This document shows, piece after piece, positions 1 to 64,000 of a stretch of DNA of 64,000 nucleotides. Position numbers and translations under genes: made by a program. Position 1 is the first letter of the stretch, and the number at the start of each line of letters is the position of its first letter. Source of the stretch: a virus (taxonomy: Duplodnaviria > Caudoviricetes); IMG/VR virus record IMGVR_UViG_3300044675_007236; one strand, written 5' to 3'. The notes beneath the pieces were generated by a model, which did no database searches, was not told where the DNA came from, and was given only the letters and a program-made list of their open reading frames with translations.

Positions 1-171
1 CCAGTTGGAGATAAATTCCAATCTAACCATGTAGTTTCCCTTGTCCGTTTGGACAAAAGGAACTTCGGCAACACAAATACCTTCGGTCGTGTGAACGGCA
101 AAATCCCGCCACAGGCAGGTGCCAGGCTTTAACCTGGACACCAGCTCTTCTAAGTTTTGTAGTTTTTCCAC
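1..171 (-). CDS. hypothetical protein, 5' part only (runs off window edge)
   Basis: Manual translation from GTG at 171: VEKLQNLEELVSRLKPGTCLWRDFAVHTTEG..., open to position 1; starts immediately after the stop of the upstream gene. Confidence 0.55.
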   Translation of the reverse strand, partial: MEKLQNLEELVSRLKPGTCLWRDFAVHTTEGICVAEVPFVQTDKGNYMVRLEFISNW

Positions 172-172
172 G

Positions 173-550
173 TTATTTCTTTGGGTCCATGAAAATGACA
201 ATGAAAAAAACTTCTAGTGACATGCGGGATTCAAACTTTGCAACCCACTCAAGCTCCTCGGCTGACAAAGTTTCCTTTGTCTTATTGAGGATAGTAATCT
301 CGCTGTCTTTAAGTTCTCGAAGTTTGCGATCCAGAATCTTGTTCATCGATCTGCGAAAGACAGGGCCTGGTTCGCCTCTCTGAATAACAAATCCCAACCA
401 GAAAGCGTCCTGAAACGCGTGCACTGTGTTAGTGACGAGCTTTTCGTTGCGAACTTCTTTAACCGGTGCTCCCGGCTTGTCCTGGACCTGCATCGCAGAA
501 AGCGTGAAAAGACTAGACAAAGTAAACAGAATCAAAATGATCGTACGCAT
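173..550 (-). CDS. hypothetical exported/membrane-anchored protein (~125 aa)
   Basis: ATG at 550 preceded by AAGGA; N-terminus MRTIILILFTLSSLFTLSA looks like a signal peptide. Confidence 0.65.
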   Translation of the reverse strand: MRTIILILFTLSSLFTLSAMQVQDKPGAPVKEVRNEKLVTNTVHAFQDAFWLGFVIQRGEPGPVFRRSMNKILDRKLRELKDSEITILNKTKETLSAEELEWVAKFESRMSLEVFFIVIFMDPKK

Positions 551-567
551 GATTTTTCCTTGTGAAT

Positions 568-1370
568 GTAAATTAAAGATTACCGCAGCATTCACTGAAT
601 GCGGTAAGCTTGTGTCCTCTGCATTTGCCAGGGCTTGGAACCTGCCTCACCGTGAGGGCTGCATTACACGCCGCAACTCTGCAAAGATCCTCACTGATCT
701 TTACGCTTGCGGCAGGTCGGTCATGTAACTTGACCGGTGGTATAGAGTGAGCTATGCATTTTTCTACCTGTATGCTCAGGCTCTTAGCGTAGAAGTACGG
801 GCAAGTTTCCGCTCTGCCTAGCGATCCGTTCTTCCACGGATTATTACTGGCCCCTTCGCGGTAGCTTTGCGTCGGACTCTCTCCGCGTGACTTGTCGTTA
901 CTGATCAAGTCCACTGCTGACGTTTTTTAGTGTCGTCAGTACCACGTTACCTTTGGTTTAGCGAGAAGGTATTTCTCGGAACGTTTACTGCTTTTTAGCT
1001 CCGCCTTGAGATTGTTATAGACAACGCAAGACGCCAACATAAAAGCCCACAGAAATTTAGGGCTAGTTGTCGGAACAGTTTTCACTTTCTGGGGAATGCC
1101 CTTTCGGACTTTAGTTCAACCCCGAAACCGTGCCACGTGTACCTTTACACGCCACACAGTAATGCTTTACAAGACCCATAAAGAGAAGATCTTGGTAAGG
1201 ACGACACAAGTGCTAGCCGCCCGCAAATATCGCAAAGACAAAAGACGCTGTTACCCTCAGCTTGATTTTTACATCAAGCGAGTGCGGCCTTTGCGATACT
1301 CGACTTAAGCCAGTGAAAATACGTTTGCTTTTGTATTTCGACCGACTTGCAAACGATAAGTCGTCTGCAT
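568..1370 (-). ncRNA. candidate giant structured non-coding RNA (~800 nt; GOLLD/ROOL size class, family unverified)
   Basis: No credible ORF. At least 17 stem-loops, e.g. 580-607, 645-657, 670-713, 718-736, 767-780, 800-818, 825-840, 917-939, 962-978, 1045-1063, 1098-1109 (GUCC-GAAA-GGGC), 1135-1152, 1170-1194, 1261-1278, 1279-1302, 1317-1338, 1343-1363. G-U pairs in 1098-1109 and 1170-1194 favour the minus strand. -10-like box upstream; terminal hairpin with U-rich tail. Confidence 0.7.
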
Positions 1371-1373
1371 ATT

Positions 1374-1400
1374 ATTATGACTCGTTTTTAACGAAAATTA
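1374..1400 (-). promoter_or_regulatory. putative promoter for the structured RNA
   Basis: CATAAT -10-like hexamer at 1374-1379 in an AT-rich stretch right after the stop of the last structural gene; -35 weak. Confidence 0.35.
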
Positions 1401-1404
1401 AGCA

Positions 1405-1701
1405 CTAAAAAGTATACTCTACAACCTTACCATTTTGGGCTACTCTCAGTCTAACCTTATCAGCACTAAGCATTTCTTTAAGTCGCTTCTTTTTCTCCAC
1501 ACCCATGTTGATGATAGATTGCTTGATCGTCTGCATGGTCTGCACACGTCTGGCTGCTGCCTTGTTACAAGGTTTACAACTTTTCTTCGCAACCGGTGCG
1601 GCACCGCTTGCGAGGAACGGAAACTCTCGTACGAAGTTAGGATTTGTAGCGAGCGTGAGCAACACCGTATCTTCAAGTGTAAGTAGCTTGTGTGTAGCCA
1701 T
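1405..1701 (-). CDS. hypothetical basic protein with CxxC
   Basis: 98-aa ORF with TAATG coupling to the upstream gene; SCKPC motif. Confidence 0.75.
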   Translation of the reverse strand: MATHKLLTLEDTVLLTLATNPNFVREFPFLASGAAPVAKKSCKPCNKAAARRVQTMQTIKQSIINMGVEKKKRLKEMLSADKVRLRVAQNGKVVEYTF

Positions 1702-2138
1702 TAGTTTGAGCTCGAGGTAGATGTGTCAGGAGCATCCGGTATCCAAACGACTTGTGTTGTTTTCAGTGTATCTAGACGGTTCATTGCTTTGATCAAAATT
1801 TCGACTTCGTGCTTGATCTCATCCCATATGGCCTGTGCCTGGGCCGACGAGGCAACGTCTAGCTCGACATAACTAAGACGGTAGTACGGCCAACCTTGAT
1901 CTGGGTCCGGGGCACCAGCAGGATAGTCGGCTAACTGGGGAGGTCCAGCTACCGCTTCAAATACGTCTGTACTTAGATCGGTGTACGGGCTAGGTGTGTT
2001 GTGTCTGTAGATAAAAACATTTCCGTCTATATCGTTGCCCTCGAAGTCTGTGACATCTATACGTAAACGATAAGCACCGTAGTTTGGAAAAACAACAGTG
2101 CCTGTTTCTGCTTTTGTAAGTTGTATTCGTCTAGCCAT
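1701..2138 (-). CDS. hypothetical protein (possibly virion structural)
   Basis: 145-aa ORF with GAGG SD; operon context. Confidence 0.75.
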   Translation of the reverse strand: MARRIQLTKAETGTVVFPNYGAYRLRIDVTDFEGNDIDGNVFIYRHNTPSPYTDLSTDVFEAVAGPPQLADYPAGAPDPDQGWPYYRLSYVELDVASSAQAQAIWDEIKHEVEILIKAMNRLDTLKTTQVVWIPDAPDTSTSSSN

Positions 2139-2153
2139 TGCCTCAGCCTCGGT

Positions 2154-2768
2154 TTAGATATCGAGCAACGATTTCATTATCTCTAGTTTTGGTTTTTTTG
2201 CAATATTGCAGGCTTGCGACGTACAGTGAATTAGTTGGTCGTACACCGGGTATTCTGCCACTGTAAATTTTTTGGTAAACGCAATAAGCCCAGTCGCCAG
2301 CATAATCATATCGGAAGTGTGGGGTCTATCGTGGATTTGAATAAAGTGCTCATACTGTGCGGCTAAGTTACAGAATTCGCGACAAACTCGCAGGTAGTTT
2401 TCTGCGGAGCCTGACACGGTGCAAGGTACGTGACCGCAGTGGACGACGAGTTCCGAGGATTCAAAAGCATCTGATTGTGTCAGCCCGGTGTTCACGACAT
2501 CATAGTCTATCATGACCCCACCTCCAATTTCAGCCATTGCCAACCATCGCATATAGCAATGATAGTCGTACTTGCCTGGATTTACAGTTGGTAGCCTGGA
2601 GACAGTATCGACATATTGTTGGTAGAAAGTAGATCTTCTTGCAACAGCTTCGCCTATAACTTCTAATTGCCAACCATTACGCTCCCAAGATTGGCGACAA
2701 ACTTCTATTTGGTCTGGTTGGCCTGTAAGTTGGCTTACAGGTTCGTAGTAGGTAAAAACACGTTTCAT
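2154..2768 (-). CDS. putative GT-A-fold glycosyltransferase with DxD motif
   Basis: ...RWLAMAEIGGGVMIDYDV... resembles the R-x-x-x-x-x-x-x-GG-x-x-x-D-x-D segment of DxD sugar-binding transferases (GT32-like). Confidence 0.6.
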   Translation of the reverse strand: MKRVFTYYEPVSQLTGQPDQIEVCRQSWERNGWQLEVIGEAVARRSTFYQQYVDTVSRLPTVNPGKYDYHCYMRWLAMAEIGGGVMIDYDVVNTGLTQSDAFESSELVVHCGHVPCTVSGSAENYLRVCREFCNLAAQYEHFIQIHDRPHTSDMIMLATGLIAFTKKFTVAEYPVYDQLIHCTSQACNIAKKPKLEIMKSLLDI

Positions 2769-2770
2769 AG

Positions 2771-4765
2771 CTATCTCTTAATCTGTGATATATCGAAGTC
2801 AGGATCCCACGGAAAACGCTGGCTTGCTCCGCGTCTACCGCCTTGTTCTCGAGAAGGACAAGCTATCAAACTTTTATTCTTGTTCCATTGTTTTATACCA
2901 AAACCGGCTTGGTGTACTTGTTCGCCAATTGTGATGTCTCCGCCGTTGTGTAGTAGCCTACAGTCAGGCACATCGGCCTGTCGCATAGCCTCCGTTTCCA
3001 GAGCCCAGCACCAGCCTACAGCAAAGTCGATCACAGAACCATTGGAAACTTCTTCTTTCCCCGTCTTTGTACGTAAGTGCTTGCCCTTATGCCACATAGC
3101 ATCCTTAAACCACTTGTCAGGACGATGCCCTGCCCCCGCATAAACGCTGAGATCGTGATACATAATATTACCATAAAGCCTAAATCCGCTTTTATGATTA
3201 GCTACTATTGTTGTACAAAGATCTCCCAACCAAGCGGGGTTAGCTACCCAAGTGTCATCGTCAAACCACATTAAATACTTAGTAGTAATAGGATGAGATT
3301 CGTCATAAAACATTTGACGCATTACGGGATACTTGAAGTCGTTAGTATCGTGCTTGTATATCTTAGTAACTGGCACTGTCTTTAGATAATCGAGTGTAGC
3401 TTTCGGTACTTGGTTTGTAGCAACTCTAAGATCTAATTGGTCGTTCGGTACTGTTCTAAGTATTCCGTTTATACATCTTGTAGCGAGCTGCGTATGCTGT
3501 CCGTAGCAAAGTACAAAAACTGTAATCTTTCCGCCTAGTATCGGATCGCTTAAACCTGGTACAGCCTTAAATATACTTCCAACTTGATTTGCTTTTAGTT
3601 CTAACGGATGAACTTTTTGATGTGTTTTTTGTGTTACATTAGGTCTAGATGGTTCTCTAACCATTTTTACATCGTGCGGCTTATGCTCTACGAGCTCTAC
3701 CGCAGGTATCACAATGTTATGTCTTACCTCTTCCTGTGCGGTAGTAGGTTGCAACACTCCAGATTGATAGTAAGACATGACCGCGGCTACAACTTCGTCA
3801 GAACTAAGCATATCGTGACAGCCTGCTACCGCGTGCGTAGTCGCGGGCTTAACTGGTTTCTGACATAGCAGATGTATTTTGCGACTGCGATCAGTCGGAT
3901 CAAGCGGCACTACTCTATTTTTCCAGCAACCGTAGCTCTCGCAGCACGGTAGCTTTCCAACGGTGTGCAAGTACTTGTGCGGTATAGTTACTGCTTCTGC
4001 GTTAGCTCCGAACGCCTGATACTCGTCAGTGTAAGCTTCAAACCAAGGTTCTTCTCTACCGCCCGCGTACACCACGCACGGTTTATCGAATGCGGCTGCG
4101 ATATGCATAGCACCTGTAATCCCGCATATAACGCCGTCGGAGTGCAGTATTATGTTCCACAGGTCTCTTACATTATCTGTCTGACCTACAAGGTTAAGCG
4201 TACGCTCGAGCGGCGGGTGTATATGATTGGTTTGAGTAGCACCAACCTGAACGCAATGTATGTTATCGTTTAACAGTTTATCTACGACTTCTTGCATGCG
4301 GTGAGAATGCCAGTGTTTAACAGTAGCGTCTAACTTACCGCCTGATACCACAACCCAATATCTACCTGTCAGCCTTCTAACCCTTTCATCGTCTGACAGG
4401 TGTAAGTCAGCTTTAGGTTTTGTCACGGGTACTTTTATACCGGTTTTGACTTCGAAATCATGATGGTACCAAGCCAGTATATGTCTTTTGTTGCCCTGTG
4501 AATCGATACCGTGCTGTTTAATTGCTTTACCCCAATCAAGGGTGACTAGCTTGGCTTTTGACCTTTGGCTTTCAGAAAACTTTACAACATACGGATTGTT
4601 CCACCATACGTTAGTAAAGTTGGTACTAACCTCAGTCTCGTACTTGCCCGGATAGGCCGCATGCAGATCACGTATAAGTGCCGTAAAAAGAACAGTGTCG
4701 CCCAGAGCGTGCGGGTGACCGTGCCTAACTATTAGTGGAATTTTGCCTTGCATTTTGCCTTGCAT
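2771..4765 (-). CDS. bifunctional glycosyltransferase: N-terminal GT9 (heptosyltransferase-like, GT-B) fused to C-terminal GT2-like (GT-A) domain
   Basis: GT9 motifs ALGDTVLFTALIRDLHAAYPG and LNLVGQT...GVICGITGAMHIAAAFDKPCVV; C-terminal ITVFVLCY...YLMWFDDD; start may be 4753. Confidence 0.8.
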   Translation of the reverse strand: MQGKMQGKIPLIVRHGHPHALGDTVLFTALIRDLHAAYPGKYETEVSTNFTNVWWNNPYVVKFSESQRSKAKLVTLDWGKAIKQHGIDSQGNKRHILAWYHHDFEVKTGIKVPVTKPKADLHLSDDERVRRLTGRYWVVVSGGKLDATVKHWHSHRMQEVVDKLLNDNIHCVQVGATQTNHIHPPLERTLNLVGQTDNVRDLWNIILHSDGVICGITGAMHIAAAFDKPCVVYAGGREEPWFEAYTDEYQAFGANAEAVTIPHKYLHTVGKLPCCESYGCWKNRVVPLDPTDRSRKIHLLCQKPVKPATTHAVAGCHDMLSSDEVVAAVMSYYQSGVLQPTTAQEEVRHNIVIPAVELVEHKPHDVKMVREPSRPNVTQKTHQKVHPLELKANQVGSIFKAVPGLSDPILGGKITVFVLCYGQHTQLATRCINGILRTVPNDQLDLRVATNQVPKATLDYLKTVPVTKIYKHDTNDFKYPVMRQMFYDESHPITTKYLMWFDDDTWVANPAWLGDLCTTIVANHKSGFRLYGNIMYHDLSVYAGAGHRPDKWFKDAMWHKGKHLRTKTGKEEVSNGSVIDFAVGWCWALETEAMRQADVPDCRLLHNGGDITIGEQVHQAGFGIKQWNKNKSLIACPSREQGGRRGASQRFPWDPDFDISQIKR

Positions 4766-5075
4766 TTTGTTCTATCTTTGACTTTTTCTCGGGCTTTGAT
4801 AACAGCTGAACCAGTTCGCGGCAAATATTTTGCAAGTTTTCTGCGTGTTTGTCGATTGTAGCTCGCAAGAATTCGTCGGACTCCAATACAACAGGCAATA
4901 CCGCAAACGGCTTGCATTGTTGTTCGTAGGCCTGTTTACTTCGCCAACACGTAAAGACACAGCACACGTTTCCAGTATCAAGCTTAATGCTTAACTCGGT
5001 CATTAAGCAGTAAGCCTTAATGTCTCCAACATCTGTCGGATCGTGTAAGTTGACTTCCAGCACTAGTTCAGTCAT
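4725..5075 (-). CDS. hypothetical protein
   Basis: 116-aa ORF in operon; overlaps the next gene. Confidence 0.65.
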   Translation of the reverse strand: MTELVLEVNLHDPTDVGDIKAYCLMTELSIKLDTGNVCCVFTCWRSKQAYEQQCKPFAVLPVVLESDEFLRATIDKHAENLQNICRELVQLLSKPEKKSKIEQNARQNARQNSTNS

Positions 5076-5098
5076 AGCTGCTCTTTCAAAAGTTTGGT

Positions 5099-5719
5099 TT
5101 ACTTAGGTAAGTACTTTAGCTTACCGTCGACACGTTGAATTTTAAAGTCGATGAATTTTTGCGATAGTCGCATAGACTGGTACACTGGAAAATTTTTAGG
5201 TGGTTTTTCTAAGTACTCCTCAACAAAAAAACCGTCTTCGTCTAGCCTGTAGTATTTGACCGGACTTCTGACTAGCGTGATACCGGACCTAAGCGGAGAA
5301 CACAACGCAAAAAGTCCAATATTTTGATTTTTACATTCTTCAGCGTAAGCACAGTCGCAAACAGACTGCGGCTCTTCACTGTGCGACATAGCCTGTCCTG
5401 AAGCAGCCGAACTTGTAAAATATATCGACTCGAATGCTTTACTGTTAAATATTTCATCTTCGTTGTAATAAAATCTGTAAGGTAAATTGTACGATTTTAT
5501 TACATCTAAATGTGACTTAGCGATAATAGGTGGTCGTGTACCAGGGTATGTTGTTAAAAACTCTGCGTCAGTTTCATTCGCAAACATATCAAAATAAGTT
5601 TTGATATCTGTTTGAATATTAGCCGGGTCGGTAAAATACATGAACAAAACAACTATCATGTTTTCTATGCGTTCGTATACAACCCAGTTTTTTTCGTCGA
5701 TGTAATACTTATTTATCAT
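5099..5719 (-). CDS. hypothetical protein
   Basis: 206-aa ORF; ATGA overlap with upstream stop. Confidence 0.75.
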   Translation of the reverse strand: MINKYYIDEKNWVVYERIENMIVVLFMYFTDPANIQTDIKTYFDMFANETDAEFLTTYPGTRPPIIAKSHLDVIKSYNLPYRFYYNEDEIFNSKAFESIYFTSSAASGQAMSHSEEPQSVCDCAYAEECKNQNIGLFALCSPLRSGITLVRSPVKYYRLDEDGFFVEEYLEKPPKNFPVYQSMRLSQKFIDFKIQRVDGKLKYLPK

Positions 5720-6126
5720 GCTACGACCTGTACTGTAAATGTGTCTATAAGTGCGTTATTTGCATTGTTACGTACTTCTACTGTTTGCGGACTTACCTTA
5801 GCCGTCAAGGTGCTGTAACAAGTAAACTTAACCCACTGACCAGCTGTTACTGCGAACGTGCTGCCAGGGCTGTCGGCTACCTGTATCCATGGCGGCGTTG
5901 TTGGTTGCCCGTTTGGGTTTAAAGTTGCTTCAGAAGCTGCTACTTGATAGAAAAGTTGAATATTGGACGGGCTTGTCAAGTTTACAACTTTAAGTGTTAC
6001 ACCGTATGTAAGTAATTTACTGGTGATAGTGCCGCTTGTTGTGCCTAAACTCCACTGTATAGCTTCCCAGTCTGGGTTAACAACGCTTGGTGGTTGTACG
6101 TTAAACAGACCAGCAAATGGTAACAT
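5716..6126 (-). CDS. beta-rich fibre-associated protein (~136 aa)
   Basis: ATG at 6126 overlaps the fibre stop (TAATG); Thr/Ser/Val-rich beta-strand pattern. Confidence 0.7.
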   Translation of the reverse strand: MLPFAGLFNVQPPSVVNPDWEAIQWSLGTTSGTITSKLLTYGVTLKVVNLTSPSNIQLFYQVAASEATLNPNGQPTTPPWIQVADSPGSTFAVTAGQWVKFTCYSTLTAKVSPQTVEVRNNANNALIDTFTVQVVA

Positions 6127-8270
6127 TATATTGTTGTATCTCCAGCTAGTACAAAGTTGTTTGCACTTCTTTGGATCAGAGACACGACTGCCCATCTACC
6201 TGCTGTTTTAGTGTGACTTTGTCTGTTGTTTATGGTTGTACCCGACGCATTAAAAGTAACTTGACCTGTACCTGACTGTATCACAGTAACCGTAAAACCA
6301 ACTGGTAAGCCTGTAGGTACCGTTATCGTTATAGCGTTACTGCATTCCAAGACTACACCGTTATCACCGGCTCCAAGTGTTCGCGATGCGTTAGCCTCGG
6401 TTACAATTATACCTGTACCTGTAACATACTTATTGGAAGTGATACCACCGGTGCTAAGCATATTAGTGCTAGCGTTGTAACTAAGAGCTGGCGACGTTGT
6501 ATCGATGTTAGGCGTTTGATTACTCCCGCCCGCCGCCACAAATACAACGTAAAACAAAGAATCTGCGTCTGTGGCTGTTGCGTTTATAGCTGTGCTAGGA
6601 CCCGTCGCACCGGTAGAGCCAGTTACTCCTGTGGCTCCTGTAGTCCCGGCAGCTCCGTTAGCACCTGTTGGTCCGGTAGCACCTACCGTCCCACTTATGC
6701 CTGTGGCACCTTGCGAACCTGTAGCCTGTAACGATAAGACAACTTGGTCTGACGCGGTGTAAGTTCCGTTTGTAACAATACTCTCTACACTAAAATCAAA
6801 ATAGGTTGCTTCTTCAGTTACAGCGGTAATTCGATACAAGCCAAAGTTAGTCACGTTGTTTATCAACCACGTCTTTATAATGTCGCTAGCTTTAAACGTG
6901 TCTAACCATGCCGTCATATCTATGTCATTGTAATTTGACTTTTCAACGTAAATATGCTCGACAGCATCCAATACTGCGCTATCAAAATAAACTTGACCGT
7001 GGGAAGTTAACGCCATTATCTTGGCAGATTCTATCTCAGTGTCTGCGTAGAAATAGCTGTCGTCACCTGTGTGTTTTAAAGGAAATACAGGGGCCTCTGG
7101 TGAAAGGTTGCTGTTAAACTCCCAGCTCATCAGAAAATCATTTTCGTCGGGTGTAGGCGGGCCGGACGGGCCGGGTGGTCCTGTTGGCCCTGTTGGGCCT
7201 GTTGGTCCCGAAGGCCCGGTTGAACCTTCGCAACAAGGCCCTTGTGGCCCAACGGCACCTTGCGGACCTGCAGGACCTATAGGTCCTTGTGGGCCTACGT
7301 CACCCTGAGGTCCTTGATAGCCTTGAGGTCCCCGATAGCCTTGAGGTCCCCGATAGCCTTGAGGTCCGCGGTATCCCTGCGGCCCGCGATAACCGTAAGG
7401 TCCACGGTATCCCTGCGGACCGCGGTACCCGGTTGCTCCCCGACCACCTAGCGGTCCTTGAGGCCCTGTTGGGCCTTGGTTACCGTCTGGGCCTGGATTG
7501 CCGTCTGGGCCTGGATTACCGTCTGGGCCTGGGTTGCCATCTGGGCCTGGATTACCGTCTGGACCGCTAGGTCCGGCTGGGCCTTGTGGTCCTTCTGGCC
7601 CGCTTGGTCCCGCGGGTCCGGTGGGTCCGGCTGGGCCTTGTGGTCCGTTTGGTCCTACTGGTCCTTGTGGTCCTTCTGGCCCAACGGGTCCTTCCGGTCC
7701 GTCAGGCCCTTGCGGTCCGGCTGGGCCTTGTGGTCCTTCCGGACCTTCTGGACCTTCGGGTCCTTGCGGCCCCTGTGGGCCTTCTGGTCCTGTTGGACCC
7801 TGTGGACCTTGTGGGCCTAACTGCGGGCTGGGTATTCCAAGATTTAAATCAATAGAGAACGTACAATCGCCAGATTTTGTTACGTCAAGCGAGGCAAACG
7901 GAGCTCCGCCGGGGCCTACGGTACTTACAGTGGCACTTCCGCTAATTTCCGGGCAAGGAAAAGCAATATCCAGCGTAAAGGTGTAATCGCAGCATGCACC
8001 TTTAGTTATTATGAGACTAGCGTTTTCTCCACCAATTGGCACTACGGTGGTATCAACATCGCCCGCACCTATTACAGGACAAATAGGATCGGGATCTAGC
8101 ATCGGAACCGGCAGCGACGGGCAATCGAAAATATCAGTCGGTGCCTGCGGTACCTGTGGATTAAGCAGCCAATTACCGCCAGGTATAGGAAAAATACAAG
8201 GCACATCGCATTTGATAACATCAAATACAGGTGACTGAGGTCCTTGTGGACACGGAGTCGTCGGTGCCAT
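6126..8270 (-). CDS. collagen-like tail fibre (714 aa)
   Basis: Cys/Pro-rich N-terminus, long G-X-Y repeat region, second GAT-type block, and a C-terminal fibre-tip-like beta domain ([27 protein letters not shown]). Confidence 0.85.
7155..7817 (-). repeat. coding 9/18-bp tandem repeats (collagen G-X-Y, ~73 triplets)
   Basis: Blocks of [12 protein letters not shown] and GYRGPQ repeats in frame within the fibre gene. Confidence 0.95.
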
Positions 8271-8281
8271 TCGTTATTTCC

Positions 8282-9316
8282 TTATAACGATATCGAATTA
8301 AATGAAAAATCACATACGGACAAGTCATTTAGATTGATATCTACGATTAGTTTGTGGTTGACGATATCAGTCAGTATAGAGACACCGGACTCGCCGAAAA
8401 AGGTTAAAGTTGGTCCCTGCAACCCGTTGACAGACCTAAACACTTCGTTGCAATAAAAATCACCAGCCAGAAGTTCGTTTTCAGAACCTATTGGGGGTGT
8501 TTCACCTGGGAATATAGCAATCTCGTTACACGGTTGGCCGTCACCTGTCCCGACACCTGGAGCGAACACCAACGTAGAAGCCGTTACATCCTGGTTGATT
8601 GAAATATTGAAACCTGCCTTGAACTTTACGTTACCAAGCAAACACACGTCATACACGTACGTCTGACCGACAGGAAAATCCCATTGGTTTTGCGGGCAGT
8701 TTTCAGGACGCAAAGCTCGAGTTCTGTCAGAGTTAGCTATGTTCAACGAAACAACCTGGCTATCGCTTAGATTTTGAATTAAGCAAGGTTCGACTATCCC
8801 CGAGTAAACGTCGGATCTTGTTACGCTGTTGCCTGCGGCAATTCGGTTTGCAAGCAAAGGCATGTCACCGGAAACCATAAAACCAGACCATAAAGGTTCT
8901 CCGCAGTCCTCCGGGTAACCTGAATCAGACGCTGACGCTTCTAACGCTTCGGAAGCTGAAAGACTTATATCTGCTTGGTCGGCTGTTATGCTTTCAACAA
9001 ACTCGGTTTCAAACAAATCAGCATCAGCTGCCCTTGTGAAAATCAAAGGGGCGTGCAGTAAATTGCTCGCCGTGCATCGAAACTCAAATTCAAACAAGAA
9101 AGAGTTTACACGAGTTATACGGTATAGGAACACCTCATCAATGCTGGCGTCAAAACCCGACTCAGCACCCAGGATAAAACCGCAATCGACAACTACATTG
9201 TCCGGTAAACCTGGCATAGCAAATATGCCAGTTTCAGGCGTATTTACGCCGACGCTTCCTTCCCTGAAAGGATACGAACGATTCAAGTTGTCGTTAAAAA
9301 AATTAGGACGAGGCAT
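8282..9316 (-). CDS. Cys-rich tail-tip/baseplate-periphery protein, paralogue 5 of 5
   Basis: N-terminus NFFNDNLNRSYPF; C-terminal CNEVFRSVNGLQG shared with neighbours. Confidence 0.75.
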   Translation of the reverse strand: MPRPNFFNDNLNRSYPFREGSVGVNTPETGIFAMPGLPDNVVVDCGFILGAESGFDASIDEVFLYRITRVNSFLFEFEFRCTASNLLHAPLIFTRAADADLFETEFVESITADQADISLSASEALEASASDSGYPEDCGEPLWSGFMVSGDMPLLANRIAAGNSVTRSDVYSGIVEPCLIQNLSDSQVVSLNIANSDRTRALRPENCPQNQWDFPVGQTYVYDVCLLGNVKFKAGFNISINQDVTASTLVFAPGVGTGDGQPCNEIAIFPGETPPIGSENELLAGDFYCNEVFRSVNGLQGPTLTFFGESGVSILTDIVNHKLIVDINLNDLSVCDFSFNSISL

Positions 9317-9317
9317 G

Positions 9318-10121
9318 TTATTTACTGATCAAAGATCCTTCTACAGAAAAAACTATGCCTGCGGGCGTCGTTCTTACACGTAAAGCTGGTTCTGACGTCA
9401 GGCTATCGTTCATTTGAATGTTGAAATTTCCTTGCTCGTCAGGGTAACAATCGTAAGTGCTTTCACCGTTTACGACACGTATAACTCGAATCGGATTGAC
9501 AGGCACAAATAGATCAGCCGGGTTGCATAATCTCTGTAAGTTCAACGGATCTCCTACAACGTCAACACGTATCACAGGCACTATTTGACCTTGCTTGTCT
9601 ACATAATTCTCAGTTCTAAGTACAACACCGTCTTCGCCTACTAGCCAAACCTTACCAGAAGCAATTTGACCGTCGGCAACTTGCAAACCTGTAACACCCG
9701 GATAAGCAGCAGGAACCTGGCAGTTTACGCAAAACTCAGTTTGACCTTGTTCAAAGGTATGCGTTCGAACTCCCCAAGTTGAAAGCAGTGCTAGTCTGTC
9801 TGGGCTAGACACAAGAATTCCACCAGGTCTACCGTAATCATCGACAAGTCGAACTACTGAATCTACAACAGGTAAAACCACTTCGCCATGCAATCTTGTC
9901 GGCAACTCACTGTCGCCCACATAAATTGTAAATTTGTCCGACTGAACTTTAACCTGGGATAAATAGTAACGACCACTACTTTCCGTAGAATAAATATGTG
10001 CATCTAAAAACGTGTCTTCCACAAAAAACACGTTACCGTTGCTTAGGCTTGCCGCAGGAACAAACGGATAATTTGTACTTCGTAAGGAGCGTAAGAGCTC
10101 GGGGTGTCTTATATGTGTCAC
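9318..10121 (-). CDS. tail-tip/baseplate-periphery protein, paralogue 4 of 5
   Basis: N-terminus LRSTNYPF; PIRVIRVVNG...PDEQGNFNI. Confidence 0.75.
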   Translation of the reverse strand: MTHIRHPELLRSLRSTNYPFVPAASLSNGNVFFVEDTFLDAHIYSTESSGRYYLSQVKVQSDKFTIYVGDSELPTRLHGEVVLPVVDSVVRLVDDYGRPGGILVSSPDRLALLSTWGVRTHTFEQGQTEFCVNCQVPAAYPGVTGLQVADGQIASGKVWLVGEDGVVLRTENYVDKQGQIVPVIRVDVVGDPLNLQRLCNPADLFVPVNPIRVIRVVNGESTYDCYPDEQGNFNIQMNDSLTSEPALRVRTTPAGIVFSVEGSLISK

Positions 10122-11806
10122 GCTACTGCCTCGTCAATTCGCCAGTACGAAAAATAGCCTGCAGATCTTTTTGTGTAGAAGCCTGCGTTACCGGCGTCAG
10201 TTTCCCATAACGTTCCAGGCAAACTTGTAGATATTGCAACATCTACAAGTGCAGTATCCACGCTCTTAAGAACAGCCTGCAAATTAACGCTTGTCCTGGT
10301 TATCTCGTTGGGTGTAACCGTAAGCTCGAGATGATACCATTGATCTATAGCCGCCGACGGTACCGCTATTGTCGACAACGGTACTGCGTTTATACCGTTG
10401 AAGTAATACACTCCGAAAATTAAGTTATCGATGTCTAACAAAGCAAACACATACGTATACAGGTCGGCACTATTTAGTCGATAATTTACAATGATTCCGG
10501 CGTTATTTTTGCTGGCTGTACTTAGAGATATCACCTTCAAGTCTGTCGTGTATCTTCTGTAAAGCGATTGCGAATCCAATGTAAACAAGGATATGTTTGT
10601 TCTGGATAGGCTAGGAAGATTCGCTGTACCGTAGCTGTACGAAAAAAGACTAACGGAAGCAGACTGACTGTCGCTGATCGACGACTCACAACCGAAAGCG
10701 GTATTGTTAGGCGGCGGCCCAACGCAACAGAATGCTTCTTCCGGGCTGTCATCAGGAGACATTCCCCAAGTAGCCAAATCCATCGGCGAAAAACTGTATG
10801 CAAAACCGTCATCGAACGTGTCGCAGTATGGTAAAGACAAAAGCGTACTCATAGAATCGCTTATGCTTATGTCAGGTTGTACTGGTGGTTCTGGTGGGTC
10901 TGGATCTGGTATCACAGCTGCCGGTACTTCAGACGGAAGTTTACCGGTGTCCAGCTCAGGCAGGAACGGCGGAGCACATGTGTCCGACAATCCATACTCG
11001 CAGTCTACAACTACACCGCAATCGGCTGCAGTTTTACCTACAATCGCACAGCCTTGAAACTCTAATGTAAGTGTACCGTCACAATCTGGCGACAATCCGT
11101 TAATGCTCTCAATTGGTTGCGGATCGACGCAAGATCGAGACCCGACGCGTCTACCGCATGGCCCAGCAAATTGCGAAAATACTGATTCCGTGTTCTGCGT
11201 TGCAGTCGCTGCTGGCGGCTCTTTTAACCTGAAAACAATAACGTTGTCGTACACGACTCCGCCAATGCTTCTAGCTTCCTTCACTATCTCTAACGGTTGC
11301 TCTGCGTTCAGTCTAACTAAACCAGATACGGCCTTTTCTATGTTGGCAATACCTAGCGTTTCTAATGGAGGTTTACGGATAGGCCTAGCTGCTTTTGCGG
11401 TGAGGCGAGTCTGCAAAGGCGAACTGAACACGCCTCTAAAAAGCTCGTCTGTATTACTTCCAAAAGTGATAAACCCAGCCACGCCACGTTCAAAAGTTTC
11501 TAACCTGTACGTGCGATACGGTGTCAAACTGGCTTTTTCTAAGCTGATGCCCGCTATCAGTTTACTTTGTTGGTTGGTGTTATCTAGTTGATCTGTAACC
11601 TCGATAAGTAGCGTTACAATAAATTCGCTACATGTCACAGCGCTTATAAAAGCGTATTTACCCAGATCCCGGTTCCAACGCAACTGCATGTCTGCGATCA
11701 AAGAGGACGATAGCCGGTGACCTTCGTTTGAGAGGCACGAAGCTGTATCGTCGATCGGATACGCATTTTGTTCGTTGATGTTGTACCAGTGATTGTTGCG
11801 TATCAC
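10118..11806 (-). CDS. Cys-rich tail-tip protein, paralogue 3 of 5, with C-terminal lectin/LamG-like beta domain
   Basis: Likely GTG start at 11806 (GAGG SD, TAGTG overlap); NINEQNAYPI; PIESINGLSPDCDGTLTL; C-terminal DQWYHLELTV...AGFYTKRS...FSYWRI pattern. Confidence 0.7.
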   Translation of the reverse strand: MIRNNHWYNINEQNAYPIDDTASCLSNEGHRLSSSLIADMQLRWNRDLGKYAFISAVTCSEFIVTLLIEVTDQLDNTNQQSKLIAGISLEKASLTPYRTYRLETFERGVAGFITFGSNTDELFRGVFSSPLQTRLTAKAARPIRKPPLETLGIANIEKAVSGLVRLNAEQPLEIVKEARSIGGVVYDNVIVFRLKEPPAATATQNTESVFSQFAGPCGRRVGSRSCVDPQPIESINGLSPDCDGTLTLEFQGCAIVGKTAADCGVVVDCEYGLSDTCAPPFLPELDTGKLPSEVPAAVIPDPDPPEPPVQPDISISDSMSTLLSLPYCDTFDDGFAYSFSPMDLATWGMSPDDSPEEAFCCVGPPPNNTAFGCESSISDSQSASVSLFSYSYGTANLPSLSRTNISLFTLDSQSLYRRYTTDLKVISLSTASKNNAGIIVNYRLNSADLYTYVFALLDIDNLIFGVYYFNGINAVPLSTIAVPSAAIDQWYHLELTVTPNEITRTSVNLQAVLKSVDTALVDVAISTSLPGTLWETDAGNAGFYTKRSAGYFSYWRIDEAVA

Positions 11807-13452
11807 TATTCTTCCTCTGGGGCACAATTACACGACAAACAACTTGTACTTCCACTCATAGTCTGTCGCTCAGATATAGTGTTACCATAAACAACATCAG
11901 GCACAGTTATACCCGCAACTCCGCAAAAAGAAACTATGTCTCCGATAAGATCGCTAGCAATATTTGTCTTAGGCTGACATTGTCCGCTTTCGGCTACTTG
12001 GTTTTCCCAGTACGCGACTACGCCAATAGATACCGAATAAGCCCCAGGACCAGCTGCAAAACAGTCAGGTAGGCACTGTTTACCGTAGAGTGTAGTTACC
12101 GACTGTGGATCAGCGTAATCAACGGTAAAAAGCAATATGTGATTCTCTGCGTCTACGGCTTGAGCCGCCACAGGCTCTGGTTTGTAACAGGTGGTTGGAC
12201 CCTCTAAATACGTGTTCGGACAACTGAAAGCATCTGTGCCATACGTTATCGCACCGAACAGCCTTGGTATAAAGAAAATTTGTATTTTCAAATTGATAAG
12301 ACAACAGTTTGTCGGGTTACAAACGGCGACACCCCAGCGTACTTTGCAGTCGGTGTCCGTGGCAATGTTAACGCGAATAAAGTCACTTTCCCGCAATTGC
12401 TTTTCAGCCAGCCAACGATCTTTATTAGCCCTGTAAAAGTCTCTAGCATCCTCAGCTGTGTGCGCTATGTCTCGATAAAGAAGCCACTGTCGCTTTATGC
12501 CTTGGTAGGTCCTGGCGTAGTATTCACAGTCGCAGCAGTTTCTACAATCATTACCAAATTTAACGGTAGCTCTAGCTTGATTAGGCGACAGAATGCCAGA
12601 AGAGTAGTTAAACGTTCTAGGGGTTGAACTAGAAAGCGAAAGCGGTCGCTGCGTTCTTATACACCCTTCACTGTCTAACGTAAAGTTGTTATGACTGTCG
12701 CTTCGAACTTTGTTGACCGTTCTTAAGACTGTAGCTGTATCCACACAACCTGGAAATACGCCCAGACCTGAACCGGGCTCAGCTGACAGTTGAAGCTTAG
12801 TCGATTTCCTGACGCCGTCCACTAATCCAACCGAACCAAACAGGTTTAACGTCGGAGAGTCAGCCACTATAGGTTCCGGCAACTCTATCGTGAAATTATA
12901 GCCGTTCTGAAGCGTTAAAGCCTTGGCGGCAACTGTCTCATTGCCAATTTTAATCGACTTAATCCTGGACGGTAATTCGTAGCCGCATTCCACGTACAAC
13001 TCACCGTTAACTGGTTCTATGTTGTTATCGTACGTTAGAATCAGACTATCGGTCACATCTTCCGGAGTCCATTGTGTGTGTATCACACAACGACACACAG
13101 CGTCCTGTGTTGCCCATTCAATTACCCTTAAACGGCTGTTCCATTCTTTTACTGTGTAATTAGTTGCAATCGTCGAGTCGAAAACCACGTTACCTTCAGT
13201 ATCTTCGACAACTAGATCGTAGGCGTGCGTTGGTGTAGGTCGATCCGGGAAAGCCGGTACGGAATTTGTCCCAAACCCGTAAAGCCAAGCCAACTTAAGC
13301 GGATACTTTACCTGGTTATTGTTCTCGAAAGAGACAAAAAAGTCCGTAAACAGACGATAGATATCACTGGACGGGGATATAAAAGGATAGAGGTTCCCAC
13401 TATTGGGCGGTTGATTAAGTCCTATCGGTTGTCTACCGCGTGGATGCGTCAT
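11806..13452 (-). CDS. Cys-rich tail-tip protein, paralogue 2 of 5
   Basis: NSGNLYPF; VLRTVNKVRSDSHNNFTL; CRNCCDC followed by a helical segment. Confidence 0.75.
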   Translation of the reverse strand: MTHPRGRQPIGLNQPPNSGNLYPFISPSSDIYRLFTDFFVSFENNNQVKYPLKLAWLYGFGTNSVPAFPDRPTPTHAYDLVVEDTEGNVVFDSTIATNYTVKEWNSRLRVIEWATQDAVCRCVIHTQWTPEDVTDSLILTYDNNIEPVNGELYVECGYELPSRIKSIKIGNETVAAKALTLQNGYNFTIELPEPIVADSPTLNLFGSVGLVDGVRKSTKLQLSAEPGSGLGVFPGCVDTATVLRTVNKVRSDSHNNFTLDSEGCIRTQRPLSLSSSTPRTFNYSSGILSPNQARATVKFGNDCRNCCDCEYYARTYQGIKRQWLLYRDIAHTAEDARDFYRANKDRWLAEKQLRESDFIRVNIATDTDCKVRWGVAVCNPTNCCLINLKIQIFFIPRLFGAITYGTDAFSCPNTYLEGPTTCYKPEPVAAQAVDAENHILLFTVDYADPQSVTTLYGKQCLPDCFAAGPGAYSVSIGVVAYWENQVAESGQCQPKTNIASDLIGDIVSFCGVAGITVPDVVYGNTISERQTMSGSTSCLSCNCAPEEE

Positions 13453-13453
13453 A

Positions 13454-14410
13454 TTAGTCCTCGCAGTTTATACAACGTCGATCACCCAATCTTGCACCCA
13501 GTACCGTAGCGTTAAACGCAGAATTCTCGGCTGACAGCCGGTCTACAAACTGCTGCAACGATATGCGTTGCGAATTGAAGAGCTCGAGATTTTGTGTAAT
13601 TGCCTCTAGTTCAGGGCAACCGCAGCACGGAGCACAGCAAGAATCCGTCAGCTGCAAGCCGTTTGCTACGCTGGAAAACGTCAAGCAGTCGTCGCCGACT
13701 AAATTAAAATTGCCATCCGGAGCGGGCGCAATACCGTTGATTGTTTTGATGCAAGGAGCGTTCGAGGCTTCGCCGGTGCAGGTGCAGTCCGAGATAGTAC
13801 CTTCGCCGCTGATTGCACTTATGACCACCTTAGTCTCTAAGAGCGTATTTATAGTAGTCAGCTGTATGTTTCGGCCTGCAACAAGCTCGATATCGCCGTA
13901 CAGTCTATCCCCTAAAATACCGTTGGAGCTAGCGACACGGATAGAAGATATGCCTCTAATCATCGGACGAATACACTGAGGCTCGATCCGAGTGTCCGCC
14001 AGATTAAAGTTGAAAAGACCTGTTGGTTGTAGCTGGATAGTATCAAGCCTGCTTACAACGACTTTGCCTGTAACGTCGTCAAACGGGTCGATTCCGCCAA
14101 GCGTAAACACTTTGTTGCGTGTAAACTGGTATGAAGGTATCAATGTGGAAGCCACATCTACGATACCCACACCGGAATCGCACGACATAATTAGCTGTAC
14201 ACCTGAGGCATATAAACCTATCTGCCGTATAAAAAAAGTTCCGGTCGACATATCCATTGCTGGAGATATCGGAAGATCTAACCCAACTAAAAAGTCGTCT
14301 GGAATTACAAACGAACCTGTAGTATCCGTTTTCGTAGCGTCTGCTGCTAACGGGTAACTTCGCTGCGAGTTGTGATTTAGGAATTCTAGATTCCAGTTTG
14401 CTAGTGGCAT
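13454..14410 (-). CDS. Cys-rich tail-tip protein, paralogue 1 of 5
   Basis: NHNSQRSYPL; CIKTINGIAPAPDGNFNL; CCAPCCGC followed by a coiled-coil-like segment. Confidence 0.75.
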   Translation of the reverse strand: MPLANWNLEFLNHNSQRSYPLAADATKTDTTGSFVIPDDFLVGLDLPISPAMDMSTGTFFIRQIGLYASGVQLIMSCDSGVGIVDVASTLIPSYQFTRNKVFTLGGIDPFDDVTGKVVVSRLDTIQLQPTGLFNFNLADTRIEPQCIRPMIRGISSIRVASSNGILGDRLYGDIELVAGRNIQLTTINTLLETKVVISAISGEGTISDCTCTGEASNAPCIKTINGIAPAPDGNFNLVGDDCLTFSSVANGLQLTDSCCAPCCGCPELEAITQNLELFNSQRISLQQFVDRLSAENSAFNATVLGARLGDRRCINCED

Positions 14411-14418
14411 CTAAGCTC

Positions 14419-16233
14419 CTAGGAGGTCAGAACTCCAATCTGCTGCATTATACCTACTTCACCTGCATAATTGTCACTAGGATCAGCTGGATTACGCAGA
14501 ACTTTGATGTACACAATGTCACCTGGATTCACAGCAATTGCAGAACTTAAAGCTTCGACGGCTTGATTGGTAGCCACGGTAGCGACAGTTACTATCGTAA
14601 GCGATGTGTAGCTCTGCGTTACTGTAACTGGCGTAGTCAAACCAGCAGGCGGTCTTGCTGTTTTAAAAAAGCTTACAGTTAATTGTGGCAACGTGCCTGT
14701 CGACTTGCCTAAAATACGCGGTCTAAACCGTAGATTGGAATTAGCTGGAGCGTCTCCTGGTACTTCAAACTTTACAACGTAGCTTGTCTGCGTGTCGTTA
14801 GGCATACCAAGGTACATGACCGGGAAACTTTCTTCAGTCACACCCTCGAGACGTACAAGCTGACTTGAAAGCTCCTGTGACGGTTGGCTGAGCACGCCAA
14901 CGCCTATCCTTCCTTGATGGTACGTCGTAGCTCCGACTACAAAAGTCGAATCACTACTCAGTAGGACGTTGTTTGAAGTAGCGTAGACACCCTCTACGAC
15001 CTTACCGCTATTGAATTTGTTTTCGACAGGATCGAATGCCTTGATAACGGTAAAGCCAGAAGTGTTCGTTGCTCCGTTCATCAAAGCTAAATCTAAGTCG
15101 ATATCCAGGTCACCCGTAGAGGCCACATCTGCCTTACCGGAACAAAGTACTTTTAGTCTAGGATCTAAAGACCTAAGGCTGGTAACCGAGCTATTATCAG
15201 TGGCGAAACCAACTTTTGTGAAGTACAGCTTAATAATTATAGGTTTAGATGCCGGGTCGCACTCCGAGTAACCGCTACTCATGGAAACAGAAGTATCGAG
15301 ATCTGTAGCCCAAGGTACTTCGTCGTAACAATCGCTCATCCACCAAATACCGTCGCGATTAACAACGACGAGATCAGACAGAAGTTGTTGACCGTACCAT
15401 TTACGCTCTGCCGATGTATCCCATATGCTAGGCCGCTGCATGATTACCGAGGCTGATTGCAAGGGTATGGGCGGAAAAACATTTTGTAACGAAACATCCG
15501 CAGTCAAGTTATAGCCAAACTTCGCCCCTGACGGTGCCTTATCGTCGAACACGGGATCGTCAGCCGGTAGCCATCCCGGAAGATCGGAGTCGGGCGATGT
15601 GATCACATGCGGGTCGCCTGAGCTAGGTGGTGTGACTTGACCGGCGGGTGCAGCCACGAGGTCAAACACATAGTGTCTGTGATTCTCAAGAAAATCAACA
15701 AATGACGGATTTACAAAAACATTACCGTCGTTGTCGGTCTTACAAACAGGAATTGACAGCGGTGGTGACTGTCGAACAAGTTTACCTGTGCTTACGCTTG
15801 ACAGATACCAAAGTCCCGCAGGTACGTTGTTATCGTTATCTAAGTCGTTCCCAACAGCAGCAGTCAGATCTATTTTTGCGTAACCGAAAAGTAAGATGTC
15901 GGCAAGTGTTGCGTTTAGCTTTTCAGCAACGATTCCCCACACCTGAGACTGGTTAGGTACAACAAGATAACCGGTCGCTTCGTCGGACTCGCTAGTAGCG
16001 AACGCCGGTTCAAATCTAGAAGTCGAGGGATTGAAAAATACAGGCTGACCAACCTGCAACGTCGAAATAACTGTCTGCGACCTGGCATAAACCGTCGATC
16101 CAATGTTAGCAGCTTCAAGCAAGCTTAAAACATACTTTAGATTCTGGTCTAGCTGGCTAAGCGGACGGTTAGCAGTGCCAGGAGCTACAGGCTCGTTTTC
16201 TTTGATATACTGAATAAAACGTGTTAAGCCCAT
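14419..16233 (-). CDS. baseplate/tail-fibre attachment protein (604 aa)
   Basis: N-terminus IKENEPVAPGTANRPLSQLDQNLKYV resembles fibre N-terminal baseplate-binding segments; position after wedge genes. Confidence 0.6.
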   Translation of the reverse strand: MGLTRFIQYIKENEPVAPGTANRPLSQLDQNLKYVLSLLEAANIGSTVYARSQTVISTLQVGQPVFFNPSTSRFEPAFATSESDEATGYLVVPNQSQVWGIVAEKLNATLADILLFGYAKIDLTAAVGNDLDNDNNVPAGLWYLSSVSTGKLVRQSPPLSIPVCKTDNDGNVFVNPSFVDFLENHRHYVFDLVAAPAGQVTPPSSGDPHVITSPDSDLPGWLPADDPVFDDKAPSGAKFGYNLTADVSLQNVFPPIPLQSASVIMQRPSIWDTSAERKWYGQQLLSDLVVVNRDGIWWMSDCYDEVPWATDLDTSVSMSSGYSECDPASKPIIIKLYFTKVGFATDNSSVTSLRSLDPRLKVLCSGKADVASTGDLDIDLDLALMNGATNTSGFTVIKAFDPVENKFNSGKVVEGVYATSNNVLLSSDSTFVVGATTYHQGRIGVGVLSQPSQELSSQLVRLEGVTEESFPVMYLGMPNDTQTSYVVKFEVPGDAPANSNLRFRPRILGKSTGTLPQLTVSFFKTARPPAGLTTPVTVTQSYTSLTIVTVATVATNQAVEALSSAIAVNPGDIVYIKVLRNPADPSDNYAGEVGIMQQIGVLTS

Positions 16234-16242
16234 TTGCTACTC

Positions 16243-16836
16243 CTAGCTCAAAGTGGTTTCCCATTCGATTCCGATCTGACTAGACGGCAGCTTTTGTTGC
16301 TGGTCAGCCGGTTCATAGTACCAACTGCTGTATATCAAGTCTTGAGTTGCGTCAGTATCGTCTACAATCGCAACTAAACTACCGCCGAAAACAACCGAAT
16401 TGGCCGCAGCTGAGAACGATTTACCGTGAACACCGACCGAGCCGCTACTTCTTGCAAAGTACGACATCTTGTTATTTATAAGACCGTTGCCTTCGGAACT
16501 GAGCTCAGCCGCTGTAACTGGAACACGTAGATAATCTCGGTTAGAGCTTAACGCCAAACTGTTATAGTAGTTTACATCGCGAGTTCGATCAAAAACTGGA
16601 GGGCTCACTGGGTCACCCGGATTGTCGGTGTTTTCGAATTCCAAATACATACCACTAATGCGATAACGGCTATCGCCGCTAGTCAACAGCTTCGCGACAA
16701 TAGTCGCCCATTGGTATACGATCAAGTTGTGCTTAAACTCGGTTACCGGCTTCCAGATTAGCTCAGTTGCGATAAGATCTTCGGCGGTATATGCGCGAAC
16801 ACGTCCTGATACCTTTATTGCCGTGGCTTCTATCAT
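16243..16836 (-). CDS. putative baseplate wedge-associated protein (~197 aa)
   Basis: Start at 16836 (TAATG overlap); HNLIVYQWATIVAKLL...ISGMYLEF pattern typical of small wedge/fibre-connector proteins. Confidence 0.55.
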   Translation of the reverse strand: MIEATAIKVSGRVRAYTAEDLIATELIWKPVTEFKHNLIVYQWATIVAKLLTSGDSRYRISGMYLEFENTDNPGDPVSPPVFDRTRDVNYYNSLALSSNRDYLRVPVTAAELSSEGNGLINNKMSYFARSSGSVGVHGKSFSAAANSVVFGGSLVAIVDDTDATQDLIYSSWYYEPADQQQKLPSSQIGIEWETTLS

Positions 16837-18395
16837 TAAATGCACCTTCCACCTATAGTTTTAACTTTTGAAGTTTCTGTTACGTAAACGTCTGAGTTTA
16901 ACGACTCTGAGACAGTTAAGCACTGGAAACTTTCAAAACTTTCAGAGTAACCTGGAGCTATTTCCGTACCTGCAGTTTCCATGACAATCGGGCTATCAGC
17001 GTAAACCAAGTCTACCAGCAGTAGCATCAGGGTATGCGGCGGCATAATTTTTCTAAGCTGGGTTACCGGAACAAATTCTAGCCGATTTTGCAATTTGCTT
17101 CCAGGTTTAACTTTGACAATGAAAAGGTTAAACTTTAACAGATTGTCGATCAAAAACTTTAGAGGGTTGATCTCCACGGGAAGCGAAGACGCTGTTGGTT
17201 GACCGATCGGGTTTTCACGTACATCCAGTAGCATGGCAAGTGTCTCGTTTTTTGCAATGCCGCTCGTATGCACGTCGTGCCAGAACTTGGTTACATCGTT
17301 CGGAAATCCGCCTATTTCCCAGGTGACCTTCGTATAACCATCCTCGGCTAATTCCACATTTAGCGGAACATTTTTGTTAGAAAACACAAGGCCGTCGTAG
17401 AAGCCTTTGGTCAGCATGTTGGTATCTATTGTCAAAGCATCTACGCCGCAATTGATGTCAAACCCTCTGTTGAATTCAACAACCTCGAAAGTGTCGGTGA
17501 GTGCCTGTCCCGCGTAAACAGTTTGACCGATTGAAACTACTGCGTTTGCTGTAGCTGGAAACGTGTAAACGTGTGCGTCTGTGATAATCTGCAAACCGTT
17601 TGTGTCGTTAGCTACTAACTCCACGATTTCTTCGCCGTTAATTACTAACGGAACACCAAACGCTGCGGCTAAAGCTTGTTGCTGCGATCTTACGCTTGTA
17701 CCTTCGTTAAAACTATCGAGTATCGCATTTACAAACGACTTGTAACCAGGGCTAGAACGCATAGGCAGTGAAAGAACGTAACCGAATTGATCGTAAATGT
17801 AGTCCCAATCCCATTTGCTGCGATAGAGCCACAGCGTTATTTCTCTGTCGACAATTTCGCCAACGTTGTTTAACACTTCTCTCTTAGGGATATCTGGGTT
17901 ATCAAACGGATTGCTACGTAAAACTACAGTGCTGTCTTCCAGCCAGAAATCAATACCGTTAATTAGTTGAACAGCTGAATCTGTAATTCTTTCAAAGATA
18001 ACGCCACACTCTTTTAGTTCTTTTGGCTTGCTTACTGCGTAATAATTAGAGTCTGGTATCTGCCCGTAAAACAATTCAGCCTGACTCTTGTAACTGTACT
18101 GAGTACCCGTTTTGTACACGGCCAGTAGACTTGTGTCCGTATTCAGCTCGGATTGCCTTACTTTAATCGCATACCAGTCGTCTTGATGATAAACAGGCAC
18201 GTTTTTACGTGAAACGCTGTTCACAAGCTCTAAGAATTGAGAATTAGCCTGTTGTGAAAGCTGACCGACTACTGAGCCTATGTCTTTAACCAGTGCGTTA
18301 CCCTGGTACAAAGTAGCCCAGAAGCTACCTAGCAGCCCTAGCAGCGAATCCGGCTTGTCGAAATCATTCTGCGGGTACCGGTAAAGTTTCGTCAT
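16836..18395 (-). CDS. putative baseplate wedge subunit (P2 gpI / T4 gp7-like position)
   Basis: 519 aa; LLGLLGSFW N-terminus and FVNAILDSFNEGTS...ALAAAFGVP segment; synteny. Confidence 0.55.
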   Translation of the reverse strand: MTKLYRYPQNDFDKPDSLLGLLGSFWATLYQGNALVKDIGSVVGQLSQQANSQFLELVNSVSRKNVPVYHQDDWYAIKVRQSELNTDTSLLAVYKTGTQYSYKSQAELFYGQIPDSNYYAVSKPKELKECGVIFERITDSAVQLINGIDFWLEDSTVVLRSNPFDNPDIPKREVLNNVGEIVDREITLWLYRSKWDWDYIYDQFGYVLSLPMRSSPGYKSFVNAILDSFNEGTSVRSQQQALAAAFGVPLVINGEEIVELVANDTNGLQIITDAHVYTFPATANAVVSIGQTVYAGQALTDTFEVVEFNRGFDINCGVDALTIDTNMLTKGFYDGLVFSNKNVPLNVELAEDGYTKVTWEIGGFPNDVTKFWHDVHTSGIAKNETLAMLLDVRENPIGQPTASSLPVEINPLKFLIDNLLKFNLFIVKVKPGSKLQNRLEFVPVTQLRKIMPPHTLMLLLVDLVYADSPIVMETAGTEIAPGYSESFESFQCLTVSESLNSDVYVTETSKVKTIGGRCI

Positions 18396-18717
18396 CGGCC
18401 TTTTCGCTAAATATCTTGTCTAGGAAATAGTCTATAGCAAGCTTCATTGTAGCCGATAGCAGCACTTGCAGTAATAGTGTTAGAAGTACTCCACCTGTTA
18501 CGAACTTATAAGCTTTACGCTGCATTTGTTCGCGGGACGCTCGCGGATTTTCTTGCCACGCGTGTTTTACGGCTTCCATCGCCCTTGTAGCGTCTTTACG
18601 TTTCTTTTCGATTCTCAACAGTGCCCGCTGGTCGTTCTTGCTAACGGCCTGCATATAGGTAATTGCACTTATTCCGTTTTCATCGCAGAACTGTTCGCAC
18701 AACACGCTCCAATCCAT
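18364..18717 (-). CDS. small membrane protein with C-terminal hydrophobic helix (holin/spanin-like candidate)
   Basis: ATG at 18717 with GGAG SD; GGVLLTLLLQVLLSATMKLAI. Confidence 0.55.
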   Translation of the reverse strand: MDWSVLCEQFCDENGISAITYMQAVSKNDQRALLRIEKKRKDATRAMEAVKHAWQENPRASREQMQRKAYKFVTGGVLLTLLLQVLLSATMKLAIDYFLDKIFSEKADDETLPVPAE

Positions 18718-18718
18718 G

Positions 18719-19006
18719 TTAATTCTCCGGTTTAAGCAGCACATCTACGGGCGAGTTATCTATTTCAACTTTGAGCCCGTTTCCAATATTCTTTATTGTC
18801 GAAATCGTAGTCTGAACAGACATCGGCCCTACTTTCAGTTTGATTTTAACGGGAGGTTCAAACTTCATTATTCCTCCGCTGATTGTAATCTTTTGCAGTT
18901 TTGAAAAGTCTACGCTCTTTCCGTCAAAGTTTACGCAGCCTGTTTCCAGCAACTTTGTAACCGCTTCGTGCAGCTTTTCAGGTATCTCAATCGGGTAGTT
19001 GAACAT
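18719..19006 (-). CDS. hypothetical protein
   Basis: 95-aa ORF; TAATG coupling. Confidence 0.75.
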   Translation of the reverse strand: MFNYPIEIPEKLHEAVTKLLETGCVNFDGKSVDFSKLQKITISGGIMKFEPPVKIKLKVGPMSVQTTISTIKNIGNGLKVEIDNSPVDVLLKPEN

Positions 19007-19590
19007 TATTGGGGACAGACCTGACCTGGTGGGCAGGTGCTATAGCTGCGAGCTCGCCGAAATATAGTTGTAGGTTGTCTTGGTACGTAGTACTGAGCTG
19101 GAGCTACAACCGAAGATGACCTAGCTGGAGCACCGTAAGCGGAATAACCGTTATGTAGATTATCGTGCATAGTCTGTAGCTCTTGCATAGTTTTACCGTC
19201 TACATTCAAGCCGTGTACGCTTCTCAGGTGATTTGCCAGTTCGACAAGCGTATAATTCCAGTTGCCCTCAACATTCCAGCTAGATCCCGGCATCCGTGTT
19301 ACGCCTTTTTCCACAGCCGTAACGGCAGCAACTTCCGTTTTAACGCTTTCAAGCGTTGACTTTTTCTCTTTAGCCTTAGCTTGAAGCTCAGTAACAGCCT
19401 GCTCTATGCGGTCAAGTGTGGACCGGTAACCTTGCAACTCTGTCATCGTCTCAGCGTGAGACTTTTGTACCGAGTCTGCGACTGCTAGGTTAAACCTTTC
19501 AAGCATGTCATCGTTAAGTGGTTTTGACTGTGGTACGCAACCTACAAGACAAAGCAACGCTAAAACTAAAAAGCTATTCAGCAATTTCAT
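19006..19590 (-). CDS. lipoprotein with coiled coil and His-rich motif
   Basis: MKLLNSFLVLALLCLVGC lipobox; coiled-coil segment; HLRSVHG...MHDNLH; ends CPPGQVCPQ. Confidence 0.75.
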   Translation of the reverse strand: MKLLNSFLVLALLCLVGCVPQSKPLNDDMLERFNLAVADSVQKSHAETMTELQGYRSTLDRIEQAVTELQAKAKEKKSTLESVKTEVAAVTAVEKGVTRMPGSSWNVEGNWNYTLVELANHLRSVHGLNVDGKTMQELQTMHDNLHNGYSAYGAPARSSSVVAPAQYYVPRQPTTIFRRARSYSTCPPGQVCPQ

Positions 19591-20479
19591 CGTCAAAGTC
19601 CTCAAGCTCGGAGTTATCGTCCAGTTCGGCCCAGTTTTCAGTTACCTCTTTTTCGATTTCCGGTTCTGTTTGTTTTTCTTCCGGCTTCATGGTGATCTTA
19701 AAATATGGGGAGTTTTGATACCAGTCAACAGGAACCGGTTCTTTTGACCCCATAAGACCTATTGCCGTAGTCCAGCTGTGCGACAACATCTGTTGCCAAG
19801 CTGTAGGTGTAATAAGATACGTGCCATCGCCGTGTGAGTTCATTGCACGCAAATCACCGTCACGCGTGTAACCTAGAATGCACATAGCATGCCCGCCTCT
19901 ACCGGGAATGAACCTCCGTATCACGCGATTAGACGGAATGGTCGAATTACCGTAAGCTATACCAAAATTGATAGCACCTCCACCACCGATAAAATTCAAC
20001 GTTTCTTCGTGATCTCTAGTACACTGCCACGCAGACAAGGCTTTATAAGGTGCGCCTGCCTTATAGTTGGCTTCACTCAAAATCTTGTTGCGAGCGTCGC
20101 GGCCTGGATACGAAGTTGGATAACCAGTCATGCTTTCAGGCGGACAACCAGTTTCCAAGGCTAGTTTAGCTCCGCCGGATATCGTTGAACCGTTATCGGA
20201 CCCAAGCAGCCCGTCGATTCTTTGCGTAGCTAGGTAGGCAAATATACGAGATAACTGCACCTTTATGCCGGTAACAAGAGCACAACGCTCAAGCACAGAC
20301 GAAAGTGAATTGCCCTGGCAACTTCCAATTTGCAGTTGATTTTCGTCGCGGTGCCAATCTAGCGTAACCTCTGCAGGACGGCTGAAAACTCGCCAGGCAG
20401 CGTTATGCATTGGAAGAATAGGAAGCGATTTTAGAAAATTTCGGTCTTCTCGTTCGTAGTTGTAACTGTTACCTAGCAT
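19574..20479 (-). CDS. papain-like (C1-family) cysteine peptidase
   Basis: NQLQIGSCQGN (oxyanion Q, catalytic C), GGHAMCILGY (H), MNSHG (N); likely start 20479 (TAATG overlap). Confidence 0.85.
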   Translation of the reverse strand: MLGNSYNYEREDRNFLKSLPILPMHNAAWRVFSRPAEVTLDWHRDENQLQIGSCQGNSLSSVLERCALVTGIKVQLSRIFAYLATQRIDGLLGSDNGSTISGGAKLALETGCPPESMTGYPTSYPGRDARNKILSEANYKAGAPYKALSAWQCTRDHEETLNFIGGGGAINFGIAYGNSTIPSNRVIRRFIPGRGGHAMCILGYTRDGDLRAMNSHGDGTYLITPTAWQQMLSHSWTTAIGLMGSKEPVPVDWYQNSPYFKITMKPEEKQTEPEIEKEVTENWAELDDNSELEDFDDEIAE

Positions 20480-20865
20480 TATTTCGTGTAACTCCTCAGC
20501 AAGGATTCGTGAGCTTCTTTCGACCAACCGCCTTTCGTCTTAAAATACTCAGCCTCAGACTTTGCTAGCTTTTCAAAAGCTAATTTTCTAGCTGGTTCCT
20601 GCCCGGCTGCTTGAAACTCCCACGCCGCCTTTTCTGTGTCGAGCTCACCGGAAGCGAGCTTGTCCGCAGTAGTAATCTGGTGAACACGCCATAGCTGTTC
20701 ATATGTTTTGAAAGCGTCGGCGGCTAAATCTGCTTTTAGTTGCGAGGACCTAGTTGTAAACCAATTTGTCGGAACTAAAAGAAAAACGCCCAGCAAACCG
20801 CAGATCAAAAGAGACCACGGAAAGCCAGGCGTAGCTTTGTTATCTGCTGTCCATGCAGTTGACAT
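20479..20865 (-). CDS. N-terminally membrane-anchored protein
   Basis: PWSLLICGLLGVFLLVP TM helix then a helical soluble domain; GAGG SD. Confidence 0.7.
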   Translation of the reverse strand: MSTAWTADNKATPGFPWSLLICGLLGVFLLVPTNWFTTRSSQLKADLAADAFKTYEQLWRVHQITTADKLASGELDTEKAAWEFQAAGQEPARKLAFEKLAKSEAEYFKTKGGWSKEAHESLLRSYTK

Positions 20866-20876
20866 TAAAAATACCT

Positions 20877-21221
20877 CTATTGTTTGTTGTGATTGGCCAA
20901 CTTGGCTTCCGCAATAGCAACCTCTGCTTCAGTCAGTTCAGACTTCGCATAATTCCACCATACCTCGGGGCCAGCGTTAGGTGCTGTTTTTTCGATTATC
21001 TGAAGATGTTCGGCAAAGCCAACTGGTGGCGGAGCGTCGCTGCTACGCCCGGATTCTTTTCGTTTGTGTTCGTCGGCAGGTAAGTTTGCTGCCATCAATC
21101 TACTTTTCGGCATCAAGTATCGGTAGCCGTTAAAACCAGCAAAACTAAGCAAACTGACAGCTGCAAGTCCTTTCACGGCATTAACGATAGTTTCCATGTC
21201 CAGTGTAAGTTCGGCTAACAT
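20877..21221 (-). CDS. small membrane protein (holin-like candidate)
   Basis: ATG at 21221 with AAGGA SD; GLAAVSLLSFAGFNGYRYL hydrophobic segment. Confidence 0.6.
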   Translation of the reverse strand: MLAELTLDMETIVNAVKGLAAVSLLSFAGFNGYRYLMPKSRLMAANLPADEHKRKESGRSSDAPPPVGFAEHLQIIEKTAPNAGPEVWWNYAKSELTEAEVAIAEAKLANHNKQ

Positions 21222-21231
21222 AGTATTCCTT

Positions 21232-22155
21232 TCAATTGGTAACAATTAACTTTTGACCTGGCTTCAATTTAACTTTTATCGTGTCCTTGGTTTGGCTTAC
21301 GTTAGACACTAACTTTGCCGGGTTTTGGTTTAAACCGTAAAGCTTTTGGATTCTAGGAATGTCGTCAACTGGCTGCGGGGTAGCCACAAACGGGTTGTAG
21401 TAAGGAGCCATCAACGCTTGCTTTTTGTCGGAATGTGCCAACCCCAACAAGTGACCAAACTCATGACACGCTACGTTTGATAACAGTATACCTCGTTCTC
21501 CTTTGTTCGCCACCCACGTTTCGTCTAAATCAAATCGCATCAAAAGCTTTTCGTTTTTGCCTCTAGGCATGTAAGCCCAGGCCAAGGTGCCGCCTTTACC
21601 GTCGAATTGATGCGTGACACCTTTACCTGTAGTGATAACGATATCGGCAAGTTTAGCATCTTTAGCCTCAGTGATGTTTAAACCGCAAGCATCATCCCAA
21701 GCCTTAAAAGCTTCTTGGAAAATACGTTTTTGTTCAGTTTTTGAAACTTTGCCTGTCACGTAATTGGCAATAGTATACGTAAGTCCAGTTTTGTTCCACC
21801 TGTCACGTTTTTCAGCTACAACCTCAGCTGCGCGTAAAAATTCAACGTGTTTCTCGTTAGACTTGTCCAATTTGTCAGGGCACCCGCATCTAGGCGTATG
21901 CATAGCCTTAAGCGTCTCCTCGGTCAGCACGCCGTCAGCTTTTATGCCGAAATAACGTTGAAAAAGCTTAATTCCAGCGTGAATGTCGTCTACGCTTATA
22001 TTTTTCAGCAGTTCAACGGTCAAGTAGCCAAAAAACACAAGATAGTCAGTGGCAAACGTGATTGCTTGCGGTGTTTGCTTGTTTTTCGTTGCAGCTAGGT
22101 TGGATTTTGCAAGAATACGTACAACTTCGGCTTTACCACTTGTTTTCTTTGGCAT
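21232..22155 (-). CDS. matrixin / MMP-like zinc metallopeptidase (M10) with prodomain
   Basis: PGBD-like prodomain FQRYFGIKADGVL, cysteine switch PRCGCPD, FDGKGGTLAWAY, HEFGHLLGLAH zinc motif, ALMAP Met-turn. Confidence 0.92.
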   Translation of the reverse strand: MPKKTSGKAEVVRILAKSNLAATKNKQTPQAITFATDYLVFFGYLTVELLKNISVDDIHAGIKLFQRYFGIKADGVLTEETLKAMHTPRCGCPDKLDKSNEKHVEFLRAAEVVAEKRDRWNKTGLTYTIANYVTGKVSKTEQKRIFQEAFKAWDDACGLNITEAKDAKLADIVITTGKGVTHQFDGKGGTLAWAYMPRGKNEKLLMRFDLDETWVANKGERGILLSNVACHEFGHLLGLAHSDKKQALMAPYYNPFVATPQPVDDIPRIQKLYGLNQNPAKLVSNVSQTKDTIKVKLKPGQKLIVTN

Positions 22156-23823
22156 TTAGGTTGCAACCGGTATGGAAGAAACAATGTTCAGATTCACGTT
22201 TGACGTTTCGGCGAAAAACTGAACTGTCTTAGAAGTTACCATTTTTTCAGGTAGTTCTGGAATTAGCAAGGCGTCATCACTTCTGACGTACTTAATTGTA
22301 CCGTCCGGCATGCGAATTCGACCTAGGATATCAAGTTCAGTTACGTTTAGTCTGCCCTGCAAGAAATTATGAACTGTATCGACAATCGCCGAACCAGGTA
22401 AAACACCTTGGAAATCTATCGCGTTAATTTCATCAATAATCGCTGCACGAATAGGATCTAGCAAGGGGGCTACGTCGTCCGCAGCTTTGTTTATAGTGAG
22501 CGTGACGCTGACAAAACAAGGAACAGGTGCTTTAATCAGAGCGTCAGCTCCGTAATGTCTGATGTCCCGGCTAGAAACTAAATCCTGCAGTTCTTTGATG
22601 TAAGGTACACCGGTTATCTCGTAAATGTAATCGGCAGCCTGGCCTACAGCCAAGTCTGCAACGGGAGTAACCGTGTCTTCGAATCGGACTATAGCGTTTT
22701 GAAAAGCCGTATAAGCCCCTTCTTCAACTGTGGCGATGTCTGGAAGAAAACCAGCTCCGGTTAAATCGATAGACCGAGTATCGGAAACAATGTTAAAACC
22801 TGACACAACAAAAGCAGCATCAGATCTACGAATCTTGTCTATCTCATAAAAACCAGGTAACACTGAAGCGGGTACAGTAAACTGCCACTGGCTTGTACCT
22901 GTAACCGTTGACACGCTAATGCAAGTAGCTGACGCGACAGCCGTTTTCCTTTGTATTGCAGACTGCCCTCTGATATACCAATCAACCCTACCGCCAGTAA
23001 GCGTCGGAAAAATTGTGTGCTTATCTCGCAGCATTTCCGGGTCACCACAACCAACTATAGACTGGTTTGTAATCGAAGCAAATTGCGGCAAGCTCCGAAG
23101 GTAGGCCCGCATGTTTGTTCGGTTAGATAAAGCTTTTGCTGAAATACCCAGCTGCAATTCGTTCAGCAGTTCTTCGTTTGTTTCGGTATTCGTTCCGTCT
23201 TCAAACGAAGAAGTCGCGTAGCTTGTCGCGTAATTGACAATTGACCGATTAGGTACAATCAGGTCGCCTGCGTTGAGTTTGCGGTCAGCACCAATATCCG
23301 CGGCTTCTACTTCAATCGTAAAAGCGTAATTACCGTTGCTAAGCGGTGTTAGCAGTCGGTCGTTTTCGCTTAAAATCTGAGCAGATGCAATACGGCCTAC
23401 AAATGTTGCTGTTGTTAGATATTGAAAACCATTGGCTTCGAAAATACTGTTTTGAGGTATAGTGAGCGGTCTTAGTTCTGAGAGCTCTATGGTAACCGGG
23501 CCAACAGCTTTTGTTCCGGGCTTACGTACAATACCCCAGTTAGAAAGCACCTCGCTGACGACTGTATCATCGGCCAACGTTGGATCTTCCTGAATTTTTT
23601 GAAGGCTTCTGGCGGACTGATAGCGTTCTAAATTGGCACGAATAGCCGCGTCTAATACAGCGTGATAGTAAGCCAATGTATCTTTGAAAACGCCACGACG
23701 TAAATCCAATGCCGGATTAAGCTCTTGTAGCTGCGAGACAAGCCTGTCAAGCGTCTGCTGAACATCTGCGGAGTCAAGTTGAGTGAGATCAGCTATTTCA
23801 AAGTCAGAGTAAGTTAAAGTCAT
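22156..23823 (-). CDS. baseplate wedge protein, Baseplate J / gp6-like
   Basis: RKPGTKAVGPVTI, LTIPQNSIFEANGFQYLTT, EVEAADIGADRKL, GTNTETNEELL, GGRVDWYI motifs of the baseplate J family. Confidence 0.85.
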   Translation of the reverse strand: MTLTYSDFEIADLTQLDSADVQQTLDRLVSQLQELNPALDLRRGVFKDTLAYYHAVLDAAIRANLERYQSARSLQKIQEDPTLADDTVVSEVLSNWGIVRKPGTKAVGPVTIELSELRPLTIPQNSIFEANGFQYLTTATFVGRIASAQILSENDRLLTPLSNGNYAFTIEVEAADIGADRKLNAGDLIVPNRSIVNYATSYATSSFEDGTNTETNEELLNELQLGISAKALSNRTNMRAYLRSLPQFASITNQSIVGCGDPEMLRDKHTIFPTLTGGRVDWYIRGQSAIQRKTAVASATCISVSTVTGTSQWQFTVPASVLPGFYEIDKIRRSDAAFVVSGFNIVSDTRSIDLTGAGFLPDIATVEEGAYTAFQNAIVRFEDTVTPVADLAVGQAADYIYEITGVPYIKELQDLVSSRDIRHYGADALIKAPVPCFVSVTLTINKAADDVAPLLDPIRAAIIDEINAIDFQGVLPGSAIVDTVHNFLQGRLNVTELDILGRIRMPDGTIKYVRSDDALLIPELPEKMVTSKTVQFFAETSNVNLNIVSSIPVAT

Positions 23824-23825
23824 GG

Positions 23826-24311
23826 TTATACTGCTGGTATCCGTAATGGGAATAAAACTTCGCGGGATTCACCGGCTACGCTGTTTAGCTGTATCCTAAG
23901 GTTAACGGTATCACCTATGAAAGATGCCTCTAGCAATTCAGACGAATCATATCTTTCGTCAGCCGGAAAAGACGGGTCATCTTCCAGCCGTAAATTAGTG
24001 CGTAAATCAAGCTCGCTGGAAGCGAAAATTTGAAACAAATCAGCGGATGTTCTAGCTATACCGTGCCTAAGCTGTGTCATGAAAAAGGTGCCACGGTTTA
24101 TGTCGTAGACCAAAGAACCTTTTTCCGTAAGAAGTTCTAGTAGGAATCTCTGGGCTAGTTTAGCTGGTCCTGCAATGAGCGCTCCGCTTAAGCCTTCCTG
24201 CACCAAGGCAGGAACAACCTGTGTGTCACCGGCAGGCTGAGCTCCGTCGTATAACAGAAAATCAACAAGTTTTCCTTTATACTGTTGGATACTACTTGAA
24301 AAGTATTTCAT
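23826..24311 (-). CDS. baseplate wedge protein, gp25/GpW-like
   Basis: KLAQRFLLELLTEKGSLVYDINRGT and the C-terminal beta strands; located just before the J-like gene. Confidence 0.75.
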   Translation of the reverse strand: MKYFSSSIQQYKGKLVDFLLYDGAQPAGDTQVVPALVQEGLSGALIAGPAKLAQRFLLELLTEKGSLVYDINRGTFFMTQLRHGIARTSADLFQIFASSELDLRTNLRLEDDPSFPADERYDSSELLEASFIGDTVNLRIQLNSVAGESREVLFPLRIPAV

Positions 24312-24772
24312 ACAGCACCTCCGTCGCCGGTTGAACCTTGAGCAATCAGTTCTGTAAAGTATCTAATAGGCAATCCCGCAATAACGCCGTTGTCGCTGCC
24401 GTGACCCAGCTCTCGCCCGGCTAAATGTGCGACAGCTCGCGGAAACGTTTGAAATCTAGCGCGATAAGCACGTTCGAGTTGTTGCATGTAATCGATTTGC
24501 GACGGTAGCACAATGAGGTCGGATGAATTACCTATACTCCCGGCTGTCGCCGCTTTTATAAGCGCATCTTCAGCCTTGTCAGAATTAAACAGCTTATGAA
24601 TGTTCTTTAAACCTTCTTGCGTGGTGACGTCCACGTTAATGCTGCCTATCTCTGGTCGCAGCCATTTTATGGGTTTGTTTTGTCGACGAGCCGTAGCTGC
24701 CTGCTTTTTTAGTTGTGCTAATCTAACCAAAACCTTGCTTAGATTAGGGTCTATGAGACTTTGCTGTGGCAT
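24308..24772 (-). CDS. hypothetical protein
   Basis: 154-aa ORF in operon. Confidence 0.75.
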   Translation of the reverse strand: MPQQSLIDPNLSKVLVRLAQLKKQAATARRQNKPIKWLRPEIGSINVDVTTQEGLKNIHKLFNSDKAEDALIKAATAGSIGNSSDLIVLPSQIDYMQQLERAYRARFQTFPRAVAHLAGRELGHGSDNGVIAGLPIRYFTELIAQGSTGDGGAV

Positions 24773-24773
24773 A

Positions 24774-25514
24774 CTATTGCGATATAAAAGGTGATAGGGC
24801 TTGTTCTTGATCTAGCAACTTTTGTATTTTCATTTTACGTTGAGTTATTGCCGCCGGAGTCCTATTCAGTGCTTTTGCGATGTCCAAGTTAGACATTTTT
24901 CGACGGTTATTCATACCCAGCGTCATTTCTAGAATTTGCTGGTCCGTAGGCTCCAGGTCTTGATACACAATTTGTAACCATAGATCCTCAGCTCCCGTGT
25001 CACCAGGAAGCCTACCCGCTATACCGCCAGAGTTGGGGTCAAGGCTCTCGGCCTGACCTGTACTGAAACCCGGCTGATACTTCCGAATCTTAGCAATTCT
25101 AGGGATAGATATTCGCATAAAGTCTGACAATTCTGCATCTGTGGGTTCTCGACCTATTTCGTCAGCAAGTTCTTGTGTTGCCGCTCTTAGCTTCTGACTC
25201 TCGAGTATCACCCGTTCAGGTGCGTTGATGACCTGCCCTTGCTGTCTGGATATTCGTCGCAAACCTTGCATATTAGTTACGATATGCGATCGAAGTCTGG
25301 ACCGCTTTGGATCGTACTTATTGGCAGCTTCCAAAGCCAGAAGCCGAGCCCTGCTGCGTAAAAGCGGGCTGTCGTTACCGTAAGCCTGCAAACCCTGGTT
25401 AATCACCGGGTCTATAGTCTTCAGAAAAGCTGCGTTGCCCTCCGGTGTTTTATTTGCTTGCCAGGTTTCATAAGCTGGCCGAAACTCATCTTCTAAATAA
25501 TCGGTTGGCATCAC
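24774..25514 (-). CDS. sigma70-family RNA polymerase sigma factor (regions 2, 3, 4)
   Basis: LLALEAANKYDPKRS (region 2), ELADEIGREPTDAELSD (region 3), LGMNNRRKMSNLDIAKALNRTPAAITQ (region 4 HTH). Confidence 0.8.
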   Translation of the reverse strand: MMPTDYLEDEFRPAYETWQANKTPEGNAAFLKTIDPVINQGLQAYGNDSPLLRSRARLLALEAANKYDPKRSRLRSHIVTNMQGLRRISRQQGQVINAPERVILESQKLRAATQELADEIGREPTDAELSDFMRISIPRIAKIRKYQPGFSTGQAESLDPNSGGIAGRLPGDTGAEDLWLQIVYQDLEPTDQQILEMTLGMNNRRKMSNLDIAKALNRTPAAITQRKMKIQKLLDQEQALSPFISQ

Positions 25515-25526
25515 GATAGTTTACTT

Positions 25527-27239
25527 CTACTTGTTTAAGGCTTTACGTTCGACTTCGGTAAGCGATTCAAAACCAGGGATAAGCGGAGCGTAATTAAAGT
25601 ATTTTACACCATAAAAAGGGTGCGAAGACATCGAAAAGCGAGATAGTTTGTTTTCTTCGTCTGTTCGTAAGTTAGTTAAATTAAACGATGTTGTCGCACT
25701 TGCTTCTTGTGCGTTTATAGTGACGGTAACGCGATTTACAAAACCGTAAATGTCTGTGGCGAAATCGTCTATACCTGCAGTTTTAGTTGCAGTATCGGCT
25801 TTAATGATAACTGTGCTACCCGGAGCAATGTCAAAACGAAGCTTGCCTGTTATTGTTCCGCCGCGATCCTGTAACGCGTTTGCAGCGTAAATCATTTGAG
25901 CGTATTTGTTAGAAGCATCATTCCAGTTTACAACGTTATCTTCCGCTTTTTCGTCAACTGCTCGATTATTACTACCTACCGCCGTATTTACTACCTGTGT
26001 AAGAAGTTTGTTTACACTTCCGTTACCGTTTACAGCCTTGATATCAAGTATTTCCGTAGCCGACAGCCAGTCTGGAGCAGGGACGAATAACCACATACCA
26101 TCGACTACACCGTCTAAGCTTGCTGTGTAAGTACCGGCAACGCACTGTTTTTCGTTGATAGGTAGTGTACCCATGTGTTGCTCATGCATAACGCCTACGC
26201 CGAAAAGAGGTCGCTGCGATCGAACTGAAAGGTTGATATCAGCAGTGTCTGATGTCCAAATAACGGCCCCGGCTTCTCTTGACATATCAAAAGCAGGTAC
26301 AAGCAACGCCGAATTAGTTTGCGGAACTACAGCTAAGCCTATGTCGGTTATGAGCGATCCAATAAGCGCATGCCACATGCTTGTACCAGCAAAAGATGCG
26401 TTTAGACGGCCACCAATGCTTTTCGCTAAGGCTGTTTTAGAGTCTAAGTCGACCTCAAAAGGATAGTCTCGAATGTACGCCGGTTTAGCCGCGGCTAAGT
26501 TCGAAAAACCCTTCCACTCCAGCACACCGTTTAAAGCCTGCAGAGCTCGAGTATTTGCAAGCAAATTATCAACTAGTTGCGGTGGCGGCGAGCTGTCGCA
26601 CCAGGCCGACGAGGCCTGTAACAAATTGTCTGACGATATTTTTGTTAGTACGTCGAGCAACGCTTTGGACATGTCAAGAGTCATTGCAACCGGCAGACCG
26701 CTAATGTATCGGCTAGCTGCATCCATGTGGGTCTTACCTCCAGCACCTTCGTGCAAGATAGGAAGCATGAGATCGTGCGGCGCACCTGGTACCACATCTC
26801 GACTACCGCAGGAAGACAAAGCTAAATCGATCAAGGTGTTTGCAAAACTGAGCATCAAAGAAATGCTGCCGTTGTTTCTTCGATAAGAAACGCCGCTGAC
26901 ATAGCCGGTAAAAAGGATATGTTCACCAGCTGGAAATTGTTGTTTGGCTGAGCCTAAACCGCCAGTCGACCAGTCGCCTAAGGCACCTACTAGCTTAACA
27001 ACCACAGGTTCCATTTGCTTCAGTTCTTTAGCAACCTCGTAGACCGCAGACGGTTTACCAGTTCGTGCATCTCTACCTAACGGTACAGCAGCAGTTGCCG
27101 TTGGAATAGAGTTTAGAGCGTAATTCATTGAAAAAGTAGCTAAGGGTAATTGAACGCCCGCGACTTCTGCTACGACTTTTCCGCCGCCGCTTTTACCGGA
27201 TAAATCAACGACTGCGAACGTATTGGCTTTACCGCCCAT
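25527..27239 (-). CDS. baseplate hub protein (T4 gp27 / Mu gp44 / VgrG-N-like)
   Basis: 570 aa; HILFTGYVSGVSY near N-terminus, C-terminal GKLRFDIAPGSTVII...GFVNRVTVTIN; follows tape measure. Confidence 0.65.
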   Translation of the reverse strand: MGGKANTFAVVDLSGKSGGGKVVAEVAGVQLPLATFSMNYALNSIPTATAAVPLGRDARTGKPSAVYEVAKELKQMEPVVVKLVGALGDWSTGGLGSAKQQFPAGEHILFTGYVSGVSYRRNNGSISLMLSFANTLIDLALSSCGSRDVVPGAPHDLMLPILHEGAGGKTHMDAASRYISGLPVAMTLDMSKALLDVLTKISSDNLLQASSAWCDSSPPPQLVDNLLANTRALQALNGVLEWKGFSNLAAAKPAYIRDYPFEVDLDSKTALAKSIGGRLNASFAGTSMWHALIGSLITDIGLAVVPQTNSALLVPAFDMSREAGAVIWTSDTADINLSVRSQRPLFGVGVMHEQHMGTLPINEKQCVAGTYTASLDGVVDGMWLFVPAPDWLSATEILDIKAVNGNGSVNKLLTQVVNTAVGSNNRAVDEKAEDNVVNWNDASNKYAQMIYAANALQDRGGTITGKLRFDIAPGSTVIIKADTATKTAGIDDFATDIYGFVNRVTVTINAQEASATTSFNLTNLRTDEENKLSRFSMSSHPFYGVKYFNYAPLIPGFESLTEVERKALNK

Positions 27240-28020
27240 TGCGAGTGTCCTCTGTGCGGTAAATATAGGCCATGACTATTCCACCTAGCCGATAAGCGAA
27301 CTCGGGATGATCTTTCCAACAATTGTAAAACGTCAAATAAGGTTCTGCAGGTGCAACGCCAAAAAGCTGAAGGACGTTATCCTGACCTATACTTCTAAGG
27401 GACGCATCTAGCGTGTGTAAGGCCTGACTAGGTCTGTAGTAGCCTTGAATACGCCAGCTTGAACCTTCGGACAACTCGTTTACTTTGATCGCATAATCCG
27501 AATACGGCAAACTTACTTCTTGACTAAGACCGTTGATAAATGTTAGTTCAGTAGTCGTATTAGCTTCAGGCATGATTGTTCTTTGTACAACCAAATCTCC
27601 ACCAGTCACTGAAACCAGGTAGGAATATTCACATCTTCCCGAAGCATCCGGTTCTATGTCTTTTCCGTTTAGATAGAGTTCAGAGCCAGAGTTTACTTTC
27701 CGCGGACTAATAGCTGGACGAAACAAATTATCAGCTATAAGCTGTCGGCTAAAAGCCTGATAAGTAATTCTTGAGTCAAGGGCTTCCACGTAAGACTGCA
27801 ATTCGGTGGCTCCCACAAGCCTTAAAAGTTGGCTGCTTCTGTAGTTGAGCATCATGCGGTCAGGACTAACACCAAAAAGCCTAGCTCTAACAATCTGCAA
27901 GTAAGTTGGCAACACCACAGGCTTGAAATCTTCCGGGATTAGCTCGTCGCCAGGATAAACTAACTGAGAGCCGCCCACGCCGGATTGGTTAAGAAGTAAA
28001 GTTCTTGCGTGATTATGCAT
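27229..28020 (-). CDS. hypothetical baseplate-region protein
   Basis: 263-aa ORF; TAATG coupling. Confidence 0.7.
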   Translation of the reverse strand: MHNHARTLLLNQSGVGGSQLVYPGDELIPEDFKPVVLPTYLQIVRARLFGVSPDRMMLNYRSSQLLRLVGATELQSYVEALDSRITYQAFSRQLIADNLFRPAISPRKVNSGSELYLNGKDIEPDASGRCEYSYLVSVTGGDLVVQRTIMPEANTTTELTFINGLSQEVSLPYSDYAIKVNELSEGSSWRIQGYYRPSQALHTLDASLRSIGQDNVLQLFGVAPAEPYLTFYNCWKDHPEFAYRLGGIVMAYIYRTEDTRNGR

Positions 28021-28535
28021 TAGAAAACCGAATCGGGTAAAAGAGATATTGTCAGTTGAAAGTTGACTGTTCTATGCACTGGATCTTGTACACTACCTGA
28101 CAGCGATGTTATAAAACCGGCAAAAGCTTTACTTCGACCTATCGTTACAAAAACAGGGTCTTTACGCGCCGATATTCTGTTTTTCTCGTACCAGTTGATC
28201 ATTTCTTCGATACCGTGTTTAAAGTTGCGAAGACCAGGATTGAGCTGCGCGACTGTACCTCCGCTAATAGCACACTTGTCAGCAAAGCTGATACCATCTA
28301 TAACAACTTGACCCATGCGGTCGCCAAATACGTACATGTAAACGTCGTTAGCTATCGTATGCAGAAACTGGAAGTTACCACCAGCAGAAACACCTACACG
28401 TGTAAAAATACTGTTGTGCACCTGATAATTAACTCGAGTATTACCTACAAGCGATACCAGTGATAGTGAGCCAGCCGCCACAGCGTCATTGATTGCAGCA
28501 ACTCTTCCAGTGTTTTGTGCGAATATTAACGGCAT
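28020..28535 (-). CDS. tube-like baseplate protein (tail tube initiator candidate)
   Basis: NFQFLHTIANDVYMYVFGDRMGQVVIDG...GFITSLSGS...VNFQLTISLL tube-fold pattern; directly after tape measure. Confidence 0.55.
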   Translation of the reverse strand: MPLIFAQNTGRVAAINDAVAAGSLSLVSLVGNTRVNYQVHNSIFTRVGVSAGGNFQFLHTIANDVYMYVFGDRMGQVVIDGISFADKCAISGGTVAQLNPGLRNFKHGIEEMINWYEKNRISARKDPVFVTIGRSKAFAGFITSLSGSVQDPVHRTVNFQLTISLLPDSVF

Positions 28536-31500
28536 CTAGTTGACTCCCAGTGCACCGGTTGTGCTTTGAAATGTTCCGTTGCCGTTTACGACATCTCCAA
28601 CAATTTTTAAAACGCCGTCAATGGATACTGTCGATGTACTTTCACTAGCAGTTTCTGTGGCTATATCTCGGCTAGCAACAGCTGACATTTCTTTCGCCAG
28701 TTTGTCCGTAGTGTACGGATCCGTGCTTTCGGCCATTCCCAGAAATTCAGTTTGACGCATAGACTGTTCTAGATCGCCCACCGACATGTTGTATTCTTTA
28801 GCCAGAGCTTTCATCTTTTCTTTGTCGCCTTTAGCTGCGTTGTACTTATCGGTAAGTATATCAAGCTTTTCAATACCGCCTGTGCCGCCAACAGTTTTGT
28901 TTTTGTCTAGCCGTTTAAGAATACCGGAAAGCATTTTTTGATTAGCTGCCGACGTAGACTCGTCGCTTTTGTCTTTTAATTGCAGCTTATCTGCCAATGC
29001 CTTTCTTGATTCTGATGTATCTAGCCCGAAAGCATCGGCCAAAGTGTTTAGCTCAGCTGTAGCTAATACTTTGGCTTGTTCTTCAGCTTCCCTGGCTCTT
29101 GCTTCTTTTTCCAACACAACAGCTTCGTCGACTTTTTCTCTGGCTTCTTCCTCGCTCAAGCCCTTACCTCTTAATGTTTCCATACTAGTTCTGTAACCAG
29201 ACGCTCTATTTTCAAGTAGTCCAATCGCACCTTGGTTTGCTAGTTGCTTCTGATATTCAGTTTCGTCTTCAACATTGCCAGGCGTCAGACCCATGGCTCG
29301 CATGCCTGCATTTCTGTCCTGCATTGCCAAGTTGCGTTTAGCCTTTATCGCGGCAACTGAAGACTCGGCTCGACGTCTTACTTCCGGATCTTTAGACTGT
29401 AAGTCCGCGTTAAAACTAGATAGCTCGCGGTCTGTAGAAGAAATAATCGCTTCGGCATTTCTAGTGTTTTTAAGCACTTCCTTGTCGGAAATAGCTCTTA
29501 CCGACGATGGCATTTTACCTGACCTGACAGCATCAAGATACTGCTCAGGTGTCATACCGAGTTTTTTAGCTTCTTCAGAGTAATCGCCTAGTGTGAGTTT
29601 AGCCAGGTTCTGTGTTGCACCTAATCCGCTTGTTTCAATAGCGTTACCCGCAGCAGCAATCGCAGTGTCTAATTCCGTTTTTAGCTGCTGCGATCTTTCC
29701 TGTAGTCGTTGTCGTTCTTCAGGAGTTGTAGCTTCGGTAAATTGTGATTCAAGTTCCCTTGCTTGGTTGTACAACGACCTTACTCGCTCTAAAGGTCCGC
29801 CAATTGTCTGTTGTTCAGCGATGAACGTGTTTCCAAACAAATCTTGCAGTAAAGTATCCATGTTAACATCTTGGCCGCCTGCAGCTCGGTCTGCTTGCCG
29901 CATAATCGCAGAACCTATACGCCCTTGGATACCGCCAGCACCTTGCAACTTGGCCATGGAAGAGTTTGTCGCACTGCGAACAGCCGCAGCTTGCTGTGCG
30001 GCACCTCTGGCCTGAGAAACATGCTTACCATGTACCTGCGAGTAAGCGGTGAACGATTCAAATCCGTAATTTTGAATTGTCTGCTCCGCTTGCCCAAATT
30101 GGCCCGCAGCCATGGCACGTGCTTGCTCGTCAGACAAGTTAAGATTATACGTACCAGCTTCAGCTCTAATAGCTTCAGCCATCGCTCCGATACGTAGTTC
30201 CGGATTTTGCATTTCTGCTGGAGACAACGCGTTAAGTGCTCCAAGCCCGGCAGCACTAATTGATTTAGCTGCGGCAGCTCGCTGTGTGTTGTCTTGTATA
30301 CCTGTACGAAGTGCTGTCTCGCCTGCCAGCCTGAAACTCATAGTCTGGTTCAGTTTTTGGTTTATTTCTCTTCGCTGAAGCTGAAAAGCTGTGGCTTGCA
30401 TTTCCGGATTTTCTGACAACGCGCGGAAGTTTGAAGTTCTATCGTTTAACATCATGTTAAATGTATTAGCGTCACCTCCAGCTATACCGCCCTGGGCAGC
30501 AAGTGCTCTAAACTCAGTAAGCTTGGACGGCATCTGCATTGTCACACCGTTAAACGTGTAAGTCTCTTGACCGGCAGCTGCCGCAGCCATAATAGCTTGA
30601 AGCTGCCGCCCTGCGGAGTTGTTTGCAAAGCCACCGGCTTGCTGTACTCTGAGCAAAGCACCCATAGCCTGGGATGTTTCAGATCCTAGGCCGCGGCTGA
30701 ATAGACTCATTGTGCTTTGCTCAGCTTGCTGTCGATTAAGTGCACCGAATCCAGTTGCTCCGCCCGCTTGTGAGAATGCAATACCGCCAGCAATACCAGC
30801 TGACACAGTTGCAGGGTTAAAGTTCGCTGCGTGCGATCCCATGATTGACGTATTCATTGCATTAGCAGTCTGGCTCATCGCCATAATCTGGTCTATGCTT
30901 TTGCCCGACATCTGGCTCATAGCCTGCATATCTCTAACCATGTTTGCTAGGGATGCTGGATCAAACTTCTGCATCTGCCCGCCAGTTAAAGCTTTTAGAG
31001 CTCCAATAAGCTGCGGGACCGGTGCGTTTGGGTTACCGGCTTCGCCAAATACTTCTCGCATTGCCGAGATAGCTTCAACGTAGTCCTGCAACTGATTTGT
31101 AATTTGCTGTGCGTCTGCTTTAGTTAGTCGTTCCTGTATCGCGGAATCTTTACGTAGCTTTCCCAGTTGCTCGTTGCTTAGCTTATTAACGTCACCTGCA
31201 AGTAAACCTGAATTGATTCCGGTTCTAGCGGCTACTTCGTTCATATCGACGCCGGAACGTTGAGCGTTTAAAACGGCGTCTAAAGTACGATCTCGCAAGC
31301 TTGCAGTTGGTCCGGCTAAACCTTCTGAAGACAACGCACGATAGATTTGTCCTACGTCTCCAGCCCGCAATCCTTGCATTCTTGCGATGTTATCCTCAGC
31401 AAACATGTTACTAAAGACGTTTTTAATCATCGAGGTGTTTGCTTCAGCACCCATACCGTAACGACCCGTAGTAGGATCGATACGATAGCGGTTTGCTTCC

Positions 31501-32075
31501 ATCATTTGTGCCGCCATGGACTGCACACTACCGGCAGGTCCTGACATCACGTCCAGAAATTCAGATCCTCCTGGAACCGTCATAGAAATCAGCGGACTAT
31601 ACTGCGCAATATTGCTGGCCATTTGCTGTGCCGCAAAACGCTGACTAGCGTTCATTGGTATACCGGCAATTGCAGCACTGCCGCGAAAAAACTGATACAT
31701 GTTAGTAGCGTCTTGACTTGCTACGCCGCTCATTACGTTGAGCTGCGTCATTTGCATTTGCCTAGCGTCAATAGCCTGCTGCATTGACGCGGCGTTACCG
31801 ATTGACATAAGCCCGGCTTGTTGTAATCGGTTCGACAAGTAAGTGTTACCCGCCAGGTTAAGTAATTGGCCCGGCAGTCCGTAATTATTCAAGCCAAAGG
31901 GAGCCAACGGGGAAGTGTCCACAGTTCCAGCACCCGCTATAGCCGGGCCGTACATACCTGCCGTAGCAGCTAGGTTGTTCCCGCCGGGTCCCGGCACGCC
32001 GAAACCCGGAAAACCGGAATAACCAGTTTGCTGCATTAGATACAGCTGTATGTTAGGGTCGGTTATGTGGTTCAT
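28536..32075 (-). CDS. tail tape measure protein (1179 aa)
   Basis: Long Ala/Gln/Gly-rich helical protein right after the chaperone genes; at the usual ~0.15 nm/residue this implies a tail of roughly 170-180 nm (inference). Confidence 0.85.
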   Translation of the reverse strand: MNHITDPNIQLYLMQQTGYSGFPGFGVPGPGGNNLAATAGMYGPAIAGAGTVDTSPLAPFGLNNYGLPGQLLNLAGNTYLSNRLQQAGLMSIGNAASMQQAIDARQMQMTQLNVMSGVASQDATNMYQFFRGSAAIAGIPMNASQRFAAQQMASNIAQYSPLISMTVPGGSEFLDVMSGPAGSVQSMAAQMMEANRYRIDPTTGRYGMGAEANTSMIKNVFSNMFAEDNIARMQGLRAGDVGQIYRALSSEGLAGPTASLRDRTLDAVLNAQRSGVDMNEVAARTGINSGLLAGDVNKLSNEQLGKLRKDSAIQERLTKADAQQITNQLQDYVEAISAMREVFGEAGNPNAPVPQLIGALKALTGGQMQKFDPASLANMVRDMQAMSQMSGKSIDQIMAMSQTANAMNTSIMGSHAANFNPATVSAGIAGGIAFSQAGGATGFGALNRQQAEQSTMSLFSRGLGSETSQAMGALLRVQQAGGFANNSAGRQLQAIMAAAAAGQETYTFNGVTMQMPSKLTEFRALAAQGGIAGGDANTFNMMLNDRTSNFRALSENPEMQATAFQLQRREINQKLNQTMSFRLAGETALRTGIQDNTQRAAAAKSISAAGLGALNALSPAEMQNPELRIGAMAEAIRAEAGTYNLNLSDEQARAMAAGQFGQAEQTIQNYGFESFTAYSQVHGKHVSQARGAAQQAAAVRSATNSSMAKLQGAGGIQGRIGSAIMRQADRAAGGQDVNMDTLLQDLFGNTFIAEQQTIGGPLERVRSLYNQARELESQFTEATTPEERQRLQERSQQLKTELDTAIAAAGNAIETSGLGATQNLAKLTLGDYSEEAKKLGMTPEQYLDAVRSGKMPSSVRAISDKEVLKNTRNAEAIISSTDRELSSFNADLQSKDPEVRRRAESSVAAIKAKRNLAMQDRNAGMRAMGLTPGNVEDETEYQKQLANQGAIGLLENRASGYRTSMETLRGKGLSEEEAREKVDEAVVLEKEARAREAEEQAKVLATAELNTLADAFGLDTSESRKALADKLQLKDKSDESTSAANQKMLSGILKRLDKNKTVGGTGGIEKLDILTDKYNAAKGDKEKMKALAKEYNMSVGDLEQSMRQTEFLGMAESTDPYTTDKLAKEMSAVASRDIATETASESTSTVSIDGVLKIVGDVVNGNGTFQSTTGALGVN

Positions 32076-32605
32076 CTACTGCGTCCTTGCTGCTTTAAAC
32101 GTTTTCGACGTATTTCTTCTGCGGCTGCGTGAAAATTGTTAAGCCTAGCTTGCTCTTCCTGTGCCTGGGTTTCCCTTTCTTCGCGTTTACCCTTAGTAGC
32201 TTGTCTAACTTCGTCTTCCCACTTTTCTCTTGCGGCAGCATCGCTGGGATCCCAACCTGTAAGTTGTTTCCATTGTACTTTATATTCTTCATGCTCGCTG
32301 CGGCGATATTTTTCTTCCAGCATTTCTGCCCAAGGTTGTTTGGCTTGCCGTAGCGTTCTATACCTCTCAAGCGTGTTTTTGTGTTCGGTTCCTGCATCCA
32401 TTTTAGGATTAGCAAGCAAAGCCAAGCTCAAACTGTACAAGTTACCAATCAGCTCTTCGTGTTCCTGTGCTGCGAGAGTCCGAATGACGTAACGCCATTT
32501 AAGCCACCACCCGTGATCTTTTACGTCAGCTTTGGAAAAGTCTAACGAACCACGGACAGCGGCTTTAAGCGTCAGAGCTGCGTCACGATCTCGTTCCAAA
32601 AATTT
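32072..32605 (-). CDS. tail assembly chaperone frameshift extension (lambda gpT-like)
   Basis: Open in the -1 frame relative to the upstream chaperone; no convincing independent start; entered at slippery site 32599-32605. Confidence 0.7.
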   Translation of the reverse strand, partial: KFLERDRDAALTLKAAVRGSLDFSKADVKDHGWWLKWRYVIRTLAAQEHEELIGNLYSLSLALLANPKMDAGTEHKNTLERYRTLRQAKQPWAEMLEEKYRRSEHEEYKVQWKQLTGWDPSDAAAREKWEDEVRQATKGKREERETQAQEEQARLNNFHAAAEEIRRKRLKQQGRSR

Positions 32606-33441
32606 TCGTCGTCGATGCAAACCTCCAGTTTAGCTACAAGCTGGTTAAACTTTGAGCAGTAGTGCGAAACAATTCGTTGTAAATGTTCTGTGCTTAGAAT
32701 GTGCTTCAACACGTACCTTTCGATTTGCGGTATAAGCGGTTCTTCAGCATCGTAATCAGGTTGTTCGGCTAAAAATGCTTCCCAAGATTTCTCGCAAGCC
32801 GTATTGGTTTTTTTAGATAAACCGTCAGGTAAGTTTATGTGCATAGCTCCAAGAGACGCGTTTAACGTTTGAAGCTGCAAAAATAACCGCTGACGATTTA
32901 AGTAATCGTAGTATTCCTGTGTATTTAGAATTCGCCCTGCTGCCTGTTCTGCGTATGCTGCAGCGTATAAGGCGTCGAGCTCGTTTACGGTCAGGCCGCG
33001 AAACGCCATTTTTAATTTGCCGCCAAGAGTTTCGTAGCCCTTGGTAAATACCTTCTGCCCCAATACCGACACAATAAAGGTAAGTTTGTCCTGCTTATCT
33101 GGTGGAGCAAGCGGTGGATTTCGTTGATCCCAACCGCAGTGCACACATACAGGCGCTATTGAGTCTGTTTTTTGTTCTTCTACTATTTCAGGCGGGGCCG
33201 CCGGAGGCGGCGGTGCAAAGTCTTGTATTTCAGGCACGAAAGAAGCTGCAGGCTGCTTTGGTGATTCAACTTCAGCCTGAATTACAGGCACCGGTTCTGC
33301 TGTAAATACAACTGTCGAGTCGGCGGCTACGGGCTGCGATCCGGTAAAACCTTGCTCCGTAAGTAATTGATCCAGGGTAACACCCTTAGCTTTAGCTACG
33401 GCTTCCAGCAATTCTTTTTCAGCTTTAAACTTGTTACTCAT
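32572..33441 (-). CDS. tail assembly chaperone (lambda gpG-like position)
   Basis: ATG at 33441; C-terminal half with MAFRGLTVNELDAL; lies upstream of tape measure. Confidence 0.65.
   Translation of the reverse strand: MSNKFKAEKELLEAVAKAKGVTLDQLLTEQGFTGSQPVAADSTVVFTAEPVPVIQAEVESPKQPAASFVPEIQDFAPPPPAAPPEIVEEQKTDSIAPVCVHCGWDQRNPPLAPPDKQDKLTFIVSVLGQKVFTKGYETLGGKLKMAFRGLTVNELDALYAAAYAEQAAGRILNTQEYYDYLNRQRLFLQLQTLNASLGAMHINLPDGLSKKTNTACEKSWEAFLAEQPDYDAEEPLIPQIERYVLKHILSTEHLQRIVSHYCSKFNQLVAKLEVCIDDENFWNEIVTQL
32599..32605 (-). promoter_or_regulatory. -1 programmed ribosomal frameshift heptamer A-AAU-UUU
   Basis: GAA AAT TTT TGG in frame 0 fits X XXY YYZ; the -1 frame stays open to 32072. Confidence 0.7.
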
Positions 33442-33449
33442 TGTTTTTC

Positions 33450-36257
33450 CTATAGTTTGTAGTTTCCGTCGCAAACACTTTGCTTCCACGGTTTGAAAAC
33501 AGGTTCTTCGTAATTTGACTGATAGTCCGAGCGATTCTTAGCTGTTTTGTTTGATTTGTCGAACAAAACAAAATCGTCAGTGCTACTGTAAGCCAAGAAC
33601 GTTTCGTCGCCAGCCCAATTTTTCTTTCCAGGCCAAGGATAAAGATTATTTCCCTGATAAAAGACTGGCTTTTCTTCCCAGGTTGCCGAAGATACCTGGG
33701 TAAGCCCCATACGGTCTAGCTGCTGCCAGCGAGTCTCCAGCAAGAAGAATTTTCCTTCGTCGTAACCGTAAGCCGTTCCGTTTTGACTGCTGTCACGGTA
33801 CGAGAAACCGAGCTCGTCTAACAAGAAAGTATTGTTACCTATACTGTTAGAAGCCCAAATACGTTCTTGCAGATACTTAATCGACGTCTGGCCAACGGTA
33901 TTAAAACCAGGTACTGATTCCTCGTAAGCGCTAATGAAATCGCGAATATCTGTAGGTATGTTATTTTGTGAACTGTCGCCGACTATACCTCTTCGACACG
34001 CCATTGAACCTATAGCGAAAATACTAGCCGCCGAGTAGAGACTACCCTCTACGCCCAACGCTCCGTTCTCGGTAATTACAACATTCTTAGTAAATACAGT
34101 AGGGCCGTTAATCTTAGAGAAAGACGGACCAAAGAAGTGAGATTTAGTAACCGAAGCCTCGCCTTGGCCGGGTGTGCTGTGGTAGATTCCCATGCCAACG
34201 CTGTTTAAAAAGATGTGCTGCCTCGCGTAATTGATAAAGTCACCTCGCCCGCTGCCGCAATCTATGATGTACGTACCATAACCTTCGGCAAGTTCTTTCG
34301 TCACACCAGTTCGCACATAGTTATCCTGAGAAATCGTATTAACCGAAGCACCCTTAGCGAGCAGTGTAATACCAGAGGACTGAACTTCTTCGCCAATCTT
34401 CTGCTGATAGTCTTGCGTTGCACCTTGACTCTTAGTCTCGAGAAGTATGCCGCCGTACCCGCTGTTACCTGCGAGTAGTTGCATATTGTTCTCGGCTTTA
34501 ATGCGAACATCGTTATCGCTAGCCGAAATGTCCACGTTAGATTTTGCACGTAGAATAACGTCGTTTGCCATGTTCACAATACGTGAACCGGACAAGACCA
34601 TAACATCACCGCCAGCTTCCAGCCTAATCTGGCCGCCAGTCATAGTGATCTGCGAGCCGAAACCGTCTGCAAGAATAATGCTGCCGTCCTCTTCCAAGCG
34701 GAAAAAAGACGCAGTGTTGTAGTAATTAGCTTCACCGTAACGTTTATCGATTTCTAGTTTTTTAGGTTCCGCTTGCACGTATGCTTGTGACATACTGCCG
34801 CGGTAGAACTCGACACCTGTAGTTATTTCACTACCAGTGAATTTCTCCTGCGGATAGTGGTAGTCTCTTGAATGGTAAGCAAAAGCGTGTGTCGCTTTCC
34901 AGTTGAATTGATGCGCAATCATGTCTAAGACACCAGCTGCCCGGAGCATTGATGGAACAGTATCTTCCGCTGCTGAATTCCAGTCTTTTACTTTGTGCTC
35001 GTTGCCGTTACCGTACAGACCGCTGAATTTATAGTTGTTGTTTTCAGTTAGATCGTCACCCTTCGGATCTTCTGGTTTTCTCTTTTCCTGAGGAACTGGA
35101 ATTGCAGGATACTTTACGATCGAATAACTTTTTGCGGTACGAACACCGTAGCTACCGTCGAGACTAAGACTCTCATGAAATAACCCTAAATCCGTATTTA
35201 GCGCAGCTTGTGTTGCCAACCTGACTCCGCTGGTCTTGGCAGGCCGCATCAAGAATCGCTGATAGCCTTGGCCCAGGTACCCACCGTACTCAGTCAATCT
35301 GTGAATAGGTGTTTGATCTGGATTGGATACGTCAATTTCAGCGAGTGGAAAGTCACGATCAAGTTGAACTTTTGCCGGGTTATTGCTGCTTGTGAAGTCT
35401 GCGTCTGGCCCGTACATCCCGGTGGCTTCCCAGGGATATATCGCGTGGCCTGTTCGCGAGTAAATCTCACCTTCGTCAAGCCGCTGCGACAAATGTGTTG
35501 CGTACGATTGAACGTCAAGCGAAACACCAGCCAGCTTAACATAGTCATCGAAGTAGTTTAGAAACAACCCTGTAGCTTCGTTAACTCGCAAATAAGCCTG
35601 AAACGAATCGATAAGTAAACCAATACCGGTTTCAGACATACGGACATACTCGCCGATCGTCCCGTCAATAGGCCTACCGGCGGTGTGAGCTCGAATACCT
35701 AGCCCGTCCGCAGACGAGTTTATTAGGTTAACATAAGCTGGAATTTGCTTGATGCCGGTGTTACCGCCTTGCTGTATGATTTCTGAAGGGTTAAACAAAT
35801 CAGACCAAACTGGCGACGGTACGACGTTTAAGATGTAAGCTATAAACGAGCTTTTGGGTTTCCACAGGATGACGCTCGAGTTAGGCGGAATGACTTCCCC
35901 ACTTCGAACACCAAGCGGCGTCATAGCGTTGTGGCTGCCTGCAACCGCCATGCACTTGCCTTGTCTACCTGCAAGCTGCACAACGTAACAGTGAAGGTAA
36001 GGTATAGAGAATAAAACCTTACCCATTCGCAACGGAGTGTCGTCCTGAAACGTGTGGCTTTGCATGACTGCAAGCCGCTTAGGATCCTCTGCAACAGTTC
36101 CTGTTATCGACTGACTAAGAACAGAAGTAGCGTCCTGCAGCTTAGAGAAGAGGCTGTACAGGAAAGCATAGTCGCTAGGTGCCGCACCAGTCTGCTTGGA
36201 GTCCAAGACCGCAGGGTTACTATTAACGTTTTGTGCTGAGTTCCACGGAAGTGGCAT
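33450..36257 (-). CDS. baseplate central spike (gp5/gpV/VgrG-C-like), 935 aa
   Basis: N-terminal OB-fold-like segment (RMGKVLFSIP...IPPNSSVILW), beta-helix-like repeats (FRLEEDGSIILADGFGSQITMTGGQIRLEAGGDV...). Confidence 0.7.
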   Translation of the reverse strand: MPLPWNSAQNVNSNPAVLDSKQTGAAPSDYAFLYSLFSKLQDATSVLSQSITGTVAEDPKRLAVMQSHTFQDDTPLRMGKVLFSIPYLHCYVVQLAGRQGKCMAVAGSHNAMTPLGVRSGEVIPPNSSVILWKPKSSFIAYILNVVPSPVWSDLFNPSEIIQQGGNTGIKQIPAYVNLINSSADGLGIRAHTAGRPIDGTIGEYVRMSETGIGLLIDSFQAYLRVNEATGLFLNYFDDYVKLAGVSLDVQSYATHLSQRLDEGEIYSRTGHAIYPWEATGMYGPDADFTSSNNPAKVQLDRDFPLAEIDVSNPDQTPIHRLTEYGGYLGQGYQRFLMRPAKTSGVRLATQAALNTDLGLFHESLSLDGSYGVRTAKSYSIVKYPAIPVPQEKRKPEDPKGDDLTENNNYKFSGLYGNGNEHKVKDWNSAAEDTVPSMLRAAGVLDMIAHQFNWKATHAFAYHSRDYHYPQEKFTGSEITTGVEFYRGSMSQAYVQAEPKKLEIDKRYGEANYYNTASFFRLEEDGSIILADGFGSQITMTGGQIRLEAGGDVMVLSGSRIVNMANDVILRAKSNVDISASDNDVRIKAENNMQLLAGNSGYGGILLETKSQGATQDYQQKIGEEVQSSGITLLAKGASVNTISQDNYVRTGVTKELAEGYGTYIIDCGSGRGDFINYARQHIFLNSVGMGIYHSTPGQGEASVTKSHFFGPSFSKINGPTVFTKNVVITENGALGVEGSLYSAASIFAIGSMACRRGIVGDSSQNNIPTDIRDFISAYEESVPGFNTVGQTSIKYLQERIWASNSIGNNTFLLDELGFSYRDSSQNGTAYGYDEGKFFLLETRWQQLDRMGLTQVSSATWEEKPVFYQGNNLYPWPGKKNWAGDETFLAYSSTDDFVLFDKSNKTAKNRSDYQSNYEEPVFKPWKQSVCDGNYKL

Positions 36258-36309
36258 AATTTATATCTCACCTTACGGTGCGTTTGGAGCTACTTGAAAC
36301 CAGGATAGC

Positions 36310-36318
36310 ATTCTAACA
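36310..36318 (-). promoter_or_regulatory. extended -10 promoter element TG-T-TAGAAT upstream of the spike gene
   Basis: Follows the terminator at 36346-36382; TGn plus TAGAAT. Confidence 0.45.
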
Positions 36319-36345
36319 GCTAGGCTGGTTTTGCATCAGTGCTCA

Positions 36346-36382
36346 ATAAAAAAGGCTAGCTCATTTTTACACAAGCTAGCCT
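36346..36382 (-). terminator. intrinsic terminator after tail tube gene
   Basis: GGCTAGCT...AGCTAGCC stem followed by TTTTTT. Confidence 0.85.
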
Positions 36383-36404
36383 GAAATTGCTATCTTAGTT
36401 CTGC

Positions 36405-36956
36405 TTAAGCGACTTCATCGCAGCTCAAGTTTGCGAACATTAAAGCGATGTTTTCGTTGACAATCATGTCCTGAGCCCCTACGCCAACGGTCAACCCTAC
36501 CATCGTAGCGGCCTGAACCGTGTACTTGACCGTGTTAGCTACGGCATTACCGACCGCATTGCTGAAGTCTAAGACTTGGGTAGGCGTAGCACCCTGTCCG
36601 GCTTGACCGCAACCACCTGAGAAAGTAAACGTCAAATCTTGCGGAGAGCACACGTTACCCAACTCTGCGTAAAAAGCACACAAAGCACCGGACTGAGGCC
36701 CGAGCACCCGAGCAACGCTGGCGTTACCTTGAGTTCTTCCGCCGACATAGAAAACAGGAACAAAACCACCAGCACTAGCACTGGCAGCTCCGCCATTTGA
36801 AACGTCGTAAATTCTAGCTACTTGTTGCGAGAAGTTGATTTGCACGTTTTGTACAACGCCTAAAGGCGTAGTACTACCTGCAATTGTCATAGCGGCCAAG
36901 TCGGAAGCAAAAGAGCCCGCAAAACCTGTACGCTGCCTTGAGTATACGTCAGCCAT
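36405..36956 (-). CDS. tail tube protein
   Basis: 183 aa after sheath; GVVQNVQINFSQQVARIYDV...YVGGRTQGNASVARV tube-fold pattern; GAGG SD. Confidence 0.8.
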   Translation of the reverse strand: MADVYSRQRTGFAGSFASDLAAMTIAGSTTPLGVVQNVQINFSQQVARIYDVSNGGAASASAGGFVPVFYVGGRTQGNASVARVLGPQSGALCAFYAELGNVCSPQDLTFTFSGGCGQAGQGATPTQVLDFSNAVGNAVANTVKYTVQAATMVGLTVGVGAQDMIVNENIALMFANLSCDEVA

Positions 36957-36968
36957 TTTTACCTCTTA

Positions 36969-36988
36969 GTCGCAGCATAGGCTGCGAC
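36969..36988 (-). promoter_or_regulatory. perfect 8-bp hairpin without U-tract just upstream of the tube SD
   Basis: GTCGCAGC-CTAT-GCTGCGAC. Confidence 0.5.
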
Positions 36989-37040
36989 GGTTAGTCACAA
37001 AGGAAAGTAATTCCGAATGTTATCGGAATACTGCAACGTT

Positions 37041-39869
37041 TTAAATAACCTGATGCACTTCAATGTTGTTTGTCGCGTACGGCACAGTGTAAGTGACATA
37101 CAAAACATAGCGATCTTTGAAGACTTCAGAAATAAAGAACCTGTCAATCGTAGCATCGATAAGCTGACCACCAAGTTGCGGCGTCGAGCGTTCAGTCTTA
37201 AGAAGACGGAACAACTTGTCAGCTCCGCCAAGGATGATATCTCGCATGGAAGGTGTAACGTTAGTTACGCCGATCCAAGGTGCGAAGTAATCCTTGACAC
37301 GGTAGCTGATGCTATCGACGTTGCGGGTAATCATTTCTTCACGTTGATTGATGTCTTCGTAATCGCCAGTTGTTAGAGCGTGACGCGTGTAAAGTTCGCC
37401 GTCACGGCTTTGCGTAACAATCCAGACTCCAGACTTGGCCATGTTGTCAAGCTGCAGCTTGTTGAACCGAGTTGAACGAGGTACAGCCGAGAATCCGGCG
37501 ACTTGAACGTTCGTCAATCCCTGTTGCGGTAGTACAGCAGATGCGAGGCCAGCTAAAGCACAGTTCAAAAAGTAACCTTCTTGAATCAAACCGGCACCTT
37601 CAATCTTGTCAGGCCAAACAGCTCGAATACGTCTGTCGTTGTAGGCTCCGGCCACTTTGGCAATGGCCTCAGATTCCTCGCTAAGTGACAAGTTACGCCA
37701 GACTTCGATTTTAGCTGGAACCGACTGCGGAGCTGCAGGACCTGCCGCGACTCGTAGTTGGTTTTCGGACTGTACTTCCTCGACGACGTATTCGCTGTAA
37801 GTAAAGTTGCCGAAACCGTCACCTGTGTAAATAGCTCGAACAATGTCACCTGCTCGCACTTTGTTCTTGATGAAGTCGGAGTTGGCGGCAGGTACTCGAC
37901 AAATCGTGTATTGCGTGCCGCCAGTAGCCGGATCGTCTTCAAACACAGCCAATGCGTTTTGACTGTCGGAAGTTGTTGCCGACAAATACCCTGTAACTGT
38001 AGATCCTGCCGACACCACAGGAATCTCTGGAATACCGGCAAGGTTAAACCATCCAGTTCGCCATTGCCCCTCGGTTGGCGACGATGCCCCGTTTACATGA
38101 GCCTGATACAAGCTTAAAACAGCGGGGTCGCGAGTAAGCGGTACTAGTCCGTAAACATCATCTCGAGTCGTAGCGACTTCAAGAACTTCTGCCCAGGCAT
38201 CTAAATCCGAAGGGTCAGTAACAGCTGTGTAAAGTACTGGCGTACCGTTGCTGTTAGACACGCCTTGAAAAACTCCCCACTTCAACGGGTTGTCAGGAGT
38301 CAATGGGCCGCTGATCTGATCGATATCGCTGACGTTCGAAAGACCGCCAATCTGATTCGCCAAACCAGGTAACCAAGCACGGTACTCGACGTAAAGCACC
38401 CCGTAGTCAAGCTCGGACGAAGCATAAACCTCGAGAGGCAAAGCTACACCGCTGTCGGTCCAACTTGCGTCGTAAGCGATCATCCCTGACTTTACAGTAA
38501 ACTCAGTAGTCGACTGTTCCCAGTTGGTAAGCGGAGCCATACCAATACGGTCGGCTGCGACTTCCAAAAGCGGTTTTCGAATGTAAAGGTCGATACCGAC
38601 TTCGTCACTAGTTGCAAACGTTGAATCAAGGTTGTGTCCAAGTACAACAGTACGGACTGGCCCGTTGCTAATACCTTGAACGGCAACGTAAAACCTATCG
38701 CCTTTATTTAACTTGTTAGATGCACCAAACTCGATTGTGACACCGCGTGTGCCGATGTTAATGTCGACGCCAACTGCGGTAACCGTGTGAGGGCCACTTT
38801 GGTCAGTACCACCAACAGTTGTTACAGAAATTTCAGGCAAACTAGCGAAACTACCGCCCTTAGTTACGGTAACAATGTAAGTAGTGTCTTCTCGGCTGCT
38901 GTAAGTGCCACCGGAGCTTGCAGTCGTTGCCGTGAATGCTTGGGTAACTGTAGCCGTAAATTCCTGACCTGCGATCAAATCGTCGGGACTGACGTTGTCG
39001 TTGTCGGCTGAAAGCGAACACGCCGCGGTATCAGCATCGGAGAAAGTCACCGTGAGCCCGCGGCTACCAATAGCCGTTGGAACACCGTTCGCCGAAGGAG
39101 TTACGTTGACTTGATCATCAGTGCCGCTAGCAGAAAGTACAAGCAGACGAGCCGTAGTGTGATCACCACCTACCGAACTATCTAAGACCTTGATTGTGTA
39201 AGTCTCACTAACCCTACCGGCTGGTGTACCGTCGTAGGTGCAACCGTTAACGGAAGCTGTCACGCAATTAAGTGCACCGGCTGTTTGCGAGACGGTGTGT
39301 GCGCAGCTTTGTGTGTCTGCGTTTGCAGCTTCAATAGTCACAGGCGAGATAGAGGCCGCAACTTGATCAGCGACTAAAGATTGAACGTACGTCCAAAGCG
39401 TGATCGGGTCACCTAGTGTCCCGGCCCCAGTTGGAACGCCCCGCACTCTAATAACGTCGCCGACTCTTACGTCACGGTCATAAAAATCAGGATCTCGAGC
39501 ATAAGCTCCGCTAGAAGCAAAGTTGATCGAGGCAGCTCGAATGCGATTTTTTACGCCAGCTACAACTTCGACGTCGCTACCAGCACTTAGTGGATCGCTA
39601 AAATACTTGAGCAACGCATTTTCAACGTAAAGCTTGGTGTAGTCAGTGTCGATTTTGCTGCCAGCAGGTCTGTTAGGCCAGGCGTAGGTTTCATCAGATA
39701 CGTTATCGTAAAGCCCCAGTCGCCCGTCCTCACGTTCGTCAGTTTGATCTTGGCGTACAAGATGTGCGTGCCCGCCAGAGATGTGCGAACAAAGCGGGTT
39801 TGCCGCAACTGCAGGCTGGTTGGTAAAGTCTTGGTAAACCAATACTTGTGGTAGAACGTAGTTTGCCAT
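37041..39869 (-). CDS. contractile tail sheath protein (942 aa)
   Basis: N-terminal YVLPQVLVYQ; C-terminal sheath core (YNDRRIRAVWP, CALAGLASA, LTNVQVAGF, LDNMAKSGVWIV, REEMITRNVDSI). Confidence 0.92.
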   Translation of the reverse strand: MANYVLPQVLVYQDFTNQPAVAANPLCSHISGGHAHLVRQDQTDEREDGRLGLYDNVSDETYAWPNRPAGSKIDTDYTKLYVENALLKYFSDPLSAGSDVEVVAGVKNRIRAASINFASSGAYARDPDFYDRDVRVGDVIRVRGVPTGAGTLGDPITLWTYVQSLVADQVAASISPVTIEAANADTQSCAHTVSQTAGALNCVTASVNGCTYDGTPAGRVSETYTIKVLDSSVGGDHTTARLLVLSASGTDDQVNVTPSANGVPTAIGSRGLTVTFSDADTAACSLSADNDNVSPDDLIAGQEFTATVTQAFTATTASSGGTYSSREDTTYIVTVTKGGSFASLPEISVTTVGGTDQSGPHTVTAVGVDINIGTRGVTIEFGASNKLNKGDRFYVAVQGISNGPVRTVVLGHNLDSTFATSDEVGIDLYIRKPLLEVAADRIGMAPLTNWEQSTTEFTVKSGMIAYDASWTDSGVALPLEVYASSELDYGVLYVEYRAWLPGLANQIGGLSNVSDIDQISGPLTPDNPLKWGVFQGVSNSNGTPVLYTAVTDPSDLDAWAEVLEVATTRDDVYGLVPLTRDPAVLSLYQAHVNGASSPTEGQWRTGWFNLAGIPEIPVVSAGSTVTGYLSATTSDSQNALAVFEDDPATGGTQYTICRVPAANSDFIKNKVRAGDIVRAIYTGDGFGNFTYSEYVVEEVQSENQLRVAAGPAAPQSVPAKIEVWRNLSLSEESEAIAKVAGAYNDRRIRAVWPDKIEGAGLIQEGYFLNCALAGLASAVLPQQGLTNVQVAGFSAVPRSTRFNKLQLDNMAKSGVWIVTQSRDGELYTRHALTTGDYEDINQREEMITRNVDSISYRVKDYFAPWIGVTNVTPSMRDIILGGADKLFRLLKTERSTPQLGGQLIDATIDRFFISEVFKDRYVLYVTYTVPYATNNIEVHQVI

Positions 39870-39886
39870 CTTGTCCTCGTTTTTGA

Positions 39887-40612
39887 TTAAGGTCCTTGGT
39901 ATCGACTTTTTAATGAAATGTCGTTTTCACCAAGAAAACTGGATAGTGAAACAGCTTGCAGCGGTAGTGATTCTTCTCGCAACTCCCAGGTGTGCTCGTA
40001 AGCCCAGCTGACAGTGATCGGTACAACGTAGTTTTCAGTAGATTCTTCTAATTCCTGAATCGCACCAACTTCGGTCACATTAAACTGCCGTAAATCAAGT
40101 TTCTTCCGTATTATCGGCGAAAACTCAAGTAACTGGTTTTGTACCTCGGTTGCGAGCACTTCAGTAGAAGCCCCTGTTTGATGTATGCAAAAAAGCGTGT
40201 GCGAACCCACAAAATGTGTGGAATATCGCGTTATAGCACCCTTTTCGTTTTTGTAGGCGACCAATCCTTCACCCTGAATTTGATGGGCAAAACCCATAGC
40301 CAAATTTCGGAAAGAATTGCGTTTGATCATAATCGCAGGACGTTTTTCAACTATATCGCCCCGAAATCTATGAACAGTTTCGATCAATATACCGGAATCA
40401 GGTTGCTCTTTCCATAGATATTGTTTGAGCTCTGGCATCAATATGTTTTGAGAACTAGACCACTGACGTATAAGAAAATCTCTAAAGAAACCCGTTATAA
40501 GTATTGGCTGCCAATTGTTCTGACACAAGAAATCGAAATTAACCGTACTTTGCGTACCGTAGTTATCTTTAGACGGCTGAGGATCCGGCGTTGGGCACCA
40601 ATCAGTGGTCAT
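39887..40612 (-). CDS. tail terminator / tail completion protein
   Basis: RPAIMIKR, GSHTLFCI, YVVPITVSWAY; located between neck and sheath genes. Confidence 0.65.
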   Translation of the reverse strand: MTTDWCPTPDPQPSKDNYGTQSTVNFDFLCQNNWQPILITGFFRDFLIRQWSSSQNILMPELKQYLWKEQPDSGILIETVHRFRGDIVEKRPAIMIKRNSFRNLAMGFAHQIQGEGLVAYKNEKGAITRYSTHFVGSHTLFCIHQTGASTEVLATEVQNQLLEFSPIIRKKLDLRQFNVTEVGAIQELEESTENYVVPITVSWAYEHTWELREESLPLQAVSLSSFLGENDISLKSRYQGP

Positions 40613-40821
40613 TTACGTTTATCCATTTGTTGAATAACAAGTTCCGGATCGTAATCCCATTTTTTCATATTTAGCTTAGTAACAAACGGATTACTGCCTT
40701 TAGAATTAGTCTTTTCTTTTGCTTTTTCTGCTAAATGTGAAGCCTTGGCGTGCTCCTCGTTTTGAGGCAAACCTAGAGGATAATGCAAACCCGACGGAGC
40801 AAATCTAGGGATATGTGTCAT
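40609..40821 (-). CDS. small hypothetical protein
   Basis: ATG at 40821 (TGATG overlap); ~70 aa. Confidence 0.55.
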   Translation of the reverse strand: MTHIPRFAPSGLHYPLGLPQNEEHAKASHLAEKAKEKTNSKGSNPFVTKLNMKKWDYDPELVIQQMDKRK

Positions 40822-41744
40822 CAGCAACGCTCCTGCAACCAGGCGTCTTGCTGCGGAATAGGTATACGGTAAGCTACATCTGTAAACGGGGCTGGTCTAA
40901 GATTAACCTGCGCAATAATAGGAACACCCCGCATTTCATAAATATTTTGCGTCGCTTCAATGTAATACCTAATATCAGTTTTTCTTGAAACCCATACGTC
41001 TTGCTCGCTGATAATAGGCAACATAAGCATCCTGGCTCTGATTTGAATGTCTTGGACCGTTCCTCTAACAGCTTGGTCGTCGACGTTTAGCTTGCTGGCA
41101 CTTGGGGACAGATCAGCCCATACGCAAGCCAGCGGATAGTAATAACCGCACTGTTTGCCTGTACCCCAGCACTGGGGGCAGTACGGGTCGGTTATTTCCA
41201 TTGTCTGCGGATCAAGACAACGTGGGCAGTTTGCACCTGTCATTCTACGTTTTAGTAAGTAGCCGTCTTGCGAGGTGTATCCAAATCTAAGCTTTTCTTT
41301 GCGGGCGATTTCTCTAGCCAGCCGCCAGTCTCTAGGATCTAATATGCCAGTTTGAGAAGCCGGGTCTGAGAAATAAGTCTGACTCGGCGTTATTAACTTG
41401 ACTCTATAATATGTTGCAAGTGTTTTAGTAAAAGCTCGCTGTTGCGGGTCTAGTGCGTAGCAAGTGTTCTCTACAGCTAGGCCTACGTCTTGCCAATCGT
41501 CGGCATCTGGATTTCCTGTAGCTCCTACCTGCAATTGAAAAAGCCAAGGCTGCAAATCGTTAAATGAAGAAAGCAGCTGCCACATGACCCGAGTGCCGCC
41601 ACGCATCAGATAAGATACGTGTACCATGTCAAACACGTTTTCGCAGCTAGGTGGACAAGGTTTAGCTTCGCAAGATATGTAGCGGTTTTGCTTTACCTTG
41701 CTCGAGTTGTCCACTCCGGGTGAAGTACTTCCGTTTAACGTCAT
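40821..41744 (-). CDS. neck / head-closure protein with CxxC...CxxC insertion
   Basis: GYLLKRRMTGANCPRC...DPYCPQCWGTG...GYY; synteny after adaptor. Confidence 0.65.
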   Translation of the reverse strand: MTLNGSTSPGVDNSSKVKQNRYISCEAKPCPPSCENVFDMVHVSYLMRGGTRVMWQLLSSFNDLQPWLFQLQVGATGNPDADDWQDVGLAVENTCYALDPQQRAFTKTLATYYRVKLITPSQTYFSDPASQTGILDPRDWRLAREIARKEKLRFGYTSQDGYLLKRRMTGANCPRCLDPQTMEITDPYCPQCWGTGKQCGYYYPLACVWADLSPSASKLNVDDQAVRGTVQDIQIRARMLMLPIISEQDVWVSRKTDIRYYIEATQNIYEMRGVPIIAQVNLRPAPFTDVAYRIPIPQQDAWLQERC

Positions 41745-41751
41745 ACGTTAC

Positions 41752-42738
41752 CTAGTAAAAAAGACCGGAGTATGGTGAACCTAGCGAACCGCTAAAAGCT
41801 GCAATGTTAATCTCAATCTTCTTCGCCTTGACATTTTCTTGAAACATTTGCAGCATTCGACTGCTAGCTGCAATGTACTGTTGTTCTTTGTTTTTGTCGT
41901 CAATAGACATACCGCCAGCACTGTAAGCCAGCTGATTTCTTCGGTAGTGATTAGCTGCAATATCAAACAAATAAGCCTGAATGCCTTGCAACCAAAGTTC
42001 TCGAAACGGAAAATTCTTAGTTGTTAAAAGCGTATTTAGCGGAGGTGGAATCTCGTTCCAATACTGCAAGGGACGCATCACAGCCTGTATAATTTCCGCC
42101 GAATCAAACTCGACGTCATCAATGAGCATATTGTCGGCACCGCTGTTGTCTCGAACGGAAAGACGGATTTCCTCAATAGTAGGCGGGCCAACGTTTCTAA
42201 AATTCAAATCTGAATTTACACCGAAAAGACCGCGTCTGACAAAGGTGCAGCATTGATTGCTAAAAAGCATGCTACCGTCAGGTGCAAAAAACGACCACTC
42301 TTCCAGGTAAATTCCAGGAAATCTAACTATCGAGTCAGGCAGAATGTTTGCGCGTACGATACCCTCGGACATATCCAGCACTTCGGTATCTATCTGCACA
42401 ATTGGATCGTTGACAGGGTCGTATCCTGACAACTCTCGCATGCGAAGAACCACGCCGCAGCCTGGGTTCCCAACTGGATCAAAATCGCCTGAGCTCTGGC
42501 TTGTCGTGCTCGAGCAATTGCTCACACAATCTTGTAAATTAATCGGCTGGCCTTCTGGATTTTTGAAATTCCATATTAGCCTCGCGGCCTGGCCCATTTG
42601 AACTTCGTGGCATTGAAGCTTAGGTAGAACAGGACAACCGTCAACAACGGTTTGCCTTGGCTTGATAATATTCTGCTGTTCGCAGTCGGCACCTGGTAAT
42701 GGTACCGGCAACTCTACAGGTGTTCCCTCAAGTGGCAT
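41752..42738 (-). CDS. head-tail adaptor (neck protein 1) with N-terminal Ig-like extension
   Basis: IEEIRLSVRD...DVEFDSAEI...NQLAYSAGGMSID helical adaptor pattern. Confidence 0.65.
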   Translation of the reverse strand: MPLEGTPVELPVPLPGADCEQQNIIKPRQTVVDGCPVLPKLQCHEVQMGQAARLIWNFKNPEGQPINLQDCVSNCSSTTSQSSGDFDPVGNPGCGVVLRMRELSGYDPVNDPIVQIDTEVLDMSEGIVRANILPDSIVRFPGIYLEEWSFFAPDGSMLFSNQCCTFVRRGLFGVNSDLNFRNVGPPTIEEIRLSVRDNSGADNMLIDDVEFDSAEIIQAVMRPLQYWNEIPPPLNTLLTTKNFPFRELWLQGIQAYLFDIAANHYRRNQLAYSAGGMSIDDKNKEQQYIAASSRMLQMFQENVKAKKIEINIAAFSGSLGSPYSGLFY

Positions 42739-42746
42739 CGCTACTC

Positions 42747-43340
42747 CTAAGCACTAGGCAGCTTAGTGACAGAAATTTCATCCGGATCAAAACTAACAAC
42801 CACACGATACGCATCCGGCCCGGCTACACCTGACCTGTAATAACGGAAAACGTAAATACCTGGATCTAGGTAAAAAGGCAAAACCCATGTACCATTAGCA
42901 CGTTGGCGTGTGTCCCGTAGTCGGTACGTACCGTCTTTTTTACCCGCAATGTACAGCGAATGCAAGAAAACTTCTATCGTTGCATCTTCGATAGGAACAC
43001 CGTCGATGTCGTAGCGAAGATTATTAGTACCGCCGTAGTTGACGTCGACGAGCACCTTATGTGGGTCTTTAGCGGGGTCGGTAAGCTGATCAAGCTCCCA
43101 CCACTCGCTTGCGATAAAGTAATCCGGATCATTAAGCCGGACAACGAAGCGTCCAATTGGATTTGCAACATCCATTACATAATCACCGTCACCTAGCGAG
43201 CTGACGTTGAAACGATAAAGTGTAGGTCTACCGGTTACAGCTGTACCAGGAATAGCCGAGCCTACAGCTATGTCAGTGTCTCTATCGTACGGCTGGATAG
43301 TTGGAAACTTGTTAGGCGGTAGTGTCAGCTCAAGCAGCAT
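42747..43340 (-). CDS. structural protein with transthyretin/carboxypeptidase-regulatory-like domain
   Basis: ATG at 43340 with GAGG SD; GVPIEDATIEVF...ANGTW...LDPGIYVFRY. Confidence 0.6.
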   Translation of the reverse strand: MLLELTLPPNKFPTIQPYDRDTDIAVGSAIPGTAVTGRPTLYRFNVSSLGDGDYVMDVANPIGRFVVRLNDPDYFIASEWWELDQLTDPAKDPHKVLVDVNYGGTNNLRYDIDGVPIEDATIEVFLHSLYIAGKKDGTYRLRDTRQRANGTWVLPFYLDPGIYVFRYYRSGVAGPDAYRVVVSFDPDEISVTKLPSA

Positions 43341-43369
43341 TTTTGCCTCACTTGTGGGGTTAGCCGCCA

Positions 43370-43397
43370 ATTATAGCCAAAGTAGCTATAAATAAGC
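43370..43397 (-). promoter_or_regulatory. putative promoter (TATAAT -10)
   Basis: Perfect TATAAT at 43370-43375 in the intergenic gap; weak -35. Confidence 0.4.
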
Positions 43398-43405
43398 GAC
43401 AGTAA

Positions 43406-44494
43406 CTAGACTTCGCCAAGCTTGTACCAACCTTCTTTGCTGATATAGACATTCATCACGTCCGAAAAGTATTTGTTGTATTTAGGTGCAATCTTTTCTA
43501 AAGCAAACTGTTCACCAAATTTACGACAATCTTCCGGTTTAATTTGATCAATAGTTTTGACAGCATTTACAAAATCGGCAAAAGTACGGCAGCGATAACC
43601 CGTTAAACCGTGAGGATTATTTTCCGTAAAAGCCCCCCAGTCCGTGGTGATTGTCGGGGTACCGGAAAGCAAGTTTTCTATTTGCACGCCGCCGAAAGGC
43701 TCAATATATTGGCTGGCTACAAAGCTAGCCTTTGCGTCTCGCATGAGCTTTTTTCGGGTTTCAACATCTGCGTAACCTACGTACTCTACGCACGACGGTA
43801 GTTTGTAGTTGTCGTCTTTTTGGCCTGCAATAACTAACTTTATACCTAGCTTTTCGGCAACTTGTATCGCAATATGTACACCTTTGCCTTCGTAAACACG
43901 CCCAAGATACAAGAAGTAGTCCTGCTTTTTGTCACTGTATTCGAACTCGGACAAATCGAAGTAGTTAGGAATAACTACCTCGTACCAATCCTGATTACAA
44001 GTTTTTACACCTTTAATTCCGCAGTAAGCGTGATAAATGGCGTAAGATTCGAAAACTTTCCATCTGGCCCAGTGACCATCGGCGTATCCTATGCCTGGTT
44101 CTACACATATTAAATCAGGATGAGCGTCGCAAACTGGTCGTACACCAGACCCCCAAAACGGTAGGATAAAGTCTCTTGGTTGTTTTCGTTTAGTTATTTC
44201 AGCAATAGCGCGGCTGTAAAAGGTTTGATACGCGTGATCGTTGACATCAAACTTAAAAAAATGCTTACGCCAATCGTGACTTCCATAGGCCTGAGCTAGA
44301 TCTGCGTTTGTTGTAACCGTAACGTGCTCGTTGCAGTCAAGCTGCGAATCTTCATGACCGTAATGAATGATGTGATGCCCGTGCATTCGCATCATCTTGG
44401 CAAACTTAACTACTTTTTGAGTATAGGCACACGCCACATAGTCTCGGTTAGAAACAGTGTGCGGTAGACCTAGTATGTGAAAACGAAAAGACAT
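43406..44494 (-). CDS. GT4-family glycosyltransferase (GT-B)
   Basis: Start [13 protein letters not shown] at 44494; [39 protein letters not shown] (EX7E motif). Confidence 0.9.
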
Positions 44495-44504
44495 AAAACA
44501 TCCT

Positions 44505-44972
44505 CTACAATAGCGCAGGTAAAATCGCTGTCTTTTTGCGTACGTCTTCGACCGTCGTCTCATTTGCCACACTCGCCGGGAACGATACTGGAGCAGCAGC
44601 ACTAGTCGGCTGCCCTGCGATCCTTGTGACGTTTGCATCTGTGTTTCTGTTCTCAATCGAAAATGTCCGAAGTATCGTTCTTGCCAGGTCTTTCCCATCG
44701 ACTATCCCTGCCGTGAATACGACGTCGTAGTCTTTACCGCCCTCATATACCGCATCGGAAGTGTCGATCACCAGTTCATGGAACCCAGCTTTCCCATCAT
44801 AATCTACGGCGGGTTGGGTTACTCCGGTAGTGAATTCTGTTGTCGAATCTTTGTAAATCGCGACTGTTGGATTTACTGTTGGGGTAGCAGGCAAAATAGC
44901 TTGACTGAACGTGTTGAATTTGACACGGATCTGTTGGCCTTTTTTGAAATCTCCAATGTATTTGCCTGACAT
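44505..44972 (-). CDS. hypothetical Ig-like structural protein
   Basis: 155 aa, beta-rich ([17 protein letters not shown]...[10 protein letters not shown]). Confidence 0.65.
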
Positions 44973-44974
44973 GG

Positions 44975-46009
44975 TTACCCTATCAAAATGTTATCGATCG
45001 GAGAGTATGAGCCACCGGCACCACCTGTTCCGTCATCTAAGCCGTCAATCACAACACCAATTTGTGGTAGAATTGTCGGAGTGTTAATCCAAGAGGTGCC
45101 GCTAGATCGGGTGAGCATGTGATCGGTAGCAATCGCAGTAGCGTAAGCCGCCACGGGAACTGTGGTGATATTGAACCTAGTTCCAGGAGGACCAGATGGA
45201 GCCCCTACGAGTCTGTACCATGTGTCTTTTTCTAGTACGACTGGAGAGGAAAAATTATATTGACTTACGACCGCACTTCTTTCAAAAAACTGATTAGAAC
45301 TTACCGTTAATCTTCGTATTGGTGTTCCGTTTGGGGCAGTTGAATCGGCATAAAGGCTGTATGTTATATTAACATCAGGGTCATGCGTGGACCAGAATCC
45401 GGGGATTCTAGCTGTGTGTAGTAGTCGGAATCGAAGACCTTCCTCTCCAGTACTGTATTGAATTGTCGTCGAGCCGACTCCATAAGCCACTCCTCCTGGG
45501 GCGATAGGCCAATATGTTCCGTCGGAATATCGCAGAGCAGCATAAGGTAATCTACCGGCAATACGTGAGTAAAGACCACCTGTACTAATTAGCGGGTAAT
45601 TTACTTGCATTTGACTTACAAGACTTGCCAAAGCAATTTGAACTGAAGTGCCTGAGTTGTGAGCCCATACTAGCCAAAGAAAATTGTCTGGCGTTACTGT
45701 AGCTCCTGAGGTCAATGTTGACTCAACGGACGTGTTGCTTGTCAACGTACCGGTGATTACGTTTGTGTTTGCCCCAAATAGTGTTCCGCTTGGGCCTCCA
45801 GATCCTACAGTCTCAAGTCTAATATCGATTGTTGGGGAGCCAACTACCGTTCCAGTCTGCCAGTTTATTCCATTAATTATTCCTTCTTTCGGAGGTTGAA
45901 AATTAAACGCAATTTTAGACAAAGGACCTAACGCAGCAGAGGATATTGTTCCTGGTGTCGTTGTCGCAAGATAATTAACTAGCATTCGGTTGCAGGTGAC
46001 GATTGTCAT
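44975..46009 (-). CDS. hypothetical beta-rich structural/fibre-associated protein
   Basis: 344 aa, Thr/Ser/Gly-rich; TAATG coupling. Confidence 0.7.
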   Translation of the reverse strand: MTIVTCNRMLVNYLATTTPGTISSAALGPLSKIAFNFQPPKEGIINGINWQTGTVVGSPTIDIRLETVGSGGPSGTLFGANTNVITGTLTSNTSVESTLTSGATVTPDNFLWLVWAHNSGTSVQIALASLVSQMQVNYPLISTGGLYSRIAGRLPYAALRYSDGTYWPIAPGGVAYGVGSTTIQYSTGEEGLRFRLLHTARIPGFWSTHDPDVNITYSLYADSTAPNGTPIRRLTVSSNQFFERSAVVSQYNFSSPVVLEKDTWYRLVGAPSGPPGTRFNITTVPVAAYATAIATDHMLTRSSGTSWINTPTILPQIGVVIDGLDDGTGGAGGSYSPIDNILIG

Positions 46010-46590
46010 TACAACTCCGGTTCCAGCCCGAGGCCGTTATTGTCTATGTACTCGGTCCATGCCTCACGATATGCTTGGACCCGATCCAGTGCTCGCTCGA
46101 TTCGCAGTTCACTCAATGCGACAAGTTTCATGTGGGCAACACAAGCTGTGATTTCTTCGAGGCTTGGGACTTCAATCTCGATTTGAAACTTTTCGATTCG
46201 CTCCTTGATTCGAGCTTGCTCCAACAGGCTGATGTTTCGCTTGACTTCGCGAGCAAGATGCCTAGCTCCTGGAACCAAGCCTACTTGGTCGAGCAAGTTG
46301 AACGTGTTTTGGATGTCAACATCGTTCAAGGGCATCCCAGAAGATAACTGCGAGATAGCCCAAGTTTCCCCTTGCTGCAAGAGAACGTCTTGCAGCCGTT
46401 TGCACCCACCCCTACCAAATCGCATTCCCGTCTCGGGAACCCAAACAGACGCTAGCCCCTTCCACGTAAAATCACCGGAGTTTTCAAATGGAATATCTTC
46501 GACCAGTAACGCATCCAAGACTTCTTGCGAAGTCTTGGATTCCCAACCGGGGACTAAACGAATTAATACTTTCAGTTCTTCGGGGGTCAA
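46009..46590 (-). CDS. hypothetical protein
   Basis: Likely TTG start at 46590 with GGAG SD (MTPEELKVLI...). Confidence 0.7.
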   Translation of the reverse strand: MTPEELKVLIRLVPGWESKTSQEVLDALLVEDIPFENSGDFTWKGLASVWVPETGMRFGRGGCKRLQDVLLQQGETWAISQLSSGMPLNDVDIQNTFNLLDQVGLVPGARHLAREVKRNISLLEQARIKERIEKFQIEIEVPSLEEITACVAHMKLVALSELRIERALDRVQAYREAWTEYIDNNGLGLEPEL

Positions 46591-46591
46591 T

Positions 46592-47035
46592 TTAAGTTCT
46601 CCAAAAACTAGGCTCATGCCAGGGCCTAAGAGAGGATTTCCAAGGCAACCCACCAAACCACCGCATATCCTGCTGTGTAAAGTTTAGGTGCGGGTCGCCC
46701 AAAACCTCGCTCATAACGTGCCCAGGCTGTTCCATGTGCCCACCACCCTTAACCAGCCAATGCCCAAACTCATGCACAATCGCAAGCACCATCTGGCTTT
46801 GGTTGATCCAAGTGTATGATGATTGAGCAAAGATGCGATTGCCTCTTTGCCACATCGGACTGCCTTGCTCATTGGTCAATAAAATCTGAAAATGCTGGCC
46901 TCGCTGGACTTGCACGAACTGTACGTCCCAGTACCGGGTGATCTTCGCAAAAGCAGGGAGTATGCTTTTGACTGACCAGTTGCCGGTCTGAGCGATAGGT
47001 CGCGTTGCAAAGTTCCAAAGGATTTTCCTAGCCAT
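46592..47035 (-). CDS. minimal metzincin-like zinc metallopeptidase
   Basis: AIVHEFGHWLVKGGGH and PGHVMSE Met-turn-like motif; ATG at 47035 with GGAG SD. Confidence 0.65.
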   Translation of the reverse strand: MARKILWNFATRPIAQTGNWSVKSILPAFAKITRYWDVQFVQVQRGQHFQILLTNEQGSPMWQRGNRIFAQSSYTWINQSQMVLAIVHEFGHWLVKGGGHMEQPGHVMSEVLGDPHLNFTQQDMRWFGGLPWKSSLRPWHEPSFWRT

Positions 47036-47047
47036 ATCAAACTCCAA

Positions 47048-48274
47048 TTATATTATAGTCTCAGTCACGCTTGTCAGCTGATTGGCACTATAAATAAAAG
47101 TTTTTCGGTAGACGCGACTAGGGCTGCCGTGCGTGTAATCTAATTGCGTAAGTAGCCCGGCACTATATGTAAATATTTTTGACGAACCGTCGGAGTAAGT
47201 TATAGTTGAAACGTTACCGTTGACGTCATAAGTAATCGCAGGTGCCGAGCCGATTATCTGATTATAACGAACCTGCCGCAACTCGGGTAGCGACAAAGTT
47301 TGAGACGCTGCAAACGATAAAAGACCTGAAACATTACCAGTAGCGCCCGTGGCACCTGCAACCCCAGTTGCACCTTGGCTTCCTGTAGCACCAGTTGCAC
47401 CCTGAACACCTTGGCTTCCTGTGGCACCTGTAGCACCCTGAACACCCTGGCTTCCTGTGGCACCTGTAGCACCCTGAACACCCTGGCTTCCCGTTGCACC
47501 TTGGCTTCCTGTGGCACCTGTAGCACCCTGAACACCCTGGCTTCCCGTTGCACCTTGGCTTCCTGTAGCACCAGTTGCACCCTGAACACCTTGGCTTCCT
47601 GTAGCACCAGTTGCACCCTGAACACCCTGGCTTCCCGTTGCGCCTTGGCTTCCTGTAGCACCAGTTGCACCCTGAACACCTTGACTACCTGTAGCCCCGG
47701 TTAGACCTTGGCTTCCTGTAGCACCTTGACTACCTGTAGCCCCGGTTAGACCTTGACTACCTGTAGCCCCGGTTAGACCTTGGCTTCCTGTAGCACCTTG
47801 ACTACCTGTAGCCCCGGTTAGACCTTGACTACCTGTAGCCCCGGTTAGACCTTGGCTTCCTGTGACACCAGTTGCACCCTGAACACCTTGGCTTCCCGTT
47901 GCACCTGTAGCACCCTGAACACCTTGGCTTCCCGTTGCACCTGTAGCCCCTGCTACACCCTGCGTACCCTGACTACCAGTTGCACCTTGGCTTCCTGTAG
48001 CCCCTGTAATACCGGTAGATCCTGTTATACCCTGACTACCAGTTGCACCAGTTGCACCCTGAACACCTTGGCTTCCTGTGGCACCTTGACTACCTGTAGC
48101 CCCGGTAGCACCGGTCAAACCCGTAGCTCCAGTCGCTCCGGCAGCATCTCCAATATAATCACGAACATCTTCGCCGTTAGTAAACGTAAGCAGCTGCCTA
48201 CCAAATGCATCAGTGGTTAACTCGTCAATTTTAGTTAACTGATCTGAATAAGGCTGTGGTAGATAGTTCGTCAT
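47048..48274 (-). CDS. collagen-like fibre (408 aa), Thr/Ser-rich
   Basis: ~89 G-X-Y triplets of [12 protein letters not shown]; C-terminal YD-like repeats ([17 protein letters not shown]...FTYSAGLLT). Confidence 0.85.
47336..48139 (-). repeat. coding tandem repeats (GATGSQ / GVQ collagen units)
   Basis: Near-identical 9-bp-multiple units in frame. Confidence 0.95.
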
Positions 48275-48280
48275 CTGACC

Positions 48281-49510
48281 TTAGATGTGTTGAAGCCCAG
48301 GGTGTCTTTGTCCTTTCAAAGCTACAAGCTCAAAACGTAAAAACTTGAATCCTTTATTTTTGTGCCATTCTGACGGATAAAGTTCGGTGCAGTTTATCTC
48401 TTGAAACCGACACCTAATGTTACCGTTAGCTCTTGCAAAGTCTTTTCTTGTATAAGGATACATGCTTGTTGCACTGAAATGCGATTTCCACTCAACATCG
48501 GCGTAACCCATACCCGAGTGCACTTCAGGTACTATGATAGTCAAATACCCCCCCGGAACCAAAGAGCAATATGCGGCGTTCATAAACTCGCGAACATGAA
48601 AACCTGACAGCTTCTGTAGTTCAGTATCTGCGACAATGTGACCGAAATTGTTTTCGCCAAATCCCTGTAAAAGGTGATCTTCAGCATTCCATCCGGATTT
48701 GAGTAATTTCGAAAAATCGAGTTCTTCTAACTTGTTTCGTTTTAACCACTCTTTGATCAATCGTTGTAGATAAATAACTCGAAAATTACGTGTAGCTTTG
48801 CTTATCTGATCTGCACGAGCATGTATTGTGTTGTTGTTAAAGAGCCGATAAAGATAATGACAACCACCAGTATGCGCAAAACTAGCACCGGTTAAATACG
48901 TTTTTATCATCAACTCCTGGTCGTCGCAAACGGACAAATCAGGGTTGTGCCCTCCCGCTGCAAAATAGACCGAACGTTCCCAACATCTAACGTGATCAGG
49001 GCAGTAATAAATTTCTGCCAGCGATCTAGGTGTAATGTCGAAACATCGACTGGCTTTTAAAGCTCTCCCGTAAATTTTTACAGCGTAGCTCTCCCAACCG
49101 TGTTGCGGTGACCAGTTAAACGGCAAAAATCTATCGTTCGCCGAATCCGGAGCAAATTTGAATACTGCGTTATCTGAATAAACAAAACCTGCTCCTTCTT
49201 TAAACCTACTCTGAATGCTAGCCAGCGTGTCCCCTGGGACAAGCAAATCGTCATGGTCTAGTTCGATAAAAGCATCACCACTAGCAGCTGTACAAAGCTT
49301 TCGCTTAATAGCTCCAATGTTGTAAAGTTCTCTGCCGCCTTCGATAATCTTTACTCTATTGTCCAATCTTACTGCTGTAGGAATTACCGTGTTTTTACCG
49401 TTAGGTAAAATAACCCACTCCCAGTCTTGTAGCGTTTGCAGCTTTAAAGAATTGTGAGCTTCCAATAAATAGTCTGGTGCGTGTGTGGGTGTAAATATGC
49501 TGAGCTTCAT
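48281..49510 (-). CDS. GT2-family glycosyltransferase fused to a methyltransferase-like C-terminal segment
   Basis: MKLSIFTPTH, GDAFIELDHDD, DDQELMIKTY; C-terminal EFMNAAYCSLVPGGYLTIIVP. Confidence 0.85.
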   Translation of the reverse strand: MKLSIFTPTHAPDYLLEAHNSLKLQTLQDWEWVILPNGKNTVIPTAVRLDNRVKIIEGGRELYNIGAIKRKLCTAASGDAFIELDHDDLLVPGDTLASIQSRFKEGAGFVYSDNAVFKFAPDSANDRFLPFNWSPQHGWESYAVKIYGRALKASRCFDITPRSLAEIYYCPDHVRCWERSVYFAAGGHNPDLSVCDDQELMIKTYLTGASFAHTGGCHYLYRLFNNNTIHARADQISKATRNFRVIYLQRLIKEWLKRNKLEELDFSKLLKSGWNAEDHLLQGFGENNFGHIVADTELQKLSGFHVREFMNAAYCSLVPGGYLTIIVPEVHSGMGYADVEWKSHFSATSMYPYTRKDFARANGNIRCRFQEINCTELYPSEWHKNKGFKFLRFELVALKGQRHPGLQHI

Positions 49511-49527
49511 GATTTCCTTTACCAAAT

Positions 49528-49560
49528 AAAAAACGACCGGTTATTGTAACCGGTCGTTTT
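49528..49560 (-). terminator. intrinsic terminator (potentially bidirectional)
   Basis: AAACGACCGGTTA-CAA-TAACCGGTCGTTT perfect stem with U-tracts. Confidence 0.9.
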
Positions 49561-49585
49561 GTTCTGTCAGCAGGCCAGCTTACAA

Positions 49586-50167
49586 TTAAGTCACAGATGT
49601 CACAGTTTGTCCGCCCCACAGGTTCGGAATAACTAGCCACTTCGTACCATTTCCAACAACTCGGAAACTTCCGCCGACCTTCAAATTGCTCGAACTAAGT
49701 GCAACCGAATCGGCAGCAACGTCGTTCAGTATGACCATGATATCTGTTGTGACACAGGTGATAGTCATGTCCTGATTGGCTGCGTTATAGAAAGTAAATT
49801 CCAGGTGAGCCGTCGGTACAGTTGGCAATGTGAAAGTGATAGCCGCAGAACCAGAAGCAATAAAAACACGACCAGTGTCAGCAGCTGTAAGCACTCGGTT
49901 GGCAGTAACTGTTACAAGCTCTGAGGTAACTGGTGGCGTCTGTACCAGTGTCAAGTCGCCGCTGTCTACAGCGGCCTCAAACGCGGCCTGTTCTCTTGCA
50001 AGAACACCGCCACCCACACCTTGATTACGCCCCAAAGAACTTCGGACGTCGCCAAAGACAATAAAGTCTTCGTTAATTCCCAACTCGCGTCCGTGCGGCG
50101 GAAGAAACCCGAAAAACTTTACCTTGCCCGACGTGTTTTTTACCGTCGAATACAAAACGTTAGACAT
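49586..50167 (-). CDS. capsid-associated fibre/decoration protein
   Basis: 193 aa; C-terminal TANRVLTAADTG...AITFTLP module similar to the fibre tip at 6126-8270. Confidence 0.6.
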   Translation of the reverse strand: MSNVLYSTVKNTSGKVKFFGFLPPHGRELGINEDFIVFGDVRSSLGRNQGVGGGVLAREQAAFEAAVDSGDLTLVQTPPVTSELVTVTANRVLTAADTGRVFIASGSAAITFTLPTVPTAHLEFTFYNAANQDMTITCVTTDIMVILNDVAADSVALSSSNLKVGGSFRVVGNGTKWLVIPNLWGGQTVTSVT

Positions 50168-50178
50168 TTCAAATCTCC

Positions 50179-50577
50179 TTAGGCGTTACCCGCTAGAGTT
50201 GCAGCTTCTTGGGCTTTCAGAGCCAGTACCGCGTTATACACGGATGGATCTTTAGCTAAAGTGGCAGCAGCTTGTTTGATTGCTTGATCTTCGGCAATAG
50301 CGGCTTGCTTTTGCCCGTAAGGCGTCGAGCTAACTACAGAGCCTAAAGCAGAAACGGCATCACCGAAGCGGCTTTGAGCAGAAGCTTGCTTGACAGGGTT
50401 TTCAACGGTGCGAAGCTGCGCAGCAATCTGTAGCAAGTCTGCAGCTTCTTTTTCGGTAGTCGGTTGAATACCATAGCTTGCAAGTTTGCCAAAGAATACT
50501 TGAGAATGCACGTTGTCGAACAAAGTGTTATAAGCATCATCTGCGTTTGGCAGAGCTGCTTGAGATTCTTTCGACAT
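50179..50577 (-). CDS. hypothetical head-associated protein (K-x-A rich)
   Basis: ATG at 50577 with GGAG SD; helical; 5 of 8 Lys in KxA. Confidence 0.7.
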   Translation of the reverse strand: MSKESQAALPNADDAYNTLFDNVHSQVFFGKLASYGIQPTTEKEAADLLQIAAQLRTVENPVKQASAQSRFGDAVSALGSVVSSTPYGQKQAAIAEDQAIKQAAATLAKDPSVYNAVLALKAQEAATLAGNA

Positions 50578-50600
50578 TCTAGGCTCCAAATGAAATAAAA

Positions 50601-50876
50601 TTAGTTTGCGTTGTTAAGGTAGGTTTCAACCCCGCCGCCAATAGCGTAAGGATCATAACCGTAAGTCCAGTTCCGACTACGCGGAAATGGTTTTGGCTGA
50701 GCTTGTTGAGCTGAGTGGTCTACAGTCCGCAACGTTTGCGTCAAATCTTCTTGGTAACTGCGGTTACCTCCTAGGTCTCTAGGATTAGTAACGTCGACAG
50801 CTTGCGAGACTTGCGAAAACGGCGGTCTCTGAGTAATGCTAACATCAGTGTATGGATCAGGAAAGGCAGCAGACAT
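50601..50876 (-). CDS. hypothetical protein
   Basis: 91-aa ORF with AGGAG SD. Confidence 0.65.
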   Translation of the reverse strand: MSAAFPDPYTDVSITQRPPFSQVSQAVDVTNPRDLGGNRSYQEDLTQTLRTVDHSAQQAQPKPFPRSRNWTYGYDPYAIGGGVETYLNNAN

Positions 50877-50897
50877 TTAAATTGCTCCTTGACCCTC

Positions 50898-50927
50898 AAA
50901 AAGCCCCTGGGTAAGCCCAGGGGCTTT
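50898..50927 (-). terminator. intrinsic terminator after major capsid gene
   Basis: AAGCCCCTGGG-loop-CCCAGGGGCTT plus TTTTT. Confidence 0.9.
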
Positions 50928-50942
50928 AAGACGGATCGCGTG

Positions 50943-51887
50943 TTACTCGAAGTCGACTCGAGCGAGACCTGAAGTATGACCGATTGTTCCACCGAGCGAT
51001 TCGTAAGCGAAGAACTCGATGAAGTAAGCTTCACGACGGATGTACATCGTGGTGTCTTCAAGCATATAGCTCTTACCGATAAACTTAGGATCGGCAAAGT
51101 GATACATGGTACCGGTTGGAACCAGACCCTTCTTGATGGTGATGACCCACTTAACACCCATGCATTCGCTGAGCGTCCAGCCGTTACGCATGATTTCTTC
51201 AGACAAATCACCACCCATTTCGTTGCGTGTAAACTTCGCAACGTCTTTAATAGTGATGTTGTTAAGAAGAACACAGTGAACTTCAAGGTTCGACGGTGTG
51301 CTAGGCATAACCTTCAGGCTATCAAACAGCGTATCACGAGTGATACCGCCGGAGATAGTTCTGTACTGAACAACACCCGAGGTTGGGACGACGAGGTCAG
51401 GGCCAACAAGTGCAGTATTAACCGCGCTGAGGAACTTACCATCTTCTTCAGCCAACATGTCCTTAATAGCGTTGTCGCTAAGAACCTGACGAATGTCCAT
51501 GTACCAAGTTCGAAGTTCATCAACGTCTTTGGTGAACTTAGGTGTCGTAATCCGATCAAAGGTAACCTTGTAACGGTCGCCCTTGATGTAAAGGTTGGTA
51601 GGAAGCGTAGCGAAAGGAATCGAAACAGCCGCAGGGCTGTTTGGTTCTTTATCTACGATCTTAACCGGTTTATCCGTGTCAACCTGACGATCAAGATCGT
51701 CGTTGCTGATTGGAATAGGCGGCATGATGCGGCGAAAAAAACCATCTTCCCGCATTTTAGTGCGTGTGAAGTCGTTAACGGCGTCAACGGCTTGCTTGGT
51801 CAAAGAAGCGTCCGCGGAAGAAAGCTTTTCAAAAATCGCCTGGCTTGCCAGCAAGCTTTCTTCGCGAGTCATTTCAGCAGTAGTCAT
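50943..51887 (-). CDS. major capsid protein (HK97-fold expected)
   Basis: KMREDGFFRRIMPP, YKVTFDRITTPKFTKDVDEL...DIRQ, C-terminal FFAYESLGGTIGHTSGLARVDF; GGAGG SD; followed by a terminator. Confidence 0.85.
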   Translation of the reverse strand: MTTAEMTREESLLASQAIFEKLSSADASLTKQAVDAVNDFTRTKMREDGFFRRIMPPIPISNDDLDRQVDTDKPVKIVDKEPNSPAAVSIPFATLPTNLYIKGDRYKVTFDRITTPKFTKDVDELRTWYMDIRQVLSDNAIKDMLAEEDGKFLSAVNTALVGPDLVVPTSGVVQYRTISGGITRDTLFDSLKVMPSTPSNLEVHCVLLNNITIKDVAKFTRNEMGGDLSEEIMRNGWTLSECMGVKWVITIKKGLVPTGTMYHFADPKFIGKSYMLEDTTMYIRREAYFIEFFAYESLGGTIGHTSGLARVDFE

Positions 51888-51934
51888 TTTAAACCTCCGT
51901 GGTTAACCGGATCTAAGATCCGTTGAAATTAAAG

Positions 51935-52477
51935 TTAGGTAGTTGGAAAAACTGGGAAAGGCCAGAAAGCCAAAGCATTTTGACCGTAACCGTTGTCAAC
52001 CACCCCGCGAGAAACAAAGCCAACAATCATGTTGGTGTAAAGTGTGCCACCTCGCAGCTTACCTGGGGCAGCACTACCCGAAAGGTTTGCCGTCAGCGGT
52101 TGATTGATCGCATACGACCCGCTTACGAAAGCAGTGCTAACAAGCTCGTAAGCTCCGATAGCAACCAAAGCCATGGCTTGACCAGTTGGGCTCATCGGAA
52201 TGAAAACACCGCGGTCTGTCGAGGCATTGCCGCCTTCGTTAGAAACATCAGGATCGTCCGAGTTGTTAAACGAAAACATCGGCATTACCTTGGTGTTACC
52301 GACACCAAGAATAAAGTCGCCGCTGGAATTAAGCGAAACAACCGAACCAGCCAATACGGGCAAATCTCCCGATGGAATAGTCGCAGAAAATTTCGCATGA
52401 TAGTCAACCGCATTCATTTGCGGCCAACCTTTAAGTGCGTTCAATGTGTTAGCAGTCATTTGCCGTGGAGCAGGCAT
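51935..52477 (-). CDS. capsid decoration protein (beta-tulip / gpD-like candidate)
   Basis: AGSVVSLNSSG, GAYELVSTAF, YAINQPLT, IVGFVSRG; immediately upstream of MCP; AGGAGG SD. Confidence 0.65.
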   Translation of the reverse strand: MPAPRQMTANTLNALKGWPQMNAVDYHAKFSATIPSGDLPVLAGSVVSLNSSGDFILGVGNTKVMPMFSFNNSDDPDVSNEGGNASTDRGVFIPMSPTGQAMALVAIGAYELVSTAFVSGSYAINQPLTANLSGSAAPGKLRGGTLYTNMIVGFVSRGVVDNGYGQNALAFWPFPVFPTT

Positions 52478-52519
52478 TTGTAAATCCTCCTGGATTTTGA
52501 TTGATGGCTAAATACGTAA

Positions 52520-52948
52520 TTAAGAACCTGGTGCTTGCAAAACACGCAGGAGAGCAATGTCAGAAGCCTTCTTTTGTGAAGAATGCCGTCCAACGTACGG
52601 ATCGTTAAGACTGCTGTAATTTGCAGTTTTAACAACAGGGTCGTTAACAGGTTGGCCGAGCTCGCCAGCTAGTTTTTCATGTTGACCGCGATATTCGGCC
52701 ATCTTTGTAATAGCAGTAACAAGCAAGTCCAGCGTTTGACCGTGGTCGGCAAGCATTGAGGCAGCGGCCTGCTTTTCATGCTTACCGGCACAGCCGTGTT
52801 GCAACATATGATCTAGAACAGTTTGCTGCTTAGAAGCAGCCGACTTTTCTTGAGCTCGATAACGTTGCGTATCACCAACCAATCGATCAGCAAGTACCGA
52901 CGACGCGGCAATGTACTGAATCATCATCGAGGCAATTTTGGTGTTCAT
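52520..52948 (-). CDS. hypothetical internal head protein (K-x-A rich)
   Basis: 142 aa; 7 of 10 Lys in KxA. Confidence 0.7.
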   Translation of the reverse strand: MNTKIASMMIQYIAASSVLADRLVGDTQRYRAQEKSAASKQQTVLDHMLQHGCAGKHEKQAAASMLADHGQTLDLLVTAITKMAEYRGQHEKLAGELGQPVNDPVVKTANYSSLNDPYVGRHSSQKKASDIALLRVLQAPGS

Positions 52949-52978
52949 AAAGGAATGTCTCCAGTTTTGAAATTGAAA

Positions 52979-54295
52979 TTAAGAACGAGAACGGCTCAAG
53001 ACTTCTTGAATGTAGTCTCGTACTTGTTGTTTAGCGGCTCCCTTTTTAGCAGCTGCAGCTTTGGCATGCGCCTCAACTTCCATCCCCGGAGCAGCTTCGG
53101 CTTTTTCCTTTTCAGGAGGGGCACCTGCTGGAGCTCCGGGAGGCGTACCACCGGCAGCATCGGGAGGCATACCACCGCCAGCACCGCCACCAGCCATGGC
53201 TGCTTCTAGTTCTTCCGGCGAAATTCCTAGCTGCTCGAGCAAGGCAATAAGCTGCTCGATGTCAGCCTCACCGCCACCAGCCATAGCTGCAGCATCGCCC
53301 GGAGGTCCGCCAGCGGCCATCGCAGGGTCCATGCCTGGGTCCATGCCAGGAGCACCGCCGCCACCCATAGCTGCAGGATCAATGCCACCGGGCATTTCAC
53401 CCATAGCTTGCTTTTGAATTTCTCGCGTATACTCAGTTAGAAACGAAGCAACTTTGTCGGCGTCGTCTGAAGCCACTTTAATAATTTGCTCGAGTGAATG
53501 ACTAACCAAGGCATCCGCGGCCTTCTTATCGAAGTTGCCGCTAAGCAATCCGGCTAGTTCCCACCCGGCTTGAGAAGCCGCGTCGACAGCTGACTTTTCG
53601 TCGTCATCGTCGTCATCGTCGTCAGACTTTTCACCACTTCGAAGAGCCGACAAATCAGAACCGTCAATTTTGCCGTTGTTGTTAACGTCAAGTTTCCCTT
53701 GTGCTCCGGTCAGCTCGGCTTTCTTAAGCAAAGCCAACTGAGCCAAAAGCTCGTTTCCAAGCTGGGCGGTGTAACTTGAAAGCTTTTCAATTGACATTGA
53801 AGCATACTTGTAACCGTCTAGTTCGCCGTTGTTGGTTCGAGCAGGGTGGCTCGTATTACCTAAACGACCGCCAGCCGCGTCTTCCTTTTCAGCCTTAGCC
53901 GAGCCAGTTTCAACACCTGGATCTTCGCCAGTAGGTTGCTTCTTTGTTCCGATTTGAAGTTGGTCGCCTGCTGCGGTTCCTGGCGGATTAACAGAACCGT
54001 CTTCAGACTTGCCGTCAACGGCTCGCTTAGCGGCAGCTTTTTTTGCGGCAATATTGTCAGAAGTGCTGTCGACAGAGGGCTTACCTTGGTCAGCCTTAAC
54101 ATCAGCGGTATTCTCGGCAGAGCGATCGCCTTCGGAAGCTTCTTCTGTCGAGTCGTCGACATCCTTAACAGGGTGAGTTGTGGCACCGCCGATGCTACCC
54201 GGCTCAGTGTGAGCTTCAGCGGCATACTTGACATTGCTTTTAACTGCCTGCAAGAATTGTTCGATTGTTGCTATCGAGTTTGCAGATTTGGACAT
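52979..54295 (-). CDS. scaffold-like / prohead core protein
   Basis: Low complexity, acidic, Gly/Pro/Met-rich; sits between protease and capsid genes; one EF-hand-like loop. Confidence 0.65.
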   Translation of the reverse strand: MSKSANSIATIEQFLQAVKSNVKYAAEAHTEPGSIGGATTHPVKDVDDSTEEASEGDRSAENTADVKADQGKPSVDSTSDNIAAKKAAAKRAVDGKSEDGSVNPPGTAAGDQLQIGTKKQPTGEDPGVETGSAKAEKEDAAGGRLGNTSHPARTNNGELDGYKYASMSIEKLSSYTAQLGNELLAQLALLKKAELTGAQGKLDVNNNGKIDGSDLSALRSGEKSDDDDDDDDEKSAVDAASQAGWELAGLLSGNFDKKAADALVSHSLEQIIKVASDDADKVASFLTEYTREIQKQAMGEMPGGIDPAAMGGGGAPGMDPGMDPAMAAGGPPGDAAAMAGGGEADIEQLIALLEQLGISPEELEAAMAGGGAGGGMPPDAAGGTPPGAPAGAPPEKEKAEAAPGMEVEAHAKAAAAKKGAAKQQVRDYIQEVLSRSRS

Positions 54296-54324
54296 TAAAT
54301 ACTCCTTGATCTACGGTTAACCGT

Positions 54325-56949
54325 TTACACGCTAAAAAGTTGATTCTGACAGACGGCAAGCCGTGCTGTCAACGGGAAGTTCGGATTACAAGCAGCTGAA
54401 CGCCAAAGGGCAGCCAGCTTGTACATTGCATAGTCTTTAGCTAACGCTTCGCCTTCTGTGTTGCATTCTGCGAGCTTCTCATAATGACAAATTTTAGGGG
54501 TTTGATAATTTCGACAACAGCCCAACAAGCTTCTCTTATAAACAGATTCTTTAGAAAAAGAGAAATCTTCTGAAAAAGAAGCAGCTAGTAGATTAGCATT
54601 TGCTGTAGCTATTTTATCAATTAACGCAGAAGGTGATCGCTCTATACGTAAAGGCAGCGTCTCATCGGATGCCATTTTGCTGTAAATAGCAGGCAAAACA
54701 GCTTGTGCAGTTTTAAGGTGTTCTTCGGTTTTGGTTAGTCTACTGTAATCAGCGAGACTAAGAAAAATACAACGATCTGCCATAGCAGCCAGTTGGCTAT
54801 CACAAGCAGCAGAGCCAAACGCTGCAAGTTTCTCTACAGGAAAAGGTTTTGTCAGTATGCCTACAAGCAAACTATCCGGTACGTTTGCAGCACCTTCCAT
54901 AGAGGCAAGGGCATAGCCGAGTCGGATTTGAGACGCGGTTTTCTCTGACCAAAACCCGTGTTGGCCGGACTGATAGAGGATTACATCAAGCGGCGCAGTA
55001 GAAGTGCTAGCCAGCTTAATATAATCCTGAAGTTCAAATACGCCGGAATCTGAAGCAGCTTTCGTGAAGTAATCGGCCTTAGCTCCGTAAGCAATACGAT
55101 CAGCCGGTCTAAACACACGTGAAATATCAAACCACGTTGGATCTGGATTATCGACATGAAGATGGTGTAAGTCGCCAGCTACTTTGACCAATCGAGTAAG
55201 ATTGTTTTTACAACCACCGGCTGCACACTTCTCGCTAGTGCAATACTCGTCGCGAGTTCTCGCTGCATGTTTGCAGAACGAGCAAATATCGTTAGGCACG
55301 CGGCAATTGTGGCTGACAAAACCGCCAAGACTGTAGGACTCGTCTTCCTCGACTTCGAAGTTATATGTTTCGACATCCGTTACGTCTCTACTTTCAATAT
55401 CAGCTATTCTGTAAGCGTAACGTTGGTCAGGACAAATCCGCATAGCTGCAGGTTTTTCTCGTAGCTGTTTTCTAGTTAACGTGTAGCTGGCGGCCTTCTG
55501 AGATCCTGAAGCCAACTGCCACAAATCTAAATGGCTAACATTTAACGTATATTCTATCCCGCTATTTTCGTAACCGCTATTTTCACAAAGTGCGTGATCT
55601 ATACGATAAATAGAAGTTGGAATGCCTACTGAGGCCAGCAAATCCCTGCCCTGTAGAACTAAATGCACGTTAGCGGAAGAAAAGTGCCCACCTTTGGCAT
55701 CAGTCCAACCATCGCCGTCCAGCCAAGCGCCTAAAAAAGCTAACTTTATTTCGGTAGCAGCGTTAAATATTTCTGGCGGTATGCGTTTATTTTTACAGCC
55801 TCGGCCAACATACTGTCTTAAAAACTCAGAAAATTCGGTGCTGCGAACGATAACAGCTAAAGCTGCGTTGCTATTCTTTTTAGGCTCAATACTGACGGTT
55901 ATGTCGGGGTAAAGAATTTCAACCAACCTAGGTAAACGTCTTGGAAGCGAATCTGTAAGATTGCAAGTAAACTCCGTACTACAGGCTTTTTCGCCGTTGT
56001 AGCTAAAACTACCTTCTGCCAAGTAATAACCTAATATAGCCGCAAGCGTCGGACAGCTCAAAGCAGCATAACCGTTAAAACGCGTTACAGGCTGATAAAA
56101 AAACCTGTCGCCTTTTTGCAAATGCTCCGCGTGAGTCCAGGCTGCAGGCTCGGCATCAAAAGCTTTTGTGTCTTTAAAATAACGTCTGGCTTTACCTTTA
56201 ACGCTACTAGCAGCACATGCAAATGTCTTTGCCAACATTGGGTGGTCGGCAGTTAACTCCAACGGTAAAGGCAATCCGTTGCATTTAAAAGTGTACGCTT
56301 TACCGGTATATCTACGTCGATTAGTACCAGTTACTCGACGCCAGCGGCCTTTGTGCGTCCAAACATACATACCTGTTTTAATTTCAGCGATGGATAGATA
56401 GCCCTGATCTCTGGTCAAAACAGGATAAGTCGGATCCAGTACACAAGCCATGCTGACCGGGAAATCCTCTCCTCGAGCAATCTTTTCTACCTCAGTATCC
56501 GCTACCAAACCACCGTTACGGTCGGCGGCAGCCTTAGTGGCATTCAAAGCACAGAGAAGTTCAACACGCCGCATATCATCGTTGTACGCTGAAGCTTTCA
56601 CGTGTCCATAAAACGGATCGCCACGTTCTGGCTTGTTTTTATGGTTTCGAAAAAACTTAGCAAACTTTACAAACGTATCGTGATACTTTTTGCAAGTAGC
56701 TTCTTTGAAAGCATCACCGTTGCGATTAGGCCCGTAAGCCTCGCTAGCTCCTAACGCAATTAAGTGAACAGGTATCTCGTCACTTGCAAACTTGTAATTG
56801 TCAATCTGCGGCAAAAAAGAATGACTAGCCGTCTTAAGAAAATCACGACGGTCATTGCCGATAAGCCCGCGGCTACCGATTTTAACAGGCACAACAATTT
56901 GCCTGTCGAACTCCCAACCTGACGGCGATACAAACTTGATATGAGCCAT
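54325..56949 (-). CDS. prohead (capsid maturation) serine protease precursor with intein
   Basis: NRNGDAF, FFRNH, PVSMA|CRVPNDICSFC protease motifs once the intein is removed (spliced ~494 aa). Confidence 0.8.
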   Translation of the reverse strand: MAHIKFVSPSGWEFDRQIVVPVKIGSRGLIGNDRRDFLKTASHSFLPQIDNYKFASDEIPVHLIALGASEAYGPNRNGDAFKEATCKKYHDTFVKFAKFFRNHKNKPERGDPFYGHVKASAYNDDMRRVELLCALNATKAAADRNGGLVADTEVEKIARGEDFPVSMACVLDPTYPVLTRDQGYLSIAEIKTGMYVWTHKGRWRRVTGTNRRRYTGKAYTFKCNGLPLPLELTADHPMLAKTFACAASSVKGKARRYFKDTKAFDAEPAAWTHAEHLQKGDRFFYQPVTRFNGYAALSCPTLAAILGYYLAEGSFSYNGEKACSTEFTCNLTDSLPRRLPRLVEILYPDITVSIEPKKNSNAALAVIVRSTEFSEFLRQYVGRGCKNKRIPPEIFNAATEIKLAFLGAWLDGDGWTDAKGGHFSSANVHLVLQGRDLLASVGIPTSIYRIDHALCENSGYENSGIEYTLNVSHLDLWQLASGSQKAASYTLTRKQLREKPAAMRICPDQRYAYRIADIESRDVTDVETYNFEVEEDESYSLGGFVSHNCRVPNDICSFCKHAARTRDEYCTSEKCAAGGCKNNLTRLVKVAGDLHHLHVDNPDPTWFDISRVFRPADRIAYGAKADYFTKAASDSGVFELQDYIKLASTSTAPLDVILYQSGQHGFWSEKTASQIRLGYALASMEGAANVPDSLLVGILTKPFPVEKLAAFGSAACDSQLAAMADRCIFLSLADYSRLTKTEEHLKTAQAVLPAIYSKMASDETLPLRIERSPSALIDKIATANANLLAASFSEDFSFSKESVYKRSLLGCCRNYQTPKICHYEKLAECNTEGEALAKDYAMYKLAALWRSAACNPNFPLTARLAVCQNQLFSV
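55306..56445 (-). mobile_element. intein with LAGLIDADG homing endonuclease (380 aa)
   Basis: Starts CVLDPTYPVLT; block B ELTADHPML; LGYYLAEG and LGAWLDGDG motifs; ends TYNFEVEEDESYSLGGFVSHN followed by Cys+1. Confidence 0.95.
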
Positions 56950-56961
56950 GTTGGTTCCTGT

Positions 56962-58110
56962 TTAAGGCTTAGTTGCTGCGGGCGTTAAATCACGTAGCTG
57001 CTGCGTCGCTTGTTGTTGTGCGGCCAGATCTTTTCTATACTGTAGTAGACTCCAAATAGCACCGATAGCTGCCGGAATACCGCTAACGCCAAATCGAGCT
57101 AAATTACCGCGAATGACAGGCGAAAACTTATGACCAGGTTGTTTAGGTACGTTGCTAAAAATGTTTTTATTACTTGCAACTGTTGCAGCTTGTTCCGCTT
57201 TTGCCGGGTCAACACTCTGAATATACCCGGAAAGACTTGCAGCTGTTGGTTGTAAGGTGCGGGGTAAATTGGCAGCCAATATGTTAGTCATTTCGCGTTG
57301 CTGCTGGGCGTTTAATGGTTGTAAATTTGCGGCGTAATTGGCTAGTTGAAATTGCTGCGTAGATCCTCCAGTAAGCTTAGGGTGCACAAAGTGATTCCAA
57401 TTGACTGCGTTAGGATTTTGCATCATCCAATGGGCTAAAGCCCGTCGATCTAATCCGTGCAAGCCCGGAACTTTACCTAGTAAATAACCTAAGGCTGGGC
57501 TAGAACCCGCACCAATGCCTGCTGGTACTAAAGCACCTAACCCAGGACTTGAATTAGCGGTACTTTGTAAGGCTTTAACTCGATCAGATTTTAGCTCTGC
57601 CTCGGTTTTAGGCCCAGCCTGCATCGACTTTTCAGCTAAATCTGTAACTTTGTCTTCGACGCCTTTGGTAACGCTTCCTGGATTTAGTGCAAGACCTAGC
57701 CCACCGCCAAGCAGACCGCCAGCGGTAGCACCCTGTAACAAACGACGTTTCCAGTCTTTCTCTTTACGAGAAGCAGCCAGACCGCCAGCACCCAGTGCAC
57801 CAAGACCTGCACCGGCTAAGCCGTAACCGAGCGTGCTACGCAATCCAGGATCGGTGGTGACCCGATCCATCCCAGCGTTGTACGTGCCTTTAGCAAGTGA
57901 AGCAGCTTGTCCAGGCATAGCTTTAAGTGTATCCAAAAAGCCAGCAGCTTGCTTAACTACTTGCGTACCGGTAGAGTTCATCACAAAAGTATTCGCAAGA
58001 GCTGCGGGCGGCATTCGTTGCACTGAGCCTTGATCCAAAGCTTGCTTCCTAAGCAAAAGCAACTTTAGACCTTGCTCGTAAGAAATATTAGCTAAGGATA
58101 CTGGCTTCAT
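56962..58110 (-). CDS. glycine-zipper membrane-active protein (ejection/internal protein candidate)
   Basis: GYGLAGAGLGALGAGGL, GATAGGLLGGGLGLAL, GALVPAGIGAG and GIPAAIGAIWSLL segments. Confidence 0.6.
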   Translation of the reverse strand: MKPVSLANISYEQGLKLLLLRKQALDQGSVQRMPPAALANTFVMNSTGTQVVKQAAGFLDTLKAMPGQAASLAKGTYNAGMDRVTTDPGLRSTLGYGLAGAGLGALGAGGLAASRKEKDWKRRLLQGATAGGLLGGGLGLALNPGSVTKGVEDKVTDLAEKSMQAGPKTEAELKSDRVKALQSTANSSPGLGALVPAGIGAGSSPALGYLLGKVPGLHGLDRRALAHWMMQNPNAVNWNHFVHPKLTGGSTQQFQLANYAANLQPLNAQQQREMTNILAANLPRTLQPTAASLSGYIQSVDPAKAEQAATVASNKNIFSNVPKQPGHKFSPVIRGNLARFGVSGIPAAIGAIWSLLQYRKDLAAQQQATQQLRDLTPAATKP

Positions 58111-59395
58111 TTCGCATCAACTGGGTTGGATTACTTTGGGTACGACGTAGGCCTTCTTCTAGCTTAAGGGTTTCACCCAATTCAAACGGTTCAATGTTAC
58201 CCATGAGCCGTTTGCGAAGCAACGGGCCAAGTGCTGAGGGTTGGTCCGCAAGCCTAGGAGAAAGCTGAACAAGTTCGTTGTAAGCGTTTAAAACCTGGTC
58301 TGGTTCGTACTCGCTAACTGGGTTTTCCGGATCACTCATCATCTGAGTTAAAGCCGTTTGAGCTCGGATCTTACGAAGTTCGTTTAAGTGATCAGGACTG
58401 TCAAGGTTTTGGATTTCAGATTCCAAAGCCGACTGACCGCCCTGAGCTACAGACTCCCCCAGATTTTTCGCTGCCCCCATTCCGAAACCACCGGCGACAC
58501 CGCCTATGATCGAACTCAGGTTTGCTTGCTTAGTTGTCTCAGGCTTGAGCTTGGCATACAAATCGTCAGCTACTTTAGTTGCTTTGGCCGCGACAACAAT
58601 TTGCTTTGCAAGTTTGTCTTCAGCTGCTGCAAGCTTTTCAGCTTGAGCTATACAGTCGTCAATCAAAACGTAGGGAGCCGCTGTGCGATTTACAGGAGCT
58701 TGAAAACCTGCCCATGTTGGCTTGTGATCCGAAGCTTTCTTTTCGTTTGGAAACCTAGAAGCGACGTAACGCATAAGTGCACTACCTGGAGCTCCGTAAT
58801 ACACACCAGCGGCGTGTTCAACTTGAGCAAGCGGTAGTCTGTCATAAGCAGATTTTTGAAAATACGAAACAAGCAAATGCAACTTGTAGTTAAGTAAGTC
58901 TTCAGACGCTACCTTTTCCCGGTTAGCATCCTGCACAAGTCGCTGCTGATAATCTTTACCGTCAAAAGCTTTCTTAATATTGACGTCTTGTTGATAAACA
59001 GGATCAAAAGAAGCGACCTTTTCGGTAATGCCTAAATCCGCTTTTAGCAAACTGCTTTTATCGGCGTAAGTGCGAAACTTAGGCTTAGCAGTAGAAACGT
59101 GTGCAACCTTTTCCTTGGAGCTACCCCAAAGTTGATTATGCACTGTGTCGTAGTCCGCAAGCGGAAAGTTTGCAAGCTTATCTAAAACGCTCGTGTTAGC
59201 TTCCCACTGGGCAAGCTGACGCCCGGTGTTAAAAGCGTTACAAGCCGCTTTGAGAAAACCAGGAGTAAAACTCAATTCCTGTGCCACTTTGTGCATTGCG
59301 TCATTTGGCGACAGCTCCCGGTTATCAACCAAGTCTACAGCCTTTTTAACGCCCGCCATGAGCAGCTCTTCATCTTGTCTACTTAGGTTTTCCAT
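58088..59395 (-). CDS. hypothetical internal head protein (K-x-A rich)
   Basis: 435 aa, helical; 14 of 33 Lys in KxA; IIGGVAGGFGMG segment. Confidence 0.75.
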   Translation of the reverse strand: MENLSRQDEELLMAGVKKAVDLVDNRELSPNDAMHKVAQELSFTPGFLKAACNAFNTGRQLAQWEANTSVLDKLANFPLADYDTVHNQLWGSSKEKVAHVSTAKPKFRTYADKSSLLKADLGITEKVASFDPVYQQDVNIKKAFDGKDYQQRLVQDANREKVASEDLLNYKLHLLVSYFQKSAYDRLPLAQVEHAAGVYYGAPGSALMRYVASRFPNEKKASDHKPTWAGFQAPVNRTAAPYVLIDDCIAQAEKLAAAEDKLAKQIVVAAKATKVADDLYAKLKPETTKQANLSSIIGGVAGGFGMGAAKNLGESVAQGGQSALESEIQNLDSPDHLNELRKIRAQTALTQMMSDPENPVSEYEPDQVLNAYNELVQLSPRLADQPSALGPLLRKRLMGNIEPFELGETLKLEEGLRRTQSNPTQLMRNEASILS

Positions 59396-60386
59396 CTTTT
59401 ATCTCCGTACGACGGAATATACTCTCGTCTACGCCTTGTAGCCCTGCGTTAATTTGTCTACCAGCCCCGACGGCCATAACCTCAGAACTGTCTAATTCGG
59501 CTGCCTGTTCATCATACTGCCCCAAAGGTGTATCGGCATATAGCTTTTTACCTTCGTCACCGACAGTCCAAGGAATTTCAGGCAACATAGCGTTAACGTG
59601 TTTCTCGAACTCATTGTGCCGAGCTTGTTTATCGTCAACACGTTGTTGAATCTCGAGCAACTTAGCGTGTACTACAAACAGTTCCATAACATTGAAACTG
59701 TTAACGCGAAACTGGCCTGCAGCCTGTGCACTCTTGCGACGAATTTGATTGCTCCACTGAGTATCAAGCCAAGATTCAATCTCATCTGGTCTTTCGACTT
59801 TGACGCCTTTTTTAAATCCGCTCAACATAAAGTCACAAAGCAGCGGTCCGCCATAATACGCAAAGAATTTAAGCGTCATATCGAAATGGGGCTTAATCTC
59901 AAACTTCGGTTTTTTATCGTCTCCGTTTTCTTCGTTGACGTCTACAAACCTATCAGAAGCCGGAATAAGAACGTTTCGAAGTATCCAGTCACTGTGCCGT
60001 AAAAAGTCTTTTACGTTAAAAAACAGCTTTTCATACCACTGAATTGTCTCAGGAATGGTTTTGTTTTCTTCCGCGATTTCCTCGTACGACATGCCTGCTA
60101 AAAGCCTGGCTTCAACGACCAAAGACATTTCCGGGTCATTTAGTCGACTGACAAACATATTGTGGGCGTAGTACAACCCAGGATTCTCGTACAGAAGAGC
60201 TATACGCTTAGAACCGCCCTTATTGTAATCAAACAAATAAGACCGATAGCCTCGAATCCATTCGTCGTCATATCGTTTGCAGCGTTCTGGCGGCCAAGCT
60301 GCAAGCATAGCCAAAACTCGTTCGTGCCGCCAAAAAGGCTGCAAGAAAGGGTCGGCTAAGCGTACATTGTTGTAGACTCTAAGCAA
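59379..60386 (-). CDS. hypothetical protein with HTH-like segment
   Basis: TTG start with GAGG SD; LLAGMSYEEIAEENKTIPETIQWY. Confidence 0.65.
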   Translation of the reverse strand: MLRVYNNVRLADPFLQPFWRHERVLAMLAAWPPERCKRYDDEWIRGYRSYLFDYNKGGSKRIALLYENPGLYYAHNMFVSRLNDPEMSLVVEARLLAGMSYEEIAEENKTIPETIQWYEKLFFNVKDFLRHSDWILRNVLIPASDRFVDVNEENGDDKKPKFEIKPHFDMTLKFFAYYGGPLLCDFMLSGFKKGVKVERPDEIESWLDTQWSNQIRRKSAQAAGQFRVNSFNVMELFVVHAKLLEIQQRVDDKQARHNEFEKHVNAMLPEIPWTVGDEGKKLYADTPLGQYDEQAAELDSSEVMAVGAGRQINAGLQGVDESIFRRTEIKDGKPK

Positions 60387-60397
60387 AGTAAGTACCT

Positions 60398-61066
60398 CTA
60401 AACAATCGTGTCAGAACGCAAAGTACAAGCGACTTCAAACGTAAGTACAGTGGCAGTACCTGTAGTTATGAACTCAAGCCACAATGCAGAAGTGCGACAA
60501 CGCATATTAACGTCCTGGTTGTCACGATTCTCGTAGGCTCGATTAATATCAAAAACAAGCTTAGCAGTACCAGACAATACGGAATCAGTCAGCACTAAAC
60601 TGGTAATAGCTGGTTTTGTAGGAATTAGTGGCGGCGTCTGCCAAAGCACAGGTGCCGTATTTGCCGTGGCTACCGCACCCGCATGACTAACATTCAATAC
60701 TAGTTGATTTACAGCTGAAACAGCTGTAATAGTGTGCACGGCGTTGTAAGCAGCTACGTTGCAATTTTTTAGCTCGACGCGATCACCAACGATTAAACCG
60801 TGATCTTCTGATGTAGTTATTTGTAGAAAACCACCAACATTAGCGGACCCTGAAACAACACCAGACGCAGTTACTTCCAAGTCGTTTGCAGCAATACAAG
60901 CTCCACGTCTGTCGTACAAGTTAATTGTAGCCGCTGTAGATGTTCCAGCTGTTTGCGTAACAATTAGACGATCTAGTTCACCTCTAGGGGGTGCTGGAAT
61001 TCTTACAAAACCTGCGACACCTCTGGTAAGTACGCACTGAACAGTTCTTGAATAACCCGCTGTCAT
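60398..61066 (-). CDS. structural protein with small beta-barrel repeat unit
   Basis: ITTSEDHGLIVGDRVEL...YNAVHTITAV motif of the HG-x-x-x-GD type common in phage virion proteins. Confidence 0.6.
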   Translation of the reverse strand: MTAGYSRTVQCVLTRGVAGFVRIPAPPRGELDRLIVTQTAGTSTAATINLYDRRGACIAANDLEVTASGVVSGSANVGGFLQITTSEDHGLIVGDRVELKNCNVAAYNAVHTITAVSAVNQLVLNVSHAGAVATANTAPVLWQTPPLIPTKPAITSLVLTDSVLSGTAKLVFDINRAYENRDNQDVNMRCRTSALWLEFITTGTATVLTFEVACTLRSDTIV

Positions 61067-61073
61067 GCTTCAC

Positions 61074-63566
61074 CTAGTTCCTGGAAAGTTCGTCTAAGTT
61101 AATGTCACCTTCGTCAAACGGCGATTCAACTGATTTTTCCTTGAGGAACAAGGTTATATCGCCAACAGCCTCAAACGCGTTACGTAAACTGTCTTCTAGC
61201 TCTGGCATGTCAGACTTTCCGTAACGATCTTCAAATTCTTCACCGTGCCAGTAAAAGTTCATCAGAAGTCGACCGAGCGAATCTAAAGATTCTACTAGCG
61301 AAGAAAGATGGCGTTCGACAAGTGAGTCTTGTCTGACAGACTTAAGCATACCGGAAATCATCGTGGTGTCGAAAACTTCTTTTTGCCCTTGCGAACCGGC
61401 TTGCTGTGCAACCTGCATCGACGTATTGAAATCTTGAGATTCATAATTTTGCCACGGATCCCAAACACCAGGATCAGTTTGATCTGCACTCATGTGATTT
61501 AGACGGTAAACAGCATTGCCGCCGTATTGCGTGTTAGCCGAAGTACGCGGCCCGTATTGCTCGGTGCTGCGTTCGTCGGCTAGGTCGTCGTAGACAGGGG
61601 CGTCTGGTCCACCTGCCAATACACTGTAATTAGGATTAGCCTGCTTGTCGCTGCCGTACCCGGCTGCGTACTCAATGCGGTAAACAGCACTACCACGAGC
61701 CTCGGCTTCTTTAAGAATTTCTCGAGCCTGCCCTTCACGCATACCGTGTACGCTTACCAAATCCCACAAAGCAGCTCGCTTGGAGAAGCTGTTTTTACCT
61801 AGCGCGGAGTCGATAAAAACATCTGTTCCATTGTTAAAAACCTTTAGCCGAGCTGTCTTTTCGTGAATAAGAAGTTGAATGTCGTCAATCTTGCCTAGGC
61901 GAATTGGGCTTTCTTCGTTACCTCCGACACCTACATAAGCATCAGGTAGCTTTAAAAATTTGAAGCTACCTGGAACACGCAGCTCGCCAGAGATAGCTCG
62001 AAGTTTAGTACCTCGCTTGTTTTCTTTGTCAACGCAAAGCAAAGCGTCGTAGGTGCTTGGTTGATTGTAGCCATCCATAGAGTAAGGCTCGGTAATTTTT
62101 TGAAGCCTAGGCATAGTCGATGTTCGGTCGTCACGATAATCAGGATGTACAAAAAAATCGACTTTGTAATTGCCGTCGCCAAGAGCTTCAATTACCTTGA
62201 ACGGTACAGTTGCCGAACCTGTTGAATCTAAGCCAAGGTACGTGCTACCTTCAGACAAAGTGCTGGAATCCGAAAGAGATTCAAACCAGTCATTCCATTC
62301 GTCGCGTTCGCTTATCTGGTCTGCAAAGATATTGGTAGCGTGGGTGTTTAGCCAACGGCGACCTTCGCCGCCCTCGCCAAGTCTTACAACGATAGCAAGG
62401 GGCTCACGACCGCGGTTGCTGCTACCGTGAGTAACAACTAACATTTTGTTGAATTGACCGGGTCGCTCTAAAACTCGATAAAGAGCTGTCTCAGACGGGT
62501 TAGTCAGTTTTTGCTCAATTTGTGTGTTATAGGTGCGGCTAACTTGAATGCCGCGACGATGATCGACAATCAGCATTGTGTCGTTAAGCAATCGCTCGCG
62601 TTCTGCATCGTCGAGCTCGGGCATGCGGTTAGTTGTAACTGACTCTTGCGTGTAAAGCCTTAGGGCTCCTGCTTTTACGTGATCGACACTTTCAGGTTTT
62701 GCTTCAGCAAAAAGCCGCATACCTTCTAACTTAGGCTTAACCGAAGCTTGCTTTTTGACAATACTTTGTGCAGCTTGTTTAGTGTTTGCTTTGCACGCTG
62801 TACCCCAACGAACAAAGCAGTCGTTACCGTAAAATCTACTAAAAGCAGATTTAATTAACGGATATCGCTCAGATGCTAAGTAAGCCAGTTGCAGCATTTC
62901 AAAACTTTGTGGCATAACGTTGTTAAAGTCAAACGCAGCGGCATTCTTTGCCAAAGCCGCCTTAAATGGATCGTTAACGACTAAAGCCTGGTCAAGCTTG
63001 CGCCCATTAAGCTCGTTACCAGTTGTCCTGAATAACGAACTTGCAGCCTTAGTTTTAAAAGCTGCAAGCATTGGAAGAACTTGGCTAAAAGCAGATTTAG
63101 GCAACTGTTTAGGGCGGTAAGTGTCGCTGGCTCGCTTACCGCCGCCGATTGAAGGCGGAATGGAAAGCGTTCGAACGTCAGGGTAAACGCCACCAAGATC
63201 TCGAAGCTTACTTGCCGACGATTCACCTAGTATGTGCGGCTTTCGACTCATGACGTAATTGATCCAGTTTTCTTTCATCGGAACAAACGAATCGTTGTTC
63301 TTGATGTAAAGCAGCTCGTGCCCCTTAAGATCACCGTTAAGAAAAAAGACCGGAGCATACAACCATTGAGAACCAATTTGAAACCCGAAAACACCCATAG
63401 CTTTCGTGTTGTCTTCATTACGATCAACAAGTTGAAAGCCGATCATGTAGTCAAGCAAACGAGGGGCTTTATCTCGCAGATAAGCATAAGCTAGGCTAGA
63501 AAAAGCTTGTTCAAACTCGGTCTCTCCACCGCTACCACCGATACTAGCCTGCTTAATCGCGTTCAT
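61074..63566 (-). CDS. large hypothetical head-associated protein (830 aa)
   Basis: Intact long ORF; clustered KxA motifs flanking a KxA-poor central domain; function unassigned. Confidence 0.75.
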   Translation of the reverse strand: MNAIKQASIGGSGGETEFEQAFSSLAYAYLRDKAPRLLDYMIGFQLVDRNEDNTKAMGVFGFQIGSQWLYAPVFFLNGDLKGHELLYIKNNDSFVPMKENWINYVMSRKPHILGESSASKLRDLGGVYPDVRTLSIPPSIGGGKRASDTYRPKQLPKSAFSQVLPMLAAFKTKAASSLFRTTGNELNGRKLDQALVVNDPFKAALAKNAAAFDFNNVMPQSFEMLQLAYLASERYPLIKSAFSRFYGNDCFVRWGTACKANTKQAAQSIVKKQASVKPKLEGMRLFAEAKPESVDHVKAGALRLYTQESVTTNRMPELDDAERERLLNDTMLIVDHRRGIQVSRTYNTQIEQKLTNPSETALYRVLERPGQFNKMLVVTHGSSNRGREPLAIVVRLGEGGEGRRWLNTHATNIFADQISERDEWNDWFESLSDSSTLSEGSTYLGLDSTGSATVPFKVIEALGDGNYKVDFFVHPDYRDDRTSTMPRLQKITEPYSMDGYNQPSTYDALLCVDKENKRGTKLRAISGELRVPGSFKFLKLPDAYVGVGGNEESPIRLGKIDDIQLLIHEKTARLKVFNNGTDVFIDSALGKNSFSKRAALWDLVSVHGMREGQAREILKEAEARGSAVYRIEYAAGYGSDKQANPNYSVLAGGPDAPVYDDLADERSTEQYGPRTSANTQYGGNAVYRLNHMSADQTDPGVWDPWQNYESQDFNTSMQVAQQAGSQGQKEVFDTTMISGMLKSVRQDSLVERHLSSLVESLDSLGRLLMNFYWHGEEFEDRYGKSDMPELEDSLRNAFEAVGDITLFLKEKSVESPFDEGDINLDELSRN

Positions 63567-63589
63567 CTTTAGTTTCCGTTAAGTGAATA

Positions 63590-63808
63590 CTACTTCTTCC
63601 AACCGGCTGCTATGTCAAAACCGGAAAGATGTGAAAGCATATTTTGAGCTTCTTGTGTGGCAACTGCTTCAAAAAAACTAGCTATCTTTTCTTTGTCTGC
63701 ATTAACTGTTTTTTTCTTTGGCTTTTTCTTCGTGCCTGTTGTAGGTGGAAGTAAATAAGCCGCAGCTAACTTAGAATCAAAGCCGCCCAGTGGAGGTAAA
63801 ATTGACAT
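63590..63808 (-). CDS. small basic hypothetical protein
   Basis: 72 aa; TKKKPKKK; contains KLA and KIA. Confidence 0.6.
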   Translation of the reverse strand: MSILPPLGGFDSKLAAAYLLPPTTGTKKKPKKKTVNADKEKIASFFEAVATQEAQNMLSHLSGFDIAAGWKK

Positions 63809-63850
63809 TATAGGACCTGTGAATATGAAAATTCATCCGGCGAATTGTAC

Positions 63851-63880
63851 AGTTTATCTGTTTTGTCGGTATTTTAGCAA
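63851..63880 (-). promoter_or_regulatory. putative sigma70-like promoter TTGCTA-N18-TAAACT
   Basis: In the 81-bp intergenic gap ahead of the head operon. Confidence 0.4.
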
Positions 63881-63889
63881 GTGAAACCT

Positions 63890-64000
63890 TTACAACAGTC
63901 TAGATGTAATAGGTTTTGCTGAGACAAGACTGTCTTTCGGCTCTGGAATATCTGGAATAGGAACATCTGGTAGTTTGTAGGGAGCCTTAGGTTGTATAAC
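63890..64000 (-). CDS. hypothetical protein, 3' end only (Pro-rich)
   Basis: Manual translation ...VIQPKAPYKLPDVPIPDIPEPKDSLVSAKPITSRLL*. Confidence 0.5.
   Translation of the reverse strand, partial: VIQPKAPYKLPDVPIPDIPEPKDSLVSAKPITSRLL

What the first reader, a model, noticed from the sequence alone, without database searches (positions are those of the whole stretch)
568..1370. ~800-nt hairpin-dense intergenic region: candidate giant structured RNA at the end of the virion operon
Seen: this is the only large non-coding gap in a window of otherwise abutting genes. It holds at least 17 stem-loops, including a 44-nt bulged helix (670-713), a GAAA-capped stem (1098-1109) inside a GGGG/CCCC-closed domain (1091-1123), a T-loop-like CAGG-TTCCAAGC-CCTG element and a 3' hairpin with U-rich tail. 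A -10-like CATAAT sits just upstream. Established: GOLLD (~800 nt) and ROOL (~600 nt) are giant ornate ncRNAs often carried by phages, with unknown function. Inference: this is a GOLLD-like RNA or a new class, expressed late and possibly linked to virion assembly.
Basis: partly seen in the sequence, partly recalled or inferred. Interest (0 to 1): 0.85.

Follow-up and report, generated by a model that had tools for sequence, protein, structure and literature searches.

The report
Ribozyme-ended giant phage RNA
The gene-free gap encodes a new, highly folded, roughly 700-base non-coding RNA of a freshwater giant phage; it is abundant in lake RNA samples, and its tail end is probably cut by a built-in self-cleaving ribozyme, which relatives have swapped for an unrelated type.

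Summary
Window 551-1404 is the largest gene-free gap, non-coding, and folds better than shuffles. It is a conserved structured RNA on the minus strand, found in about ten distinct relatives in five clades of uncultured freshwater phages. Three covariance models cover 153 base pairs: 95-97% of cells are paired against 30-53% in slid controls, and 81 pairs show compensatory changes.

Its predicted cut at 666|665 would set the RNA's 3' end. Seven relatives carry a minimal HDV-like (theta-type) ribozyme at the same position. Both classes cut at their own 5' edge. The twister reached this phage with a recombined 3' segment.

A promoter-like motif conserved in all clades lies directly upstream. In four lake metatranscriptomes laid on the window, one discrete 650-666-nt contig spans about 700-1360 at 3-6 times the depth of neighbouring gene fragments. 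At least 24 RNA runs hold the RNA.

It matches no Rfam family, so it is not GOLLD or ROOL. Its function is unknown, and late expression or a virion link is untested. This scan has noted phage structured RNAs ending in ribozymes on other DNA before.

The parts
1405..1701 (-). Conserved 98-aa gene of unknown function, immediately upstream of the RNA in every relative.
   Evidence: No Pfam or PHROG hit. Seven homologue clusters at 55-100% identity, each followed by a 0.6-1.1 kb gene-free stretch.
1374..1402 (-). Promoter-like motif CTTAATTT-N10-AAACGAGTCATAAT, with a -10-like CATAAT at 1374-1379.
   Evidence: Conserved in all clades as CT(T/A)AAT(T/A)T-N9-11-(C/T)GTGTCA(T/G)(T/A)AT, and duplicated in L011, L046 and L069. 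Unique to the RNA locus in the complete 205-kb relative. RNA-seq contigs begin 8-14 nt downstream, at 1360 or 1355. The simple sigma-70 scan did not call it.
666..1368 (-). Mature structured ncRNA of about 700 nt. The 5' end is inferred to lie at 1360-1368. The 3' end is U666, predicted to carry a 2',3'-cyclic phosphate.
   Evidence: Consensus fold has 187 pairs, 44 with compensatory changes. With the window-only MFE structure, double changes keep the pair in 53/71 cases against 8-16 of 34-46 in slid controls. No conserved ORF and no codon periodicity. One contig covers 695-711..1355-1360 in each of four metatranscriptomes.
1197..1371 (-). 5' domain: 5'-terminal hairpin, hairpin 1308-1347, a 20-bp long helix (1223-1304) and hairpin 1199-1222.
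   Evidence: Model R2 finds L014 (125 bits), L005 (52), L008 (49) and L006 (28). 96.9% of cells paired against 36-47% in slid controls; 25/49 pairs compensatory against 4-8.
960..1162 (-). Middle domain: hairpin 1127-1160, the GGGG/CCCC domain 1091-1123 with the optional GAAA hairpin, the multi-branch 987-1079 and hairpin 962-978.
   Evidence: Model R3 finds L006 (50 bits) and L008 (47). 96.2% of cells paired against 35-53%; 31/49 pairs compensatory against 2-7.
775..955 (-). Core domain, the best conserved across clades: GCAAAGCUACCG...GGGGCC...CCG-GGAAG-CGG...GCUUAGCAAGC.
   Evidence: Model R1 finds L008 (67 bits), L006 (42) and L011 (24, partial). 95.5% of cells paired against 30-43%; 25/55 pairs compensatory against 2-7.
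669..714 (-). 3'-terminal bulged hairpin, ending 3 nt before the cut.
   Evidence: 17 pairs, 5 compensatory. Present before the ribozyme in both twister-type and HDV-type relatives.
611..670 (-). Twister type-P1 self-cleaving ribozyme, with the predicted cut between U666 and A665.
   Evidence: RF03160, 55.8 bits (gathering score 67.2), E 1.6e-11, full model length; E 8.3e-10 in the whole-window scan. Nearly the same ribozyme occurs in L046 (54.4 bits, E 9.8e-12) and L069. In run X17 the contig break between 649 and 704 brackets the cut.
557..610 (-). Leader of the next gene: hairpin 581-606, U-rich tail 570-580, ACAUUCAC at 562-569 (complementary to the hairpin segment GUGAAUG), and SD AAGGA at 557-561.
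   Evidence: Conserved in the close clades whatever the ribozyme type. The stems covary (UACCGCA.../GAGCCCUUGGA...) and CAUUCAC occurs once or twice. Contig 425-648 in X17 shows read-through into the gene.
173..550 (-). Downstream 125-aa gene with a signal-peptide-like N-terminus. It is not conserved in relatives.
   Evidence: No relative in viral contigs. The genes downstream of the RNA differ between relatives.

Best explanation
The gap is a stand-alone gene for a stable, highly structured non-coding RNA of about 700 nt in an uncultured freshwater phage of about 200 kb.

Proposed biogenesis:
- Transcription starts at a dedicated, family-specific promoter-like motif just after the stop codon of the upstream gene (inferred).
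- The RNA folds into three covarying multi-helix domains and ends in a long hairpin (shown by covariation).
- A twister ribozyme immediately downstream cuts at its own 5' edge, at 666|665 (inferred from the family's known chemistry).
- The cut would leave the large RNA with a precise 3' end carrying a 2',3'-cyclic phosphate behind a protective hairpin. It would release any read-through RNA as a separate 5'-OH message for the next, variable gene.
- The ribozyme would thus act as the 3'-end-forming device while still letting the polymerase run on.

Relatives use an unrelated HDV-like (theta-type) ribozyme at the same nucleotide position. This points to selection for self-cleavage at that site, not for a particular ribozyme.

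The RNA accumulates well above its neighbours (shown in lake metatranscriptome contigs).

What the mature RNA does is not shown. My best guess, about 40%, is a trans-acting structural RNA such as a protein-binding scaffold or a self-assembling particle, as in GOLLD and ROOL.
For: Structure:
- Covariation with controls in all three domains.
- Covariation holds with a structure predicted from the window alone.
- The fold is strand-specific: alifold -186.6 kcal/mol sense against -134.7 antisense, with 175 G-U cells.

Non-coding:
- No conserved ORF.
- Substitutions fall 98/86/95 over the three codon phases.

Twister:
- E 1.6e-11 over the full model.
- Conserved in L046 and L069.
- The two departures from consensus, L4 UCCC to UUCC and L1 GAGGG to GAGGA, fit one compensated pair of pseudoknot T1. 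The L1-L4 pairing is described in PMC6154101.

HDV-like ribozyme at the same site in L001, L002, L012, L004, L006, L008 and L011:
- All fit P1 (G.U first pair), P1.1, P2, P3 and a C-N-R-A J4/2, with compensatory changes in P1, P1.1 and P2 and an optional P4.
- The L011 copy hits Rfam HDV-F-prausnitzii from the predicted G1 (E 0.003).
- It is the best conserved 55 nt of the locus, at 91-95% identity between clades.

Promoter-like motif: conserved in every clade and unique to this locus in a complete relative.

Expression:
- One 650-666-nt contig covers 695-711..1355-1360 at depth 10-20. Neighbouring gene fragments are at 2-4, and 2100-3000 has no coverage (four runs).
- At least 24 RNA runs hold 62-93% of the RNA's words.
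Against: - The twister scores below Rfam's gathering threshold (55.8 against 67.2 bits), and self-cleavage was not assayed.
- The expression data are assembled contigs, which cannot fix ends, strand or level. The contigs stop 29-45 nt short of the predicted 3' end.
- The promoter assignment rests on conservation and position only, and the generic sigma-70 scan did not flag it.
- The alignments used for pair counts were fitted to the model structures, and the family has only about ten distinct sequences.
- Nothing bears on the RNA's function.
Confidence: 0.78

Rival explanations
1. The stretch is a long cis-acting spacer or leader, not a gene. It would be a structured 3' UTR of the structural operon, or the 5' leader of the next gene. 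The ribozyme would serve only to separate and stabilise messages, and the 700-nt fragment would be a stable by-product.
For: The same type of HDV-like ribozyme sits between cistrons in other phage contigs. There it follows a stable hairpin and precedes an SD and ATG (L016, L017, L022, L025). Here a conserved hairpin, CAUUCAC and an SD follow the ribozyme. Read-through into the next gene exists (contig 425-648).
Against: The downstream genes differ between relatives while the RNA is conserved. About 150 covarying pairs over 700 nt is far more than a processing site needs. The RNA has its own conserved promoter-like motif. Its 5' third is 87-98% identical between phages whose flanking protein is 90% identical. 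The fragment is 3-6 times deeper than either neighbour.
Confidence: 0.13
2. It is a divergent member of GOLLD or ROOL.
For: Similar size, phage-borne, many helices. A tRNA-Met lies 3.4 kb downstream in relatives.
Against: No GOLLD, ROOL, OLE, raiA, HEARO or RAGATH match even at E <= 10 with lax filters on 1.2 kb. None in the whole window or in relatives.
Confidence: 0.02
3. It is excised and circularised as a ribozyme-bounded circular RNA or mobile element, like retrozymes or viroid-like RNAs.
For: A ribozyme cut leaves a 2',3'-cyclic phosphate, which is a substrate for RtcB-type ligation. Twister-flanked RNAs were noted elsewhere by this scan.
Against: There is only one ribozyme per locus and none at the 5' side. 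No back-splice joints appear in the four runs (table 5). The complete relative has no RtcB and no Rnl2-type ligase. The locus is syntenic, not mobile.
Confidence: 0.03
4. It acts at the DNA level (origin, pac site or recombination hotspot), or it is a decayed protein gene such as ORF 573-914.
For: The plus strand also folds better than shuffles (z = -3.8). Recombination breakpoints lie inside the region.
Against: The covariation is strand-specific and rich in G-U pairs. There is a discrete abundant transcript. ORFs are not conserved, and indels and substitutions ignore reading frame.
Confidence: 0.03

Closest known systems
GOLLD (RF01998) and ROOL (RF03087) large ornate phage RNAs
   Same: 600-1000 nt, phage-encoded, many conserved helices, no known function, highly expressed, with tRNA genes in the wider neighbourhood of relatives. 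GOLLD and ROOL are described as phage or prophage RNAs of unknown function that form RNA-only nanocages (bioRxiv 10.1101/2024.12.08.627333).
   Different: No sequence or structure match to either model. Not next to a tRNA island. As far as the cited paper says, ribozyme-defined ends are not described for GOLLD or ROOL. Oligomerisation is untested here.
Theta (minimal HDV-like) ribozymes of phages (PMC10879173)
   Same: The relatives' 3' element has the same fold: P1, P1.1, P2, P3, little or no P4, and the catalytic C first in J4/2. It plays the same role, cutting at its 5' edge to make the 3' end of the RNA upstream. One contig (L027) shows the classic tRNA-then-ribozyme arrangement with the same core.
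   Different: Here the substrate is a roughly 700-nt ncRNA, not a tRNA, and the habitat is lake water rather than gut. [quoted passage not shown] This window itself carries a twister instead.
Twister ribozyme type P1 (RF03160) and RAGATH-type structured RNAs near phage ribozymes
   Same: Full-length match with the U-A cut site, P2, P3, P4 and L4 core, in a phage non-coding setting next to other structured RNA.
   Different: Below Rfam's gathering score. It has one compensated T1 variant. No RAGATH motif matches. Here the ribozyme has a definable job, forming the 3' end of a large RNA, and is interchangeable with an HDV-like ribozyme.

Membership tests
Twister type P1 (RF03160) | Covariance-model score at or above Rfam's gathering score (67.2 bits). 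| tested here: not met
   55.8 bits in the window, E 1.6e-11 on 1.2 kb and 8.3e-10 on 64 kb. 54.4 bits in L046. The match is significant and full length but below the curated cut-off.
Twister type P1 (RF03160) | U-A cleavage dinucleotide in L1, stems P2, P3 and P4, and the conserved L2 GCC/AAA. | tested here: met
   The cmscan alignment shows GU|AAUGCAGCC, P2 UGCA/UGCA, P3 CCUCAC/GUGAGG, P4 CAGG/CCUG and AAA.
Twister type P1 (RF03160) | Double pseudoknot: L4 pairs with L1 (T1) and with L2 (T2). | tested here: inconclusive
   L4 reads UUCCAAGC against the consensus UCCCAAGC, and L1 reads GAGGA against GAGGG. This fits one G-C to A-U compensated pair in T1. The existence of T1 and T2 is taken from PMC6154101, but the register is my inference.
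Twister type P1 (RF03160) | Self-cleavage activity. | not testable with these tools
   Only indirect evidence: in run X17 the contig break between 649 and 704 brackets the predicted cut.
HDV-like / theta ribozyme (relatives only, not the window) | Nested double pseudoknot P1-P2-P3-P1.1, with the catalytic C first in J4/2. | tested here: met
   All 12 sequences fit, with covariation in P1, P1.1 and P2. J4/2 is C-N-R-A in all.
HDV-like / theta ribozyme (relatives only, not the window) | Match to an Rfam HDV-type model. | tested here: inconclusive
   L011 (P4-bearing) matches RF02682 at 25.9 bits against a gathering score of 44, E 0.003, over the full model from the predicted G1. The P4-less copies give no hit.
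GOLLD / ROOL | Match to the family covariance model (conserved core). | tested here: not met
   No hit at E <= 10 on window 400-1600, or at E <= 0.1 on the whole window.
GOLLD / ROOL | Homo-oligomeric RNA-only nanocage. | not testable with these tools
   Would need native gels or cryo-EM.
GOLLD / ROOL | Encoded in phages or prophages, often beside tRNA islands. | tested here: inconclusive
   Phage-borne: yes. The 64-kb window has no tRNA. In relatives the nearest tRNA is 3.4 kb downstream.

The most novel reading that the evidence does not exclude
This is a third, unrelated class of giant ornate phage RNA alongside GOLLD and ROOL. It would work in trans during infection as a self-assembling particle, a scaffold or a decoy for a host or phage protein. 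Its activity would need a chemically exact 3' end (hairpin plus 2',3'-cyclic phosphate). That requirement would explain why evolution has twice placed a different self-cleaving ribozyme at the same nucleotide.
Probability: 0.3. Interest if true: 0.9.

Novelty: new variant of a known kind. Interest (0 to 1): 0.8.

Why it matters
Two open questions in RNA biology become testable at this locus.

1. What are the many phage twister and non-tRNA theta ribozymes for? Here both appear to do one definable job, making the 3' end of a large non-coding RNA. Their interchange between relatives is a natural experiment that points to the cut itself as what matters.

2. How many kinds of giant structured phage RNA exist, and what do they do? 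This one has a promoter-like motif, mapped approximate ends, about 150 covarying pairs and strong natural expression in public lake metatranscriptomes. That makes it a ready candidate for cleavage assays, cryo-EM and pull-downs.

Tried and rejected
- **Rfam at gathering level:** no hit in the whole window.
- **blastn against isolated phages:** no match for the gap among 50,697 records.
- **Relatives of the downstream 125-aa gene:** none found.
- **DGR-like or other repeats of the gap elsewhere in the window:** none. One 31-nt, 77% inverted match at 12612-12642 is at chance level.
- **Pattern CCGGGGAAGTTCYGG... in viral contigs:** apart from the three relatives already in hand, the only hits (L029, L030) lie inside a GC-rich ORF and were dropped.
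- **The single metagenome scan:** 119 stretches, nearly all chance. Only L046 and L069/L146 are true relatives.
- **Promoter motif elsewhere:** not found in the window, apart from a weak look-alike at about 40526(-), nor in the complete relative. It is therefore not a general phage promoter.
- **RtcB and Rnl2-type ligase in the complete relative:** none, so the circularisation idea has no support.
- **tRNA-like parts:** none in the RNA or its variants.
- **Coding reading of ORF 573-914:** rejected.
- **Pair counts on the whole 904-column alignment:** I did not pass that structure string to the pair counter, to avoid typing a long string. I used a script and three domain models instead.

Full report
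**Setting**

The window is a 64-kb stretch of an uncultured phage. Every long ORF is on the minus strand and the genes abut. It carries these genes:
- Collagen-like tail-fibre genes at 6126-8270 and 47048-48274.
- A gp6-like baseplate wedge gene at 22156-23823.
- A glycosyltransferase at 43406-44698, 73.5% identical to that of Synechococcus cyanomyoviruses.

No whole genome is held for the window. A relative (G001) is a complete 204,794-bp genome with direct terminal repeats. The DNA occurs in lake-water metagenomes.

**The observation**

The gap between 173-550(-) and 1405-1701(-) is 854 nt, the largest in the window. It folds better than dinucleotide shuffles: z = -4.8 on the minus strand and -3.8 on the plus strand.

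**Not coding**

- Stop-to-stop frames are short, and they differ in place and length among seven relatives.
- Variable columns fall 98/86/95 over the three codon phases.
- Indels are not multiples of three.

**Relatives**

The 98-aa gene upstream has only seven homologue clusters among 5.8 billion proteins. Fetching their contigs, three IMG/VR contigs and two metagenome contigs gave about ten distinct loci in five clades:
- the window
- L001, L002/L003, L012/L013
- L004, L005
- L046, L069/L146, L014
- L006, L008/L009/L010
- L011

Each has a gene-free stretch of 0.6-1.0 kb after the 98-aa gene.

**Structure**

On the seven closer sequences (A2), RNAalifold gives 187 pairs, 44 with compensatory double changes.

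To avoid circularity I took the MFE structure of the window sequence alone and counted changes in the other sequences:
- Double changes kept the pair in 53 of 71 cases, against 8-16 of 34-46 when partners were slid by 1-5 columns.
- 47 pairs had a compensatory change, against 8-15 in the slid controls.

Three covariance models were built from the close group. They recovered the distant clades with significant scores and no hits in unrelated contigs:

| Model | Window range | Distant hits (bits) |
|---|---|---|
| R2 | 1197-1371 | L014 125, L005 52, L008 49, L006 28 |
| R3 | 960-1162 | L006 50, L008 47 |
| R1 | 775-955 | L008 67, L006 42, L011 24 (partial) |

Pair counts on the resulting alignments:

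| Alignment | Cells paired | Paired in slid controls | Compensatory pairs | In slid controls |
|---|---|---|---|---|
| A7 (R2) | 96.9% | 36-47% | 25/49 | 4-8 |
| A9 (R3) | 96.2% | 35-53% | 31/49 | 2-7 |
| A6 (R1) | 95.5% | 30-43% | 25/55 | 2-7 |

For paired cells, compensatory pairs and covariation score, 0 of 500 shuffles reached the observed values.

Two caveats apply. These alignments are fitted to the models. A7 and A9 each contain one spurious low-scoring row.

The fold belongs to the minus-strand RNA. The consensus energy is -186.6 kcal/mol against -134.7 for the complement, and 175 of 1283 paired cells are G-U. Helices in window coordinates are listed.

**The 3' end: a twister**

A lax Rfam scan finds a full-length twister-P1 at 670..611(-): 55.8 bits, E 1.6e-11, against a gathering score of 67.2. 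It is the only notable hit in the whole window.

- The U-A cut site lies between U666 and A665.
- P2, P3 and P4 are intact.
- Its two departures from consensus fit one compensated pair of pseudoknot T1. The L1-L4 pairing is taken from PMC6154101; the register is my inference.
- L046 and L069 carry nearly the same ribozyme.
- The cut lies 3 nt after a conserved 46-nt terminal hairpin (669-714).

**Relatives use another ribozyme at the same site**

In L001, L002, L012, L004, L006, L008 and L011 the twister is absent. In its place is a roughly 55-nt element that is the best conserved part of the locus, at 91-95% identity between clades whose RNA bodies are 67% identical or unalignable.

All copies, and five from other phage contigs, fit the HDV-like nested double pseudoknot:
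- P1 with a G.U first pair.
- P3 GCC/GGC.
- P1.1 between L3 and the bases after P1.
- P2.
- J4/2 of C-N-R-A.
- An optional P4.

Compensatory changes occur in three helices:
- P1: GGCACC/GGUGCU to GACACC/GGUGUU.
- P1.1: UCU/AGA to UCC/GGA.
- P2: GAAUCA/UGAUUC to UGUAAGUCA/UGACUUACA.

The P4-bearing copy in L011 matches Rfam's HDV-F-prausnitzii model from the predicted G1 (25.9 bits, E 0.003).

This is the minimal 'theta' type described in phages, mostly at tRNA 3' ends. L027 shows that classic arrangement with the same core. The paper records 526 non-tRNA copies, 493 of them in non-coding regions, and says of those not associated with a tRNA that they 'likely serve unknown biological functions' (PMC10879173).

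Both ribozyme classes cut at their own 5' edge. In every relative the upstream RNA would therefore end, just after its terminal hairpin, with a 2',3'-cyclic phosphate.

**How the swap happened**

On the tree of the 98-aa neighbour the twister carriers are not one clade. The window nests with HDV-type L001/L002/L012 (support 97/94). L046 and L069 group with L014 and L011.

Along the RNA alignment the window is mosaic:
- Columns 71-430: L012-like, 86-98% identical.
- Columns 731-904 (3' part and terminal hairpin): L046-like, 88-93% against 64-67% for L012.

So the twister came with a recombined 3' segment. The HDV-like type occurs in both deep clades and is probably ancestral. That last point is an inference.

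**The 5' end**

Right after the stop codon all clades share the motif CT(T/A)AAT(T/A)T-N9-11-(C/T)GTGTCA(T/G)(T/A)AT. In the window this is 1374-1402, with CATAAT at 1374-1379.

- It is duplicated in L011, L046 and L069.
- It is unique to this locus in the complete relative.
- It is absent elsewhere in the window.
- A generic sigma-70 scan did not flag it.

**Expression**

Six lake metatranscriptome runs held about half the words of a 1.4-kb query. With the RNA alone as query, 24 runs (the list limit) held 62-93%.

Laying the contigs of four runs on window 1-3000 gave one contig per run:

| Run | Contig span | Depth |
|---|---|---|
| X15 | 695-1360 | 16.8 |
| X16 | 705-1360 | 12.2 |
| X17 | 705-1355 | 9.7 |
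| X18 | 711-1360 | 20.4 |

Neighbouring gene fragments are 150-310 nt long at depth 2-4, and nothing covers 2100-3000. Uniform DNA carry-over cannot give this pattern.

The shared upper boundary lies 8-14 nt below the -10-like element. The lower boundaries fall inside the terminal hairpin, 29-45 nt short of the predicted cut, which is the usual loss at a structured 3' end. X17 has a separate contig at 425-648, so a break between 649 and 704 brackets the cut, and read-through into the next gene exists.

Contigs cannot fix ends, strand or level, so these points are strong hints, not proof.

**Downstream module**

After either ribozyme the close clades share the following, in order:
- A hairpin (window 581-606).
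- A U-rich tract.
- One or two copies of CAUUCAC, complementary to the hairpin segment GUGAAUG.
- An SD.

The genes that follow differ between relatives. This looks like a terminator-like or translation-control element for the read-through message. I did not test it.

**What it is not**

- **GOLLD, ROOL, OLE, raiA, HEARO or RAGATH:** no match at E <= 10.
- **Any isolated phage:** no similarity.
- **tRNA-like parts:** none.
- **Template repeat:** no DGR-like repeat of the gap elsewhere in the window.
- **Circularisation:** no second ribozyme at the 5' side, no back-splice joints, and no RtcB or Rnl2-type ligase in the complete relative.

**Reading**

- **Shown:** a conserved, strand-specific, covarying, non-coding RNA with discrete and abundant expression, a significant twister match at its 3' edge, and an HDV-like fold at the same site in relatives.
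- **Inferred:** the promoter, the exact ends, self-cleavage in vivo, and the direction of the swap.
- **Unknown:** the RNA's function.

I commit to a stand-alone, ribozyme-terminated stable ncRNA acting in trans. The main rival is a cis-acting processing spacer or leader.

Earlier notes of this scan describe phage structured RNAs ending in twister or hammerhead ribozymes on other DNA. They are unchecked. I used them only as context.

Noticed in passing
window 557-610 (-); L012, L046, L069 downstream of the ribozyme: A hairpin is followed by a U-tract and one or two copies of CAUUCAC, which are complementary to the hairpin segment GUGAAUG, just 5' of the SD. This could be an alternative pairing, a pseudoknot or a terminator-like control element. 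It is conserved whatever the ribozyme type.
   Followed up: partly
L016 2142-3238(-), L022, L017 8065-8584(-), L025: Other phage contigs carry the same type of HDV-like ribozyme between cistrons, two copies 440 or 1017 nt apart. At three of the four sites shown a very stable hairpin precedes the ribozyme, and at all four an SD and ATG follow within about 40-60 nt. This looks like ribozyme-punctuated operons.
   Followed up: partly
L027 3663-3722: An HDV-like ribozyme with the same P3/L3 core lies directly after a tRNA 3' end. This is the classic theta-ribozyme arrangement.
   Followed up: no
L011 3298-3470: The promoter-like motif is duplicated. The first copy is followed by a short hairpin RNA with a terminator-like stem and U-run, and the second copy by the large RNA.
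   Followed up: no
L005 505-790: This variant of the RNA has about 280 nt of other structured sequence inserted after the first hairpin. The contig ends before the rest can be seen.
   Followed up: no
window 43406-44698 (-): A glycosyltransferase 73.5% identical to that of Synechococcus T4-like cyanophages (S-CAM7, ACG-2014f), while the baseplate protein at 22156-23823 has no match in isolated phages. This hints at a picocyanobacterial host or a gene transfer.
   Followed up: partly
window 6126-8270 and 47048-48274 (-): Two collagen-repeat tail-fibre genes with long 9-nt-periodic, GC-rich repeat arrays, up to 67% GC in a 45% GC genome.
   Followed up: no
window about 40495-40530 (-): GTTAATTTCGATTTCTTGTGTCAGAAC resembles the RNA's promoter-like motif (TTAATTT-N10-GTGTCA). 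It lies in the 5' part of ORF 39887-40612, below the 208-nt gap at 40613-40820.
   Followed up: no
window 1101-1131 and 12612-12642: A 31-nt, 77% inverted match makes part of the RNA complementary to the mRNA of gene 11806-13452. It has a 12-nt exact core and is at chance level for this window size.
   Followed up: partly

What the first reader, a model, noticed from the sequence alone, without database searches (positions are those of the whole stretch)
18364..22155. Membrane/lipoprotein/protease cassette inserted among baseplate genes, with no classical endolysin: possible protease-based lysis or entry system
Seen: seven genes encode three small TM proteins, a coiled-coil lipoprotein, an intact papain-like Cys peptidase, an MMP and one small unassigned protein, splitting the wedge genes. 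No lysozyme, amidase or transglycosylase motif was recognised anywhere in the window. Established: lysis cassettes normally combine a holin, a peptidoglycan hydrolase and spanins (TM protein plus lipoprotein). Inference: here proteases may replace or complement the endolysin against a protein-rich envelope such as that of Planctomycetota, with the TM/lipoprotein pair acting as spanins.
Basis: inference. Interest (0 to 1): 0.72.

Follow-up and report, generated by a model that had tools for sequence, protein, structure and literature searches.

The report
Protease-based envelope cassette in giant phage
A lake giant phage carries seven tightly packed genes inserted between two baseplate genes: a latent animal-type metalloprotease, a papain-type protease, four membrane or lipid-anchored proteins and one small soluble protein. 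They most likely attack the host envelope at lysis, but that role is inferred and not shown.

Summary
Window 18364-22155 (minus strand) has seven real genes, all conserved at 61-82% amino-acid identity in a complete 204.8-kb relative. They encode a matrixin zymogen, a papain-family (C1A) protease, three single-TM proteins, a lipoprotein and a small soluble protein.

Comparison of 38 related phages shows the block is an insertion. In 12 relatives the flanking genes (Baseplate_J and a 519-aa protein) abut directly. In others the junction holds different membrane or secreted cargo.

The block has two parts:
- MMP plus g2.
- g3-g4-g5-g6-g7. Homologues of g3, g4 and g7 sit with an exported thioredoxin as solitary islands in bacterial chromosomes, two of them Planctomycetota. 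One island lies two genes downstream of a PHROG holin.

No peptidoglycan hydrolase family was found in the complete relative, nor in 17 further huge phage genomes. Eleven of those also lack the MMP (five complete genomes among them). So "no endolysin" is a trait of the wider group and does not single out this cassette.

Best reading, at about 0.45: a lysis-linked, envelope-directed protease module. Rivals are receptor destruction or superinfection exclusion, virion entry enzymes, and a captured host envelope module.

This scan had already noted papain-thioredoxin modules on other phage DNA. The MMP partner is new here.

The parts
22156..23823 (-). Baseplate_J (gp6/gpJ-like wedge protein), upstream flank. 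Its stop codon abuts the MMP start.
   Evidence: Pfam Baseplate_J 2.3e-10 and phrog_6 baseplate wedge 2.2e-14.
21232..22155 (-). g1: matrixin (M10A) zymogen of 307 aa. It has a PG_binding_1-type prodomain, a PRCGCPD cysteine switch, an HEFGHLLGLAH zinc site and an ALMAP Met-turn. It has no signal peptide.
   Evidence: The family has at least 307 clusters at 90% identity.
20877..21245 (-). g2: small membrane protein with one TM near residues 20-38 and a charged C-terminal part. The probable start is the ATG at about 21221. It always follows the MMP in the subclade.
20479..20865 (-). g3: protein with an N-terminal signal-anchor and a conserved helical domain of about 80 aa. It is translationally coupled to g4. 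Homologues sit upstream of C1 proteases in bacterial islands.
19574..20527 (-). g4: papain-family (C1A, xylellain-like) cysteine protease with Q64/C70/H213/N230. It has no signal peptide and no I29 prodomain. The probable start is the ATG at about 20479. Only close relatives share the acidic C-terminal tail.
19006..19605 (-). g5: lipoprotein (LVGC lipobox) with a helical or coiled segment, a four-His motif domain and a C-terminal CPPGQVC. The proteins in this slot carry a thioredoxin-type CxxC domain in one bacterial island (L016, above the Pfam cut-off) and in relatives L017 and L026 (below the cut-off).
18719..19006 (-). g6: soluble 95-aa protein of unknown fold. It is fused to g7 in relative L017, so the two probably act as one unit.
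18364..18744 (-). g7: tail-anchored membrane protein with a basic N-terminal domain, a TM near residues 81-103 and an acidic tail. The probable start is at about 18717. Homologues end the chromosomal C1 islands.
16836..18395 (-). p519: downstream flank, a conserved 519-aa protein. It directly follows Baseplate_J in cassette-free relatives, so it is probably a baseplate or wedge partner. It overlaps g7 by 32 nt.

Best explanation
The block is a late-expressed, envelope-directed protease module. It was inserted at a cargo hot spot between two baseplate genes and most likely acts at host lysis or egress.

Proposed mechanism, all of it inferred:
1. Two signal-less proteases accumulate in the cytoplasm. 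The MMP is kept latent because the thiol of its cysteine switch (PRCGCPD) sits on the zinc.
2. One or more of the small membrane proteins (g2, g3, g6/g7) let the proteases reach the periplasm late in infection.
3. There the proteases cut protein links of the envelope, or peptide parts of the wall.
4. The lipoprotein g5 supports the thiol protease and possibly MMP activation. In relatives the protein in this slot carries a thioredoxin domain.

The module is accessory. It is not shown to be the sole lytic agent.
For: Shown:
- Seven coupled genes with abutting or overlapping stops and starts (coordinates). Promoter- and terminator-like sites in the region are not above the number expected by chance.
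- All seven genes are orthologously conserved in eight related phages.
- The composition is that of a lysis cassette: signal-less hydrolases, small membrane proteins and a lipoprotein.
- The g3, C1 and g7 genes recur with an exported thioredoxin as solitary islands in three bacterial chromosomes, two of them Planctomycetota.
- In L016 the island starts with a 71-aa two-TM protein that hits PHROG holin 9987 at 5.5e-7. Its lipoprotein has Thioredoxin PF00085 above the cut-off.
- In L026 the C1 gene is replaced by a different papain-fold enzyme, so the protease slot is kept.
- Two distant phages carry extra M10 paralogues with signal peptides, so M10 enzymes do act outside the cytoplasm in phage infections.
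- The cysteine switch is conserved across at least 120 MMP homologues.
- Small TM proteins are enriched within two genes of the MMP in 12 distant contexts: 11/33 against 20/122, p = 0.03.
- No PG-hydrolase Pfam family was found in the complete relative, and its only PG_binding_1 domain is the MMP.
- Perfect-match fragments of every cassette gene occur in four lake RNA libraries. This is weak, because DNA carry-over is not excluded.

Lead only: BFVD lists uncultured-phage C1-fold proteins that are named as carrying PG-binding or muramidase parts.
Against: - Neither M10 nor C1A is known to cleave peptidoglycan (my own knowledge).
- No window gene hits a known holin or spanin family.
- Eleven related huge phages without the MMP, five of them complete genomes, also lack SLT, Phage_lysozyme, Amidase_2 and PG_binding_1. 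The wider group must therefore lyse by something unrecognised that this phage may share.
- The chromosomal C1 island in G216 has no detected homologue of G001 phage proteins within 10 kb, so it could be a cellular system.
- The holin link rests on one hit. Other islands gave none.
- The block sits inside a baseplate operon.
Confidence: 0.45

Rival explanations
1. The block is an accessory surface-modifying module. Its membrane proteins and lipoprotein alter the infected cell's envelope (superinfection exclusion). Its proteases, released at lysis and then activated outside the cell, destroy protein receptors on debris and neighbouring cells, so that progeny are not trapped.
For: - The Baseplate_J/p519 junction is a variable cargo site beside the likely host-recognition genes. 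In relatives it is empty or filled with unrelated secreted, membrane and lipoprotein genes.
- The block is dispensable in the wider group.
- A latent zymogen that is activated only after release fits extracellular action.
- From my own knowledge, known exclusion lipoproteins lie next to tail genes: T5 Llp and lambda Lom.
Against: - The link to a PHROG holin in L016 and the lysis-like composition fit egress better.
- Known exclusion genes are usually expressed early or from a prophage. These genes are coupled to late structural genes (coordinates).
- No homology to any known exclusion protein was found.
Confidence: 0.22
2. The MMP, and perhaps the C1 protease, are virion-associated enzymes. They are carried on the baseplate to digest a proteinaceous surface layer during entry.
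For: - The MMP gene abuts Baseplate_J in every member of the clade that has it there.
- Neither protease has a signal peptide.
- No tail lysozyme or transglycosylase domain was detected in the genome.
Against: - In more distant phages the MMP lies away from baseplate genes, once next to a terminase-like gene.
- It is a free-standing protein of about 300 aa with no adaptor domain.
- Its partners are membrane proteins and a lipoprotein, which are not virion parts.
- A sigma-factor gene also sits in this operon, so position does not imply a structural role.
Confidence: 0.13
3. The g3-g7 part is a captured host (Planctomycetota-type) envelope-protein processing system, and the MMP is a maturation protease for phage proteins such as the collagen-like fibres. 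The block would then serve assembly or host physiology and not envelope breaching.
For: - Solitary chromosomal islands carry the same genes with no detected homologues of G001 phage proteins nearby.
- The phage encodes two long collagen-like proteins.
- The closest solved relatives of the MMP are collagenases.
Against: - The Collagen family scores above its cut-off in only 2 of 5 distant MMP-bearing phages.
- The C1 module was found in only 3 of 301 Planctomycetota genomes searched, which is too rare for a housekeeping system.
- The holin neighbour in L016 argues otherwise.
Confidence: 0.1

Closest known systems
Lambda-type holin-endolysin-spanin lysis cassette (S, R, Rz/Rz1)
   Same: It has signal-less hydrolases clustered with small membrane proteins and a lipoprotein in a tight late operon. 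A homologous C1 module lies two genes downstream of a PHROG holin in L016.
   Different: The enzymes are general-type proteases (M10A and C1A), not muralytic enzymes. No window gene matches a holin or spanin family. The lipoprotein is large and is not nested with an i-spanin gene. The block lies inside a baseplate operon.
Vertebrate pro-MMPs (for example proMMP-1, PDB 1SU3) and bacterial karilysin
   Same: It has the PG_binding_1-type prodomain, a PRCGxPD cysteine switch, HExxHxxGxxH and the Met-turn. The sequence match is 6.9e-30 over prodomain plus catalytic domain.
   Different: It has no signal peptide and no hemopexin domain. The switch reads CGC, with a second cysteine in most phage copies. 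One structural-zinc histidine (LAHA) is Trp (LAWA). The gene is phage-encoded and lies in a late operon.
Xylellain (Xylella fastidiosa C1A protease, PDB 3OIS); also Cwp84, the S-layer-processing protease of C. difficile
   Same: It has the papain fold and the Q/C/H/N catalytic set. Like xylellain it has a short N-terminal extension instead of an I29 prodomain. Xylellain is the best structural hit at 1.4e-12.
   Different: Identity is only about 21%. The phage enzyme has a dedicated upstream membrane partner (g3). In relatives it also has an exported thioredoxin partner.
Mycobacteriophage LysB-type accessory lysis enzymes (PMC6116114)
   Same: The concept matches: an extra lysis enzyme aimed at a non-murein envelope layer, present only in phages of hosts that have that layer.
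   Different: LysB is an esterase and acts alongside a normal endolysin (LysA). Here no endolysin is recognised and the enzymes are proteases.
Tail-region morons and exclusion lipoproteins (T5 Llp, lambda Lom/Bor; my own knowledge)
   Same: These are membrane or lipoprotein cargo inserted next to tail or host-recognition genes, and they vary between relatives.
   Different: Those systems contain no proteases and are not coupled to late structural translation.

Membership tests
Matrixin / MMP zymogen (MEROPS M10A) | HExxHxxGxxH zinc site and Met-turn | tested here: met
   H231, E232, H235, G238 and H241 are invariant and M249 is nearly invariant in 29 diverse homologues. Pfam M10 matches at 2.4e-36.
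Matrixin / MMP zymogen (MEROPS M10A) | Prodomain with PRCGxPD cysteine switch | tested here: met
   PRCGCPD is at least 90% conserved in 121 sequences. It aligns with PRCGVPD of proMMP-1. PG_binding_1 matches at 4.9e-7.
Matrixin / MMP zymogen (MEROPS M10A) | Secretion signal, as in cellular MMPs | tested here: not met
   There is no N-terminal hydrophobic segment. The same holds in most phage homologues.
Matrixin / MMP zymogen (MEROPS M10A) | Full structural-zinc ligand set | tested here: not met
   LAHA of MMP-1 aligns with LAWA, with an invariant Trp. The other ligands were not examined.
Papain family C1A | Gln-Cys-His-Asn catalytic set in the papain fold | tested here: met
   Q64, C70, H213 and N230 are invariant. 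Foldseek gives xylellain at 1.4e-12, and papain and cathepsins at probability 1.0.
Papain family C1A | I29-type inhibitory prodomain and signal peptide | tested here: not met
   There is no Pfam I29 hit and no signal peptide. Only a short, conserved N-terminal extension is present.
Holin-endolysin-spanin lysis cassette | A holin | tested here: inconclusive
   No PHROG or Pfam holin hit was found for g2, g3 or g7. The homologous island in L016 starts with PHROG holin 9987 at 5.5e-7.
Holin-endolysin-spanin lysis cassette | A peptidoglycan-degrading endolysin | tested here: not met
   No muralytic family was found in the window or in the complete relative. Whether the proteases cut murein peptides cannot be tested with these tools.
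Holin-endolysin-spanin lysis cassette | i-spanin/o-spanin pair: adjacent or nested genes, a type II membrane protein plus a small lipoprotein | tested here: inconclusive
   g3 has a signal-anchor and a helical domain. g5 has a lipobox. However, g4 separates the two genes, the mature g5 is about 176 aa, and short g5 orthologues have an uncleaved anchor instead of a lipobox.
Virion-associated (tail) lysin | Part of, or fused to, a structural tail protein; present in virions | not testable with these tools
   The proteins are free-standing. No cultured relative carries them, so no proteome exists.

The most novel reading that the evidence does not exclude
A large, uncultured group of huge phages, partly of Planctomycetota, opens its hosts without any muralytic enzyme. 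It would use redox-gated proteases instead. One is a cytoplasm-latent MMP whose CGC cysteine switch is released in the oxidising periplasm. The other is a papain-type protease kept active there by a dedicated thioredoxin-type lipoprotein. Both would be delivered by novel membrane proteins.
Probability: 0.18. Interest if true: 0.85.

Novelty: new variant of a known kind. Interest (0 to 1): 0.62.

Why it matters
- If the proteases are lytic agents, this would be a protease-based route of phage egress, with no muralytic enzyme recognised in the genome.
- It would give a biological role to an animal-type MMP zymogen that occurs in at least 307 phage protein clusters.
- It offers new enzymes against protein-rich bacterial envelopes.
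- It exposes a gap: 18 huge phage genomes show no recognisable peptidoglycan hydrolase, so their lysis machinery is unknown.
- The C1, thioredoxin and membrane-partner module is shared with bacterial chromosomes and can be tested in the laboratory.

Tried and rejected
- Complex prediction of g4 with the g3 soluble domain gave no verdict.
- Atlas look-ups for g2 and g3 returned only low-score, unnamed clusters.
- blastn and tblastn of the region, the MMP, the C1 protease and Baseplate_J against 50,697 GenBank phages found no match. The Arash paper holds nothing on lysis.
- The collagen co-occurrence test was inconclusive.
- In the RNA contigs, most pieces lie in the cassette and few in the flanks. 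Contigs cannot rank genes and uncovered parts prove nothing, so this was not used.
- hhalign of the two papain-like families was weak: 18%, covering only the His/Asn region. A profile search of the C1b family against PDB sequences found nothing. The fold search settled the question instead.
- PHROG and Pfam scans of the small proteins in L052, L053, L062, L066 and L067 found nothing.
- The 550-575-aa neighbours of distant MMPs are not Baseplate_J.
- The 'holin-like' gene noted 21 kb beyond the window corresponds in G001 to a 170-aa protein with a C-terminal TM and only coiled-coil hits. It lies next to a 2H phosphoesterase. I found no lysis enzyme beside it.
- A two-TM 115-aa protein at G001 188464 has no hydrolase neighbour by Pfam.
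- Host inference is weak. MMP-bearing contigs are binned in Gemmataceae and Pirellulales MAGs but also in Nanopelagicales MAGs. The C1 module was found in only 3 of 301 Planctomycetota genomes.


Full report
**What is there.** Window 18364-22155 holds seven minus-strand ORFs between a Baseplate_J gene (22156-23823) and a 519-aa gene (16836-18395). Stops and starts abut or overlap throughout (coordinates). Promoter- and terminator-like sites in the region are not above the number expected by chance. The block therefore reads as one late operon with the baseplate genes. All seven genes have orthologues of 61-82% amino-acid identity in a complete relative with direct terminal repeats, G001 (IMGVR_UViG_3300008448_000001, 204,794 bp). 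G001 is colinear with the window at about 70-75% nucleotide identity.

**The two enzymes.**
- g1 is a matrixin. Pfam gives M10 at 2.4e-36 and PG_binding_1 at 4.9e-7. It aligns with human proMMP-1 from the prodomain through the cysteine switch into the catalytic domain at 6.9e-30.
- The family has at least 307 clusters of about 300-aa proteins on contigs of up to 236 kb. PRCGCPD, the zinc site and the Met-turn are conserved in them. The switch cysteine persists even at 31-45% identity. g1 has no signal peptide.
- g4 has no Pfam hit. It matches xylellain (3OIS) by sequence at 5e-7 and by fold, along with papain, cathepsins and Cwp84. Q64, C70, H213 and N230 are invariant.

**The five other proteins.**
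- g2, g3 and g7 each have one TM. g5 has an LVGC lipobox. g6 is soluble.
- g6 and g7 are fused in L017.
- g3 orthologues show a standard signal-anchor followed by a conserved helical domain.

**It is an insertion at a hot spot.** I collected 38 loci with Baseplate_J homologues.
- In 12 loci the 519-aa gene follows Baseplate_J directly.
- Five loci have a gap of only about 190-500 bp, holding one short ORF (a conserved protein of about 160 aa in four of them).
- Others hold unrelated cargo rich in signal peptides, TM segments and lipoboxes.
- The MMP sits in the gap in 12 loci, and a C1 or C1b protease in 10.
- In the subclade with MMP identity of at least 55%, all seven genes are orthologous.
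- In L020 only the MMP and a small secreted protein are present.
- In L026 g4 is replaced by a 374-aa protein of another family. That protein also has a papain fold, with Q..C, WAHAM and NSWG motifs, a model pLDDT of 93, and xylellain, Cwp84 and papain as top fold hits. The protease slot is therefore under selection.
- In more distant phages the MMP lies elsewhere, once beside a terminase-like gene. Even there it tends to sit near small TM proteins: 11/33 against 20/122, p = 0.03, with crude ORF calls.

**Two sub-modules.** MMP plus g2 travel together. The g3, g4 and g7 genes form a second unit together with the gene in the g5 slot, and this unit also occurs in bacterial chromosomes.
- L016 is a bacterial piece with tRNA-Ile and tRNA-Ala genes that look like an rRNA-operon spacer, and GC of about 0.6. 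It carries, in order: a 71-aa two-TM protein that hits PHROG holin 9987 at 5.5e-7; an 83-aa protein; a g3-like protein; a C1 protease (phmmer 7e-93 to g4); and a lipoprotein with a WCPAC thioredoxin domain (PF00085, 29.9 bits).
- Two Planctomycetota genomes (G216, G232) carry g3-like, C1, exported CxxC and g7-like genes.
- In G216 this is a solitary island of about 2.6 kb, with no detected homologue of G001 phage proteins within 10 kb.
- Thioredoxin-type domains also appear in the g5 slot of L017 and L026. The window's own g5 lacks one.
- An exported thiol-redox partner beside a cysteine protease suggests that the protease works outside the cytoplasm. This is an inference.

**The endolysin question.**
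- Pfam scans of the window's ORFs of 90 aa or more (standing in for the colinear part of G001) and of the other G001 ORFs of 50 aa or more show no peptidoglycan hydrolase family. One listing was truncated at 25 of 28 families, and one G001 gene was not scanned.
- Six-frame searches of G001 for Phage_lysozyme, SLT, Amidase_2, M15_4, GH25, M23, NlpC/P60, GH19 and CHAP were all negative. The GH19 control rang in no control genome, so that negative carries no weight.
- The only PG_binding_1 domain in G001 is the MMP.
- Five distant MMP-bearing huge phages (131-408 kb) were negative as well.
- Twelve related genomes with no MMP in the Baseplate_J/p519 gap (six of them at least 90% complete) also lack SLT, Phage_lysozyme, Amidase_2 and PG_binding_1. 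Only one of them has an M10 gene elsewhere, so eleven lack the MMP altogether, five of them complete genomes.
- The lack of known endolysins is therefore a property of the wider group. It cannot be used as specific evidence that this cassette is the lytic system.

**Interpretation.**
- Evidence that favours a lysis-linked, envelope-directed role: the composition, the late coupling, the holin neighbour of the homologous island, the thioredoxin partners, the secreted M10 paralogues and the non-orthologous replacement of the protease.
- Evidence that keeps rivals alive: the accessory distribution, the hot-spot location beside likely host-recognition genes, and the solitary chromosomal islands.
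- The rivals are receptor destruction or superinfection exclusion, virion-borne entry enzymes, and a captured host module.
- Redox gating of the CGC switch and activation of the MMP by g4 are hypotheses only.

**Host.** MMP-bearing contigs are binned with Gemmataceae and Pirellulales MAGs, but also with Nanopelagicales MAGs. The C1 module occurs in 3 of 301 Planctomycetota genomes searched. This is suggestive but weak. Planctomycetes do have peptidoglycan (PMC4432640).

**Novelty.**
- No cultured phage has either protease.
- Full-text searches listed no paper describing a phage matrixin or a C1A protease in a lysis cassette.
- This scan had already noted papain-thioredoxin cassettes on other phage DNA. 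Those are unchecked AI notes, and I derived the module independently here.
- New in this report: the MMP zymogen partner, the insertion hot spot, and the group-wide lack of known muralytic enzymes.

Noticed in passing
window 24774-25514 (-): A sigma-70-like gene (Sigma70_r3) sits inside the baseplate operon, between the hub-like 570-aa gene and the gp25-like gene. It holds this position in all relatives examined.
   Followed up: partly
window 6126-8270 (-) and 47048-48274 (-): Two proteins carry 87 and 90 collagen-type G-X-Y triplets (Pfam Collagen 3.7e-44). A phage that encodes both collagen-like proteins and a collagenase-type MMP is curious. The co-occurrence test was inconclusive.
   Followed up: partly
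L062-L082, gap after Baseplate_J (for example L067:5044-9105, L075:8641-13443, L082:8644-13274): The Baseplate_J/p519 junction is a cargo hot spot. Relatives carry unrelated sets of secreted, TM and lipoprotein genes there, including secreted proteins of about 650 aa and a repeated 'AKAYLIKQA'-type family in L070 and L072.
   Followed up: partly
G001-G006 and G310-G321 (18 huge phage genomes, 116-408 kb): None shows SLT, Phage_lysozyme or Amidase_2 in six-frame searches. How this whole group lyses its hosts is unknown.
   Followed up: partly
L039:6264-7610 and L040:8991-9629: These are second M10 paralogues with N-terminal signal peptides and no cysteine-switch prodomain. They lie next to the zymogen-type MMP in two distant phages.
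   Followed up: no
L026:9795-10919 (family A8): This is a papain-fold family unknown to Pfam, with 670 representative clusters. Some members are tandem forms of about 700-750 aa.
   Followed up: partly
window 19100-19300 (g5 residues about 105-155) and L016, L017, L025 orthologues: The lipoproteins share a conserved four-histidine motif (HL..H....LH..H). It may bind a metal. No family was found for it.
   Followed up: no
G001 ORFs of batch A3 (49-105 kb; exact ORFs not located): Pfam hits to Peptidase_Mx (1e-6) and Peptidase_U32_C (4.6e-9) show further peptidase-like genes elsewhere in the relative's genome.
   Followed up: no

Follow-up and report, generated by a model that had tools for sequence, protein, structure and literature searches.

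A Thr/Ser-rich collagen-like fibre encoded in this 64,000-nucleotide stretch of viral DNA (hereafter the window) is probably glycosylated by the phage that makes it, because one of the glycosyltransferases (GTs) encoded beside it, termed GT2-X, belongs to a family whose genes adjoin those of collagen-like proteins in numerous phages and bacteria. This family is so far undescribed.

Architecture of the module

All genes between positions 43406 and 49510 lie on the minus strand and encode a GT2, a collagen-like protein, four accessory proteins and a GT4, a gene content that was predicted at the outset and that the open reading frames and family models confirm. The features of the region are:

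49530..49560, minus strand: terminator-like hairpin (14-bp stem, loop TTACAAT, T-run) between a 193-aa head-side gene and the GT2-X gene
48281..49510, minus strand: GT2-X, with an N-terminal GT-A domain and a C-terminal degenerate methyltransferase-like domain (PF00535, AF2 model)
47048..48274, minus strand: collagen-like fibre, 408 aa, with a 45-aa N-terminal domain, 90 G-X-Y triplets and a C-terminal RHS/YD-repeat domain
46592..47035, minus strand: candidate mini-matrixin-like zinc protease, 147 aa, HEFGH...H motif (three weak agreeing signals)
46009..46617, minus strand: cassette gene 1, ~200 aa, mostly helical, with homologues in other viral contigs
44975..46009, minus strand: cassette gene 2 (the variable middle gene), putatively DUF4082/lectin-like (Atlas features 0.97 to viral DUF4082/lectin-like clusters)
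44505..44972, minus strand: cassette gene 3, 155 aa, shorter version of a 419-aa protein of contig L216
43406..44497, minus strand: GT4 (GT-B) glycosyltransferase, E-x7-E motif EPFGGVQIE (PF00534, phrog_3408)
42747..43370, minus strand: 207-aa beta-rich protein whose occurrence follows that of the module in the closest relative

A terminator had been claimed at the edge of the module, and a strong hairpin does stand ahead of it; five relatives (L009-L013) keep this hairpin although its stem bases have changed. RNA-library contigs from three lake runs stop at 49566-49575, near this hairpin, which is a weak hint only. The promoter-like gap claimed for the opposite edge corresponds to the 35 nt at 43371-43405, where a scan for promoter-like sites returned none; across the region, such sites are no more frequent than in shuffles. 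No transmembrane segment is predicted in any module protein, and the predicted solubility of all of them fits modification in the cytoplasm ahead of assembly. Genes for sugar-nucleotide synthesis, flippase or polymerase are absent from the module, as are base-hydroxylating or hydroxymethylating enzymes, and none of its genes matches a 2OG-Fe(II) oxygenase. The original prediction counted four genes with five GT domains in the window. Family models support the GT2, the GT4 and a GT9 domain of the gene at 2771-4765, but give no GT match for the C-terminal half of 2771-4765 or for the 204-aa protein at 2154-2768.

The module had further been placed between head and neck genes. The major capsid protein, 30% identical to that of Salmonella phage Arash, does lie upstream, and the genes downstream match the Arash virion proteins gp233, gp234 and gp236. 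A neck role found no support: profile comparison of the downstream genes with T4 gp13/14/15 gave no match. In Arash, the equivalent slot encodes virion proteins verified by mass spectrometry. On gene order only, we infer a place for the fibre at the head or neck of the virion. The window itself comes from an Arash-like freshwater (lake-water) jumbo or giant phage.

The collagen-like fibre

The fibre matches PF01391 (E 3.7e-44), and its residues 46-315 form 90 uninterrupted G-X-Y triplets, among them GAT (41), GSQ (25), GVQ (10) and GLT (6). The statement that nearly every repeat carries Thr or Ser proved accurate (77/90 triplets); Thr occupies the Y position in 51 of the 90, and neither Pro nor Lys occurs in any (0/90 each). 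L009 and L011 share 64-73% identity with the fibre at the N-terminus, while their C-termini diverge. The last 94 aa match the RHS repeat PF05593 (E 1e-5), and in L216 this C-terminal domain is a stand-alone 123-aa protein. The second collagen fibre of the window, a tail fibre, is of a different, Pro-rich type.

GT2-X and its family

The ATG start of GT2-X at 49510 agrees in alignment with that of its relatives, and the collagen gene starts 6 nt from the GT2-X gene. The enzyme matches PF00535 over residues 9-117 (E 1.6e-6, 28.6 bits against a cut-off of 23.3), and E88, D90, H91, D92 and D93, with the DHDD motif, are invariant across 15 diverse homologues of 46-82% identity. In the AF2 model (pLDDT 89), the GT-A domain matches K4CP (Z 21.4), SpsA (Z 20.1) and WrtF (Z ~21); likeness to LH3/ColGalT1 is that of a generic GT-A only (Z 11.8). 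The best matches of the fold are polysaccharide and teichoic-acid transferases, not protein O-transferases in particular. Residues 253-405 resemble 3cc8, a putative methyltransferase (Z 11.4), and alignment columns 265-300 hold no conserved G-x-G of SAM-binding motif I; a bacterial homologue retains an LDLGG-like stretch and ~30 extra residues in this domain. A Pfam search found no TPR in GT2-X, the C-terminal domain being methyltransferase-like instead.

Homologues of GT2-X comprise more than 1000 proteins and occur on 424 viral contigs, with 'cell wall biosynthesis' and 'O-antigen biosynthesis' as source annotations. In bacterial genomes, a collagen-like ORF lies within 1.1 kb of GT2-X, in either orientation, for 20 of 26 full-length homologues, and the pairing recurs in at least six lineages (Thiothrix/Thiolinea, Betaproteobacteria, Polyangiaceae and three Actinomycetota families). 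In Thiolinea the pair occupies a small island of the chromosome, with rnhB on one side and dnaE on the other and outside any prophage, and phage structural genes are absent near the bacterial non-phage islands that carry it. The viral contigs form 45 dereplicated groups, and in 20 of them the GT2-X locus includes a collagen ORF, at a distance of at most 3.5 kb in 18 of these 20 and at most 500 nt in 7 (permutation P 0.025). T4-like phages carry GT2-X after three collagen genes, two 2OG-Fe(II) oxygenases and a GT2-TPR-DUF6445 protein, and the collagen genes and GT2-X stand directly upstream of gp13/gp14/gp15, the slot that wac occupies in T4. GT2-X paralogues of 33-36% identity are found within the tail-fibre collagen module of L018, L022 and L023.

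Most of the collagens adjoining bacterial GT2-X contain no Pro and have T/S or Q at Y, with many GxT-GxQ hexads, of which the window's fibre has 25 and its Pro-rich tail-fibre collagen 1. Because the collagens beside GT2-X in L004 and L005 have Gln at nearly every Y, and that of L004 has zero Ser/Thr, Thr cannot be the universal acceptor of the family.

Comparison of related phages for co-occurrence of GTs with collagen genes, proposed earlier as a check, gave a divided answer. Within the clade, GT4 is found exactly where there is a Thr/Ser-rich collagen in the head slot (both in the window, G001 and G003; neither in G002, G004 and G005), whereas GT2-X also occurs without a neighbouring collagen gene. 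The head-side block invariably contains GT2-X in the clade relatives examined (9 of 9), three of which (L010, L012 and L013) encode it at full length and 65% identity with neither collagen gene nor GT4 adjacent. Pro-rich collagen genes lie elsewhere in these three genomes, and collagen proteins are encoded somewhere in 5 of 5 clade genomes checked. As GT2-X is conserved in relatives with no neighbouring collagen, it is not simply the fibre's own enzyme. The GT4 of G003 forms a fusion with a SAM methyltransferase, and an extra GT2-HtrL gene comes after it.

GT4 and the accessory genes

GT4 matches PF00534 (E 9e-16, 58.3 bits against a cut-off of 26.4) and phrog_3408 (E 3e-195). A start at 44698 was rejected, the true start being an internal Met (MSFRF...). 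The enzyme is 72-73% identical to GTs of the cultured Synechococcus phages ACG-2014f and S-CAM7. Relatives occur on 246 viral contigs; among the 80 matches listed, identity is 61-85% and the viruses are very different. A collagen gene lies near GT4 in only 8 of 33 groups (80% identity) formed from the relatives listed, and a 2OG-Fe(II) oxygenase is a frequent neighbour. Contexts are mixed, one viral lineage having GT4 between the DNA polymerase and a RecA/UvsX gene. The nearest solved relatives, which act on small molecules, are 7fg9 (an alpha-1,2-glucosyltransferase, the best match) and BH4 glucosyltransferases. A tblastn search of 50,697 phage records (E 1e-5) matched cyanophages and two fecal phages only, with RL38J1 absent among the matches.

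The accessory genes do not belong to a glycan pathway. One appears to encode a matrixin-like mini-protease, and the other three form a mobile cassette with a lectin-like protein among its products. The candidate protease resembles the MMP-8 catalytic domain (E 0.019) and PF00413 (E 0.016, 15.6 bits, below the cut-off of 24), with Atlas features 0.94 to Peptidase_M10 clusters; in its sequence, HEFGHWLVKGGGH, the third His falls two residues late relative to the HExxHxxGxxH zinc motif. Cassette gene 1 has homologues of 37-90% identity upstream of homologues of the 155-aa protein (w155) in ~20 other viral contigs, no match in Pfam, PHROG or NCBIfam, and a poor single-sequence fold. The product of cassette gene 2 is 70% identical to a homologue in L002 and 43-44% to those in L206 and L207, and its C-terminal peptide SYSPIDNILIG recurs at the equivalent position of a beta-helix protein in L216. 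Cassette gene 3 has homologues in 25 viral contigs (60-86% identity) and no family match in searches that included Pfam and PHROG. The cassette is mobile and probably belongs to the distal end of the appendage. The 207-aa protein has an 84% identical homologue after GT4 in L009, is missing in L010, L012 and L013, and is replaced by the GT2-HtrL protein in G003; it has only a weak CarboxypepD_reg match.

Proposed glycosylation and alternatives

The original proposal of phage-encoded glycosylation keeps the support of the gene neighbourhoods for the fibre, but loses ground elsewhere: the tail-fibre collagen is of a different type, the accessory genes are not sugar enzymes, and GT4 contexts are mixed. 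The gene content, domain folds, intact catalytic motifs and genomic coupling are as described above. For the acceptor, donor sugars, order of steps and place on the virion, we infer a scheme in which the fibre would be trimeric, with a clade-conserved N-terminal anchor, a Pro-free G-x-Thr/G-Ser-Gln stalk, and an RHS/YD end domain that probably bears the distal cassette (the helical, lectin-like and 155-aa proteins). GT2-X would add the first sugar to stalk Thr/Ser in the host cytoplasm, soluble GT4 would follow with a further sugar, and the glycosylated fibre would then be mounted on the particle. Such a swappable virion-appendage module, with a collagen-like fibre glycosylated by GT2-X and then GT4, is the reading towards which we lean. 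More tentatively, GT2-X may represent a widespread, undescribed glycosylation system for Pro-free G-x-Thr/G-x-Gln collagen, a mobile cassette common to bacterial chromosomes (Thiothrix, Betaproteobacteria, Myxococcota and Actinomycetota) and hundreds of phages (T4-like and jumbo among them). In phages it would decorate whisker-like fibres of the neck or head and, with 2OG oxygenases, GT2-TPR-DUF6445, GT4 and methyltransferases, would amount to a prokaryotic equivalent of collagen maturation in animals.

GT2-X could instead act on another conserved virion protein (capsid, decoration or head-tail joining), its adjacency to collagen reflecting fibres that enter the same variable slot. Its fixed presence in the clade, including the three relatives with no collagen or GT4 beside it, is consistent with such a target, as are its position directly upstream of post-head-block genes in two unrelated phage groups (gp13 in T4-likes, and here the homologue of 41752-42738) and the glycosylation of capsid and tail-tube proteins by mycobacteriophages. 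However, bacterial islands pair GT2-X with collagen where phage structural genes are absent, the diverged paralogues lie in a tail-fibre collagen module, and every clade genome checked encodes collagen somewhere; we consider this target unlikely. A similarly low probability is given to the usual proposal for GTs in phage fibre regions, by which both enzymes would modify a host envelope polysaccharide (LPS, capsule or teichoic-acid-like) and so block superinfection or keep progeny from sticking to debris; pelagimyophage GTs have been read in this way (PMC7029224). While the best structure matches (K4CP, WrtF, TarS/TarP and RmlT) are polysaccharide, teichoic-acid and O-antigen transferases, and the homologues' annotations point in the same direction, the module has no predicted membrane segments and no sugar-nucleotide synthesis, flippase or polymerase genes, its genes lie within a virion-gene operon behind a terminator, and the repeated, specific pairing with collagen, that of the bacterial island included, would go unexplained.

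Glycosylation of phage DNA by one or both GTs, giving hypermodified bases that counter restriction, is very improbable. Its appeal lies in GT4, whose best solved relative is the same 7fg9 that resembles a GT-B assigned to 5-hydroxycytosine DNA glycosylation in Rhizobium phage RL38J1 (PMC13326640), and which lies between DNA polymerase and RecA/UvsX genes in one lineage and often beside a 2OG-Fe(II) oxygenase. Yet RL38J1 was not recovered with GT4 in the tblastn search, the neighbouring oxygenases belong to the prolyl-hydroxylase-like PF13640, with PF12851 (TET/JBP) absent from the matches, the module encodes no base-hydroxylating or hydroxymethylating enzyme, and GT2-X pairs with collagen genes in bacteria.

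Significance and comparison with known systems

If GT2-X is collagen-directed, fibres with a sugar coat would be widespread among environmental phages, because 424 viral contigs carry the enzyme. Such fibres would bear on host recognition, adhesion to mucus or particles, and protection against proteases and grazers, and would account for many phage GTs and prolyl-hydroxylase-like genes, the role of which has been called cryptic (PMC9301287). An enzyme of this kind, soluble and acting on simple G-x-T repeats, could also serve as a tool for defined glyco-collagen materials. The system is testable, as both GT2-X (Thiothrix eikelboomii ATCC 49788) and GT4 (S-CAM7, ACG-2014f) have cultured carriers.

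Bacterial spores are known to bear glycosylated collagen-like filaments, and a few mycobacteriophages as well as giant viruses are known to glycosylate their virions. Bacillus anthracis BclA is a collagen-like exosporium filament with a trimeric, GxT-rich stalk, O-linked sugars on the repeat Thr, a C1q/TNF-like C-terminal domain, and rhamnose-anthrose glycans that derive from a separate operon. The phage fibre would share the GxT-rich collagen-like stalk on a particle surface, and differs in its RHS/YD end domain and in the absence of sugar-synthesis genes from the module. Freeman and colleagues (2023, a study mentioned in PMC11256854) reportedly found that mycobacteriophage GTs modify the phages' own virion proteins. 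GT genes likewise lie within or beside structural genes there, but the targets are capsid and tail-tube subunits rather than the collagen-like fibre proposed here. Hydroxylysine glycosylation is carried out by Mimivirus L230, with the collagen-like L71, and by animal LH3/ColGalT1 (review: PMC4691112). The Mimivirus pair is alike in combining a virus-encoded collagen-like protein with modifying enzymes, as do the GT2-X relatives of T4-likes with their oxygenases, whereas the stalk here lacks both Lys and Pro, and no oxygenase is encoded in the module. T4 fibritin (wac) of the collar/whiskers is a trimeric coiled coil with a foldon, encoded just upstream of gp13/gp14, and no glycosylation of it is known. 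In T4-like relatives that position is taken by collagen genes and GT2-X; fibritin differs in being a coiled coil, and the genes downstream of the present module gave no profile match to gp13/14/15.

By fold and gene order, the module is likened to SgtA-BclA3 of C. difficile, in which SgtA, an N-terminal GT-A (~260 aa) with a non-catalytic C-terminal TPR domain encoded immediately upstream of bclA3, transfers O-GlcNAc onto Thr, and also Ser, of the collagen repeats (PMC7157674). Both pair a soluble GT-A enzyme bearing a C-terminal domain with an adjacent collagen-like gene that has Thr at Y. They part in that C-terminal domain, TPR in SgtA and degenerate methyltransferase-like in GT2-X, and in the collagen itself, with GPT repeats on a spore coat in BclA3 and Pro-free GAT/GSQ repeats on a phage fibre here.

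Gene order and boundaries of the module

The module (43406-49510) and the genes flanking it are all encoded on the minus strand, as listed below. GT2-X denotes the GT2 enzyme of the window and its family.

Genes and features of the module and its flanks, in order of transcription
50943-51887, minus: major capsid protein (~30% identity to the Salmonella phage Arash capsid protein; distant similarity to that of Bacillus phage G)
After the capsid gene, minus: three small head-side genes
49560-49530, minus: terminator-like hairpin, between the head-side genes and GT2-X
49510-48281, minus: GT2-X
48274-47048, minus: collagen-like gene, directly after GT2-X
Next after the collagen-like gene, minus: 147-aa HExxH protein
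Between the 147-aa gene and GT4, minus: ~200-aa, 344-aa and 155-aa proteins, in that order
44497-43406, minus: GT4
Downstream of GT4, minus: 207-aa protein
After the 207-aa gene, minus: genes matching Arash virion proteins gp233, gp234 and gp236

The GT2, collagen repeat and GT4 of the original prediction were each matched by curated models. The placement of the module between head and neck genes held on the head side, where the capsid gene lies upstream, but the neck assignment of the downstream genes found no support, because profile-profile comparison (hhalign) of the three genes with the T4-like gp13, gp14 and gp15 families returned probabilities of <1% and neither Pfam nor PHROGs gave a match for them, nor for the 942-aa and 183-aa proteins beyond. 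In Arash, the stretch from the capsid gene to gp233 encodes virion proteins detected by mass spectrometry, one of them 2548 aa long.

The hairpin before GT2-X is strong and is present in five relatives (L009-L013) with changed stem bases and an unchanged loop. This constant loop, TTACAAT, is a -10-like sequence, and the hairpin may be more than a terminator. The loop motif GGTTACAAT was also considered as a general promoter motif of the window and dropped, since the coding strand of the window holds no second copy. The promoter-like gap proposed after GT4 fared no better, the 35-nt gap holding nothing promoter-like above chance. Lake metatranscriptome contigs identical to the window (four lake samples) are continuous over the head genes and cover the module as short contigs only, touching most of its genes; DNA carry-over could contribute to these contigs, which allow no ranking of expression. 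Contigs from three runs stop at 49566-49575, that is, at the hairpin, a weak hint of attenuation.

Two genes on the head side deserve mention. The 193-aa protein (49586-50167) shares, by eye, a similar short β-rich motif with the C-terminal domain of the tail-fibre collagen, and its gene is truncated or absent in relatives that do not have the head-slot collagen. The 874-aa head-module protein (ORF 54325-56949, minus strand) carries an insertion of ~380 aa at 55306-56445, which relatives of 492-529 aa do not have. The insertion begins with Cys, ends in His-Asn followed by Cys and contains a LAGLIDADG domain; it resembles a canonical intein that carries a homing endonuclease.

The collagen-like fibre

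The fibre proved as rich in Thr and Ser as proposed, with one or the other in 77 of its 90 triplets. These triplets run without interruption, the Y position being Thr in 51 and Gln in 36, and Pro occurs in none (0). The other collagen gene of the window (6126-8270) is of a different type, rich in Pro (GPQ, GPE), with GAT confined to a short patch. Of the GT domains expected beside this second gene, those assigned to the C-terminal half of 2771-4765 and to the 204-aa protein 2154-2768 were not recovered in searches of PHROGs and of PDB sequences.

The head-slot collagens of the window and of two clade relatives (L009, L011) share a 45-residue N-terminus (64-73% identical) and Pro-poor repeats with Thr/Ser at Y, and have unrelated C-termini. 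Fibres are usually built in this way, with a constant anchor and an exchangeable tip.

GT2-X and its predicted fold

The GT2-X family comprises >1000 full-length proteins and occurs on 424 viral contigs. A DHDD motif and many further positions are invariant among homologues as distant as 46% identity. The structure model of the window's enzyme (pLDDT 89, pTM 0.89) has two domains. Residues 1-260 are modelled as a GT-A fold that scores Z 21 against chondroitin polymerase, WrtF and SpsA but less against the mucin GalNAc-transferases and LH3/ColGalT1; the predicted fold is nearest to polysaccharide transferases. Similarity to a class I methyltransferase (Z 11.4) is seen in residues 253-405, where the alignment of homologues shows no conserved glycine-rich SAM motif. 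The methyltransferase-like domain is more complete in a bacterial homologue.

A fixed gene and a variable insert

Within the clade of the window, GT2-X always follows the head-side genes, and the genes that come after it differ. In one relative (L009), whose GT2-X is 82% identical, a gene for a 512-aa collagen comes next, then three small genes unrelated to those of the window, and finally GT4 with the 207-aa gene. At another locus (L011/G003) the collagen encoded after GT2-X is 3030 aa long, and it is followed by other small genes, a GT4 that is fused to a SAM methyltransferase, and then a GT2-HtrL protein; in L010, L012 and L013, GT2-X is followed directly by a homologue of gene 41752. The accessory genes of L009, G003 and cyanophage ACG-2014f have no detectable similarity to those of the window. 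Because GT2-X is constant and the following genes vary, the stretch from the collagen gene to the 207-aa gene is a swappable insert and GT2-X a fixed gene. Collagen proteins are encoded in all five of the whole clade contigs searched (5/5). In the three that do not have the head-slot collagen, these proteins are of the Pro-rich GPQ type and are encoded ~38 kb off, where the window has its tail-fibre collagen. GT2-X persists in three relatives with no adjoining collagen gene, and GT4 is found only in the two of the five searched contigs that have the head-slot collagen.

A 79-kb contig (L173) binned with a MAG of the Gemmataceae (Planctomycetes) carries a GT2-X 65% identical to that of the window, with no collagen gene near. 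It is probably a binned phage contig of the same clade, and its bin label gives a weak hint of the host.

GT2-X beside collagen genes in other phages and in bacteria

T4-like phages form the largest group of GT2-X loci. Their gene order runs from a laminin-G fibre protein through up to three collagen genes, two 2OG-Fe(II) oxygenases, a GT2-TPR-DUF6445 protein and GT2-X to gp13, gp14 and gp15. Since wac (fibritin) of T4 lies immediately before gp13, the GT2-X/collagen position in these phages is the whisker slot. At one such locus (L026 3537-13932) and ~30 similar ones, gp13/gp14/gp15 are immediately preceded by a conserved cassette of three tandem collagen genes, both oxygenases, the GT2-TPR-DUF6445 fusion and GT2-X, which resembles a complete set for collagen maturation in the whisker slot.

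The pairing extends to bacterial genomes, where a collagen-like ORF, upstream or convergent, lies no more than 1.1 kb from 20 of 26 full-length GT2-X homologues (29-38% identity). They belong to the isolate Thiothrix eikelboomii, Thiothrix and Thiolinea MAGs, several Betaproteobacteria, a Polyangiaceae MAG and three families of Actinomycetota; the six homologues with no collagen nearby include phage-like contigs and loci truncated at contig ends. Like the window's fibre, most of these bacterial collagens lack Pro and are rich in GxT-GxQ hexads, their Y position holding Thr/Ser or Gln. An island in Thiolinea (L182 5645-11019), between rnhB and dnaE, holds a collagen gene, a 165-aa gene, GT2-X, a DUF6445 gene and a 179-aa gene, and adjoins lpxD, lpxA, lpxB and bamA, a setting that is not that of a prophage. 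Its collagen-like gene has (GSTGSQ)n/(GTNGAQ)n repeats, and its DUF6445 is a separate gene, the domain being fused to GT2-TPR in T4-like phages.

Among dereplicated viral GT2-X loci, 20 of 45 groups have a collagen ORF, at ≤3.5 kb in 18 of these. In seven groups it lies ≤500 nt from GT2-X, which exceeds random placement (P 0.025), a comparison of positions inside GT2-X loci only that does not control for the base rate of collagen ORFs at random loci. In L004 and L005, Gln fills almost every Y position of the collagen beside GT2-X, and in L004 this collagen lacks both Ser and Thr entirely, so that Thr cannot be the acceptor in every case. Among collagens near GT2-X, the mean share of Pro-containing triplets did not differ significantly (P 0.21) between those with a 2OG oxygenase (0.28, n=9) and those without one (0.19, n=11). 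A review has called the role of phage prolyl hydroxylases cryptic (PMC9301287).

GT4

GT4, which has an E-x7-E motif, is a GT-B enzyme predicted to be soluble. The cultured Synechococcus phages ACG-2014f and S-CAM7 encode GTs that share 72-73% identity with it, and its relatives occur in 246 viral contigs (61-85% identity among the 80 listed). Its commonest neighbours are collagen genes, found in 17 of 52 groups at 90% identity and in 8 of 33 at 80% (none of them farther off than 3.5 kb), together with an oxygenase of the prolyl-hydroxylase-like kind (16/52 groups at 90% identity). In one lineage GT4 lies between the DNA polymerase and RecA/UvsX genes, and elsewhere with sugar epimerases or further GTs. 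Two contigs with relatives of 63-65% identity are labelled giant-virus bins (GVMAG; L124, L133), and in L124 a collagen-like ORF lies 108 nt from the GT4 homologue.

The GT4 gene of ACG-2014f stands two genes away from one that encodes a 930-aa collagen; a methyltransferase-like gene precedes GT4 there and a 2OG oxygenase gene follows it. In the fusion of G003 (L172 3114-4757), the SAM methyltransferase is C-terminal and its glycine-rich motif is intact; the GT2-HtrL protein is encoded after the fusion. The fusion and the methyltransferase-like gene before GT4 in ACG-2014f suggest methylated sugars. Because GT4 co-varies with the head-slot collagen within the clade, it is a plausible second-step enzyme of the module, with a weaker case than that of GT2-X.

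The accessory genes

The accessory genes are not sugar enzymes, comprising instead a matrixin-like candidate and a mobile cassette. Matches of the 147-aa protein to matrixins (MMP-8, E 0.019; PF00413, E 0.016; Atlas features, 0.94) are weak, concordant and below every threshold. It is curious that a collagenase-family-like candidate adjoins a collagen gene; a pattern search for relatives in viral contigs gave no match. The listed ORFs of this gene and the following one overlap by 65 nt (46592-46656), and the real start of the latter is likely the ATG at 46617, which leaves 26 nt of overlap.

Homologues of the ~200-aa and 155-aa genes (up to 90% and 86% identity, respectively) flank a variable middle gene in ~20 other viral contigs, in which there is no collagen gene. 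The ~200-aa, 344-aa and 155-aa genes thus form a mobile cassette. The ~200-aa protein folded from its single sequence gave an unusable model (pLDDT 42), and the 344-aa protein clusters by Atlas features with viral groups named DUF4082/lectin-like. In a siphovirus-like contig (L216), the cassette follows a stand-alone 123-aa homologue of the RHS/YD end domain of the window's fibre and precedes genes resembling, by position, tail tube, chaperone and tape measure. Its middle gene encodes a 460-aa β-helix protein whose terminal peptide, SYSPIDNILIG, is that of the window's 344-aa protein. The YD domain of the fibre is probably a docking platform for the distal cassette.

Proposed glycosylation of the fibre and comparison with known systems

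The existence of the module was borne out, and its character is that of a swappable appendage module. A literature search found no published description of the GT2-X family or of its pairing with collagen genes. Phage GTs of this kind have been assigned to modification of host LPS (PMC7029224). The nearest solved relatives of GT4 are a cyanobacterial alpha-1,2-glucosyltransferase acting on sucrose (7fg9) and the BH4 glucosyltransferases, and a 7fg9-like enzyme has been assigned to DNA glycosylation in a Rhizobium phage (PMC13326640); a search of phage records showed that phage to be absent from the matches of GT4. Three observations limit the case for GT2-X as the enzyme of the fibre: the Gln-type collagens of L004 and L005, the similarity of its fold to polysaccharide transferases, and its persistence in three relatives with no adjoining collagen gene. 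A glycosylated fibre, an inference, is nevertheless the best supported reading, mainly because GT2-X pairs repeatedly with collagen-like genes in independent settings, and because SgtA-BclA3 provides a precedent for the glycosylation of a collagen by a neighbouring GT (PMC7157674).
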